64,000 bases of DNA from Lingula anatina (taxonomy: Eukaryota > Animalia > Brachiopoda): contig CM120648.1 in NCBI GenBank assembly GCA_051362555.1, positions 225,721 to 289,720 on the forward strand, given 5' to 3'. Of this stretch, positions 1 to 64,000 are shown piece after piece. The translations under genes and the position numbers were made by a program. How positions within the stretch are numbered: position 1 is the first letter of the stretch; each line of letters opens with the position of its first letter. A model generated the notes under the pieces. That model worked only from the letters and a program-made list of their open reading frames with translations, did no database searches and had not been told where the DNA came from.

Positions 1-976
1 CCTGTAGTAGAATTCTGTGTCTCTGATTGGTCAGTTACCATGCTCCAATGGGTCTAGCTAGCCAGTGTTAAACTGCTTTATACACTAGGTGATCTGATAA
101 TACATAAACAAACATGAAAAACCTCAGATGACCAACACTCCCACACACACAGAACTCACAACAGTTTCATGAATTCACAAAATAACAATTACATTCTTTT
201 ACCCAAGGTTTGTTTTAAGGTAATTTTTAAAAAAATAATTTACATAGCATTAACAATCCTTTATCTATCTTTGAGACCTATTTTTGTAGTACACTAACAC
301 CATGCATGTAGAGAAATCAGTGCTAATCCAAATTCTCATTTTACAGAACTTCAGTTTTGTATTAGGGTAACATTATGTGCAGATAAATAAATAAGAGTTC
401 TAAGATAGTTTAAAAAGGCATTCATTCTAGCCTTACAGGGTAAATATGTTGTGTTTTATTCCTTGCCTCTTTTCCAGGGAGCATCGCAAGGCTCCACCAA
501 CTCCACTACATAACCCTGCATTGGAATGGTTCGTGTACAGTGCTGCCAGTCCCAGCATGCATCTGAAAACATGGATAATTATATCATAAGATGTTCAATT
601 TTCTTTTTTATCTTTTACAGTTCTCTTCACTTTAATTACTTAAATTTATCATAATACTTTTTCTTACAAATTTAAATATCTAAAAATATTTATTTCAGAA
701 ATAAACACACAAACACACAGCAAATCTATCTAGGTACATGCCCTTATTTGTAGTGGAGTGTACTGGTTGTGCTAGGACTAATCTCGGGCTGTGTTTAGAT
801 CAAGTTATCCGTCCAGTTTAGTCTTTCGCATTTCACTTTTATGTTTTACTTAAAACAATACAGTCTCTGTAAAACTTACAATTTACCCAGTTAGAACAAT
901 CAAGCCATTACCATACTTCCAGGAAAGCCAGATCATTCACACCCTCATTCTGTAGAGTTCTTGCTGCAAAATTAAT

Positions 977-982
<6 letters not shown>

Positions 983-1030
<48 letters not shown>
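983..1030. repeat. (TA)n microsatellite
   Basis: Direct observation. Confidence 0.95.
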
Positions 1031-1032
<2 letters not shown>

Positions 1033-3410
1033 ATGACATACATTAATAATACACAAAGCTACAATAAGTATTAACTACAGCAAAGTACAAAAATGCTGAA
1101 CATGCTACAGCCAAATGTTACAAAATTATGCCTTTTACTCTGTTTGAAGAAATTAATAACATTTACCTAAAGGTTCGAGACAAAAATCTGTCAACTTATT
1201 TCTTTTGAACTGTATATTGTTTCCTCAATTTTTTTTCATAATTTTTGAAAATTGAGTATTGTTTCCTACCAAAAAATTGACTAATTTACACTTCCATGCA
1301 AAAGAACAGTGCAACAAGACTGCTACAAGAAGGCAGGTTATAGTATTATTGCCACACCTGAATTAGACAAATGACATAACTCACTGATGATGAATCAGTT
1401 CAGCAGTTAATACTAGTAAATAATGTGACGTGTGCACAAACTCAATGGTTAGTGTCTTGGGTTTATAAACCTTATAGGTTATATTAGAAAGCCCACTGTA
1501 TATGCTGAACTTACATTGTAGAAGAAACATGACATGAAATATACCTAAGAAAAATATTTAATTTAAGAAAATCTAATTTATGTTAGAAAAGACATCCATA
1601 CATTGGCAAGAGACTCACACTGGCGGGCAAGTACAAGTTAAATTCTAATGGCCAGCGCTCAGAAATCACTAGCATCTGTTAACTACAAAGTTTGTCGAGG
1701 CCTGCAGTAACACTGCCTTCTCATACTAAATGGCATTTAGCCATCTTATCATTATTCTAACATTGCAGTTCTTCTGACAGGTTTGATTGGTGTACATGGT
1801 GTGTGTGTGCGAGCATGCGTGTGCGTGTGTGTGTGTGTGTTAAGGGAGAGAGGCAAAAGTGCACATGATAAAATAAGAAAGGCCCTGCACAGTTAGTAAA
1901 CTAAAGCCTTGTAAGTTAATATAATGAAATTACAGTTTTGTCTTCTAATGGCAATTTTGTTATGTCTATCTACCTATCATAAATGTTTGAAAACAAACAA
2001 AGAGTTCACTTTGAGCTTGCATTTACTCGCCCCGTGACATCTAGGTCAAGTTGGGCGATTCTATATTCTGACCTTTCCCCCACCGCAGTCTTTTCCTGTG
2101 GTTTTGCATCCGTGGCGAGGAATGCAGTGACTGCAGAAGCAGCAGCCCCCCTCGTGTCGGTGTTGCCCTTACCGTGTATCAGTGCACCGACAAGGCTCCT
2201 CTGGAATACTGGGGCGACGCCATGGTTAATCCCTGAGCTTCATTTCGATTTCTGAAACATTGACATTGTACAACCGATTCCACGTCCAAAATAGAAAACA
2301 TTTTACCGAGTTTTAAACTTGGGAATGACTGACATCTTGTTTCCTTTCTAAATATCTGTGACAACTTTACTATTCGTTCGGTGGTCACGTTTAAAAATCC
2401 TGCTCACTGGTTGGCGAGAAAAGATCTCAGAAATCGCACAGGCGTGAAAATGCTTGCTGCCTCCAGCAAGTGCCGGAAAACTTCACACCACGTGGGTCAT
2501 TTACTGCGGACGTGATTCGCTGATTTACATGACGTCATTGCTGACGGTGTCGCTGAATTGCGCAATACACAGCAATACACCGCACCAAACTTGAGAAACA
2601 AGTCCAGTTGCAAGTAAACACAGGGAAAGGTAATTTCAAACTAAATAGGGTGAAATACAAGCGAAATTAATTACTTTCTACACTGTACTTAATATCGTTG
2701 ATACAACTTAACAAATCGGCACAAATGACGATTGGAGTGTTGCCGCAAGGATGACACACACATTCGTAAATGAACCATGTAGGCCTATATAAAATGTCCA
2801 GAAATTGCTCGTAAAGTAAATCGGTACCTACATTGGGGGGGATCTGTTGAGAATGCTGTTGTCCCATCCAAGACTACAGAGCGTACCGGTGTGACATGAA
2901 TGGCAGTCCGCTAGGAACCGAAGTCTGTTCCCCATTTTCTTGTACAGGTGATATGCTAACCGGTCACCCTAACCTGTGCAAAGTCCTTGCCTGCACTAAT
3001 CATATGGGACCCAGGACGTCCATCCCTAGGACTACCATTCCTGTTACACCTGTGCCTGTCAGGTAGTGTTATGATTGTGTTACAGAAGACACAAGGCATT
3101 GTGAAATGGTCATACCTATATGCGAGCGGCTTTGTGTATAATGTAAAGATCTGATGCCTCTGTCTGCTACAAAAACATGGATGGATTGTGTGGCTATTGC
3201 TATATTTAGTGGGTTCCGAATGCACATGGATAATTTAACTGTCATATACAGCAGCTGACATTGCTGGACCAGTGCGTGCATTGAAAGAATCTTCTGCAAC
3301 GTCCTTTTTGGTACTTCTGAATGATATTTACCCGGTATTTTCCAATTTAGACGCTGTTTGTAAAGACGTATTCAATATATTCAAAGACGCATTTGGAAAT
3401 TTGGATGCTG

Positions 3411-4146
3411 GCCCCCGTTTCACAAAAAAACTTAAGTCGGTTTCCCTGACTTAGGGCTTGGTTACCAACGTAATTAAGTCGTTACGTCACTAAGTCCCGT
3501 TTCACAAAGAATCTAAAAGGTCGCTTACGTCGTTTTTTTCTTAGCTGTAAGTCGACGATGTCAAGCCTCCTCGGGAGGAGACTTAAGTCGGCAAGCTCAA
3601 CTAAAACTCGGTAAATGAGAGCATAAACAACAAAAATTTGGAAAGAACATACCTCCTTCAAGATATTGTGTTATAATATCCTTGAATAGCACTGACATTT
3701 ATGGAATATTGAAATAAAAAAATAAAATTCCACTTTACCAAGCCGATCGCGTGTTTGTTTATGTTTTTGACCGCTAGACGTCCCTCAGTAGTGTTCCACG
3801 ACAAGCTAATGTTTAACTGTTGCTTTGAAGTTGCATTGAAGTTAAACTAATCAAAAAAAGTTCAAAAACAAACTTTGTTTGTGTTTTGGCTGACTTTTAT
3901 CGTTGATAAACGATCGTTCTCGGCCGAAAGAGGCCATGAAACGTCATGTCTTGTGAAACTTTTGCAATTTTACACCTCCTTTTCTTGAAGAGTTTCTCGT
4001 GCGCGTCGACTACGGTAAGCACGCCAAGCTAAGACGTTAGATTCTTTGTGAAACACTCCAAGTCGACTTCAGCTAAGTCGACCTAGCTAGGCCACCCAGC
4101 TCGAGTAAGACGTCTACGGATTTAAGATTCTTTGTGAAACGGGGGC
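3411..4146. mobile_element. Non-autonomous PIF/Harbinger-like DNA transposon (MITE), 736 bp
   Basis: 16-bp TIRs GCCCCCGTTTCACAAA (3411-3426) and TTTGTGAAACGGGGGC (4131-4146). Flanked by a CTG direct repeat (3408-3410, 4147-4149), consistent with a CWG 3-bp TSD. Subterminal copies of the TIR motif near 3496 and 4037. No transposase ORF. Confidence 0.8.
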
Positions 4147-4950
4147 CTGGTCACGAATGTGCCAGATTAAATTTTTTTTTGCATCTTCGTTTATGAACCT
4201 GAAGGCAAGACCCATGCCATTCAGAAATCGCGGCTTTGGCTCACTCTGGTGGGAAGAAAGGGTTGTACACCGCGAATACGCAGGGCAACACGTGCGCTGC
4301 GACATCGATATGTATACAGCAGGCTTCGTCTCCAACTTATTGCGGTGCGCAGGTAGTAGTCTTTCCAACGAATGTCTCAGAAACATGCTCTGTCAATAAA
4401 ACAACTGTATCAATTATACATACGGTATCAAATTAAAATGTCTTTTGCTAACATTCCATTTATTAGTATTCGGCTTGTACCGTGCAAAATGTGAAAACCC
4501 CTCAAATATATATAGAAACATATACTGATCACATGTAGGAAAATATACGCATCCATGCTATTGAAACGGAACGCTCATTTACTTCATAAAATTCTGTCAA
4601 AAATTACTGACGCAACATATACAATTTAAATAGGAAACCAAAGAAGAGTGACATTAAGAATTCTGGATATATGCCCAGTCTGATAGACTGTATAATTAAA
4701 ACATACTGAAATAGGTAAGCAAGAAACGTCTACAGCCGATAAATATTTCCAGCGGTGTGGCTTTTGAATAGGTACTGTATGCGTGTACTGATGGAGGACA
4801 AACGATTTCAATAACTCTAGATTCCAACATTTTGAACGTCTATGGTTTTTCTGCTACGAATTTAAAGACATTTTAGTCTAGATGCATTGTAAGCTATTCA
4901 TCATTGGGAAGAAAGTCCTCAAGTTCTCGATATGACCAAGATTAAGTTTC

Positions 4951-7900
4951 TCAACGTGGCTTCTCAATCGTTAAAGACTGTTTTTCACTATGTGGAACCG
5001 TCACTTCCGGTGAGGTTGCATAATCCAACGTTACCTCCGGTGGTAAATGCGTCAAATCTGTGGCTGAACGCGCCCGTGCTGAGCCGAGAGCGGCTTCGCC
5101 GTTGCCATGATAACCGCCACACGCGCCGTTCGTAAAATTGTGCTGCTGTTCATTGTTGTTATAAGATGCTGATGCTTTCGATTTAAATGACTGGTTGAAT
5201 GGCGTTGACATGATGCTACTATAATCTGCAAACTCTCCAGATATAGAGTTACTAATGGGAATATCACAGCTAGTGAAAGAATTGGTCGACAATGGCTTCT
5301 GCTTTAGACAGAGAGTCTCGTCTTTTTCTTGTTGATTGCTGGTTGTTAAAGTTTCACTTGGCTTACGGGAGTTCTTTTCACCTTTATCATGTTTTTTCGT
5401 CGCAGCATCCTACGAATGAAAAGAAAACAATATATAGACAACACTATTTTGGGCAAGTTGCTGAATTGCTGCCGGTGTCACGTGACACAGAGTTGCCCGT
5501 GATAAAGGGCCCGGTTCCCATTAATTTGCACAGGAAAGCCTCGTCCTAGATTTTGGCCCACTAACGCCAGGCTAACCTGTATAATTTAATGGAAGGTTGA
5601 CTCCCTGGCTCATGGACCCTCAGTTACGTCACACCGGCCTCTTTTTCTACATGTTCATATTTGAAGATAGATTGTGACTCGATACGTATACGAATTTTCT
5701 TTCGCTGCAAATACATATGCCTATGCACTATAGCAAACTACCATTTCTATGGTGTCAACCATTTAAGACAGGGACAGTGAGAAGTAGGAAAATGAGATCA
5801 AAATAAAAAAAATTATATGCATACATATTAACAATGTAAAATGAATAGTGAATAGTGGCATCGGTAGGGACAGGAAGGGGAACTGGGGACTATGACATTT
5901 TTGTAAATTAGACATGATATACATATATGAGCAAAAATATTCGTGAACTCTGGAGGCGGAAGATAGATGATACATCTTTAACACAAGTTGAAAATTATTT
6001 TCCAAACGTGAGCTTGCAGCCAACATGGCCGTAGGTCATCATCAGACTGACGTGATTACACGTATGTTGTTCTTCACTGACCGCTATAATACCCCTCACG
6101 TCAGTCTGACCACTATAATACCCCTCACGTCAGTCTGACCACTATAATACCCCTCACGTCAGTCTGACCGCTATAATACCCCTCACGTCAGTCTGACCAC
6201 TATAATACCCCTCACGTCAGTCTGACCGCTATAATACCCCTCACGTCAGTCTGACCACTATAATACCCCTCACGTCAGTCTGACCACTATAATACCCCTC
6301 ACGTCAGTCTGACCGCTATAATACCCCTCACGTCAGTCTGACCACTATAATACCCCTCACGTCAGTCTGACCACTATAATACCCCTCACGTCAGTCTGAC
6401 CACTATAATACCCCTCGCGTCAGTCTGACCGCTATAATACCCCTCGCGTCAGTCTGACCGCTATAATACCCCTCACGTCAGTCTGACCGCTATAATACCC
6501 CTCACGTCAGTCTGACCGCTATAATACCCCTCACGTCAGTCTGACCGCTATAATACCCCTCACGTCAGTCTGACCACTATAATACCCCTCACGTCAGTCT
6601 GACCGCTATAATACCCCTCACGTCAGTCTGACCACTATAATACCCCTCACGTCAGTCTGGCCGCTATAATACCCCTCACGTCAGTCTGGCCGCTATAATA
6701 CCCCTCACGTCAGTCTGACCGCTATAATACCCCTCACGTCAGTCTGACCACTATAATACCCCTCACGTCAGTCTGACCGCTATAATACCCCTCACGTCAG
6801 TCTGACCGCTATAATACCCCTCACGTCAGTCTGACCACTATAATACCCCTCACGTCAGTCTGACCGCTATAATACCCCTCACGTCAGTCTGACCACTATA
6901 ATACCCCTCACGTCAGTCTGACCGCTATAATACCCCTCACGTCAGTCTGACCACTATAATACCCCTCACGTCAGTCTGACCGCTATAATACCCCTCACGT
7001 CAGTCTGACCACTATAATACCCCTCACGTCAGTCTGGCCGCTATAATACCCCTCACGTCAGTCTGGCCGCTATAATACCCCTCACGTCAGTCTGACCGCT
7101 ATAATACCCCTCACGTCAGTCTGACCACTATAATACCCCTCACGTCAGTCTGACCGCTATAATACCCCTCACGTCAGTCTGACCGCTATAATACCCCTCA
7201 CGTCAGTCTGACCACTATAATACCCCTCACGTCAGTCTGACCGCTATAATACCCCTCACGTCAGTCTGACCACTATAATACCCCTCACGTCAGTCTGACC
7301 GCTATAATACCCCTCACGTCAGTCTGACCGCTTTAATACCCCTCACGTCAGTCTGACCGCTATAATACCCCTCACGTCAGTCTGACCACTATAATACCCC
7401 TCACGTCAGTCTGATGTTCCTCACTGACCGCTATAATACCCCTCACGTCAGTCTGACCACTATAATACCCCTCACGTCAGTCTGACCGCTATAATACCCC
7501 TCACGTCAGTCTGACCGCTATAATACCCCTCACGTCAGTCTGACCACTATAATACCCCTCACGTCAGTCTGACCACTATAATACCCCTCACGTCAGTCTG
7601 ACCGCTATAATACCCCTCACGTCAGTCTGGCCGCTATAATACCCCTCACGTCAGTCTGGCCGCTATAATACCCCTCACGTCAGTCTGATGTTCCTCACTG
7701 ACCGCTATAATACCCCTCACGTCAGTCTGACCGCTATAATACCCCTCACGTCAGTCTGACCACTATAATACCCCTCACGTCAGTCTGATGTTCCTCACTG
7801 ACCGCTATAATACCCCTCACGTCAGTCTGACCACTATAATACCCCTCACGTCAGTCTGGCCGCTATAATACCCCTCACGTCAGTCTGACCACTATAATAC

Positions 7901-10831
7901 CCCTCACGTCAGTCTGATGTTCCTCACTGACCGCTATAATACCCCTCACGTCAGTCTGACCACTATAATACCCCTCACGTCAGTCTGATGTTCCTCACTG
8001 ACCGCTATAATACCCCTCACGTCAGTCTGATGTTCCTCACTGACCGCTATAATACCCCTCACGTCAGTCTGATGTTCCTCACTGACCGCTATAATACCCC
8101 TCACGTCAGTCTGATGTTCCTCACTGACCGCTATAATACCCCTCACGTCAGTCTGATGTTCCTCACTGACCGCTATAATACCCCTCACGTCAGTCTGATG
8201 TTCCTCACTGACCGCTATAATACCCCTCACGTCAGTCTGATGAAGGTCTGCGACCCTGTTGGCCGCAAGCTAACGGTAGGAAGAAAATTCCGGCTTGTTT
8301 AAAACATTATCATCTAAGAAATGGTGTAATAAGTAATAATGATAGAATAGATGATAAAGAAAAATTTCATATGCGTATATCATAAAGCAGAAAGGTAAAA
8401 TGACTCATTGTCCTGTGATATATGAATAGTTCTGTTTTCCTCAAAGAGGACAAGTGGATCAACTGAGAGAGAGAGGCGAAGGCAGTTTTGAAGTTGAAGG
8501 GGGAAGGAGATGTCTACAGGAGCGTGTTACCTTATCCCTGACATACACGGGGAGGTCTGTATAGGGCTGATGCAGTTCTAAAACCGGGGACGACAGACGG
8601 AGCGGAATTGCATGGTCTAACGGCCAATGTTCACGTTGGCGGGATAAGTCTCGGGGTAATGGCGATATATTGCCATCGCTTTCGGCGTGGTGAGCTCCAA
8701 GGGCATGGTACCTTAGCTCTTCCTATTGGTAGTTATGGCAACGACAGAATGATGGATTCCGAATGAATAACGTGTTCCAAATAAAATGATGTGGCCCTTC
8801 TGGTTACCCTTTTGTTATCATCTAATCGCTGTCAACGACAACTCCCCTATTTCACCCTACTTCTAATATTTTACTATAATTTAAAAATTCACTGAAACTC
8901 CATTCCAACAACGTATTAACTAAAAAGAGGCACCCTTCCCAAGCAACGTTTATATGATACTGAGTTTTTCGATGAATATGTTATGGGCCGATATTTACGT
9001 AATTTAATTTACTTACAATTTAACAAATTTCAATTAAGAATAACTTTATTAAAATTATGACGCTAAAAACTTGAAATAAAAACTGAGGAAAACAAATGTT
9101 AAATGTACCCCATTCATAGCGTCTCCATGTTTATTGCGTGTTGACCTTGATCCGTGCTCTCGATGGCGTTTTGGTTCGTGTTTCAGAGCCACCGTGTAGC
9201 CCCGAAAGCTGGGCCGTTCTGCCAACTCCTGCTCCCGTCTAAGACGTCGGAAATAGTTTCTGTAAGTTAAATAAAATGTTAAACCAAATGCACGTGGTTA
9301 CCAAATAGGGAATAAAGGTTAAAAACAATGAACTTAATTACCTAGAGAAGCGTTGCGCTTTCTTTGGCTACATACATGTACAGTATATAGTCCTGCGAAA
9401 TTAAAATATTCAACTGTTAATAGCTTACGGAGGGTGCCCTTGGGGAGGGGGTATGATCACAGTTTACGGGAAATAAAATCATCACAAATCACAGTAAATA
9501 AAACTTTATTCATTTCTCATTGGAAATGCAAGTCCGATGAGTTGAAAATCACGACTCACCGAATATAGCAACTTTGTTTCGCGAAGGGCGAGGAATAATT
9601 CCTACAGACGTTTTGTTATTTACTTTTCTTTTAGTTCTCTCTCTTATTTTATCTCCATGTACTAATATCACTTAAAAGTTATTTGTGATAGTGAAATGCT
9701 CACCTTATTCTCATTGTCAATGCGGCTATGAAGAAAAGTCCTATCACAGAGGAGCAAACTGCTATTACCATTATCTGCGTCGAAGTTAGGTGTGCTGAAA
9801 CAAAATTGATTTCGATATAATGCAGGGTAGAAAAAACGGGTCACTTAGGAATGGCAAAGCTCCATGAGAGCATGTATTTTTCCACAGGTCATAAGAGCGT
9901 AATGTGTAATAATTACAGTATGTACCATGAATGCAATCTGTTAAAAACTATCCGTGTAACTTGAATATGCTATACCTCTTAGTGCAATCGTTATGCACCA
10001 CTAACACAGTTGTATTAAAAGGAAAATGAATCCAAACGGTAGGTTTGAACTCAATTTTCCGCTGCATTTTCAATGATATATCAATGTATGGAAAACTATT
10101 CCAATTCCAATTCGAGGGGTTCCGATGTCTTCGTCCGAGATTGTACAAAAGGGACATTAGTGTTGTAAACATAGGCATATCTTACGTGCTGCCAATCTTT
10201 CCTCTTTGTCCTTGTTCCCGTTAGACGTTTCATTGGATTCTGGGAAGGTTTCATTTCCGGTTTCATCCAGATCTCCATCAGGCAACACGTCTAGCGTTAC
10301 GTTATACGTGTTTGTAAGTACATGTTCACACTTTTTGTTCTGGTCATCGTAACTGCTGCTTATGGTAAAATTGTTGTCTCCCGCCTGGGCGTAGTCCAGG
10401 AGGTATGCGTTGCTTACGTCATATGTTTCTTGAACGTCAACCGTTGGCTTTGAAAAGGGTTCGAAATGATCAACAATATCAAGCTCCGTGAATACTAACT
10501 CGACTTTCAATAACTTGCCTTTGTTTTCTGAAACCTTTCTTATCTCTGTTAGCTTGAAGCAGTTCCTCTCAAAATTTGATAATAAATTTAACGTTGTCAG
10601 TGATTGTGTGATTTTGGCAAAACGGACGGCTCCTTGATGTTTCCTCTGCTGGTTTTCTTTGTCTCTTTCTGTTGACATTATATTCACATTAGTATAGTTA
10701 GGTGCACGTGTCCCATCAGTCGTTGTGTTTCCAGTTTCCGTCTGGTAGAAATAATTGCCTCGACTGTTTCCGGAAGTAATCGCCGTCGACGTCGCCATAA
10801 TGATAATAATAACGAATACCGCTATAGACAT
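4951..10831 (-). CDS. Five-exon type I single-pass membrane protein (~512 aa), unknown family
   Basis: Phase-compatible GT-AG exons on the - strand: 10831-10186 (MSIAVFVIIIIMATSTAITSG signal-like start, N-glycosylation sequons, phase 1), 9794-9704 (PHLTSTQIMVIAVCSSVIGLFFIAALTMRIR, TM helix), 9259-9109 (NYFRRLRREQ..., basic juxtamembrane), 8722-8531 and 5409-4951 (ends ...IEKPR stop). Total 1539 nt with no internal stops. An acceptor at 10846 implies an upstream (UTR or coding) exon. Confidence 0.8.
6007..8275. mobile_element. Hairpin/MITE-like element whose interior is the minisatellite
   Basis: 6007-6055 is the reverse complement of 8227-8275 at 41/49 positions (AGCTTGCAGCCAACA...CATCAGACTGACGTGA versus TCACGTCAGTCTGATG...TGTTGGCCGCAAGCT). 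Confidence 0.65.
6077..8240. repeat. Intronic minisatellite with a 29-bp unit (CTGACC[A/G]CTATAATACCCCTCACGTCAGT) and a 42-bp variant carrying an extra ATGTTCCTCACTG
   Basis: About 70 near-identical tandem units. The 42-bp variants appear from ~7400 and dominate the 3' end. This explains the 14-aa repeat ORFs at 7946-8302. Confidence 0.97.
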
Positions 10832-11405
10832 TATGTACACCAATACCTGTAAAAAACACGAAAGGAAATTAGAACAAGACATTTTTAGAAAAATATATCA
10901 TTTTAACTATTGCCAATAGTTTGTTGTATATATTACAAAGCTGGTCGTTGTGCACATTTCGAAACAACCACTTTGCCTGGATGATCTAATAGCGGCGTGG
11001 GCAACAAGGATTTAGAACACTTAACAAGGAATTATATGTGGTCTTTCTATGTGCACCTGTATATCCCACACGTGTACACAATGAATGATAAACAGAATAA
11101 ATAAAGTTACGAACAAATGGGCATAACTATATGTCAGCATATACATAGTAGAGTAGATTGGCACATGTGGCACCAAGCAAGACTCCCCACTACCAATCTG
11201 GTTTTAAGAAGGTCAAGGTTTTACAACATGTCGGTACTATATCACGGAGTTTTAGCCGTAGCGCGTATATGTATCTTACTCTTCAATTGCCTAGGCCTGT
11301 ATAAAGCAACGTTTAAACAAATAGATACACAATAACATTTACATGTACATATTCTACCATGGAAGTTAAGAAAATGACCCATTTTCCTGGCGCAAGAAGA
11401 CGCAT

Positions 11406-11441
<36 letters not shown>

Positions 11442-13278
11442 GGACAAGTAAATTACATAGGCCTATAAGACAGCCTACGCCGAAAGCCATGATATTTAAT
11501 TAAATACCGGTATTTGCTAAGGATAAATTGCAGCTTTAGTGTACACGGACCGCTGCGACTTGGGGTTATCTACTCAATTCCATAGGGACGTATTACAAAT
11601 TCTAAATTGACAAACCCCCCTTGGTTGTTTTATTTCAACAGACCAACCCTATACAGCGTATGGAGACTACACAACGATGAATAAAACTTTAAGGTTGATT
11701 GCATTCAGCGTGAGTCCCCGCGGAGCTGGAGTCTGCGTAGATCACCAGTTTCATTGCGCTCTTACAAGCATTTTCCTCTATGTAAAACGATCGCTGTCGT
11801 GATTTTGCGTCTTAGACTACCTGGTGCTTTGTATCTTCACGGATTAAATACATACATGTGCATGTAGATCATCAGAGTCACAGGGTATTTTGTCTCATTC
11901 GAAGAAGAGTGCAAGAGTTTTAGTGTGTAAACCGACTGTAATCCATCATTCACAAATCAGTAATGCAAGTTACATATTGCGAGATCAGTTGTCGAAGAGT
12001 TCAAGTCTAAATCACGTGGTAACAATCACTCCGCAGGCAAGCTTTTACAACAGCATCTACCAACTGAACCAGCTGGACCCTTAATGCACCAACAAGCAAG
12101 GAGTCAAGTCGGAAAAAGTTGTTCTTACTCGAAACGATTGCACGTGGTCATTTATCATTAAAGTTATAAGAAAAAAATGTGATCTCATTTTCACATCGCA
12201 GGTTGGAATAAAAGACTTATTCAGGAGCCAAGCCATTAGCAAACATCTTCTAACTCCCCCTGGTTCTTTACATTACATTACATGATGCAACCAGAAAGGC
12301 CTTTGCATTGGCAAACCTTTTAAAATCTAATAATAAAAGTTTCCTGACAGTTAATATATACCTGTATATGCAAAACCGAGAATATCATATATAATGGGCC
12401 TGCCTCTTTGCTTAATGTGACACACACCGTTCACTGTTAACTCCTTTTACCAATAAACCAATCAATTCTGGAGCAGTAATTGGCGGATATGAGGAAAGGG
12501 GGAACATTCAATGGAATGTGTAAGGTAATTTGAAAGCTATTAACGTGATTTATATATGCGATAAAACCTTCCATCTTTCCTGTTGAGTGTAAGATGTCTG
12601 CAGTGAGCGGGTACTATACTGTAGGATAATGTAGCAACCATGGAACGCTCTATAAGATACAGAATTAAGGTAATATTTATGATAACTAAATATACGTGAC
12701 GTCATTAAGTTAGTACTGCATTATCATACATAATAATAACTAAAAGTAGGATTTCATAAAAAATAAAATACATGCACAAACATTTGACAGATGAGAAGAA
12801 CAAATCGTAAAAGGGCTAAATTTTTATTCTTCATATTAACTAACCAAAATGTATTTACCGACCAGAGAGAACTCAAAAATAGCACAGTTTCCAGGTGTTG
12901 CCTTTACACCAGCAATAAAATAACCCAATCTTTTTAAAAATTAAAACGCAGTGCTTTATTGCCAGTAGTCGAAGTTCCACACACGCCATTGTACCATTTG
13001 TGTTTCTGTGTTCTGCATAGAGCTTTACCAGTCTCTGCGGATTTGTTGATTCCCGAGAGACATTCTTTCCAAAGTATAGAAATAGGAAATTACACCGGAT
13101 TTTGAAAGGTGGGGACAATGGCTGCTGCGTGCCTAAAAAACTGTGTACAAAGACTGTCGATTCAGATTTCACCCTCTCTTAACCTTAAGTTCATCCGATT
13201 GATTCATACAGTTATTTGAACGTAATGGTGATACTCATGATTCAGGTTATTCACATTTGGGACAATTCTTTGTATATA

Positions 13279-14658
13279 CACACACTGGACAAAAGAAGTG
13301 TCACCCCCTAACTCAGAGTAATAAAAGTAGACAGATCTTGGGTAATTATAATGCCTGGTCTACTTATAATGTGACTAATGAGTATAAAACCGCTGTACCA
13401 TGGGATTGTATTGTTGGTCTTGTAAATGTACAGCAAATGTTATTCCTGTCTTCCTCCAATATGGCAAGATACAGGCAATTATCTAACGGTTATAGGTGCA
13501 AGTTATTAACCTGAAGAGGCGGAATATAAGCAATGTCAGTATATGGATACAATTGAATTGTTTAGTCAGAACCGTGCAGAGGGTCTGGTCTCGGTATAGA
13601 AACACTGGATCAAGAGACAAATTGCCTCTGATGGGTCGTCCAAGAAAAACTACTGGCCGTGAAGACCGACGACTGATTTTGATGTCCAGGTTGTCAAAGT
13701 TCGACACTGCTTGTCAGTTGACAACACAGTGGAAAAATTTCACACATAAGAATGTGTCTGTGAAAATTGCTAGGCATCGGTTACATGTTCATAGAGTGTA
13801 CAGCAGGGTAGCAAGACTGAAACCTCTTATATCGTTACAAAACAGGCAACGTAGAGTGAACTAGGGTCAACAGGTTCTGGAACTGGACAGCCCATGACAA
13901 TTGGTCCTATATATTTTTTTCTGATGAGTGTCGCTTTGGTCTGACCTCTGATGACAGACGGGTACGATGCTGGCGAACTGCTGGTAAAGCATTTGAACCA
14001 CATGTACTGAATTTTCGAACCCGGAGCAGCATATTCATCATGGTGTGGGGCTGCATCAGCATCCATGGCGTGGGCGAATTGATTGTGGTTGATGAAAACA
14101 TGAATCACTAGAAATATATCGATGTTTTGGAGTCAGGCTTGCTACCATCTATTACTAACATGTTTGGTGACACGAATTATCCATTTGTTTACCAGGATGA
14201 CAATGCTCCTTGTCACAGGTCCAGAGCAGTTGATGATTGGTTTGACCAACAGGGCATTCGCAGGGTGATGTGGCCTGCCCAGAGTCCGGAAGCAAACATA
14301 ATAGAAAATGTGTGGAATGATATGTCAAAACTTTTGACAAATGCCCGTCTAACCAGCAGAGAAACTCTGTTATATTCAGTGTTTCATGCTTGGGCCAGCA
14401 TTAGCCCTGAACGCAACAGACAATTATATGAATCCTTGCCTCTTAGACAGGCACCTATTATTAGGTCACGTGGCTATGCCACTAAGTACTAATTTTGGAC
14501 TTGAAACTGCATATTTTGGTAGAATGTATATTTTGTTCTCATTTTGTGATTTTTTGTGAAATTTGATGTTAATAAAATGATACCAGGAGCATATCATTTC
14601 ACAGTCATTTATCTCCCCCATAGTATTGGCTCAGTAGGGGTGACACTTCTTTTGTCCA

Positions 14659-14665
<7 letters not shown>
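13279..14665 (+). mobile_element. Tc1/mariner DNA transposon (DD34E), defective, copy 1
   Basis: TIR CACACACTGGACAAAAGAAGTGTCACCCC at both ends, with TA at the left and a (TA)n run at the right. Transposase fragments: HTH with GRPRKTT, FSDECRF, MVWGCIS, QDDNAPCH...SPEANIIENVW (34 residues between D and E), GYATKY. Contains stops and frameshifts. Confidence 0.95.

Positions 14666-14667
<2 letters not shown>

Positions 14668-14750
<83 letters not shown>
14668..14750. repeat. (TA)n microsatellite abutting the right end of Tc1 copy 1
   Basis: Direct observation. Confidence 0.95.
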
Positions 14751-14752
<2 letters not shown>

Positions 14753-17114
14753 ACGCTTAATAATCAATATTTTTATCTCTCTAAATCACAATAATTGACC
14801 AATATCTTCCGTTAAGTGCTGAACCTACAGGTTGAAATTAAGTGTGAGCAGCCCATTTTAAAGTAAAAAGTAATTCGATTTCGTTCCACTTATTTCGATG
14901 GTCTCAGTAGGTTTACCATTCTCAGATGATCAAGAAAAACATACACAAATTACGCACAAAAGCTTCATTCTGAAAGTAGAAATAATGCCATAGGATCCAG
15001 GGGCAAAAAAAAAAAAATAATAATAATAATGACGATGGTTGCAAAATCCAATTTACAATCTCTTGGGACGTAGAGATGCCTAAATGTTGCAAAGAAGAAA
15101 AAAGGGAAGATGTACTACATTAATAAATATTGGTTTCATAAAATTTTCATGCGTCCTTTTGTATTGTCGATTTTCAATATGTGAAAGAGATAACGCCCGC
15201 CACCAACATAATCAATATTGTATTACAATTGCTAGAAAAGTTGGAGAATGGCGATGAGAAATAATGATAATTAAATATAACACCACTAATGGCCGATTAA
15301 GATACAGAAATGTACAAAATAGATACAAGTAAACGCTACAACACTTATACCAGTGCTTCCCTTTAACCATGGAGCCTCCCTTTCACCAGCCAATGGCATT
15401 GGGCGGAAGAAACGTGAGGGTGGGCGCATTCTAGGCATGATTCCAGTGTCGTTCTTGATGACGGATTCAAAGCAGAACTGAGTCCCTGTTGGAATTCAGC
15501 CCAGGATCCTTCGGTGTATCGCCTTAACAATGGTTATTTCATTGGAGTTGGCCTGCATGATCATATATCCAAAGTCATTAAGTATAGTAGTTTCATTACG
15601 TTATTTAGTCCCATACGTATGTATAGTCAAGTTATTAAGGTGATACAGTAGTTCTTTTGACGCTACGTGTGTCGCGGCAGTTAATTACATGATACAGGAC
15701 CGATTGGCAAATTATATGATAAAATATTTAATTTGCTCCCATTTTTGAAAAAAAAAATGTGCCTGTGAACGGTTTTACTTTAATCAAGTTTGCATCTCTA
15801 ATAACTCCTGTCCGGCATTTGTCCCGCTGATATCAGTATCAGCTAAATCAATGAAATCAGCCCAAGGGGTGAATTCATCATTTTGGGAATTTTCCGTTTA
15901 CGCTGATTGATTTTCTTAATCTCTTGTTAAACATACATAGCTTCTGGTTCCCCAGACTGCACGGTTGCTTCTTTACAGAATGTTTTAACGATTAATGCTC
16001 GTAACATCAAGAATTGTGCACATTCCAACAAACATCTTCGCTCAATAAACTGTTGCTTCGAGCTCTAAATGCGTTTATATAGATCGGCTACTTTGTATGT
16101 CTTTGCCGTGCACCTTCGGTCTCGTGGGTTTTATCTTAATAAACATAAATCCATCAATTAATAAGTAAGAGAAAATCAAGAAAACGTTCCCGAGGCGTAG
16201 ATTATTAACATAAGCCTCGAATGAAATAACTACTATTAAATCCTTTGCGATGATTGAGAGAAGATGTAAGCTGGGTCGACACGCCTATTCGTCACGTTTA
16301 TCTCCAAGCCGACGTCCCTCGAGGTGCTTGCTCCTGATAATTACAAAGGTTTGTCAGCAAATAGCTTGTTCCTCCTCCTGGCGTCAAATGCGAACTACTT
16401 TGATCTAACAAACGGCTTAGATCACCGCGTTGCTACAACAAAAAAGAACAAAGATATCAAAGATATTACGACGTACAGCTTGCATCCCAATGCTGCCTTA
16501 ATTGAAATACAATCTTTCCAGATGAGAGGGACGTTGCAGATACCGGGATGTAGTTGTTGCAAAATAGAGCTTCCGCTTTTCCTAAGTGGTTGATAAATAA
16601 CGAATCAGGTATAATCCCATTTGCTTTGATACTGTGCCCTAATATATATATGTTGGTTGTTCTAGCCACAGTTATCCACGCTAGGAAAAAACAAGTCGGT
16701 TCATCTTTGCGTGTAAAGCTCACTGTTCAACATCAATCCAAAGTAAGCAGCATATCGGGTTCCTGTCCATGCTATTCCATTTCGTGACTGATTTTATGTC
16801 GCATAAAACCTCATTTGTGCGATTATGTTGTGGCAATGGATATTTTTAACGACTTTTTCAGTGGTCGTCTTTGTTTTGTTCTGTCTAACGAAATAAAATT
16901 ATATGATTCTGCTTTGTTTGGTTTCATATGATAATAAGGTAAGCATGGGTCCCAGAAGTAAGTTCCACGTAGGATTAACTTCACTTGGCTTGGCTTCCTG
17001 TAATGGACGAATAATGCCTTGGTGGTGTCTTTTAATTGTGTTACCACATACACAACGACGTCGACATGAAAAATTCAGTCGCTGTTACTCCCACGTGATG
17101 CGTGGCATTACCCT

Positions 17115-18050
17115 TACCCCCTCATCTTCCTCCATTAGTGGAGCCCGATTGGCTTTGGCCCACGCCGCCAGGCCAGCAAGCACACCATGTACAAGGTACA
17201 GTCTAATTTTTTCCCTGTGTTAAAACTCATGTAGGAAGAAGACTCCACCACTATCGTATTGATTGACTGGAACTGATCCTGACTGAGCGCTAGACACCCC
17301 GTCAAGTGTGCCGTGTTGAAAACTGCCGCCACTTAAATAACCTGGTCCCAGGTGCGCTTGGACTATGTCACGTAATTTCTTAAAAGAGCTCACCACGTTC
17401 ACTGCTGATGCTTAATCCCTCTTAGACTAGCGATTATTCTGATGGTTATAGGACTTAACTGTCCCAGACTGTGTTTTCAGAAACCAATCAAGTAACATTG
17501 TTGATCTTCTGAGCTGCAACCTAAGAGGGACGGGCGTTTACGCCGCATTGCCTGTAACTTAAATCCTAAAATACCAGTCCTACGAATAGCTGATGGCCGC
17601 AGGGATCAGTGTAGATATCGCGTGGAAACTCTGGATAAGATCTTTGCAGTTCTCAGGCTTCGATGGAAAAAGACGCAGTCTTGATTCGATTGTATCATGT
17701 TTAGATCCGTGACTTTCGCACACCAGTGCCCCCCAGTGTACAAAAAAATCAAACGGGAACAAAATAGGAACATGTCTTCCTTTCCACAATCGTTCTTTGG
17801 GCAAGCAATGCCCATTGCCATTCTGTGTGTTTTCCACTCTTCTTGGCAGTAGGGGTGGTAACAATATACATCCTTGCTTGACTCTTCACCATCCAATTAT
17901 TTTAAGTAGAACACTCTCTTGGAACACAACACGACCTGTAATGTGATGTGATTGGTATCCTTAGGATCAGGCACACTTGTTTGGTCTTGGTATTCTCTCG
18001 ATCTATAGATAATCTTATCAATGCACGTGTTGTCATCTGTCGAACGCACG
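17115..18050 (-). pseudogene. Possible degenerate Ulp1/SENP (C48) cysteine-protease relic, perhaps transposon-derived
   Basis: Fragmented frames give EDMFLFCSRLIFLYTGGHWCAKVTDL (cf. Ulp1 HWCLxVxD) followed downstream by VPVNQYDSGGVFFL (cf. QxNxxDCGVF). Stops and frameshifts are present and the catalytic Cys is absent. Confidence 0.3.
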
Positions 18051-19116
18051 GCTGCTTCTTATAGCCTTGTCTACAGGCAAAACAAAGGTATGTCTCAATA
18101 ATGTTATGCTCTGTTTCCTAGTTTGCTCGGCACGCAATAAAATACAGATAGTAATTTAGCGATCTGTACACTGAAACCGCATTAACCGCGTATCAAAACT
18201 TGTAAAATTGCCGCCCGTCCTGGACACTGGGTTGGTAAAGAGTCACACGCTATTTTCTAGTCTGTCTGAGCGCCTAGTTCATTTCACCGTACTAATACGT
18301 GTGTTCTCATTGTAAACTTCTCACCAGTCAAACTACTTAAACCATTGGTGATGTAATAAATAATGGGCTATAAGCTGGGGCATACAGACACGTGGCGGAT
18401 ACTTCCACCACTTTTCAATTTTCTCGGATATCTCCCCACGGTTATATAAACATTTATTTACCGTGCTGTCTAACCTATAGGTACGTATGTATATGAGGCA
18501 GTGATCAATGGAAGCAATGATCGCAGCACGCAAATACAGATAAGCGAATGAATCGTTGCGCTTAGCTTGTCAACTAAAACATGTTTCTTACAAGGCCGAG
18601 GCTCTTTGGTAATGCCAATGTTCTAATTCATTTTAGCAATTGCCAATAACACTCGACGGGGGACACTGACAGGACCAAAGGAGGCTGCAATCGTCGGGAA
18701 AAACATTTTATCCATTTGTAAACTTCAGCGTAAGTTAGAACCCTCATATTTTTATAGTTTCGCCCGAGGGGCAACATGGCAACGAGTCCCATGAAAATAC
18801 CACGACGACAGGCAGAACATAAACAACAAAACTCCTCTTGGTTTGTTCGACGTAGGGATGGTTGAACGCTGCAAGACGCATGCACTTTAAATGCACAGCC
18901 CTGCTGGGTTTATGATGTAATGGTTAACCGGGATGATGACGTGAACTCTAGGGAGTCCTAAGCTTTCAATTACACCGTTCACACATTTTCCAAAGCACAG
19001 CAGAGGCCGTCAGTCCACCTCACTACTCTCGTTAAAATGGGCTGATAGTATTTTACTTCACGTGCGGTGTCTTGGGACGTCAATGTGAAACGCACCGTGT
19101 ACGTTGGTTCTCAAGC

Positions 19117-19117
<1 letters not shown>

Positions 19118-19168
<51 letters not shown>

Positions 19169-19212
19169 ATGGAAAAGTGCATGGGATGTTATTATTATTA
19201 TTATTATTATTT
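19118..19212. repeat. Interrupted (TAT)n microsatellite
   Basis: Direct observation; source of the poly-L and poly-I ORFs. Confidence 0.95.
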
Positions 19213-21123
19213 CATAGGAAAGTGAGGTGTTCCACTGTAGATGTTCCCGGTTCCTATTAGCTAGGTGGCCTACACCCAGAGCCTCCCGGAGCCTTCCACT
19301 AGAAATCACCAACTTGCTTTTTCTGTTGATTGAATAAAAAGTTATTAAAACATACTTCTTCATTTACTGATCTCGATGCCTCTTCGGCTAGATTTGCACA
19401 TCTCAGTAAAACCTATGAACGAAAAACTAACGCTGTTTCTGAAAGAAATCCAAACTTTTTAGTCCGTTATTGAATTGATTTTCCTCTTTTTACTGGAAAC
19501 ATAACGCATGTGTTGATAATATCAAGTCACTAATCACTTAATTGCATGTAAAACCTTCCTGACGTACAGAGATATCCCTTTTCTATTTTCCCCGAGGGGC
19601 AGGGGATCGATTTTACATGGCAAGTCTTTCTGTTATTAAGGCAAGAAGACGGTGATTATAAAGCCAGTACACTTGTTACCATAAGCGTGCCACCAGTGAC
19701 GTCACAACAGGTACAACGTCCAACCAGAATCGTTGCCAGTGCCCGGTAATCTTTAGAATTGCCTGAGCCTCTTCGATAATTTTCGTATTTTTTCGCACGG
19801 AAATTGGGGTTTTCGAATTGACTTCTGTTCTTAGTTATTTTTCAATTGTAATGCAGAAGTCTGATACTAATGAATCCATAGATTATATGCAGGATCTTTT
19901 TCTAGGAAATCCTATCATGCCCATATGGTTATTGTTTTACTGTAAAACTAATTGGGAGAAGGAAGGGATAGTGATTGGTAGGGGAAATAATAGTATTATA
20001 CAGGTACAGATAGACAGATTTTACAGTCCTTTTAAGCTGTCAGAAAAAACTATATCTTAAACCAATAAGTTCTATTAACCATGACATTGATTGGATAAAA
20101 GGGGCCATCTTCAACATCTCACTTTCACAACGCTTTATATGCCTTTTTCCCTTGTTCTCACTTTACATGTAGTATATTGACCGACATGATGATTTGAAAA
20201 ATGAAGCGTGATAACTTGGTGACAAGGTTAAGTCAGGCCACCCGCATGCCTCTACCACGGGTAAGAAATCATAACAGCGGTAATCACATTAAAGTGTCTT
20301 TTCATTCCATTTGGAAGATATCCACGCCTTACATAGGCTTGGGTTTTAAATTCCTTATATAGACTAAATATGCGTTGCGGAGACCGAACAAAATAGATCT
20401 TGGGGGCAATGGTATTGTTTTTCAACCAAGAGTACCACTGGGTATGAGAACAAGAACAACATTCACGTTTCTATTGGTGAAACGAACAATCAAACAGTAA
20501 ACCGTATACTAGAGTGACAATGTGTTTTCCAAAAGACATGCGCCTGAATGCTCCGCGATATCGAGCTGGATATACGATGCATCAAAACGAAGACAACACA
20601 TTAAAAACAATTAATTATTAAGTTCAGGAAATTCATAACAGTAATGTATACTTATAAGGATGGTTTACACCACTCGTTTTACATTGTGTCATCACAAACG
20701 ACTCATAACATATGCAAAAATTGATAACTGTACATCATAACTGTATATAAAGCATTGGTTTTCTATATTCACTGAAGCATAAGTTCGGAACGACATCCAT
20801 GCTTTTTTACTGTAATGAAGCTCAGTATTTCCGGGTCATATAGTCAAAGCTAAAACTCGGCTATCAAATGAATAGGGATAAATCGAAACACTCAAAATTT
20901 TGAAATCACAGATATAACCCTCCTGGTCACGTGGTGAATGACAGCAACAAAATGCTTCAAAAGAAAGAAATCAATAAAACAAAAACATGGGTGATGACCA
21001 CAAAGCGAGCATACGGGTGTAGGTGTTTCTGTACAAAACCATCGTTATGCTTTACCTGATAACAGTGTATATACAGCCACATATGTAAATGCATATATTC
21101 TTTTCATATATTTATCTTATAAA

Positions 21124-21127
<4 letters not shown>

Positions 21128-21186
<59 letters not shown>
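21128..21186. repeat. (TA)n microsatellite
   Basis: Direct observation. Confidence 0.95.
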
Positions 21187-21189
<3 letters not shown>

Positions 21190-21339
21190 GTAGATGCATT
21201 TATGCACTTATTCATTTGATACGTGTTACGTAAACAAGTAGACATTATTCCATTAACTGTCCTAGTTACGGAATCATCGATGTCTGTCTCAAGTGGAAAT
21301 TTTGAAGCAATAATCATTTACAATGAATAGCCTCATTTG

Positions 21340-21570
21340 TTACCTCCGCCAAGGAGATTATGTTTTCACCCCTGTCTGTTTGTTTATCATCAACATAACT
21401 CCAAAAGTTATAAACTGATTTTGATGAAATTTTCAGGAACTGTCAGAAGTGGGCCAAGGAAGAGATGATTAGTTTTTGGTGGTGATCAGGATCAATAATC
21501 AATCAATAATCAATAATAATAAAAAATCGCTGCCTTGGCGGAGGTCTGCGCTCTCGGAGTGCTTTTCTAG
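21340..21570 (+). mobile_element. Non-autonomous Helentron/HINE (DINE-1-like) element
   Basis: Subterminal inverted repeats ACCTCCGCCAAGG / CCTTGGCGGAGGT, an internal CTGT/TTGT microsatellite, and a 3' hairpin GCGCTCTCGGAGTGC followed by CTAG and a T-rich flank. Confidence 0.75.
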
Positions 21571-23513
21571 TTTATTATGAAACAGCATTCCCTAAGGTTA
21601 GTAACACTGTTTATGCGTACGTTTAACAAGTTTGGTTGCATTTCAGAACAATTTCAATACTGTAAGTCTTGCAGGTACGCGCCCTCTTGGATTTTTTATG
21701 AAAAATAATTCTTGTCTTTTATGAAGTGCTAGTTTTTTCTGTCGCGCATTCCATCAAAACTATCCACATTTCATTCAGTTCGTTTCTGTAAGGCTAGTAC
21801 AAACGGTCAACATAACCTGAGTATATGTGATGTGGGTGTCCAATAGCTGTCCATAGTATTTTTATTCTCAATGACTGAGTCCAATTAAGCCAGAAATTGT
21901 CCTAATTCATCCACATGACTAAACACGGGGTCAGGGTTGCTTTTCATGAGTAATCAATAGGGTTTCCTCTAAATATATCGACTGTTGCGGTGCGGGTTAA
22001 TCTGGTGTGATAGCAAACGTAGCGTGCCATGCTTGTTTGTGTACGGCAAAATAAAATAAATGAACCACAGTTCAAATCAATAATGCCCCAGAATATGCAC
22101 GTCTTAACCCTCTCATAGCACGGAATGTTTATTTTCTTCACATTTATAAAAGAAAAACATGAATCTGTTTTAATGCTCGCAATCCAGCATTGGCGGGGCA
22201 CCAAGGGAGATTTGAGATATAAGTTATATTTACATCGTCATGCAACCCCTTGGAGAATAACATTTGCCCTTTTCTTGCCAACGGACTCAGAAATCACCCG
22301 CGGGATGCAATGTAGTTTCCAAACATGCTCGATTGTCTCGCAAACCGTTTCTCTTGAGCTCCGTTACTTTTTATCGGCCTCTCAGAGGTTTGTGAGTGTG
22401 TGGAATTGTTGATGACTCTAGCAGAAGACGCAGCGTGCCACCAGGTGACCATTGCAGGTGTCAGTAAGACCATACAAGGTTTTACATTTTAAAAAGGTTT
22501 TCTCATTTCTAAGTCACTCCCCCATGGTTCGTGGAGTGATTGCAACCCGGTGTTTACATACGGGACATTCGTGTACCTAACCCTAGCCTGTAATAACTAT
22601 CGGAAGTGGACACATCAAGTCAAGTGTTCCGACCAATTGTGATCAATTCCGTGGTTTATGTTATCTAAACGATGTCTTAATAGTTGTACATATATTTTAA
22701 GCTTAACGCGGTTGTCTGGTATACAACAGTTCGAAAATGTCGGTTTCTGCAAAGTTTTTGATAAAATGAATTATTCTGTTAATAATTCTGTTACACACAC
22801 ACACATTAAAGCATGGAATGAAGGATGACGTCATCACCTCTACCTTACAGCTTTCAAGGATCCATCACTCTCCTATATTTCAACATTGTTTTTAATGGAA
22901 GTGGTGCCTAGACTCTCTACATCAAAGCGTTTCCTATCTATCTCCCATGGGAGTTCACTATTTCAGTGCCTTTCATAATTTATATCACCACACAAAAAGC
23001 CTTACCGTATCATGTTTCGATTCTATAACATCAAAGCAAAAATTACAATAATTTTAACGCTATGAATATAAGCAATATTTTTTGTAAATCCAGGAAGAAA
23101 TGATAAAAATACAGCTTTCACCTTTGCTTACTGTTACAGGCGTTGCATCAGAAGGTAAACACACACACATTTGCTAAAATAACAATAAGCAGACAAATAC
23201 AGTTGCCACAAATAATCGTCTCTGTATTGTTAACAATTACTTTACATGATACATACAGTGTAGTAACAATATAGTAAAGTCTGTCCCCAGATAGTATTTT
23301 GCTGGGATACTATTTTCCTAACTCGAGTCCAAGGGTATTGAGTATTTATACAGTTCTAATTTTGGCATGTTGTTCAAATTATTAAAAACTACTTGTTCTA
23401 AGGCGTGGCATGGTTTCATTGTAATCAACTAGTAATAAACTAATTTACCTCCTGTTGGTTGAAGCTTTACACACCATGTGTTTAGCAAGATTTCATTATG
23501 CGCCATACTTTGA

Positions 23514-23760
23514 CCCAATTCCCATACCTAGATCGATCTAGCGGGATCGGTCCATGTCCGAGGGGATTCTCGCTAAATTGCTTTCAGCTCAAGCGGCTCA
23601 GATGTCTGGCAGGTTTACTGAAGCTGCTAAATAACAATTAATTACCCCCTAGCAGCTTCAGTAGGCGTGACAGACACCTAAGCCACTTATGTTGATTGCA
23701 ATTTGGCGAAAATTTCCTCGGAGATAGATCGATCCACAGTTAGTACGATAGGGACTGGGA
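23514..23760. repeat. Imperfect ~250-bp palindrome (fold-back MITE-like)
   Basis: TACTGAAGCTGCTA / TAGCAGCTTCAGTA flank an AT-rich loop. Outer arms CCGAGGGGATTCTCGCTAAATTGC / GCAATTTGGCGAAAATTTCCTCGG pair imperfectly. Confidence 0.7.
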
Positions 23761-24931
23761 ACGGTCCCTTTGCCTCCGAGGGGGGATCACTTGAGCCAAC
23801 CAGCGGGTAGCAGTTACACCATCAATAATTCCTGACACGTACTGCCTGTAATTGTATAAGGTGTTCAGCTGGCACGCAGCATAAGCGTGTCAGTTGATAC
23901 CATCAGAAGCATTGCTTCCTTAGATAACAGTTTCTATCACGCTACAGCGACATGTATCTTATGCGACACTTTGTCTAATTACATCCCTGATGCATTAAAA
24001 ACATACCACAGACAACAGTCATGGGGTTCTATTATACTCGATTATACTACACAGGTTGTCGTTGGTTCTGTGGTCTGGGCTTACAACTCCATGACAAAAT
24101 ATTTTGTGCACCGAAAACCAGTGCTACTAAAGATGAAAAATATAGGTATCCTAAAGGTTGCCTATCGGTCTCTTCTTGGTTGTCAGTAGGTTGCTATAAC
24201 CAGTAGCATACCACTTGCAACTGCACGGTCGACTGACAGTAATTTGTCGACTGGTCGCTAACAAGTTTTTTGCCAGTCGCAAGTATTCGGCAGCAGGTCA
24301 CTAGAAGGTTGCAGTTATAATCTTGAACATCGAAACTTTCTTCATGCGGATCTAGAACTTAATGTTGTTAACAGTTTTTGATAGTACCTGTTTATACCAT
24401 TATGATTAAGGGGTCGCCATCTATACATATCCAAGGGAAATAAATTCATAATCAAAATATTATTATTATTATTTTTTAAATCTATAAAATTCTAGTGCAC
24501 ATTACATGGTTTTATGTAAAAATACGTACACTTATCCGACTTAACACAACAACCCACAGTTGCAAACTCATGAGAGTTTAAGGGTATAATGCCACCTCCT
24601 CCCAGACACCACATTGTTGTAAAGGGTCGCACCCTTGTGACCTTTGTCTGTAGAGATATTATATTACACAGCTTTTCGGCCAAAGCAATTGTCCTTTAAC
24701 CTTGATAACTTGACAACATAGAACAACAAAATAAAGATATCTGGTCACGATTTATAGCACGTTGCGCGGCAGAGGAGTGTGGGACAAGCCAGTTCCATTT
24801 GAAGTAAAGAACATTAGAACAAGGAAATCCATGGGACAGAGTTAATAGCACCGTGATATTTTGTTTGAAGGAAAAGGGTACAGGACGCTCGTGCATTTTG
24901 CCTACACACACAGCTGAAAACAAGATCAGCA

Positions 24932-25015
24932 ATGGCGGGATTTCTTATTTCTAGACGCATTTTCAATGGTGTGCTATTGCGAAGTTTTTCAAAGAAGGTG
25001 CTTAGTTTGAAAAAG
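24932..25015 (+). pseudogene. Orphan first exon of the EF-hand gene family (donor mutated)
   Basis: Encodes MAGFLISRRIFNGVLLRSFSKKVLSLKK, homologous to exon 1 of genes 1 and 2. It is followed by GAGAGT instead of GTGAGT and has no exon 2 or 3 of its own. Confidence 0.8.
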
Positions 25016-25361
25016 GAGAGTATCTGTACATTATGATGCTACAATGTATGTATCGATATCGCATGATTGTAACTGAAATATACCGATGTAGTTGATAGCT
25101 ACATGTATCAGATTGAGATGATAGTCGAATGTATAAGGAAGTATTTAATAAGTCACCTTACGTTCCTTGATAACTTTGGGTAATTGATTAAATTTAAGCT
25201 GTGTATTCACCAAAGTACTTGCTCTCAGGCAACGAGCCAATGATCTGGTCTGCCGTAATGCCGTATTTTTGTCACACAAATTCAAAATGCTATAACCAAT
25301 CAGATTGTATTTAAACAATAACGATATATGTATGGATGTGTCTGTGTGCATGTGTGCACGA

Positions 25362-25365
<4 letters not shown>

Positions 25366-25408
<43 letters not shown>
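25366..25408. repeat. (GT)n microsatellite
   Basis: Direct observation. Confidence 0.95.
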
Positions 25409-25410
<2 letters not shown>

Positions 25411-25985
25411 AGTGGGTGTATCTGTATATGTTGGGGGGGGGGGGGTCTCCGCAACTTCTGACGCCTCGATGCGGTTTACTGGAGAAGAAAACGACTCGCT
25501 TAGCAAAATAAAGAATATGGACAGGACATATAATTAAGTCTGTAAACCAATGCAGCTATATGACACTGTAAAATTATCTTGGTAAATTGGCCATGACGGG
25601 CAACAAAACTAACCTATCGGACGTCGTATGTTTTCTTTTTCTGACGGACTGAATTTTTTTCTTACTTAGACATGTGCTGGCTCAGCTGCATAAAAAATCA
25701 CAGTCAAGAAATGAGATATTCCCAAACAACCTTTTCACCAGATATACGTTTTTTTGGTTTCAGTTGTTTTGTTTAACAACTGGTTTGTCACCCACATTCC
25801 ATAGGTCATGTCACATAGTGTGCTCTTTTGTGTTGTAGTTGTTACATAAGAAGAGGGGAGCTATTCAGGTTCCGGGTCATGTATTTTACCTGGACACATT
25901 TGCACCACAGGGCTTCACATAAAAGAAGAACAATAAATGTGGTCGTGTATTTACTTGAAAAATACAGCAGGTAGCGGCTACATCC

Positions 25986-26924
25986 ATGGCAGGGTTCTTT
26001 TTACGCGCGCGTATCTTAAATGGAGTGCTATTTCGAGGCCTTTCAAAGAAGGCAATTAACTTGGAAAGGGTGAGTAGAAGGCTACTAGTATATAACGATA
26101 TCGCATTCATTAAATATTGAAGTGACCATGATAAAACGTTATATATGAACTTATTTTTTTATATTTTGTATATTCCAGCCCCCACACGACTATCCGATTG
26201 TGACGGGGTCGGAACATTGGAGAAGAAAACTCCGCACACTATTCAAAGCGAGGGATACAGATGGAGACGGATATATCTCCCGAGAAGATTATGTGTTATG
26301 TGCAGACCGCGTTGCAAGTTACATGAACCTAAACGGTAAGTAAGAAAACGTCCTTTTGATAGTTTTTGAAAGCGGACTCTTTGTGTTCCGATACATAAAA
26401 ACTCTGGCCATAAAGTATTTCTCTTTAAAGTCTACATTTATTTTGAAACGCACGTTGAAATGATGTTTTCAAAAATATCATGTTATGGCTTACCTTGTCT
26501 GATTTACAAAATTTATATTTTAGAAACCCGGGCAATGGAGTTGAGGAATAAACAGTTGTTAATGTGGGAATTGGTTTCTAGTACTACGGACGCTTCGGGT
26601 GACATCAAGATATCTGAAGACGAATATATGTCCAATATACTCAACGGCAACCACAAATCTATGGGGATGGGTTTAGACATCGTTTGCTGCGACTTTGATT
26701 CCGTGGACGTTAACAGCGATGGTTTTATTTCCCAACAAGAGCACAAGGCGTTCTTTTACGGGAGGGGCATACCCGTAAAACACTCGGCGGATGTCTTCAA
26801 AGTTCTCGACACCGACGGGGATGGCAAGTTAAGCAAGGAGGAGTTCGCCCAAGGTTATGTGGACTTTATTTACAGTGAAGATGAAAGCAGTCCTCATGTT
26901 TCTTTCATGGGACCTCTCGTTTAA
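25986..26924 (+). CDS. SCP/luciferin-binding-protein-like EF-hand protein 1 (213 aa)
   Basis: Exons 25986-26069, 26179-26335 and 26524-26924 (GT-AG, phases 0 and 1). MAGFFLRARILNGVLFRGLSKKAINLER leader, DYP..GSEHWRRKLRTLF, EF1 DTDGDGYISRED, degenerate EF2, EF3 DVNSDGFISQQE, EF4 DTDGDGKLSKEE, C-terminus FMGPLV. Confidence 0.92.
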
Positions 26925-27074
26925 CGTATTGAATTGAGAACCGATCATTTTACTGAGCCATTTTTGTGAGGAATTTGCAATTATTACACAGCCTCCTAAT
27001 AAGGGCCCTGCACAGAAATTCAACTTAAAAAAAATATCCCGATGTAATGTAAATCACTAAGGACTATATTTTAA

Positions 27075-27620
27075 TTGCACACAAGAAATAGACAATATCT
27101 CGGACATTACCGAGTCCTTTCTCTTCAAAATTCGGAATATTGGCACTATATAGGAAACTATTTGGAACATTTACCTGCTGCTATATCAATACATGCATGG
27201 GTCATCCCAAGACTGAACTACTGCAACTCTGTACTATATGGAAGTCCAAATTACAAGATTCTTCTTTTGAAAAAGGAACCTGCCCTTTTAAAAATCTTGA
27301 AGACTACAGTGCATCAAAGGACAAACAGATATGTGACATAAGCACTGTGGATTCGGCATTTGGTACACTAACACTATAATAAAGGTTTTGAACCAATCCT
27401 CTGTTACAACTGTTTTACGTGCATTAGACACTTCTAAGCTGAATTACTGCGTCGCTGTACCATAGATGTCCCGATGATAAGATGAAGATTTGAAAACGTA
27501 TTGAGAACATTTAAATATAACAGCCTAGAGATTACCACACTGCTCCAATATCAAAACAGATGCTTTATAGTTACCAGTTCGAACTAGAATATGATATTGT
27601 AGCTCTCTCTTTTTTTTGCA
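27075..27620 (+). mobile_element. Degenerate L2/CR1-type LINE ORF2 3' relic
   Basis: IHAWVIPRLNYCNSVLYGSP matches the common LINE motif VHAFVxSRLDYCNSLLxGLP. A second, more decayed copy lies at ~27410-27600. Confidence 0.6.
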
Positions 27621-29032
27621 TAATCTAGCTCTATCCTATATTAGCGATCCAATGTAACATAATATTGAATAAGTAGAATATAATAAAAATATTACTATAG
27701 TGCACATGATATGACTTAAACGTAAAAATACCTACACTTATCCTTTTACCCTTGGAAAACTCGCTACTGAAAGTTGTCATTACTACACACGGGTAAATGG
27801 TGTGGTATGTTTATACCGTCTACTCGATCTCAATGTTTTCTCTGCACACTTTTATTCAGGTTCTTCTTTTTCTTAGAAAATATGAACACTGTCAATTTAG
27901 CCACATCATGATCAACGATATTCGTCCTGTCTTTTTGCAAGGAATAAAATGCATTTTAATTTAAAAATGGGTGGAGCGCGTATGGATAAATTAACCCATT
28001 TTTTAATTTTTGGGAGAGAAAAAAATTCGAAATTTGTGTCCCTTTGGTCCAGGAGATAATTTCTGAGTGTATTAAAACATAGTTAGTCTAAACGGCGAGG
28101 AAATAATAAAAACGATATGAAACATAGCCATCAAAACAAAATTTTTATAAGGTTATAACGTAAACGAGATACATGTATTTAAAAACACATTGCATCAGCG
28201 TCTCTGTCTGCTCTACTGTAGCACACCCTCAGGTGTGTCAGCTAGAAAGCACTATAATTCCAGTCCTGGGGGTGAAATGACCTTTCACTGGCTATAAACT
28301 GGTTATGAAATCCACAATGTCTTGCACGATAAAAAGCTATAAAAGAAGTATAATTATTATAAGCATAATTAATATAGAACTGAAAAGAATAACGCCACTT
28401 TTTCCCAGACACCGGCCCATTTGGTATGTAAAGAGACACTCTCGTGACGACATTTGCCTTCACGCAGTTTTGGGGGCAAAGTTATCACCCTTTTGCCTAG
28501 GTAACTTGAAACCAAAGACAAGCAAAACAAAGGAAGATGTCTGGAGACGCTTTGTAGCACGTGACGCGCCAGAGACGTGTGTGACAACCCCATTGTGGGA
28601 AGAGGGCCTCAAAGGGGGGGGGGGGGTGTATATAGTGAGCACAGTTCATAGGAAATGGGATCATCAACTTACTTATCACAGTTAATGGAAATTATTCATT
28701 TCTTATTGAAGATACAAGGAATATGAGCTCAAAATCGCGAATCAACAAATACCCTGTGTAATGGTTTCGTTTCACTAAGGTTGAAGAATTAAAGGCCGTA
28801 TTCACGAGTCACGGGAATGGGGTTCTTCACTGAAATAATATTTAGCGTTTCAAAAATAATAAAGTGGCTTTCAAGATTAACGAAAATACCCAATGGGAAC
28901 CTCTTTGAAAGGAACAAAATTCTAACAAAGATATCCATAGGGGCAAATTTTCTTGCATTGTGGGTTTCGTTTAAAAGGAAAAACATACAAGACACCCGTG
29001 TATTTTATCGACACTCCCAGCAGAACGATACA

Positions 29033-30260
29033 ATGGCGGGACGTCTTTTTTCTAGACGCATCTTAAATGGCGTGTTTTTCAGAAGTTTTTCAATGAAGGG
29101 GATTAATTTGAAAAAAGTGAGCGCAATAATATACACATATTAGAATAAATGTTATTGTAATAAACATTTCCTTATCAGAACATGACGTACAGTGCAGCCG
29201 AATTAAAGGGGAACTGGAATCTATAACGAATACAGTATTTTCAACCGATTGTGAAGTGTGTTTTGCGATATTATAGTATTTAAAGGCAATAAAAACAGAT
29301 GAATGTTATAAAACTTCTTTGACATTTACTAAGTGGTTTGAATCTAATCTTAAGTCTTCAAAACTTTGTTAGTAATATCTGACAAGAAGATTACGCCAGG
29401 CAATTTTGAGTCTCAAAGATATAGTTGAAACTATATCTTTGGAAAAAAATAGCAGTTTTCCAACGTTTTTTCAGGGGCCACATGATTATCCGGTTCCGAC
29501 AGGATCCGATCATTGGAGAAGAAAAATCCGCACTTTGTTCAAATCAATGGATACAGACGGAGATGGATATGTCACTAAAAAAGATTTTGAATTAAGTGCA
29601 AACCGCCTTTCAAGCTACCTGAATCTAAACGGTATTAAAAGTTAAAGATATATTTGTGGCTTAAAATTAAGAAAAAAAAATATAATGATACCTTCTTTGT
29701 CATAAAACTATCGATCGTTTTTAATCCTGTTTACAATTAAATATTTATTTATCCTCATTATCAATTTATTTATCTAATCAATTTCAAAATAGTCATTTTA
29801 ATTCTAAAAAAGCTTGTGGTAAGAAATGTGTGCAAATATTAAAATAACGGTTTGATGAATTTCAGAAAAGAAAGCGAAAGAGGTACTGAAGATGCGGCTG
29901 TTGGCGTGGGAGGTGGTTTCTAAAGGTAAACACGATGATTGCAGCATATCTGAAGACGAATATGTGTCCTCTATATATGATGCCTGCTCTGTATACTCAG
30001 AGCTATTTATTAAAATCATCATCAGTGAATGCGACTTCGCGGATGCTAACGACGACGGTTTCATAACTCGCGATGAACACAAGGCGTTCTTTTACGGGAG
30101 GGGTGTGCCTGTAAAACATTCGGCGGATGTCTTCAAAGTTCTCGACACCGACGGGGATGGCAAGTTAAGCAGAGAAGAATTCATTCAAGGTGCCGTGGAC
30201 TTCGTTTTTAGTGAAGACGAAAACAGTCCCTACATGCATTTCATAGGACCGCTAGTTTAA
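29033..30260 (+). CDS. SCP/luciferin-binding-protein-like EF-hand protein 2 (211 aa)
   Basis: Exons 29033-29116, 29475-29631 and 29866-30260. Leader MAGRLFSRRILNGVFFRSFSMKGINLKK, EF1 DTDGDGYVTKKD, EF3 DANDDGFITRDE, EF4 DTDGDGKLSREE, ends FIGPLV. Confidence 0.92.
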
Positions 30261-32332
30261 CAATTTATACGAACTTTGATTATTGTAAAAGTGTACACTA
30301 TTGCATAAACATTTTGAAATGGGACATTGCTATTTTGGAAATTATAGATCATGTGCACCACAATATATATGTTGGCATGGTAATCTCACAGCTAATTACT
30401 AGTATTGACTTGTGTAAACTGTGAATCGACCAGCTGGTAAATTTTAGATAGACAAAGCGCCAGAAATGGAGATAATCAGAAAATCCTAATTTGCTGTATC
30501 CTTGGGTGGTAAAAAACAGTGTACACTATCTGAACCCATAATTTTGTTCTGTCATTTAATTTCCTTCATATTTGTCAATAAAATGTGACCACCATGTAAT
30601 CTGCTGGGTAACTGATCATGGTTTTCCACTTAATATTTGAATAGTGGTAGTCGCTTTGAATTAAGACTTTATATACGCCTTATGTATATACGTTTTCAAA
30701 ATGAATTAGAAGATAAGAATAAAATGTGTCACCCAGCTTAGCCATTTAATAGCATAAAATCAAATATGTAACTATTTAAGCAAACCCTTTCATACATATA
30801 AGCAATTTCTGATACATGTAAAAGCGTATACGTTTGAGTACAAGTTTCAATAAAATTGCCGATTTCTAAATCTCAAAAATCACTTCTTCTTTTTGCTTTT
30901 CAACTAAATGTTGACTCGGGTTTACACCTCTTTTCTATCACCTGATTGATCTTGGATAAATCGTCATCAAATGGCGACAAAATCAAATTAGAATAGGGAC
31001 ATAAATTGTGAACAATCACGACCACATGTGTTTAGGCAAACAATGTACAATTAACATAGAAAAAAACAAACGTTGGACAAATTACTAGGTATCTTTGTCT
31101 CATCACATACTACCAGTTTTTTCCAGACTTTATTAGGCGATATGTTAATGTAAACAAGCCAGAAAATCCTAAAGCTCTTTCTCCAGTATATTTCACTACT
31201 TTTTCGAAACCCGTGCATAGTCATGATAACATACCCAATGACAAAAAGAAAATTATACATAATAAGTTATCTATTGAATGTTAGGCTTAAAATGTGTAAT
31301 ATTATATCGTGTCTTCCCAGTTTTGTTCCAGTAGACATCAAATTGCTGACAATTACCTGTTGGGACACAGTCTGTAGTCATTGAAACTTAAACTTAAATT
31401 CTATTTTTGTTACGATTGCCTTGGTAATTTTCACACACAGACGTACAGAATAAAATAATGCTTCTAGTCACACATTGCAGTGCGTGACACGACATAGCTG
31501 CAGGTGACAATTCGTTTCAAGTTAAATTGCACCACTAGATTCCATGAAGAGAAAAAAATAAGACCGACGATGAAGACATGGGAAATGTTTGAAACAGAAT
31601 CTTCCTCTTCATTTGATAAACATAGTAATCTCATACTTGATTTAGGACGCAAACTCTATCCAGATTATGCAATGCAAGAAAGTAAAGTAGGGTCTCTGAA
31701 ACTCATATTATTGCATATTTTGTTCTTGATTATAAAAAATCACGTGGACGATGAGCAGTACGTTGATTATTATATCCTATAATAATGTAATGATGCCAAA
31801 ACATTAACTGCATCTCTAGAAATATTTATCTGTGTATTTTTCCACACAAAGGAAAAACTGTGCTTCACCCAGAATAATTGAAGTCATAATCACTTGATAG
31901 GCTACAAATTAAAGTTACTCTAGTTGCAAGGTAGTTAATCCATATCAACACGTAGTATAGCAGGTAGTTAAGTTGAACAGGACCACAATTTTTGGTTACG
32001 TCTCGGCTGGAGACGAGTTCGTGCCCAGCATTCCCAACAAACCTACATAAGTGTATTATCTGAATTAACTGTACTCAGTAGTTATCGTTCCAGCTAAAGT
32101 AATCTGACATAAAGTGATGTGTTACGCGGTCAGGACTCCATTTCAAGATCAACATCCTTATGCTTTCCCACGTCAAAAACAGATGCCTCTTTCCTTAGAC
32201 AGATTGACAATAAACATTATAGACATTACATAAAATGCCCGCAGTGTCTGCTGTTATACTAAGGCAATGTAATACTTATCTCACCTTTCCTGTATACTTT
32301 AACACAGAAAAATGCAATTACTTTGTATATCG

Positions 32333-32410
32333 ATGGCGGGGTCGCAAGACTTTTCTCCGTGAGTGTTGAATCGACGATTTACCCAGAAAACGATAAATTT
32401 TTTAAAAAAG
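32333..32410 (+). pseudogene. Decayed orphan first exon
   Basis: ATGGCGGGGTCGCAAGAC...TTTACCCAGAAAACGATAAAT...AAAAAG, homologous to exon 1. Has an in-frame TGA and an ATAAGT (non-GT) donor. Confidence 0.7.
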
Positions 32411-32780
32411 ATAAGTATAATTATTAACTTGGATAAGTTTCCCAGTGACGTAGGTTCGCGGATAGTTTGTCGTTTCTTTCCTTTAATACCAAGAATATAA
32501 AAACTTTCCAGATCAAATATCACAACCTTATAAATACTGGTCCCATTAGCGATTTCCTTAACAATGGTAATCAAAATAACTCGGCTCATGCCTACAAATG
32601 CGTAGGGCAACAAATTAAAGAGAAACATTCTAAAAGTGAGGTAACAATCATCGACTGTCCTTTGATTGAAGGACGTGACCAACATATTTAACGTACCTAC
32701 ATAATGTTGGAGGCATACAGTGATTGACAATTCTGATACTTAAGGTACATTATGCAATGTGATTCCATTGTCAATCGTAA

Positions 32781-32816
32781 TATATAAATACGGTAGTTCT
32801 TGTCTCACCTCATTCG
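32781..32816 (+). promoter_or_regulatory. TATA box plus Initiator core promoter of EF-hand gene 3
   Basis: TATATAAA at 32781 and TCATTC (Inr consensus TCAKTY, A at 32812) 31 bp downstream, 38 bp before the ATG. The same arrangement precedes gene 4. Confidence 0.6.
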
Positions 32817-32849
32817 TGCAGTATCACACAGGGGGTTACAGATACAGCA

Positions 32850-33973
32850 ATGGCGGGGGTTGCGAGAATTCTCTCCAAGTGTTTTTCAAATGGAATAATA
32901 TATCGAAGTTTTACCCAGAAAGCGGTTAATTTGAAAAGGGTAAGTACAGCAGAGAGCGTGTTCACATCAAGTAGAACTACATGTATAAGACAATCAACTA
33001 CTATCACAGTTATGAAAGGATGTGCTTTCTTTAATTATTGTGCTTCTGCTGACGATTCAGGATAAATAATTAATTATAAATCGTAGTGAGATCATGTTTA
33101 TATAATCCATGTTTTTCAGACTCCGCAGGACTATCCGGCTTTAACTGGATCAGAACATTGGCGACGCAAAATCCGTACTTTGTTCAAAGCAAGAGATATA
33201 GACGGCGATGGATATATCACCAAAAAAGATTATGAAATGCATGTTCATCGTGTCTCAAGTTACATGAACCTTAATGGTAAGAACACTTTGAATTAACATG
33301 TTTTTTTTGTAATAATTATTTAAAATATTTTGATGATGAAAGAGTCGGCATACCGTTCAATGCCTGATGTGATCGTAAGATAGTTATGGCTGTTGAATTG
33401 TTTTAAATTGAGGTATATCATGGAAAGAATTAAGACAGCTGATATGTCAGAAAGTGCCGGCCTGTGAGCACCTCTAATCAATGAATGTTAAAAGGTATAT
33501 AAAAAAAATACTAGAAAAAGGAGGGGTTTCATATGACGTCAAGATAAGCATTTTCGGTTCTTACTGTTTCAGAGAACCAAGCGAAAGATTTAAAGAAATG
33601 GAAAATGTTCACTTGGGAATTACTTTCTGGAACCACAGAAGCTTCGGCTGACTTTCGGTTGCCTGAACACGACTACGTGTCCAACATGCTTGCTGCCTAC
33701 CCTACCATATTAGAGCGCATCGTGGATATCGCCAGTTGTGACTTCGACACCGTGGATATTGACGGTGACGGCTTCATCTCCCCACAGGAACACAAGGCGT
33801 ATTTCTACGGGTTTGGGGTCCCACTTAAGCACTCCACGGATGTCTTCAAAGTTCTGGACACCGATGACGATGGCAAGATTAGCAGAGAAGACTTTGTTCA
33901 AGGTTTTGTGGACTTCATTTTAAGTGAAGATGAAAACAGTCCACATGCTTGTTTCTTTGGACCGCTTGTATAA
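32850..33973 (+). CDS. SCP/luciferin-binding-protein-like EF-hand protein 3 (215 aa)
   Basis: Exons 32850-32939, 33120-33276 and 33573-33973. Leader MAGVARILSKCFSNGIIYRSFTQKAVNLKR, EF1 DIDGDGYITKKD, EF3 DIDGDGFISPQE, EF4 DTDDDGKISRED, ends FFGPLV. Confidence 0.93.
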
Positions 33974-34161
33974 TAAAAAAAAGAAGCAAATACCAGTTTG
34001 TTCAAGACTGTTTTGGCTTCCTTATGAGCTATTACATTTGTTTCTTTGGGCCATTTGCATAACAATTTAATCTGATAATCTTATATTGGTAACGCGGATA
34101 TATTATTTACTTACTTTATTTACTTACAATATGAGTTCTAATAATCTGATGATGTCACACG

Positions 34162-34338
34162 CAGGCCCGTGGCCAGGAATTTCAAAAGGGGGTCTTTTTT
34201 CTGGAAAAGTACCGAGTAGACCTTTGACTATGGAACCTTCCGGTACGCAAATAAAATTTAACCAGAAGGGGGCCTTTTCCTGACAAAAAAGGTGGTTTGT
34301 TCGAACCCCACGAGACCCCCCCCCCGGCTACTGGCCTG
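34162..34338. mobile_element. Small MITE
   Basis: Imperfect TIRs CAGGCCCGTGGCCAGG / CCGGCTACTGGCCTG. Partial homologs at 36596-36647 and ~43288-43394. Confidence 0.55.
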
Positions 34339-35738
34339 AACACATATGTTTGTCTGATATTATTTTATAATTACTTTGCTTGGAATTTATGAAATTGTAT
34401 AAGATAATATAATCTGCCTACAACTAAATTGTTCATCTGTTAGCATATTGAATGTAGTAATATGGAATGTTATCAGGAATAGGGAAAATCATATCACTTT
34501 CTGTAACTTAGGACAGGTAATGGTACATGTATGTACAGAATATGAAAACTTACGAGTGAGGCTGCTTTCGCTTGACGCTCAAACCCTTTACTAGGCACTT
34601 CTCAGAGTTATGAAGGCTGGTTGCTTTTTACACCACCAAAAACTTTCATAGTAGCTTTAACGTACTTATTCTATCTTCTCAAAAGTAATTAAACGGTAGT
34701 AACCGTCACTTCAATGTGCATGCATTTAGACAAAGGTTTGTAAAGAGTTTTTACCCATTTTCTCTCTCTCATTTCAGAAAAAAAAAAAAATTAAAGCAAC
34801 TGTACATAAGAAACTATTTAGTTATCATGCTGTACCCGAATAGCAATTCAATTTCTTTTATGTGTAAATTTTAATTTGTATATCACTGGTTGAATAAACT
34901 CTAATATTACCTTAAAGCAGCCTATTAGTCACATCCAGTGCGTAAATACACATTTACTCCCATACAGCATCGCATTTTCTTTTCTATACGCGACAAGAAG
35001 CCAAAACTACATCAGTAATTATATATTGTTTTTATTGAATTCTAAATAAAGGTCTAATTTTACAGGTGTACGGTGTCCCAGACAACAAATTGTAAGCGCG
35101 TACGTGTAATCAAAATCTTTGTGATAGAGAAAGGCAATTTCCAGATTTATTCCTTACAACGTCCAAACATACTAAAGTACACTTAACCACTTCGTTATTA
35201 TCAAGCGTTATCAAACGTCACTGATTACCCGCCTAGCTCAAAGTATATGCTTATTTTCTGTAAAGAAAATACAGTTTTGGTGAACACGGATACTTTATCG
35301 TTCTTTATTATAATATCAAGAATATATAATTACGTACCAGGTCAAACATCAAATGCTTATAAACAATGGTACCGATTGGCGAGCAACATGACACTCGTAA
35401 TCTAAGATGACACCAGTGTTTAATGCTGGTAAACACAATTCTTGCTCAGAGTCAGTTCATGCATACTTATACATAGAACAACAGGTGTCGTGAGATTAAA
35501 TACAGAGAAACATTCTAAAAGTGATGTAATAAGCTTCGAATGTCTTTTGATTGAAGGACGTGACCAACATATTTAACGTACCTACATAATGTTGGAGGCA
35601 TACAGTGATTGACAATTCTGATACTTAAAGTACATTATGCAATGTGATCCCATTATCAATCGTAATATATAAATAAGGTAGTTCTTGTCTCACCTCATTC
35701 GTGTAGTCTCACACAGAGGATTACAGATATATACAGCA

Positions 35739-36649
35739 ATGGCGGGGGTTGCCAGAATTCTCTCCAAGTGTTTTCCAAATGGAATAATATATCGAAGTTT
35801 TACCCAGAAAGCGGTTAATTTGAAAAGGGTAAGTACAGCAGAGAGCATGTTCACACAAAGTAGAACTATAAGACTATCAGAGTTATAAAAGGATGTGGGC
35901 TATTGTGAAAGTTGACCCAACAGTGACAGAATCAATTTGCTGGTAATTGAATGGAACGCCTAAAACCCCATTACATCTAACATCTTGCCTCCACCGAGTA
36001 ACGTATTACATAATAAATTAGGCCTCTTTTAAAGATTACCGAGCTCTACATCACGAAAGTACATGTAAAGTTGTTTTTTTATGTTACTATTCGTTACACT
36101 CCAAGGATCCTCTTAAACAGGCAACCCTGTTATTTGGCTGAGACATTGCCACCGTAAAGGCCAAAAACAACGATTGAAATTGCTGAAGTACAAACAATAA
36201 TTCCTAAAAATGCATAATTGTAAGAGCTATAGGATATCACAGTGACAGGAAAAAACAACGATAAACTCTGCTAGCTAGATGTATACAAAAACCGAATACA
36301 TTTGTCTTCCAAAAATCGCTAAAACAGTAAAGACTTTTGGTATTTCTTCGGTGCTTTCTTTAATTCTTGTGCTTCTGCTGGCGATTCAGGACTTAAATGT
36401 ATATCTGAATTGGGTTCATGGTTATATAATCCATGTTTTCAGACTCCGCAGGACTATCCGGCTTTAAATGGATCAGAACACTGGCGACGCAAAATCCGTA
36501 CTTTGTTCAGAGCAAGAGATATAGACGGTGATGGATATCTCACCAAAAAAGATTATGAAATGAATGTTCATCGTGTCTCAAGTTATATGAACCTTGTTCG
36601 AACCCCACGAGACCCTCCCCCCCCCCCCCCCCCCCGGCTACTGGCCTGA
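35739..36649 (+). pseudogene. Truncated EF-hand gene 4 (exons 1-2 only; exon 3 deleted)
   Basis: Exon 1 (35739-35828) and exon 2 (from 36443) are nearly identical to gene 3. At 36595/36596 the sequence jumps to the equivalent of 34299, removing the exon-2 donor, intron 2 and exon 3. The frame reads on into VRTPRDPPPPPPPRLLA stop. Confidence 0.88.
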
Positions 36650-38022
36650 GCACATATGTTTGTCTGATATTATTTTATAATTACTTTGCATCGAATTTAT
36701 GAAATTGTATAAGATAATATAATCTGCCTACAACTAAACTGTCCACCTGCTGGCATATCGAATATAGAAATATGGAATATACTATCAGAAAAATAAGGAA
36801 ATTTAACACTTACTATAGCCTTGGGCAGGTCACAATATGCACAGAATATGAAAATTTACGAGTGAAGCTGCTTTAGCTTGACGCTCAAACCCTTAACTGG
36901 GCACTTCTCAGAGTTATGAAGGGATGGTTGCTTTTTACACCAAAAAACTTTCATAGTAACTTAAACAGTTATTATATCTTCTCAAAATTGATAACATGGT
37001 AGTAACCAAATCTTCATTGTGCATGCATTTAGATAAAAGTCCTTAAAAAGAGATTTAACCCTTCTGCTGTCTCTCATTTTAACAAAAATGTTTGCCACTT
37101 TATTTTAGAAATTATATTGTAACCTTATATTTTATTCACTTTACCCGAATAGCAATTCAATTTCCTTAAAATGTGAATTTTAGTCTTTATATCAATGGCT
37201 GAATAAACTCTTATCTTATCTTATCTTAAAGCAGTCTGTTTGTCACATTCATTATGTGCTTTAATACGTGCATTTACTTCCATACAGAATCGCATTTCCT
37301 TTACTACATGCACCAAGAAGCCAAAACAACATCAAAACTGCCAGATCGTTCGATTAGATTCTAAACAAAAGTTCAATTTTACAGGGGCATGGTGTCCTTG
37401 ACAACAAACTGTAAGCACGTGCAATCAAAATCATTGTGATAGAGAAACGCACATTCCAGATTTATTTCTTACAAGTTCCGAACATACTAAACTGCCACTC
37501 TGTCATTATCAGAAGTTTATCAAACGTCGCTGATTGCCCGCCTGGCTAAAATATACAGTATACTTATTTCATGTAAAAAATACGCATCAGGTGAACATGA
37601 TTACCTTGGCGTTTCTGTCCTATAATAGCAAGTACATGATGAATTAAAGTTTAAACATCAAATGCTTATAAATAATGGGACCGATTACACTGGTAATGTA
37701 AAATAACGCCAGTGTTTAATACTGGTAAACGCAATTCTTGATTGGCGTCAGTTCATGCAAACTAATACATAGGACAATAGGTATTGTAAGATTAAAAAGA
37801 AACATTCTAGCAGTGAAATAACAAGCTTCGACTGTCTTTTGATCGAAGAACGTGACCAACATATCAAACATACCCGCACACTTTTGGAGCTATGCACTGA
37901 TTGACAATAATGCTACTTATGTTACTAGTGCGCAAAACGATTCCATTGTTAGTTGTTATGTTTAAAGTATTTCTGGTCTCACCTCATTCGTGCAGTCTCA
38001 CACAAAGGTCTACAGATAATTA

Positions 38023-39591
38023 ATGGCGGGGTTTGCAAGGATTCTAACCAAGTATTTTCCAAAAGGAATGTGGTATCGAAATTTTACTCAGAAAACGGTT
38101 AATTTGAAGAGGGTAAGTGTAAATGTAGATGTCTAGCATGTTTATATGAAGTAAAGTCTGTGTCAGACTGCACTAGTAACCTTTTTGCAACCTGTTAGCA
38201 ACCTCAGCCGCAAGGAGGTTGCCACCCCACTGTAGGTTTAAAAGTGGCCATGGTCGCATAAGGTTGCCAAAAGGTCGCCAGCGGTCGTTGATACATGAAG
38301 GCCATTTTTGTGCACCGATAACCAGTGCAACTGAAGATAAATATCGGTATCTCAAAAAAAGGAAGAGCACATAATATAGCGACGTAACAACATATTACTC
38401 CCTCTAGTGCCACAAACTGTGCAATCTAGGACATAGCATGAGGGGAAAAATCAAATACAAAGGGATTTGTCCACGGTAATTTGTTCCTTTGATTTGTTCT
38501 AACCAAGAATGGAAAGACGTTGTTAAATATCGAATGTCATTCCGTGGTGCTTTGTAACATCTATGGAAAAGTATGCTTATGGTAACGGAGATGAATGAAA
38601 TTAAACTCAATTTATAAAATAATAAAACTGGCTATTTTCATACTTCAATCGCATGCACCCAAGCGTTCACCCTATGCTTATACTATACCAAATACCATCA
38701 CATACGACAATCAGTGGACTTTGTAACAAACATTGATATTGCAGAAAGAAAACACTTAGAGACAAGAAAAAATGGTAACCGAACGACTTCACATAGAGAT
38801 AACATACAATCCGTTTACTATAGAACCCATGGGACTACCCGGCTATAAAAGGAACGGAGCATTGGAGACGGAAAATCCGCACTGTGTTCAGAGCAAGAGA
38901 TACAGACGGTGATGGATATGTCACTAAAAAAGATTATGAACTGAGTGTTCATCGTGTCTCCAGTTACATGAACCTTAACGGTGACTTGATGTCTTAATTA
39001 GCTTAAGTTATTAACATCTGGGATATGTCACAAAAACAAGGAAAGTTTTTCCTCCACAGTCATTTCCTGTGAGTAACTTTAATTGATAAATTTTAATTTT
39101 ATATAAATTCATGGCTAAAATAAATATTTGAAGAATAACTATGTTTCATATGCATGTATGTAACTAATGTATATACCAGTATGTTTTCTGCTGTTTCAGA
39201 AAACCAGGCGAGTAAATTACTGAAATGGAAAATTTTTATTTGGGAAAAAATCTCTGGCGGTTCGCCTGACTTTCGGTTATCTGAAGACGAATACGTGTGC
39301 AGCGCGCTTGTTCACTACACTACAGTATCGAAGACCATTGTGGATGTTGCTTCGTGTTATTTCGACTCCATGGATCTTGACGGCGAAGGCTTTATTTCTC
39401 CACAAGAACACAAGGCTTTCTTCTATGGGTGGGGAATCCCCATAAGTCTCTCTGAGGATGTCTTCAAAGTCCTTGACACCGACGGTGATGGCAAGATAAG
39501 CCGAGAAGAGTTCGTCCAAGGTTATGTGGATTATTTTTTAAGTGAAGACGAAAACAGTCCATACACTTGTTTCTTTGGACCACTTGTATAA
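38023..39591 (+). CDS. SCP/luciferin-binding-protein-like EF-hand protein 5 (212 aa)
   Basis: Exons 38023-38112, 38824-38980 and 39200-39591. Leader MAGFARILTKYFPKGMWYRNFTQKTVNLKR, EF1 DTDGDGYVTKKD, EF3 DLDGEGFISPQE, EF4 DTDGDGKISREE, ends FFGPLV. Confidence 0.92.
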
Positions 39592-39774
39592 TAAAGAAAA
39601 TCAATATTTACCAATATATGTCCACATACAGCTCACTTCATGTTTCTTGGAGTAAAATAGTTTTCACCTAGACGCATGGGGATGGTATTTTATTGTAACT
39701 GTATCATTTTTGAAGTTGATATTTGGTATAATGAGAATGTGGCTAATCATATTGTTATTGTTATTATAACAAAA

Positions 39775-39947
39775 TGTTGACGGCGACGGGCCTAACCAAA
39801 TGGGAGCACTTGGGAGCACATGGCGTTTTCTAGGGGTATGGAATCCCCTTGAAATACTCGCCGGGTGTCTTTAAAGTTCTGAACACCGACGGCGATGGCA
39901 AGATAAGCAGAGAGGAGTTCACCCAAGGCTACGTGGATTTCATTTGA
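39775..39947 (+). pseudogene. Degenerate exon-3 fragment (EF3-EF4) of the EF-hand family
   Basis: GACGGCGACGG...GAGCACATGGCGTTT...GGAATCCCCTTGAAATACTCG...AAAGTTCTGAACACCGACGGCGATGGCAAGATAAGCAGAGAGGAGTTC, with indels and an early stop. Confidence 0.85.
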
Positions 39948-41482
39948 ATTTTCTTGGGGCTCCTTTAATAATATGGACACTAATAACCCAATAATACACC
40001 ATGGATACTTTGGAGCTCGTCTAATTTTCTTTGTTTGGGGACTGTGACAATGTAAATAAAGGAATGGCATTTACCTATAACAATGTACCTACATTTGTTT
40101 ATTAGTTTATTGATATATCTTAATGATATTTAATATGAATGGAACCACAAATAGGGGATGTCTACATGTACGGCTTCTTTGGGATGGGGAAGAAAAAGAA
40201 ATGCTCCTGCACATTACGTGCAGCACATACATAATATTTATTCCAAACAATGGTTTCATTTGTTTTTATAACTGATAGAAATATAATATATACAAATGAT
40301 ATTTTAACGTATGTTTTAAATTAATTTTCATTTTTCATAATTTTATTTTTAGTCTCTCATAGATCTATCCATAACTGCGTTAACATCCCCAAGGACAAAA
40401 AGAAAATTATACATAATAAGTTATATTTTGAATATTAGGCTTAACATGTGTAATACTATATCGTTTCTTCTCATTGGGGCACCAGTTTTGTTCCAGTAGA
40501 CATCAATTTGCTGACATTTACCTGTTGGGACACAGTGTGTAGCTATTGGTACTCAAACTTCAATTCTATTTTTGTTACGATTGCCTTGGTACCTTTCACA
40601 CACAGTCATACAGGATAAAGGGATGTTTCTGGTCAGACATTGCAGTTCTTGACACGACATATAGCTGCAGGTGACGATTCGTTTTATTTCAAGTTATATC
40701 GCACCACTAGATTTCATGAAGAGAAATATACATTTATCTTACATATACTCTTACATTAGGACCGACGATAAAGACATAGGAGATATTTGAAACAGGATCG
40801 CCCTCCTCATTCAGTAAACATAGTGTTCTGATACTTTATTAAGGACGTATACTCTATCCAGATAACACAGAGCAAGAAAGTAAAGTAGGGTTTCTGAAAC
40901 TCATATTATTGCATATTTTGTTCTTGATTATAAAAAATTACGTGGACGATGAGCAGTATGTTGGTTATTATACCCTGTAGTTATGTTCCCAAAAATGATG
41001 CCAAAACATTAACTGCATCTCTAGAAATATTTCTCTACACAAAGGAAAGACTGTGCTGCACCCAGCATAATTGAAGTCATAATCACTTCATAGGCCACAA
41101 ATTAAAGTTACTCTAGTTGCAAGGTAGTTAATCCATATCAACACAGAGTATAGTTGAAGAGGACCGCAATTTTTGGTTACGTCTCGGCTGGAGACGAGTA
41201 CGTGCCCAGCATTCCCAACAAACCTACATAAGTGTATTATCTGAATTAACTGTAAGTAATCTGACATAAAGTGAGGTGATACGCGGTCAGGACTCCATTT
41301 CAAGGTCAACATCATTATGCTTTCACACGTCAAAAATAGATACCTCTTACCTTAGACAGATTGACAATAAACATTATAGACATTACATAAAATACCCGCA
41401 GTGTTTGCTGTTATATTAAGGCAATGTAATACTTATCTCACCTTACCTGTATCACAGAAAAATGCAATTACTTTGTACATCA

Positions 41483-41563
41483 ATGGCGGGGTCGCAAGAC
41501 TTTTCTCCTCGAGTGTTGAATCGACGATTTACCCAGAAAGCGATAAAATTTAAAAAAAAAAAG
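41483..41563 (+). pseudogene. Decayed orphan first exon (duplicate of 32333)
   Basis: MAGSQDFSPRVLNRRFTQKAIKFKKKK followed by ATAAGA, with no GT donor. Confidence 0.7.
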
Positions 41564-42002
41564 ATAAGAATAATTATTAACTTGGATAAGTTTCCCAGTG
41601 ACGTAAGTTCGCGGATAGTTTGTCGTTTCTTTCCTTTAATACCAAGAATATAAAAACTTCGCAGGCCAAACATCACAGCCTTATAAATACAGGTCCCAAT
41701 CGCGGTTTTCATAACAATGGTAATCAAAATAACTCGGTTCATGCCTTCAAATGCGTAGGGCAACAAATTAAAGAGAAACATTCTAAAAGTGAAGAAACAA
41801 GCCTCGACTGTCCTTTGATTGGAGGACGTGACCAACATATTTAACGTACCTACATATTGCTGGCGGCATAAAGTGAATGACAATTCTGATACTTAAGATA
41901 CATTATGAAATATGAGTCGATTGTCAACCGTAATTTATGAGTAAGGTAGTTCTTGTCTCACCTCATTCGTGCAGTATCACACAGGGGATTACAGATACAG
42001 CA

Positions 42003-43125
42003 ATGGCGGGGGTTGCGAGAATTCTCTCCAAGTATTTTCCAAAAGGAATGAGATATCGAAGTTTTACCCAGAAAGCGGTTAATTTGAAAAAGGTAAGTAC
42101 AGCAGAGAGCGTGTTCACACAAAGTAGAACTATAAGACAATCAACTACTATCACAGTTATGAAAGGATGTGCTTTCTTTAATTCTTGTGCTTCTGCTGTC
42201 GATTCAGGATAATTAATTAATTATAAATCGTAATGAGATCATGTTTATATAATCCGTGTTTTTCAGACTCCGCAGGACTATCCGGCTTTAACTGGATCAG
42301 AACATTGGCGACGCAAAATCCGTACTTTGTTCAGAGCAAGAGATATAGACGGCGATGGATATCTCACCAAAAAAGATTATGAAATGAATGTTCATCGTGT
42401 CTCCAGTTATATGAACCTTAATGGTAAGAACACTTTGAATTAATATGTTATTTGTGAGAATGATTGAATATAATTTTAATGCTGAAAGATGCACGCTGTG
42501 CAATGCCTAATGTGAACATAAGATAGTTATGGTTGTTGGATTGTTTTAATTTGAGGTATATATATATCATGGAAAGAATTAAGACAGTTGATATGTTGGA
42601 AATGGGCTGCCTTTGAGCACCTATAATCATTGAATGTTCAAAGGTATATATAAAATGATACTGGAAAAAATGAGGGGTTTCAAAGGGTGTCACCGATAAC
42701 CGTATTGTGTTCTTGCTGTTTCAGAAAACCAGGCAAAAGATTTAATGAAATGGAAAATGTTCGTGTGGGAAACACTTTCTAGAAGCACAGAAGCTTCAGC
42801 TGACTTCCGCTTGCCTGAAGACGACTTCGTGTCCAACATGCTTGCTGCCTACCCTATCATAGTAGAGACGATCGTGGATGTCGCCAGTTGTGACTTCGAC
42901 ACCGTAGATGTTGATGGCGACGGCTTCATCTCCCCACAGGAACACAAGGCGTGTTTCTACGGGTTTGGGATCCCTCTCAAGCACTCCACGGATGTATTCA
43001 AAGTTCTGGACACCGACAGCGATGGTAAGATAAGCAGAGAAGATTTTGTTCAAGGTTTTGTGGACTTCTTTTTAAGTGAAGATGAAAACAGTCCACATGC
43101 TTGTTTCTTCGGGCCACTTATATGA
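42003..43125 (+). CDS. SCP/luciferin-binding-protein-like EF-hand protein 6 (215 aa), paralog of gene 3
   Basis: Exons 42003-42092, 42267-42423 and 42725-43125. Leader MAGVARILSKYFPKGMRYRSFTQKAVNLKK, EF1 DIDGDGYLTKKD, EF3 DVDGDGFISPQE, EF4 DTDSDGKISRED, ends FFGPLI. Confidence 0.93.
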
Positions 43126-44482
43126 TAGAAGGAAAAGAAGCAGGGAAGCCATTACCTTTGTTTCTTTGGAACATTTGCTTAACAGTTTAATTTGATAATC
43201 TTATATTGGTAACGCGTATACATTTGTGATAATATTTTGTTTCATTTAATTACAGTATGGGTTCTGATAATCTTTTAAATGTAACGTGCAGGCTCTTAGC
43301 CATCAATTTCAACAAAATAAATAAATAAATAAAATATAAAAATAAATAAATAAAATAAAAAGTTTTTTCTGTGGGGGTCTTTTTCTGGAAAAGTGATATT
43401 ATTTTCGAATTAATTTGCTTGGAAATTATAAAATTGTATAAGATAATATAATCTGCCTATTACTAAACTGTCCATCTGTTGGCATATTGAATATAGTAAA
43501 AAAGGGAAATTTAGCACTTACTGTAACCTTGGGCAGGTCACAATATACACAGAATATGGACATTTACGGGTGCAGCTGCCTTCGCTTGACGCCCAAACCT
43601 TTACTGGGCACTTCTCAGAGTTATGAGGGATGGTTACTTTTTACACCACGAAAAACTTTCATAGTAACTTTAACATAGTCATTTTATCTTCTCAAAATTC
43701 CCTTTAAATGTGAATTTACTCTGTAATTCAATGGCTGAATAAACTCTTGTCTTATCTCATCTTAAAGCAGTCGGTTTGTCACATTCATTATGTGCTTTAA
43801 TATGTGTATTTACTTCCATACAGCATCGCATTTGCTTTTCTACGCGCACCAAGAAGCCAAAACAACATCAGCACTCCCAGATCGTTCTATTAGATTCTAA
43901 ACAAAAGTTCAATTTTACAGGGGCACGGTGTCCTTGACAACAAACTGTAAGCACGTGCAATCAAAATCATTGCGATAAAGGAACGCACATTCCAGATTTA
44001 TTTCTTACAAGTTCCAAACATACTAAACTGCCACTCTGTCATTATCAGAAGTTTATCAAACGTCGCTGATTGCCCGTCTGGCTAAAATATACAGTATACT
44101 TATTTTATGTAAAAAATACACATCAGGTGAACATGATTACCTTAGTGTTTCTTTCCTATAATAGCACGAATATGATGACTTTAAAGTTTAAACATCAAAT
44201 GCTTATATAAACAAGAGGACCGATTAGCGAGTAACATAACACTGGTAAAATGACACCAGTATCGTAAGATTAAAAAGAAACATTCTAGCAGTGAAGTAAC
44301 AAGCTTCGAATGTCTTTTGATTGAAGAACGTGACCAACATATCAAACGTACCCGCATATTGTAAGAGCTATGCACTGATTGACAATAATGTTACTTAAAT
44401 TACAGGTGAGCAAAATGATTCCAATGTTAGTTCTGGTCTCACCTCATTCGTGGAGTCTCACACAGAGGTCTACAGATAATTA

Positions 44483-46030
44483 ATGGCGGGGTTTGCAAGG
44501 ATTCTAACCAAGTATTTTCCAAAAGGAATGTGGTATCGAAATTTTACTCAGAAAACGGTTAGTTTGAAGAGGGTAAGTGTAAATGTAGATGTCTAACATG
44601 TTTATATGAAGTAAAGTCTGTGGCAGACTGCACGAGTAACCTTTTTGCAACCTGTTAGCAACCTCAGCCGCAAGGAGGTTGCCACCCCACTGTAGGTTTA
44701 AAAGTGGTCGTTGATACATGAAGGCCATTTTTGTGCACCGATAACCAGTGCCACTGAAGATAAATATCGGTATTTCAAAAAGGGAAGAGCACATAATATA
44801 GCGACGTAACAACATATTACTCCCTCTAGTGTCACAAACTGTGCGAACTAGGATATAGCATGAGGGGAAAAATCAAATACAAAGACATTTGTCCACGGCA
44901 GTTTCTCCCTTTGATTTGTTCTAACCAAAATATATCGAAATCTAAAGACGTTGTTAAATATCGAATGTCGTTCCGTGGGGCTTTGTAATATCTATGGAAA
45001 AGTATGCTTATGGTAACGGAGATGAATGACATTTAACTCAATTTATAAAATAATAAACCTCGCTATTTTCATACCTCAATCGTTTGCACCCACGTGATAA
45101 CTGTTATCTATATCTTATACACAGACATTAACCAAATACCATCAAATTCGACAGTCAGTGAACATTGTAACGCTCATTGATATTGTATAAAGAAAACACT
45201 TACAGGTAAAGACAAGTACAGTGGTAACTGTACGACTTCACGTAGAGATCATACTGTATACAATCCGTTTATTTTAGAACCCATGGGACTACCCGGCTAT
45301 AAAAGGATCGGAGCATTGGAGACGGAAAATCCTCACTGTATTCAGAGCAAAAGATACAGACGGTGATGGATATCTCACTAAAAAAGATTATGAACTGAGT
45401 GTTCATCGAGTCTCCAGTTACATGAACCTAAATGGTAACTTGATGTCTTAAGTTTTTAACATTTGACATATGTCACAAAAATAAGGAGGGGTTTTCCTCC
45501 ACAGTCCTTTCCTGTGAGTAACTCTAATTGACCATTCTAACTTTATAAAGTAATGCCTAAAATAAATAACGGCGATGTTTAAAATATGTAACTAAATAGG
45601 CCGGTATGTGCTTTCTGCTGTTTCAGAGAAACAGACGAGTGAATTACTGAAGAGGAAAATGTATTCTTGGGAAAAAGCCTCTGGAGGTTCAAAAAATTCG
45701 CCTGATTTTCGGTTATCTGAAGACGAATACGTGTGCAACGTGCTTGTTCACTACCCTGTAGTATCGAGGACCATCGTTGATATCGCTTGTTGTGATTTTG
45801 ACTCTATAGATATTGACGGTGACGGATTTATTTCGCCACAAGAGCACAAGGCCTTCTTTTACGGGTGGGGAATCCCTGTAAAGCACTCGGCGGATGTCTT
45901 CAAAGTTCTAGACACCGACGGCGATGGCAAGATAAGCAGAGAGGAGTTCGTGGAAGGTTTTGTAGAATATTTTTTTAGTGAAGACGAAAACAGTCCATAC
46001 ACTTGTTTCTTTGGACCACTTGTATCATAA
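44483..46030 (+). CDS. SCP/luciferin-binding-protein-like EF-hand protein 7 (216 aa), paralog of gene 5
   Basis: Exons 44483-44572, 45278-45434 and 45627-46030. Leader MAGFARILTKYFPKGMWYRNFTQKTVSLKR, EF1 DTDGDGYLTKKD, EF3 DIDGDGFISPQE, EF4 DTDGDGKISREE, ends FFGPLVS. Confidence 0.92.
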
Positions 46031-49000
46031 AGAAAATCAATATTTTCCAATATATGTCCAAATACAGCTCATTTTATGTTATTGGGTTTCCTTTAAATAT
46101 ACGCAATATTTAATCAAAAATACGGACATGCGTGGTCATTTTATTTTGTGATGAGAAAACATTAATTGTAGCTGTAGTTAAGTTTATCTGTACATATCCC
46201 CTTTATAGAAAAATATAAATGTGTATGCTGCATCAAAGATATAAAACTGAAGCCAGCTTTACTTTATTCTCCAGATATTAAAGTTTTGGTAATCATAAGT
46301 ACTCCTTGTAACAATCTGTAATGCAGTCGTAATTGTAGCTGCTGTTATGATAGTCTTAAATGTTGCAATCAATATTTCAATTATTTGTATTTTAGTATTG
46401 TTCATTAGTTTTTGTCTAGTATTGGTGTACATACAATAACCACCTCTCACGCCCGGTATTTTGGCGCCCCTGTCTACGTGCCTGCATTGTAAATTGTCGC
46501 TCTCTTTGACAACGCTAGACGATTCAATAACAATTTTGACCTTAAAGAAAATCAGTGTAAGATTTTTTTATTTTTGACTCATAATGGAATGATGCTTTTA
46601 CAGCCAATTTATAGAATCGAAACGAAACTTTATTTACAAATAATATATTAACGTACTTTATTTTGAGTCTCTCATAGTTCTATTCAAAATTGCGTTATTA
46701 TTATGTTTCATTAAGTATCTATTCTTATATGTATATGGGTGAGAGTTTAACGTCGTAATACATACAACTGTGTTGAACACAGCAATCTGACAACCTCGGA
46801 TAGGCGTTTGTAATCAGATCTTTCAGTGTCTAGAACATAACGGTTTACCTGTACCAGGCCAACTATGTCAAACTCATGACGCTAAGAGCGCTTCACATTT
46901 ATCATAACAAAGGGCCCAATTGGCTTCAGGTTTACAGACAGACTGTATTTTTGGCTGTTGATTATGTTAGCAAGAATAAATAATGCTCTTCTATAATGTT
47001 CGGTGTACAGTTTCAGTTAGGTACACCCGACCAGAATATAAACGCAAAGACCCAACTATAAGTCAAGCGTTAATTCACAAACACTGATCAGAACCAGTCT
47101 CGTTATTTTTAACTTGCTTTGTCGGCGTCTCAAATGTCGCAAGGTGCTAAAAGTTATCGCCATAATCAAATACAGCTAGTGTAACTAAGATGGTGGCGGT
47201 GTTTCAAAATTGTAAGAAAATATTTTAGCATTTATTGAATAAAGTATTCAAACATCCAACGGAGTGCATTTGTGGATCCAGATCCGTTCTTATGAAATTG
47301 GAGGGACGGTAACGTGACCATAAGCAGGGCAACCCAGAGAAACGGACCGAACGAATGCACGCACCATGCATGCTTTATAGTGTTTGTAGAGAGCATCTTG
47401 AAGTGAAAAATTACATTACAAAGACAAGGATAGGTCAGGGCAAGCTAAAGTCATTGGAAAGTTATAATTCAGTTATGAGCCATACAGGGTCTTACGGCTT
47501 GTCTTGAATAGGTACCATTTCAACAAGCGATCCAACTTGACAGTGGCGCCATCGTCGTGTCTTTTAAGATTGTTGAAATAACAATACCAAGCACTGCAAA
47601 ATGACTTAACAGGTCAAATGCCGTCTGTTTATGACCCTTAGGCCGATTCACTATATAAATACACGTATAAATAAACTCGGGAACTTTGCATGTTCATGCA
47701 ATACATTTTACCTCTACCAACACAATATATGACACTACAGGTACAGGGGTTGCAATAAGGTATCCAATTGATATGTCCAATATATCCAATTTTAATTAAA
47801 ATACGTCTCTGATCAATGTATATTTGTTGCGATACCACGTGTATTATGGTTTGAACCTTCTTCATCTCAAAACGCCGTCATAATAAACGCTAGGCAAACT
47901 GTTTTAGAACTTACATGCCAGCAATAATGTTAAACAATCTTTCACCAGCTGTGTCCAAGACACAGAGGAATTTTTATTACTAATGCTTTTACGTGAGGCC
48001 ATATTTTACTTATACCAACGAGTGCAATTTCCGTAGACTTGCAGACAAACGTGGAACGACGTATAAACCACCCAGCGTGTCTCCAGACAGACTGATTACG
48101 ATACCTTGCTGTATGAGTGAAATTCATGATGGGAACCCCACACGAACAAAAAACAACATTTAAACAATTCCGGAATCGCGGGCAGTTAAGCTGATCACCA
48201 AATATCAGTCCTAGTATTTCTGGCCGAAATAATTTATGACATCCCTTCATATTTAAATTATTCATTTTGCTGACTGCAACTTCGCCACCCTCACTGATTA
48301 TTTAAAAAAAAACTTGCATTGAGACACGTGTCACCTCCGGGTTAGGAAACAGTGTTGCAGACTTACAGAAAAAATGTCAAGCAAGCAAAAAATACAAACA
48401 TTACACATATGTACACATTTTGTTACCGATAGACCATGGGCTTCTTCGGGATGTCCAAGGTTGTCTTTTCCAGCCACAAACATCTGCATGACGTCAGTTT
48501 CTTGTACGTGTCCAAATTACATAAACATGTACAAACGAGTCTAGTTTACCTAATTAGTACAATCGAGTCCAGTTTACATAACAAAGCTGTTTAGTTATAC
48601 GAACATATAACTAAGGGGTTGTACTCTTTCGAATAGTAATTTTGCAAATGAATCATTCCTCAGCCAATGCATAACCAAGAGAAGAGGTAGGCAAAAAGAA
48701 ATTTTATTCTCTCCAAGTCCCTAACTGTATTCCTTTGAGGAAGGTGAGGCAGCTGCTTCCCTGAAGCAACTGCACTGTTTTCAACACCTATAATATTTTA
48801 CTGTAAAAATACGGTAGCACATTACTTTGCTCTCATATGGAAGCAAATACATCTTTCGCACACTCACATCTCTCTCTCTCTCTATAAACAAGGCAAAGGA
48901 AAAAATGTTAAATACTATTAGAAACATGTTAAGTCTTTTCTCTATTTTCCAGTCATGTAAGTAAAAACTTGAATACTATACGGTTTTAGCTGGGGTATAT

Positions 49001-49250
49001 GGACATCATATATCTTGGCCCAAATGTACAGTAGGAAAAATGTTTTGTTTTGTTTTTAAAATATAATATATCCATATGGTACCCATAGCCCTATTTTCCA
49101 TAAGCGCAGGCGGGGTCGGGATGGGGGGTGGAGGGGGGGAGGTTAGCTCCCTTCGTTCAACCGCTTAATCTTGAGTGCTGAAGGTAAGGGTAACCATTCC
49201 CTCCTTTTAGTGGTAACCCCCTCCCTGAATTTTGAGTGTCTACGGACTTA

Positions 49251-50637
49251 CACACACTGGACAAAAGAAGTGTCACCCCCTAACTCAGAGTAATAAAAGT
49301 AGGCAGATCTTGGGTACTTATAATGCTTGGTCTACTTATAATGTGACTAATGAGTATAAAACTGCTATACCATGGAATTGTATTGTTGGTCTTGTGCATG
49401 TACAGCAAATGTTATGCCTGTCTTCCTCCAATATGACAAGATACAGGCAATTATCTAACGGTTATAGGTGCAAGTTATTAACATGAAGAGGCGGAATATA
49501 AGCAATGTCAGAATAGCGATACAATTGAATTGTTCAGTCAGAACCGTGCAGAGGGTCTGGTCTTGGTATAGAAACACTGGATCAAGAGACAAATTGCCTC
49601 TGATGGGTCGTCCAAGAAAAAATACTGGCCGTGAAGACCGACGACTGATTTTGATGTCCAGGTTGTGAAAGTTCGACACTGCTTGTCAGTTGACAACACA
49701 GTGGAACAATTTCACACATAAGAATGTGCCTGTGAAAATTGCTAGGCGTCGGTTACATGCTCAGAGAGTGTACAGCAGGGTAGCAAGACTGAAACCTCTT
49801 ATATCGTTGCAAAACAGGCAACGTAGAGTAAACTAGGGTCAACAGGATCTGGAAATGGACAGATCATGACAATTGGTCCTATATATTTATTCTGATGAGT
49901 GTCGCTTTGGTCTGACCTCTGATGACAGACGGGTACTATGCTGGCAAACTGCTGGTAAAGCATTTGAACCACATGCACTGAATTTTCGAACCCGGAGCAG
50001 CATATTCATCATGGTGTGGGGCTGCATCAGCATCCGTGGCTTGGGCGCATTGATAGTGGTTAATGGAAACATGAATCACTAGAAATATATCGATATTTTG
50101 GAGTCAGGCTTGCTACCATCTAATACTAACATGTTTGGTGACAGGAATTATCCATTTGTTCACCAGGATGACAATGCTCCTTGTCACAGGCCCAGAGCAG
50201 TTGATGATTGGTTTGACCAACAGGACATTCGCAGGGTGATGTGGCCTGCCCAGAGTCCGGGTGCAAACATAATAGAAAATGTGTGGAATGATATGTCAAA
50301 ACTTTTGACAAATGCCCGTCTAACCAGCAGAGAAACTCTGTTATATTCAGTGTTCCATGCTTGGGCCAGCATAAGCCCTGAACGCATCAAACAATTATAT
50401 GAAACCTTGCTTCGTAGACTGGCACCTATTATTAAGTCACGTGGCTATGCCACTAAGTACTAATTTTGGACTTGAAACTGCATATTTTGGTAGAATGTAT
50501 ATTTTGTTCTCATTTTGTGATTTTTTTGTGAAATTTGATGTTAATAAAATGATACCAGGAGCATATCATTCCACAGTCATTTATCTCCCCCATAGTATTG
50601 GCTCGGTAGGGGTGACACTTCTTTTGTCCAGTGTGTG
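49251..50637 (+). mobile_element. Tc1/mariner DNA transposon (DD34E), defective, copy 2
   Basis: Same TIRs, with clean TA target duplications at 49249-49250 and 50638-50639. 1387 bp and highly similar to copy 1. Same transposase motifs, with stops. Confidence 0.95.
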
Positions 50638-53600
50638 TACGTTCTTTTTATAAGCATACAAACAGAGAGAATTTTTAAAACTATGACCGAAATCAAACAT
50701 TGCTTAAACCATAATAATCTGCCGAAAGCTCTACCTGCATGGTAATATACACTATTCGCAAGATTTCGAAGACGTTTCTGTATCATGTGTTATCCAGTCT
50801 ACTCCAAATAGGCATTGCTTTTGTTGAGATAAATTCCGGACATTATACCTCAACTGATACAATCATAACCTTCATATTGCAAGTGAATCTAATGATAAGA
50901 CGCTTATTTACAAAACGTGATTACATGGATTTGCTTTGGCAAGGGAATGATATAACAAATGGCGGACTAATACTTAAAACAGCGAACTTAAAATAGCTTG
51001 GTTTGCGTTTAAAAAGAGATGCCAGAATAAGAGAACATATGTCGATTCATTAATCCACATTCTGTGTAAATCCCCATATATTGGCAAATACATGCATAAA
51101 CCCCAGCAATGAAAACATACAATATCTCCTAATATTTCATGTGCGACTGTTAGGCTTGTAGCTAAAATGTATTTCATTACTGCCGGGTGGAATATGTTTT
51201 TTTTAACTCTGATACACATCTATAATTAAAGTGCCGCCCATACTTGAATGTCAGCCTGAATATCAACAAAGTAAAATTATTGCTCCACTTTTTACACATT
51301 TTAAAAAGATTTCTTACCTCTAGGAAAATCTTATTCGAGTAGTGGTTAAGACGCTTTCTCTTAACCATGAAATTATTCAGTGCTTCCGGTTCTAAAATGT
51401 CTTCACTCCCGTCAAAGACTACAAGATTCTACCACAACGCCAATACTGCGACCTATCATAACCTGTTCTAATCATATGGGACCCCGCATGATGTGGTCAA
51501 AACATGGTGCTTCAAATTTCAACAATTTCAACATAACATATCATTATTCACTAATGTACCCATCAGTGGCAGTTTATAATCAATACAGGGACGCCTGTCG
51601 AATCATTTCTGCGTCCTTTACAGAATGCTAGTAAAATTGGCCGACCACCCACCCATTCGTCATCGAGAGTCCACTATATGTTACGTTGTTATTCACATGT
51701 AGATGGTACATTTTTATTTACGATCATTTTTTCGTTCGTTAGACATTGCCTCTGCCTGTCCGTCTGCCCATATGTCGGCATATATATCAGTCTGTCTTTT
51801 CGCGTCTCCTTTTGACTGTCCGACTGTCTGTCTGTCTGTCCTTTTCCTCATCTGTCCTTCCGTCAGTCTATCCGTTTGGAATAAATTCTAATGCCATAAA
51901 CAGAACTGCGTGCCAACATGTCAGAGATACATTATGTGACACCGTGTTCACATGGTAAACTCAATAACAGAGTAAACCCAATTACAATACATTCGCCATG
52001 AGTCACTGACCATTGCCAGATGTTCTGGAACAGATTGGATTGCCATCGCAGGCTAAGTGCAATCATCAGAACGTGCACACGATTAATGATACTCAATGAG
52101 ATCGAATCACTCGGTACAGTGGCAGACAGCTGGAAAGCGGTGAGCAGCAAATGTGCCAACACGGGCGTTTGTAAGACCAATTACAGGAACATTGGCGAAT
52201 GCCGTAAGTTGGCAGAGTCTTACAAAGCCAACGTAATGGTATATTTAAAGGGGGGGGGGGGGTATTTATAAATCTGTAGCGATACCCCCAATATTTAAAG
52301 AGATATACCTGGTTTGCCGCTAATTTGAGGTGCGTGTAACCGTCGAAAGAAAACAACCAGGTCCTGGATAAAACCCGATGTCTGCTGGGGAGAAATTGAA
52401 GCAGTTCTGAGCTGGACCATCTTAAACGAAATAATCGTACTGAATAATTCAAACACAACAAAGTTGTCCATGGATACATGTCCCAACTAATGGATATCTC
52501 TCGCCGAGGGAGCAACGCTGATGATTGTCTTGCTTCAAGTTCCTCTAGGGTTTCCTCCTCAATAAAACCCGATTTTATAAATGGGATTAGATGATAATCA
52601 TACTCTGATGCGTGTTCCGTTGCTAAAAGCTCTTTTATTATATTTCTATCCTTGAAAATAATGGGCGCTATTTGATATCGTCTTTTGCAATTAATTGGAT
52701 TATTGCTTTTTACCTGTGTGTGTAGAAACTATTAGTTCATACTCAGAGGGGGATATTCAGATCACAGTGCAGGAATCGATGATAAAAGAAACTGTAACGT
52801 GTACAACGTTTCCAAGAAGAAGATAATTGAAACCCACTAAAGAGTAATTTATAAATGTAATGTGGTTTTTAAATGAATAAAAAACAATTTATTCATTAAG
52901 TTACAGATGAACACAGCATAAAATGATTAAAATGTCCTCCTCGTGAAGTTCCAATGCAAGAAATCACTAATGCATATCTTCCTGTGTGCAATATAAAAGA
53001 GGCAATACCTAACAATGCTGTACAATACATAAACGCCAAGCAAAAAAAAAAAAAAAGCTTCTGGAAAACCATCTCAAAAGCCTATAAAGCACAAGATGCC
53101 GATTGATAACGCATAATGTACATTATTTTATTTAGCCTCAATAAGTAAGATATGAATTTGACATTTAACGGACAATTCTTATGGTAGCAGGAGAATAGGA
53201 AAAGTCATCAACAGAAACCCCACGAAATGTCATCTGCGCCCTACAATAATCTTTACTGATTTCTGTTTTCTAAAGTCTTATTTAATATCGATATGAAATT
53301 GAAACCGTTATGCAATTCACCGGGCAACAGGAGTTTGCAGATGGTTTCATAGAATCCATAGAAATACCACAGACTAGAAAGAAACAATGACTTTCATTTG
53401 ATAATAAATCGTATGGGAAGACTCATAGTCTGGACCAGGATGATGTATGATATATAATTCACATTTATTTCCGTTTTTCTTAGCCTCATTGAGCAACGAA
53501 CATAACAAGTGTACTTACATAAAGGTTAAAACACACTCAGACACAGACACAATATTGATTTTTGTTTTTGTATGATTTTGAATATACGATATGTCAATAA

Positions 53601-53996
53601 TTCTAGAAGTGTGCTGAATGTCACATGTATATCAGATGTGTCGCTATATTAGCCTCGTTGACAACAGAACTAAATTGCACAGGAAACCTCCAATCAGATA
53701 CCGTCATGGAGTCAATTTTACTAAGCACGGAGGTTGCCAGTCCATGACGTATCGGGGTCTCACGTCATCTGACCGTCCCATTACGTCAGTGGCATTATTC
53801 CCGGTGTAAGTTAGTCCCGTTGTTACATGTAACTCAGCTGATTTTGTAACACTTAGTGTTACCAACGTGTAACTAGACAGTTCTAAGTACACCGTATAAT
53901 TAGCACATGCAGGCATGGCTCCCAGTGTTACAAAGTATAGGATATTTTACTCATTAAACCCAATAATTTTGGCAACACGTCTGCGAGGCTTCAAGT

Positions 53997-54001
<5 letters not shown>

Positions 54002-54070
<69 letters not shown>
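54002..54070. repeat. Compound (CA)n(TA)n microsatellite
   Basis: Direct observation. Confidence 0.95.
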
Positions 54071-54071
<1 letters not shown>

Positions 54072-57000
54072 TCAGTTAAAAACTGAGCTTCAATGTACTG
54101 GAAAAGTGACAGCGAAAGGTGAATGGTAAGTGAGTTCACAACATCCGGATAATGCAAAGAGAAGTAATTGAATTTTTCAAAAGTTTCAGGGTGACTTCTT
54201 GGTGTAATTTATTTAATTATTGATAGATTGATTGGTTGATTGAGTTTTTCCTGTATCACTTTATTTATAAGTATTGATATAACCACATTATTTAAATTAC
54301 AATGACATTATCAATCAATATAATTTTTATTTTTGCACTCGATCTATTCTGTGACATGTTTTAAATAAAAGAGCGACCTTATTCGGAATACAATATCTCG
54401 GGTAAGATCCAGAGATACGTCATTCTATGAATCATTCTTGCAATATCAGCAGTGGACTCTTTAATAGCAGATAGACTATACTACACTGTATAATAAGGCG
54501 ACAACAAAAACCTTCACTCCCACTGTAATTATTCACGCTATCTCTGTATTATTTCAACATACACGATACTTCCACGCTGAGCGTGAAAAATTAATATAAT
54601 CATATCCTGCCATTTCCGCCTAGTGGATATTTTTATCTGTCCATTTCGTATTCTTGAATTCATAGGCATCGTAGTATGCCAGTGACGGGAAGGAAGATGG
54701 CTCATATTACTGCATGATGTTGTACATTCTTATCGTACAGGTGTATAGGAGCTGCAAGAAGGACAGCGGAGGCTAGCCCCACAGCATTTTAATCACCAGG
54801 GCCAGACGCTATATTTTTTTCTGAATACGTGCCCCCTCCCCCCCAAATTTAACACATATAAAAGTGTTCTTACCAACGTTATGCATTGTGACTTGACGCG
54901 GTTCAAGCACAACGTAAGAGTAGAATTTAGACGTAGATTCACTGCATGGGTTTCATATGTGTCACAGTAATACCGGAGCTCTAGAAGCATTTAACGATGA
55001 CACATCGTATATGTCTCAAAGTGAAAGTGTACACCATCATGTAGAAAGCCTAATGAGAGGCATCTGATCAGTGCATAATAAGCAGCAATACATTTCCTAG
55101 AATCATAGTTATACAGCACTTTTTTCTAAGATAAGACAAAGTAGCACAAGATAATTACTTGAAACACCATCCAAGGTCCGGATATTATCATGGATCTATT
55201 TGATACAGTGTCTGATTTCGCCAGTAGCATATCGCTGGCGTCAACGATGCCACTTCCATCGAGATAATTGGTTTTTAGACTAACACGACAGAATGAAAAT
55301 ACATATTACCATCTGTCATGTTTTGTCTGTTCCATGCTGTCACATGTGATCTAATTAAGCACAGCTATCGCGTCTTATTCTAAACATTCGGAAACGGTAG
55401 TCGATATGGGCTGCGACGGCCCAGTAGGACCTAATACATCAAGTTTTCATGATTTATTTGAAAGAAAATAAAAACAATTTGATGGATTTAAGGCCCCTCA
55501 TTGCATGTACTTATTAAAGGTTTTGGAAACTTTTGATACAAATTTACCAACGGTGATTAACACTTGTTGTAAAACCTAGCACATTAAGTGGTTCGATGCC
55601 GTCATCGTTGGAGCATGTCCAGCTGCTTTCTATTTGAACAACAATGCAGTAATACATATACCTAAATACGTTTTAAATAGACACATGTTACAGGAGCAGC
55701 TAAAATGACATAAAACTTGATAATAGGTAGTTTACATGTTGTTTGAATCAGCAGAGATTTCAACAAAAAAATGGACTTAGATTAAGTTCAGGAAGACAAC
55801 GCTTGATTGCAATCTCCAAGCCAGGTTATTTCATCTGTATCTATCATCCAAGACTCTGACAAGACTAGACCATTTAATTCCGTGAAGATAAGCGAATTAC
55901 ACAATACTTATAGAACCTCATATTGTGGATTTATTGACTTTCTTAAAATCGACCGTATCAAACGGCTACATGTTATATATAAAACATTACCGATAACGAT
56001 TCCGCAATTTTATCAGCTTGGCTATGCAATTATTCAGGAAAAAGCATGTTAAAATATATACATAACTCAAATAAGATAAAACAGCAGGCTACGGACCTTC
56101 AACAAAGTGATGTTATACATTTTCTTTGCATTGGAATTTTTTTCATTTTGGACCCCGTGTTACGTTTGCTGCCTAACTCGCATAGCAATATTGTCAATTA
56201 ATAAAATATAAGTCGAAAACATCAATTGATAACTAAGGGAGAATTATATATACTGTATAAACAACATATGTATAGTAGTATAGTATCGAATGTATTCAAA
56301 CATACCAAACAAGCACAACAACAACATACCAATTGTACTGAATTAAGATAATTGTAAGGAAGCGTTTGCACGCAAATCTACATATCAATTCGCGCTGACA
56401 CAAGAACACGCACCCACACACGCGAGTAAACATAAGGCACGCATAATTTCTGATCGTAGACAAGTATATGTAGGCCTTCGGTCACCCTTTGGTGAACTAG
56501 AAGTATAAATACACCCATCGACGTCAAGTTTGTGTATGCAAATACGGATTGCACTAGCGTACTCCATGCACGCTCACGCATACACACACTGACACACTCA
56601 CGCGGTAACAAAAACATCGAGTACTTACCAGAACTCTCCAGGTTAAGAATTAGTCACTACAAACGCTGACGATCAAGGCAGTGTGCACTATTGTCACCTC
56701 GTGGACCCAAACTTCCAGCTCCAAGGTCTGTTGCTGGCAATCCACACTCTGAAACAGATACCATTAATACTACAAGGATCAATAGATAAATAATTCAGGA
56801 CAGGCATTCCACAAGGTCCATTAACGATATAGCAACTCACGCTTAATCTACTATCTATTTGATGATGACTTTTCCAAAGTAACAGTATCCACCGCAGAGA
56901 CATGCAATGGACGAATGGTGTATTGAACATACTGGTGGTCGTGTACCTCACATATATGTTGTACTGGTATATCATTCAGCGTCTTACCAGTATATATATC

Positions 57001-57112
57001 CCTTCCTTATGCTAATAGTAAACAAACGTTCATTACATAATGTAATGTACTGAATCTATAAATGTCACATAATACGTCTGCTTGACTTGATTGATGGGCT
57101 AGTGAATGGAAT

Positions 57113-57113
57113 A

Positions 57114-57145
<32 letters not shown>

Positions 57146-57198
57146 AAAGTAACTACCGACCGACCGACTGATTGAATATATGAATGAATGAATGAATG
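57113..57198. repeat. Compound (AAAG)n/(CCGA)n/(TGAA)n tetranucleotide repeats
   Basis: Direct observation. Confidence 0.9.
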
Positions 57199-59001
57199 GA
57201 TAATTGAGCGAATACGTCGGAAGGGTAAGCGGAGAAAAACACAATAAAAAGAAAAGAAAAAAACGTATGTTCGCTTCAACAGTCAATTGGGACGAGATAT
57301 CACTTCCCCGATAGGATCACCTGAAGTTTGAACAGAGCTACTCCAAGATGTGTCATTGAGTTTATAAACTGAGTACATTCATAACAAATAGTGGCATAAA
57401 TTGACAATACGTTTGGAAGCCATCGTTTAGCATAGTGTGTGTTCTTGTATATGGAATTAAACTTACGGCAATAACCGTACATGTATGTGCCGCCTTTTTC
57501 AATATTGGTACTTTATATGAGTGCCTCTAGTGCTGCATGTCAGATAAACGGAGCCCTTTAGAGACAGTAGCTACCCCAATCGCAGGGTTCTTAAGGCCAA
57601 GATCGAAAAGATGTTTAAAGCATAATGGACCATAACCAAGCCATGAACGGGGCGTTTTGTGTCGGCGTCACCCACAGGAATTCAATGCAGTCAATGACCG
57701 CGAGAAACAACGTGGTTCTCGCTCAACGGGATTGTTGGTTGAATATAATTGTAGTCGTGGAGAACGAGGCCAGTACATTTTCAATTGGCTTTTACAATCG
57801 ATGGCCTAGGTGAGAATATCACACACTTCGCTACAATTTTCGTATTGATCGAAGTTTTATTGTTTTTCCCCGAAGAAAATTGAATGTATTTTAAATGTAC
57901 GTTTAGTTTTCAGATAACATGGCGTTGGTTAGGTTCATATTCTGAGAAAGTTTCTCAGAGAGATAGAGAGAGAGAGGGGTCACCGTTGAGTGACGTTTTT
58001 AAAAATCTCTCATAAAATATGTTAATGATCATACCTGTCTGTTGTTGCATAAAAATATTCCTTAGTCTAGTGTTGAGTCAAAGACTCATATGTCGTGGGT
58101 GGTAAGTATGGGATGTTTGTCTTTTTCGATATAGCAGACGTGCAAAAAGGCCATTTATCATTACGTTGTCTTATTTATTTTCAGAATGTGGACAATCGAT
58201 TGATTTTCACATCGGTTGATCTGCATGGAATTTGGGCGCGCTTGAGTCTTGATATTTGTATCTATTCATTTGTTTGTTTTTATTTGCATGTTTATTTTTT
58301 TGCTTGTTTATTCCTTTTTTTATTTATTTGCTTATATACTTACTTTCATTTTAGTTTTTGGGGGATGCACACACATACAACCAGTACTTCCGCCTTATGG
58401 AGGGTTGATCTACTGAATAAGACCGTTTGTTTACAGTAATTCTAACACCTGCATCCGTCAACTTGTTTGCACAATGGACAAGCGGAGCTCTTACCAGGGG
58501 CCTTCAAATGCCAACCCCAATATTGAAGGGTCCTGATGCCAACAGGAAAGGGTTTTCTGTTTTCATCTGGGCGAATTCTCAAAGCTTTAAGTCACGATGT
58601 GTTGTCAAAACAAACCTGGTTTTTGCGATCAATGTAACGTTTATCATCCAGTTTCTGTTGTGTTCAGAATTCCATAATGGTTTTTACGTAAGGTTAAATA
58701 ATGCATGGGTTTTCGAGGCAATGGGGTATATATTTTATATACATTGCGCTGAAAGCAAGAGTTGCAGAAATAAATTGATTTTCCCTTCGTCTATTGTTTT
58801 AACACAGTTGTATGATGTATCTAGAAAAATATATACATAGAAAAACACATACAGGAGCGAAATTGATTTTTTACACCCCGAGGAAAAAGAAATATGAATA
58901 TATCACTGGTAATGCGATTATAAGTGGAACATCTGCGTGGAAAGTCTCTGGGGATATCTCGATAATTGCATGTTTCTAACACACGGAGAAGAGGTTCTTG
59001 G

Positions 59002-59041
<40 letters not shown>

Positions 59042-60552
59042 AAAAAGAGTCTACAGAACAAAACTGAAACTAGTAGAACAATTAATTGTTCCTGTACTTA
59101 CAAATTCTTAACGCACAGGTTTAGCGTCCACACACCTTTAAGTTCACGACCAAAGTTCCTTTCTCTGTATACGAGTACTGTTAATTTCAAAACTATGTAT
59201 ATAGAAGGATTGCCATTGCTCTAATCTACATTATGCCTTGTGGCTTACCACTGCCCCAGACGACGACCGCCTTAATCCGATCATCCTAATGGTCAACCCT
59301 GCGGCTTAACACAGATAAGATGGACAGTTCCTTGGACAAAATCGATCAAAACCTTTTCCATCAGTCTCGAATATCTTGGAATGTCGACACAGTGCCATTA
59401 AGTAATAGCGAAAATCGGTTTCTAACTATTGTGCAACAATGGAAAGAAAGAAACAGGCTGCAAACAAATACTTACGATGAATGTTATCGCTTTCACGTGC
59501 AACAGGCGCGCAGCCATTCGTCCGTGCGAATGAATTCATGAATTTCACATGGGCAGCTGTCTAAGAAGTTATTCCAATTTATAATTTTCCAATCATTATT
59601 ACTATTATTGTTATTATTATTATTTCTGCTGTTGTTGCTGTTATTATTGCCGTTTTGTTAATTGCCTTTTTCATGATTCCACTGCTTTCGAAATCACCTC
59701 TATATAGTTATTGCTCCATTTTGTCTGTCTGTTTGAATCATGCCACATAGTCTTGTATCGCTGCCATCCACTATTTTCTGAACACAAGCAATAGCAACTA
59801 TTATGCCGAAGATGAATAACATCCACAATTAAACGCGTTAGCTTAAGTATCAGCAAGCCAATCATTCAATATTCTGTGGACACATTTCAGCCAGCAGCCC
59901 AGCATAAAGCCAATCACTTATGATATGGTAGTGGTCGGTCAGAACTGGACATATGGCGTGATTTGTGACCTTTGCAGCACCTATCAAATTAAAACCAAAA
60001 AACCGTACTGTGCACACAACAGAAACAAATATCTTAACCATCTCAACTGTCAACGGAAGTGCCATTGTAACGCCCCCTGAGTATCAATGGGTAAATGTAC
60101 CGGTTAATTAGTACGTGCAGAGGAAAACTGGTCAGTGTTCCGCCAAGATAACGGCATAGAAAGTACATCACTTGCTCTATTGTGATATTCTTATCAGTTT
60201 AAACGTCCAAGACAGCACACAGCTCTGTTGTTAGCCAGATCCTTCCCTGTGGAACCTCAAGGTGACAGTGACTATATATCCAGTAGAACGCTTGCAAAAA
60301 CTGCTGGGTATGAACTGAACTTAATGATAATAAATATAATAATAATAATTATGATGATAATAATAATAATAATATACATGAAGACGAACAATTTTCACTG
60401 ACAGCTTTGCTCCAAAACACAGTTATGGCAACTGAGCTATCAATAGCACCTATACATTGCATGCAATACATTAATTTGCGGACCAGTGATGATTCTAGGT
60501 CCTTAGCTCCATAAGCTTCTGAGGCACTCCTACATGCACCTCCCCTACCACA

Positions 60553-60608
60553 TACACACACACACACTCACACACACACACACACACACACTCACAAACA
60601 CACACACA

Positions 60609-60656
<48 letters not shown>

Positions 60657-60666
60657 ACCACCACCA
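60553..60666. repeat. (CA)n microsatellite
   Basis: Direct observation. Further (GA)n runs at 59005-59040 and 61151-61194, and (CA)n at 11407-11439. Confidence 0.95.
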
Positions 60667-61145
60667 CAAAACATATGTACGAGCAGAGTGAGATAAAAAC
60701 ATCTCAGTAACATGTACAGTATCATTTTCTCTTCCACTATTCATTTACAGATATTAATTTCATCATTTGTCCCTTCCATACCAATACTGACAATTGAAAA
60801 AACTTGTTTTTTACCAAAGTATTTACCACAGTTAAGTTGCCCACGTACTGCACCGATACCTGACAGTCTTCTATTGCTACCTGTTACCTGCCATTGAACA
60901 TTTCTACATTGAGCAATTTAATAGTATCTGGATGCACAAGATATTGATAAAAACTACGTGAGGGATTACTACATGCAACTGAAGGCTGCCTCAAGTGCTG
61001 GACAAATATGGTGTAGAACTTACTCTCCCAAAGTGTCAATATGACCTCGGGTATGCTTGCAACAAAGATACACTCTGTGTAAGTTACACAAAGCATTTTG
61101 GAATACCTAGAGCTCAGCTGATATTGATGAGAAAAGTTAACAGTC

Positions 61146-61195
<50 letters not shown>

Positions 61196-64000
61196 CCAAC
61201 ACATTTCACGGCGATATAAAATTGATGAATAAAATAAACACAAACGCAATCGCACGCGCTTGTTCATGTACCAACCCTAACATGCGCACTCCCATAAAAT
61301 AACAAAATTATGGTCCGCACAAGCGCGTACAGATGTACACGCGCACAAGCACACTGCAACACATGTAGGTTTACACACAAACACGCGCACACACGATTCT
61401 GAAGTACACGCACGTACGTTATCTCGCAAAACCATAGCCTTGAAAGTAAGCACCCTAATTTACTTACAAGTAGTACTCACTTACATAGCTGAGATATGCC
61501 AACCACAACCTGTACAAGCTCCACATACCTTAACTCGATCAATTATATATATACGCAGCGGCAGAATGCCAACCAAAGACATGAAAGATAAACTACTGCC
61601 CGCGGGGTTGCCAACTCGGCACTTTTGAGATTATATTCTTCGTAATTATCGATTCCCGTTTGTCTCCAGGTGCTATCATCTTGTTAATAATATGATAAAT
61701 AATAGATGTTTCTGTGTGTGCCTCGAAAAACATAAACAACTTGACGCAGGTATTATAAGTGTAGAGCAACTGTTAAGCGTGACTTGGTGCGTCAGCGTTC
61801 GTGTGTGAGTGTGTGCTAGCGGGGGGCTTACAATTCAAAATTAGATAAATGAAAAATATATATTAACAATACCGACTATGGAGACTATCTTTAGACTATC
61901 TTGCTTCCTGCACTTACGCCCAACGCGGTTAAAGTAAGTGTTTGTGTGTGTGTGCGTGTGTTTGTGTGTGTGTGTGCGTCTAGGGTCTAGCGTAATACAC
62001 CAGCCCCTCCTCTCGGTTCCTCGCCTATATCCGGTATACAATGGACTTGGACGAACTCTTGAATGTAATTCAGAATCTAATTTTCATTTTCAGTGCCAAC
62101 GACATGCTCATTAAAGCTTTTTTGATTGCAAGATTTTTAGCCAGGTAACGTTTCACTATAACACCCGTATCGACGTGGTCAACGTGTTAAGCATTACGTA
62201 CCTGTACTACTGCCTCTTTTTGCTAATTGCTGAGCAGTAGATTTGCTTTTTTTTTCAAATTCAAAAATACATATCTCCGCTAAGGCAAAGTGTTAATAAT
62301 AATAATAATAATAATAATGCACCAGATTCAGTCGGGATTTTAATCGTTAATTTCCCAGCTGAACAATTGTGACGTGTATCCTGACATTAGTGAAGAACTT
62401 TTTTTTCAGATTAAAAGGCGACGCGAATGAGGACATCCTCCTACCTTGGCAGAGGAAGCTATGGTATGGGTAGGCTCCATCAGAGTACCATTCTGGCCCT
62501 GAACAAGATTAAACCAACACATTTTGCATCCGTCAAGTATACAGCAAAAGGCATCGTGCCAGTTGAAGTCAGTAAGCTTAACACGCAACACTGAATCCAC
62601 TGAGTCCCTGGAAACGTGCGCCAGAGACCTGGTCTACAACAAGGATAAATACATTATTTGGACTAAGATCTTTATATGTTAGGATAGAGACGTCTAATCA
62701 CGTTTCACAAAAAAAATATAAAAGGTCGCTCCCGTCCTTTTTATGTCATTTACAGAAAATTGTCTTAACGCTTTTTTTTTGCTCTGAACGGAGCCATGGG
62801 ATATTTTAAATATATTTAATGCACTAACTGTCAAAGAATCATTACTGCTCTTGGAGCAGTATCGCAGGATCGACTTGACGTAGTCGGTTCTATGATTTTA
62901 GGATATACTTTTGTGAAACAGGACAGAATACGTTGGCGGGCTTCTATTATATACCATTGCTAATATTGCCAAGTCCAGCTGATGGGAAAAGTTCCATAGT
63001 TATTCTTATTATTTCGTTTAGGTTAGAAAAAAACATTTTGATAAATGGCGAGATAGCGGCTGAGGTTAGAATATATGAAATATACACCAGCATATGTCCA
63101 GGAAATATGTACTGGAAGTTAAAGTATGTATGACCTGCGTTTATATGATCTGTTTTCGTGTCCTAGGTTAATTTATTAAAGATAAATATATACGATGTTC
63201 ATTGGAAATTAATACATTCATGTTTATGCATTTGCGTGTTCACATATTGCAAAAGAGTGATCTCGTTGATATTAACAACAGTGAACTATCTCCATTCTAG
63301 TTCTTTTTTCCTATTTCGTAAAGCTGACCTTTCCGTTGAAAAACTTTAGTTTTCGGTGAATTTTAAATGCATACTGCGCGTTATCACGTCAAACTGAAAC
63401 TGATCAAACGTTTTTGAGAAAATGGTGTTGTAAAAACATTCACTAATTTTTTTTAACGTAGCAAACCCAAACTAAAGATCATTTTACTGTACTAGTAATT
63501 ACCATTAGAAGTGTGTTATGAAACCGTGCACTCTTTGCCGCTCATGGTAATAGGCTAGAAGATACCACTATTGGAGCAACTGTTGAATATGCATTCTCCA
63601 TTACAGAAACATGCATCTCCAGAGACTCAAATATAGACCAACGATACATACAGCTGAGCACAGAAACCAACTAACGGTAACATGGGACGATTAACTGTGC
63701 TTTCCTAACCATTTTAGACCTCAGTTGCTCCTAATTTCTATCAATTACATAGACCTATTGGCACCGACCTTTGTAAACTACATGCATCATTATTGCTGGC
63801 TCAGCTGGGTGGCGGAGTCGTTAATCGGTATCAGATAATGACAAAGAAATGCACGCACTTACTGTATTATATACTCGCAAACGAAATCGACGGGTCACGA
63901 AATTAGAAGAACACCAGACCTTTGCTCTCCGCCGTGTGTGGAGAACTCGCCCTCATTAAATTCAACAGTGCAGCTTGCACAGCGGTCAGTCTTTCAACAG

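Follow-up and report, generated by a model that had tools for sequence, protein, structure and literature searches.

Classical SCPs are cytosolic, and the group that they form with calexcitin and CBP is defined by canonical EF1, EF3 and EF4 loops and a non-binding EF2. The proteins encoded by a gene cluster in the brachiopod Lingula anatina share this architecture: the AlphaFold model (pLDDT 78, <50 at residues 1–23) is a compact four-EF-hand fold with a G-P-L-type C-terminus, whose top matches by Foldseek and VIA are 2hps, 2scp and calexcitin, and EF1, EF3 and EF4 carry canonical loops, three per protein, in all six intact proteins. Nereis SCP (PDB 2SCP/1Q80) resembles them over 170 aligned residues (Z 19.2, rmsd 2.9, 28% identity; profile E 3.4e-29) and has both the canonical EF1, EF3 and EF4 and the G-P-L C-terminus in common with them, but its chain, which has no leader, starts at query residue 41. 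Renilla coelenterazine-binding protein (PDB 2HPS/2HQ8), the top Foldseek match (Z 18.4–18.7), aligns from residue 35–36 at 24–26% identity, and its solved chain also lacks a leader. Calexcitin and juvenile hormone diol kinase match the whole core (Z 14–19, 18–24% identity) over a range without the leader. The photoproteins obelin, aequorin and mitrocomin (Z 15–16, 16–19% identity) place their N-terminal arm on model residues 26–35, overlapping the end of exon 1, and none of them is aligned to residues 1–25; the likeness to coelenterazine binders and photoproteins is one of fold only, at 16–26% identity. Taken by these alignment starts (residue 41 for SCP, 35 for Renilla CBP, 26–35 for hydrozoan photoproteins), the leader lies outside the predicted fold. 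A classical SCP chain lacks a targeting extension and begins directly at the core; the cluster proteins do not, and are an SCP-like variant rather than a classical SCP, because 2scp aligns only from residue 41, the 28–30 residues of exon 1 are additional and the next Met is not reached before residue 53.

The gene cluster and the splicing of exon 1

The window, the whole stretch of 64,000 nucleotides analysed, contains six intact three-exon genes for SCP-like EF-hand proteins, one deletion-truncated copy and three orphan copies of exon 1 (Table 1). Five of the six intact proteins are 97–99.5% identical to L. anatina RefSeq models. All seven gene-linked copies have the single phase-0 exon 1 of 28–30 codons that the earlier note had assigned to each EF-hand gene (28 or 30 codons, GT directly 3′ of each), and GT-AG introns, in phase 0 and then phase 1, join six genes into ORFs of 211–216 aa without stops. 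Two details needed amendment: the proposed span of 25986..44572 covers exon 1 of G1–G7 but G7 extends to 46030, and the proposed gene set yields six intact spliced proteins but G4 is broken off inside exon 2. G4 has no exon 3 in the window; RefSeq XP_013407488.1 carries the same leader together with a complete exon 3.

Table 1. Positions of exons and related elements of the L. anatina cluster within the window
Feature	Positions	Strand	Remarks
Orphan exon-1 copy	24932..25015	+	28 open codons, leader-like; GA where GT donor expected; without own exon 2
G1 exon 1, leader	25986..26069	+	28 codons; predicted cut after residue 19; RNA joint to exon 2
G1 exon 2	26179..26335	+	P-x-D-Y-P arm, EF1
G1 exon 3	26524..26924	+	Non-canonical EF2, EF3, EF4, G-P-L end; protein 213 aa, 97% to XP_013407490.1
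G2 exon 1, leader	29033..29116	+	28 codons
G2 exon 2	29475..29631	+	
G2 exon 3	29866..30260	+	Protein 211 aa, 98% to L. anatina model P0008
Degenerate exon-1 copy	32333..32417	+	Codon 10 is an in-frame stop
TATA-like box (32781) and initiator-like TCATTC (32810)	32781..32815	+	5′ of G3 ATG; consensus match only
G3 exon 1, leader	32850..32939	+	30 codons; predicted cut after residue 21; RNA joint
G3 exon 2	33120..33276	+	
G3 exon 3	33573..33973	+	Protein 215 aa, 98% to XP_013407489.1
G4 exon 1, leader	35739..35828	+	30 codons
G4 exon 2	36443..36595	+	Ends just short of donor, fused to copy of downstream intergenic DNA
G5 exon 1, leader	38023..38112	+	30 codons
G5 exon 2	38824..38980	+	RNA joint exon 2–exon 3
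G5 exon 3	39200..39591	+	Protein 212 aa, 85% to closest of the L. anatina models compared
Degenerate exon-1 copy	41483..41555	+	GT donor missing at expected place
G6 exon 1, leader	42003..42092	+	30 codons; RNA joint
G6 exon 2	42267..42423	+	
G6 exon 3	42725..43125	+	Protein 215 aa, 99.5% to XP_013407486.1
G7 exon 1, leader	44483..44572	+	30 codons
G7 exon 2	45278..45434	+	
G7 exon 3	45627..46030	+	Protein 216 aa, 98% to XP_013407487.1

The two elements 5′ of the G3 ATG are what we take to be TATA and initiator motifs; the nearest in-frame stop on the upstream side is at 32778, with no Met in between. RefSeq XP_013407486.1 starts G6 at the ATG at 41937, which we consider an unlikely start because it lies upstream of an initiator-like site at 41963.

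In the portions examined of seven out of nine listed RNA runs (6–30% of each), the exon 1–exon 2 joint of G1 was read once in X1 and four times in X2 (stranded, + strand), a G3-type joint by 15 GT..AG reads and 14 shifted reads in X7, and the G6 joint by 5, 3 and 3 reads in X7, X8 and X9, with 12 more carrying one other letter between. The X7–X9 reads are mostly 90–95% alike, so that they cannot be assigned with certainty among G3, G4 and G6; where a joint runs from exon 1 of G4 to exon 2 of G6, we take the reads to come from a diverged allele or paralog rather than from 6.4-kb splicing. The exon 1–exon 2 junctions expected in RNA are thus present for G1, G3-type and G6, but none is among the joints listed from these portions for G2, G5 and G7, and no read from the portions of X3 and X4 fell on the cluster genes. 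The L. anatina RefSeq models bear the same leaders as the cluster genes.

Composition of the leader and its distal arginine

According to PMC6769257, mitochondrial targeting peptides are rich in Arg, Leu and Ser and carry Arg at −2, −3 or −10. Leaders of the Lingula family are N-terminal, Arg/Leu/Ser-rich and acid-poor in the same manner: 30 of them hold 30 D/E in 1368 residues, with L 12.4%, R 11.2%, K 8.5% and S 7.7%, in contrast to the protein cores with D+E of ~18%. This set comprises six window leaders and 24 from protein-database models, 21 of which are named L. anatina and three of which (P0123, P0126, P0149) entered by similarity only; left out were alleles of window genes (P0001–4, P0006, P0008), partial models (P0019, P0021, P0023, P0035), fused or odd ones (P0007, P0014, P0122, P0032) and leaderless or short ones (P0016, P0018, P0029, P0132). 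The earlier note's description of the leader as basic, nearly free of D/E and without a hydrophobic core stands: net charge in the seven cluster leaders is +5 to +8, a single E in G1 is their only acidic residue, and the Kyte-Doolittle mean of the best 13-residue stretch, 0.54–1.34, leaves no room for a hydrophobic core. No D/E occurs in the first 20 residues of 6/6 window proteins, vs 1/32 leaderless homologs. Against a presequence speaks the finding that acid-poor basic peptides come fairly frequently from AT-rich DNA; among 433 open ATG-started 29-codon stretches outside genes, 33 pass for charge, 26 for motif and 4 for both, by criteria chosen after the leaders had been seen and for comparison with seven copies that are paralogs, not independent draws. 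Pfam scanning of two leaders alone gave no family, and an ESM Atlas search with residues 1–45 gave no usable match.

The proposed common motif, R-(S/G/N)-(F/L)-(S/T), recurs as R-x-F/L-S/T in 7/7 window leaders at a fixed position, its R 12 residues upstream of the exon end. Leaders of 19–92 aa, unalignable apart from composition and this distal Arg motif, keep the −12 position of the Arg, which is found in 20/30 family leaders, 14/24 outside the window and 6/13 long leaders; its absence from the remaining 10/30 is a point against the presequence reading, and an Arg at −2/−3 of a cleavage site is present at motif level only. About 9 residues of exon 1 come after the predicted cut and are likely retained in the mature protein; exon 1, which does hold the leader, is therefore only in part the 'dedicated' leader exon that had been proposed. 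Downstream of exon 1, Met does not recur until residue 53–79, at or beyond EF1; with no Met at the core start, a downstream ATG gives no leaderless intact form.

Amphipathicity of the leader is weak. Window leaders have hydrophobic moments of 0.56–0.70, none of the single cluster leaders is clearly beyond its shuffles (315–1292 of 2000 attain the observed moment), and 5/30 family leaders exceed shuffles at p<0.05, with z>0 in 25/30. Because most single leaders are not above shuffles, we do not use the helical moment as evidence on its own; the AlphaFold model has a low-confidence helix at residues 2–11.

A putative presequence and its alternatives

The best reading of the leader, as a prediction from sequence, is a presequence, because it is R/L/K/S-rich and acid-poor, carries a fixed Arg motif, has no h-region, is spliced on and lies outside the fold. 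The cluster proteins are likely imported into mitochondria, as the earlier note had suggested for an SCP/CBP-type family; composition, fixed Arg motif, missing h-region, splicing and a leader outside the fold agree with that suggestion, while the weak amphipathicity counts against it. Spliced exon 1 would then add a basic, acid-free leader to SCP-fold EF-hand proteins, import might proceed via TOM/TIM23, and MPP might cut so that the Arg stands at −2, with Icp55-type trimming then placing it at −3. The mature protein, perhaps starting ~9 residues before the exon 1 end, would be acidic (191–195 aa, pI 4.8–5.3), would reside in the matrix rather than the intermembrane space, and would bind Ca2+/Mg2+ and buffer or sense matrix Ca2+. 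We lean towards this whole scenario, with its spliced presequence, import, cut after R-x-F/L and matrix Ca2+ buffering or sensing, though somewhat less firmly than towards import as such.

Buffer, sensor and ligand-carrier roles are indistinguishable from sequence, and the proteins could be imported and yet act mainly as Ca2+-gated carriers of a small hydrophobic ligand, like Renilla CBP or the sponge okadaic-acid-binding protein. The Foldseek rank of Renilla CBP, with a Z score tied with that of Nereis SCP, and the okadaic acid binding protein as third profile match favor this role, as does the greatest divergence of paralogs in EF2 and the following helices; a large divergent family suits ligand diversification. 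We nevertheless think it unlikely, considering the low identity to Renilla CBP, a profile that prefers Nereis SCP over Renilla CBP (E 1.6e-26 for the latter), and the lack of a known ligand. Somewhat less improbable, though still well short of favored, is an uncleaved basic tail on a cytosolic protein, which binds acidic membranes, nucleic acid or its own core. The core is indeed acidic, amphipathicity per sequence is weak, order is predicted at residues 24–30, and the MitoMax overlap does not include fly CBP (see below); composition and a distal Arg motif shared by leaders that otherwise cannot be aligned suit a targeting signal better, however, and Arg and Leu exceed Lys in the leaders, which have no Gly2 for myristoylation.

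The calcium phosphate shell of Lingula might suggest an atypical secretion signal and a role in shell or extrapallial space; according to PMC13425148, every lophotrochozoan shell proteome compared contains EF-hand domains. The supplement of that paper, which lists Lingula by XP_0134 ids, has 0 matches to the accession prefixes of the cluster and related models, and 0/30 leaders reach the KD11 of 2.0 of a secretory h-region of ~10 hydrophobic residues (window maximum 1.25), which makes secretion hardly credible. Scarcely more probable is an exon 1 that is translated yet functionless, a drifting N-terminal extension spread by tandem duplication. The three decaying orphan copies close by would fit it, as would five Lingula models that lack the basic leader (P0016, P0018, P0029, P0132, P0032), four of which nest among long-leader paralogs. 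Frame, charge and motif are held, however, over a core dS of 0.83–1.79 between G1 and the other copies, whereas drift simulated at 0.9 substitutions per site retained all three in 11–12 of 5000 copies; and frame or motif context is lost in 2/3 orphan copies, both being retained in 7/7 gene-linked ones. Of the 21 pairwise comparisons of the seven leaders, 12 gave a leader dN/dS <1, ranging over 0.10–0.73; one near-identical pair gave 1.55 and eight no value.

Similar leaders in insects and possible significance

The leader occurs on all cluster genes but is not confined to them: the 24 further Lingula-family models, insect CBP proteins (that of Drosophila among them) and unnamed proteins have similar ones. 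The earlier note asked whether homologs in other phyla carry the leader, and the insect CBP family does have a comparable one. Drosophila CBP (NP_511070.1, 'sarcoplasmic calcium-binding protein'; presumably gene CG1435) likewise has an SCP-type core after a basic extension with R-x-Y/F-S, and insect and Lingula cores, compared as cores only, match with hhalign probability 99.9 (E 2.7e-33, 29% identity). Unlike the Lingula leaders, to which it does not align, the extension is ~100 aa long and has an acidic S-D run ahead of its core. Net charge in the first 30 residues is at least +2 in 112/117 scored insect proteins, and R-x-F/Y-S lies within the extension in 96/117, a count with no computed null for such ~100-aa extensions. 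Quick trees place insect CBP and the Lingula proteins in separate clades; grouping them in one clade is not rejected by the AU test (p-AU 0.09), and a single origin of leaders is neither rejected (p-AU 0.09 and 0.064) nor shown.

If soluble, presequence-bearing SCP-type proteins do exist, they would handle mitochondrial Ca2+ in a different manner: in animals, matrix Ca2+ is usually attributed to phosphate buffering, and the EF-hand proteins involved (MICU, carriers) are placed at the inner membrane. The surprise is limited, since the fold, the RefSeq models and the gain of a presequence through an added exon are all of known kinds. Literature searches on SCP with mitochondrial targeting, transit peptide, mitochondrial proteome or EF-hand returned no publication. 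Fly proteomics is uninformative or mildly negative on CBP import: five CBP peptides were found in a crude mitochondrial pellet, where leaderless Scp1 (21 peptides) and Scp2 occur too, and the MitoMax-overlap table of the same study holds Scp1 and not CBP (PMC9644064); CBP was not found in the examined tables of PMC3771901, PMC11666730 and the silkworm APEX set PMC8126250.

Whether soluble matrix proteins with SCP fold and presequence form a class across several phyla we regard as evenly balanced. We consider it unlikely that they represent unrecognised soluble EF-hand Ca2+ buffers or sensors of invertebrate mitochondria, with insect CBP as one case and ~30 copies in apatite-shelled Lingula serving matrix calcium-phosphate loading in shell formation; the strong family expansion in Lingula does raise the question of a possible link to phosphate biomineralisation. 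The comparable leader on Drosophila CBP makes the idea directly testable in a model organism.

Exon 1 and the EF-hand core

Exons 2 and 3 of the tandem SCP-like genes (G1 to G7; SCP, sarcoplasmic calcium-binding protein) match Pfam EF-hand families, with three canonical EF loops per protein. The AlphaFold model, built from a six-sequence alignment (pLDDT 78), resembles Nereis SCP (Z 19.2, rmsd 2.9, 170 aligned residues) and, further, JH diol kinase, calexcitin and photoproteins. Because alignment to the model begins at residue 41 for Nereis SCP, 35 for Renilla coelenterazine-binding protein and 26–35 for hydrozoan photoproteins, and because model pLDDT is below 50 across residues 1–23, the view in the earlier note of a dedicated leader exon seems to hold for roughly the first 20–25 residues, which the model suggests are foreign to the fold, and not for the end of exon 1, which likely forms the mature N-terminal arm.

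Exon 1 is real and is spliced onto exon 2. The junction check in RNA-seq suggested by the earlier note bore this out in the reads placed from seven of the nine listed runs (6–30% of each). The G1 joint occurs in one read of run X1 and four of X2, both stranded and in sense; that of a G3-type copy in 15 reads of X7, plus 14 shifted; and that of G6 in five, three and three reads of X7, X8 and X9, plus 12 with one other letter. Reads of X7–X9 are mostly 90–95% alike and therefore identify the type of gene but not the individual copy. Within this same sample no joint was listed for G2, G5 and G7, where depth was low or nil. Downstream of exon 1 the next Met comes at residue 53–79, at or beyond EF1, so that an intact protein needs exon 1.

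As first described, the window leaders are basic and nearly free of acidic residues (net charge +5 to +8, no more than one D/E each) and lack a hydrophobic core. When 433 random open stretches starting with ATG were taken from the window, 4 combined the charge and the motif, by criteria fixed after the leaders were known and with seven copies that are not independent. The family-wide pattern is stronger evidence than this chance test. Thirty leaders were compared: 6 from the window, 21 from named Lingula models and 3 more taken in for their similarity. They span 19–92 aa, are mostly unalignable to each other and hold 30 D/E in 1368 residues altogether, L, R, K and S being most abundant; in 20 of them an Arg stands 12 residues ahead of the core. 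In composition and fixed Arg the family shows features described for mitochondrial transit peptides, which are R/L/S-rich with an Arg at MPP/Icp55 sites (PMC6769257).

Basic extensions outside the Lingula family

The earlier note had asked whether homologs in other phyla carry the leader, and comparable basic extensions do occur in the insect CBP (an SCP-like family) and in a few ENA proteins. Of 85 more distant full-length single-domain matches in a representative search, 72 have their N-terminus at the core or close to it, and the other 13 carry at least 19 additional residues; several of these 13 are members of the arthropod family to which Drosophila NP_511070.1 belongs. In this insect CBP (protein rows P0388 and P0299–P0413) a basic extension of ~100 aa with R-x-Y/F-S is followed by an acidic S-D-rich run and then the SCP-type core. 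Of 120 members 117 were scored; 112 of these have a net charge of at least +2 over residues 1–30, and 96 carry R-x-F/Y-S. Its Drosophila member is an EF-hand protein of a model organism and a candidate for mitochondrial location. Similar presequence-like extensions are found in the ENA SCP-like proteins P0040, P0051, P0236 and P0252, which form their own branch. In quick trees the three leader-bearing groups (Lingula, insect and ENA) sit on different branches, with leaderless proteins around them. The AU test does not reject trees that unite them (p-AU 0.09 and 0.064), so that the leader may have had one origin or several.

Ten long-leader Lingula paralogs (P0017, P0022, P0025, P0026, P0028, P0030, P0031, P0033, P0034 and P0126) have a Met exactly at the core start, a position from which a leaderless form could be translated; the window genes lack this Met. 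The RefSeq models P0016, P0018 and P0029, which have no leader, may represent such forms, or the models may be incomplete.

Destination of the protein

What the analysis shows is how the genes are built and spliced, the composition and motif of the leaders, and the fold as predicted; import, cleavage, compartment and function are inferred. Most likely the precursor would enter through TOM/TIM23 and be cleaved after the R-x-F/L motif, and the acidic product of 191–195 aa would then bind Ca2+/Mg2+ at three sites as a matrix buffer or sensor. On the sequence, we consider import into mitochondria quite probable, and import together with a buffer or sensor role probable to a somewhat lesser degree. 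Amphipathicity is significant in 5 of 30 leaders (25 lean positive) and the Arg is missing in 10 of 30; this weakness and this absence count against the presequence reading. A leader that stays on the protein as an uncleaved basic tail is unlikely in our estimate. Renilla coelenterazine-binding protein matches the model with Z 18.4–18.7; that the imported protein acts as a ligand carrier seems to us unlikelier still. In a drift simulation at 0.9 substitutions per site, frame, charge and motif were kept in 11–12 of 5000 copies. Of 21 leader pairs, 8 gave no dN/dS value, and among the other 13 it lies below 1 in 12; we regard a neutral leader as very improbable. Secretion we rate marginally lower again, and against it the cluster accessions are absent from a Lingula shell-proteome supplement (PMC13425148).

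Proteomic traces of fly CBP are, for mitochondrial import, uninformative to mildly negative. In PMC9644064 the protein has five peptides in a crude mitochondrial pellet, which also contains leaderless Scp1 and Scp2; it falls to ~0.16 in clu and Sod2 mutants and is absent from the MitoMax-overlap table. Searches of the supplements of PMC3771901, PMC11666730 (readable files) and PMC8126250 did not turn it up. The word 'sarcoplasmic' is absent from the text and supplement of the Lingula genome paper (PMC4595640). Neither the fold nor the family is new; what was not found described in the literature searched, which mostly omits subscription journals, is the likely mitochondrial relocation, the Lingula expansion and the insect CBP parallel. 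The leaders may already be marked by automatic predictions in databases.

The gene cluster and its surroundings

The seven genes lie in tandem on the + strand, six with intact ORFs of 211–216 aa and GT-AG introns. All but one of the intact proteins share 97–99.5% identity with Lingula anatina models; the exception, G5, reaches 85% with the closest among six L. anatina models compared. The window is therefore Lingula DNA of another haplotype or assembly. The same leaders begin the RefSeq models. Two duplicated blocks account for the pairs G3/G6 and G5/G7. Since RefSeq XP_013407488.1, the counterpart of the truncated G4, is complete, the G4 break reflects either an allele with a deletion or a difference between assemblies. 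The orphan exon 1 with an open frame could be an alternative first exon of G1 in other alleles. The upstream start of G6 in RefSeq is probably wrong: its ATG occupies the place of the TATA-like box of G3, upstream of an initiator-like site. Elsewhere, the two long open frames gave no Pfam match at E 0.1, and the two broken frames presumably resemble Tc1/mariner transposases.

Features of the gene cluster and its surroundings (window coordinates)
Feature	Position	Strand	Remarks
Long open frames	4951-5409 and 10157-10897	-	look like exons of another gene
Tandem array	7940-8300		42-base unit, 14-residue repeat
Transposase-like broken frames	13496-14492 and 50083-50463		two related copies
Orphan exon-1 copy	24932-25015		frame open, GA in donor place
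Duplicated block	31227-34185 with 40381-43312		85%
Orphan exon-1 copy	32333-32417		carries stop
G4 truncation	35739-36650	+	no intron 2 or exon 3; exon 2 abuts copy of DNA downstream of G3 (~34298)
Duplicated block	37781-39644 with 44259-46080		84%
Exon 3 piece downstream of G5	39828-39944		EF4 region, 72% to G3
Orphan exon-1 copy	41483-41555		GT donor missing
Upstream start in XP_013407486.1 (G6)	41937-42003		22 extra residues, from ATG at 41937
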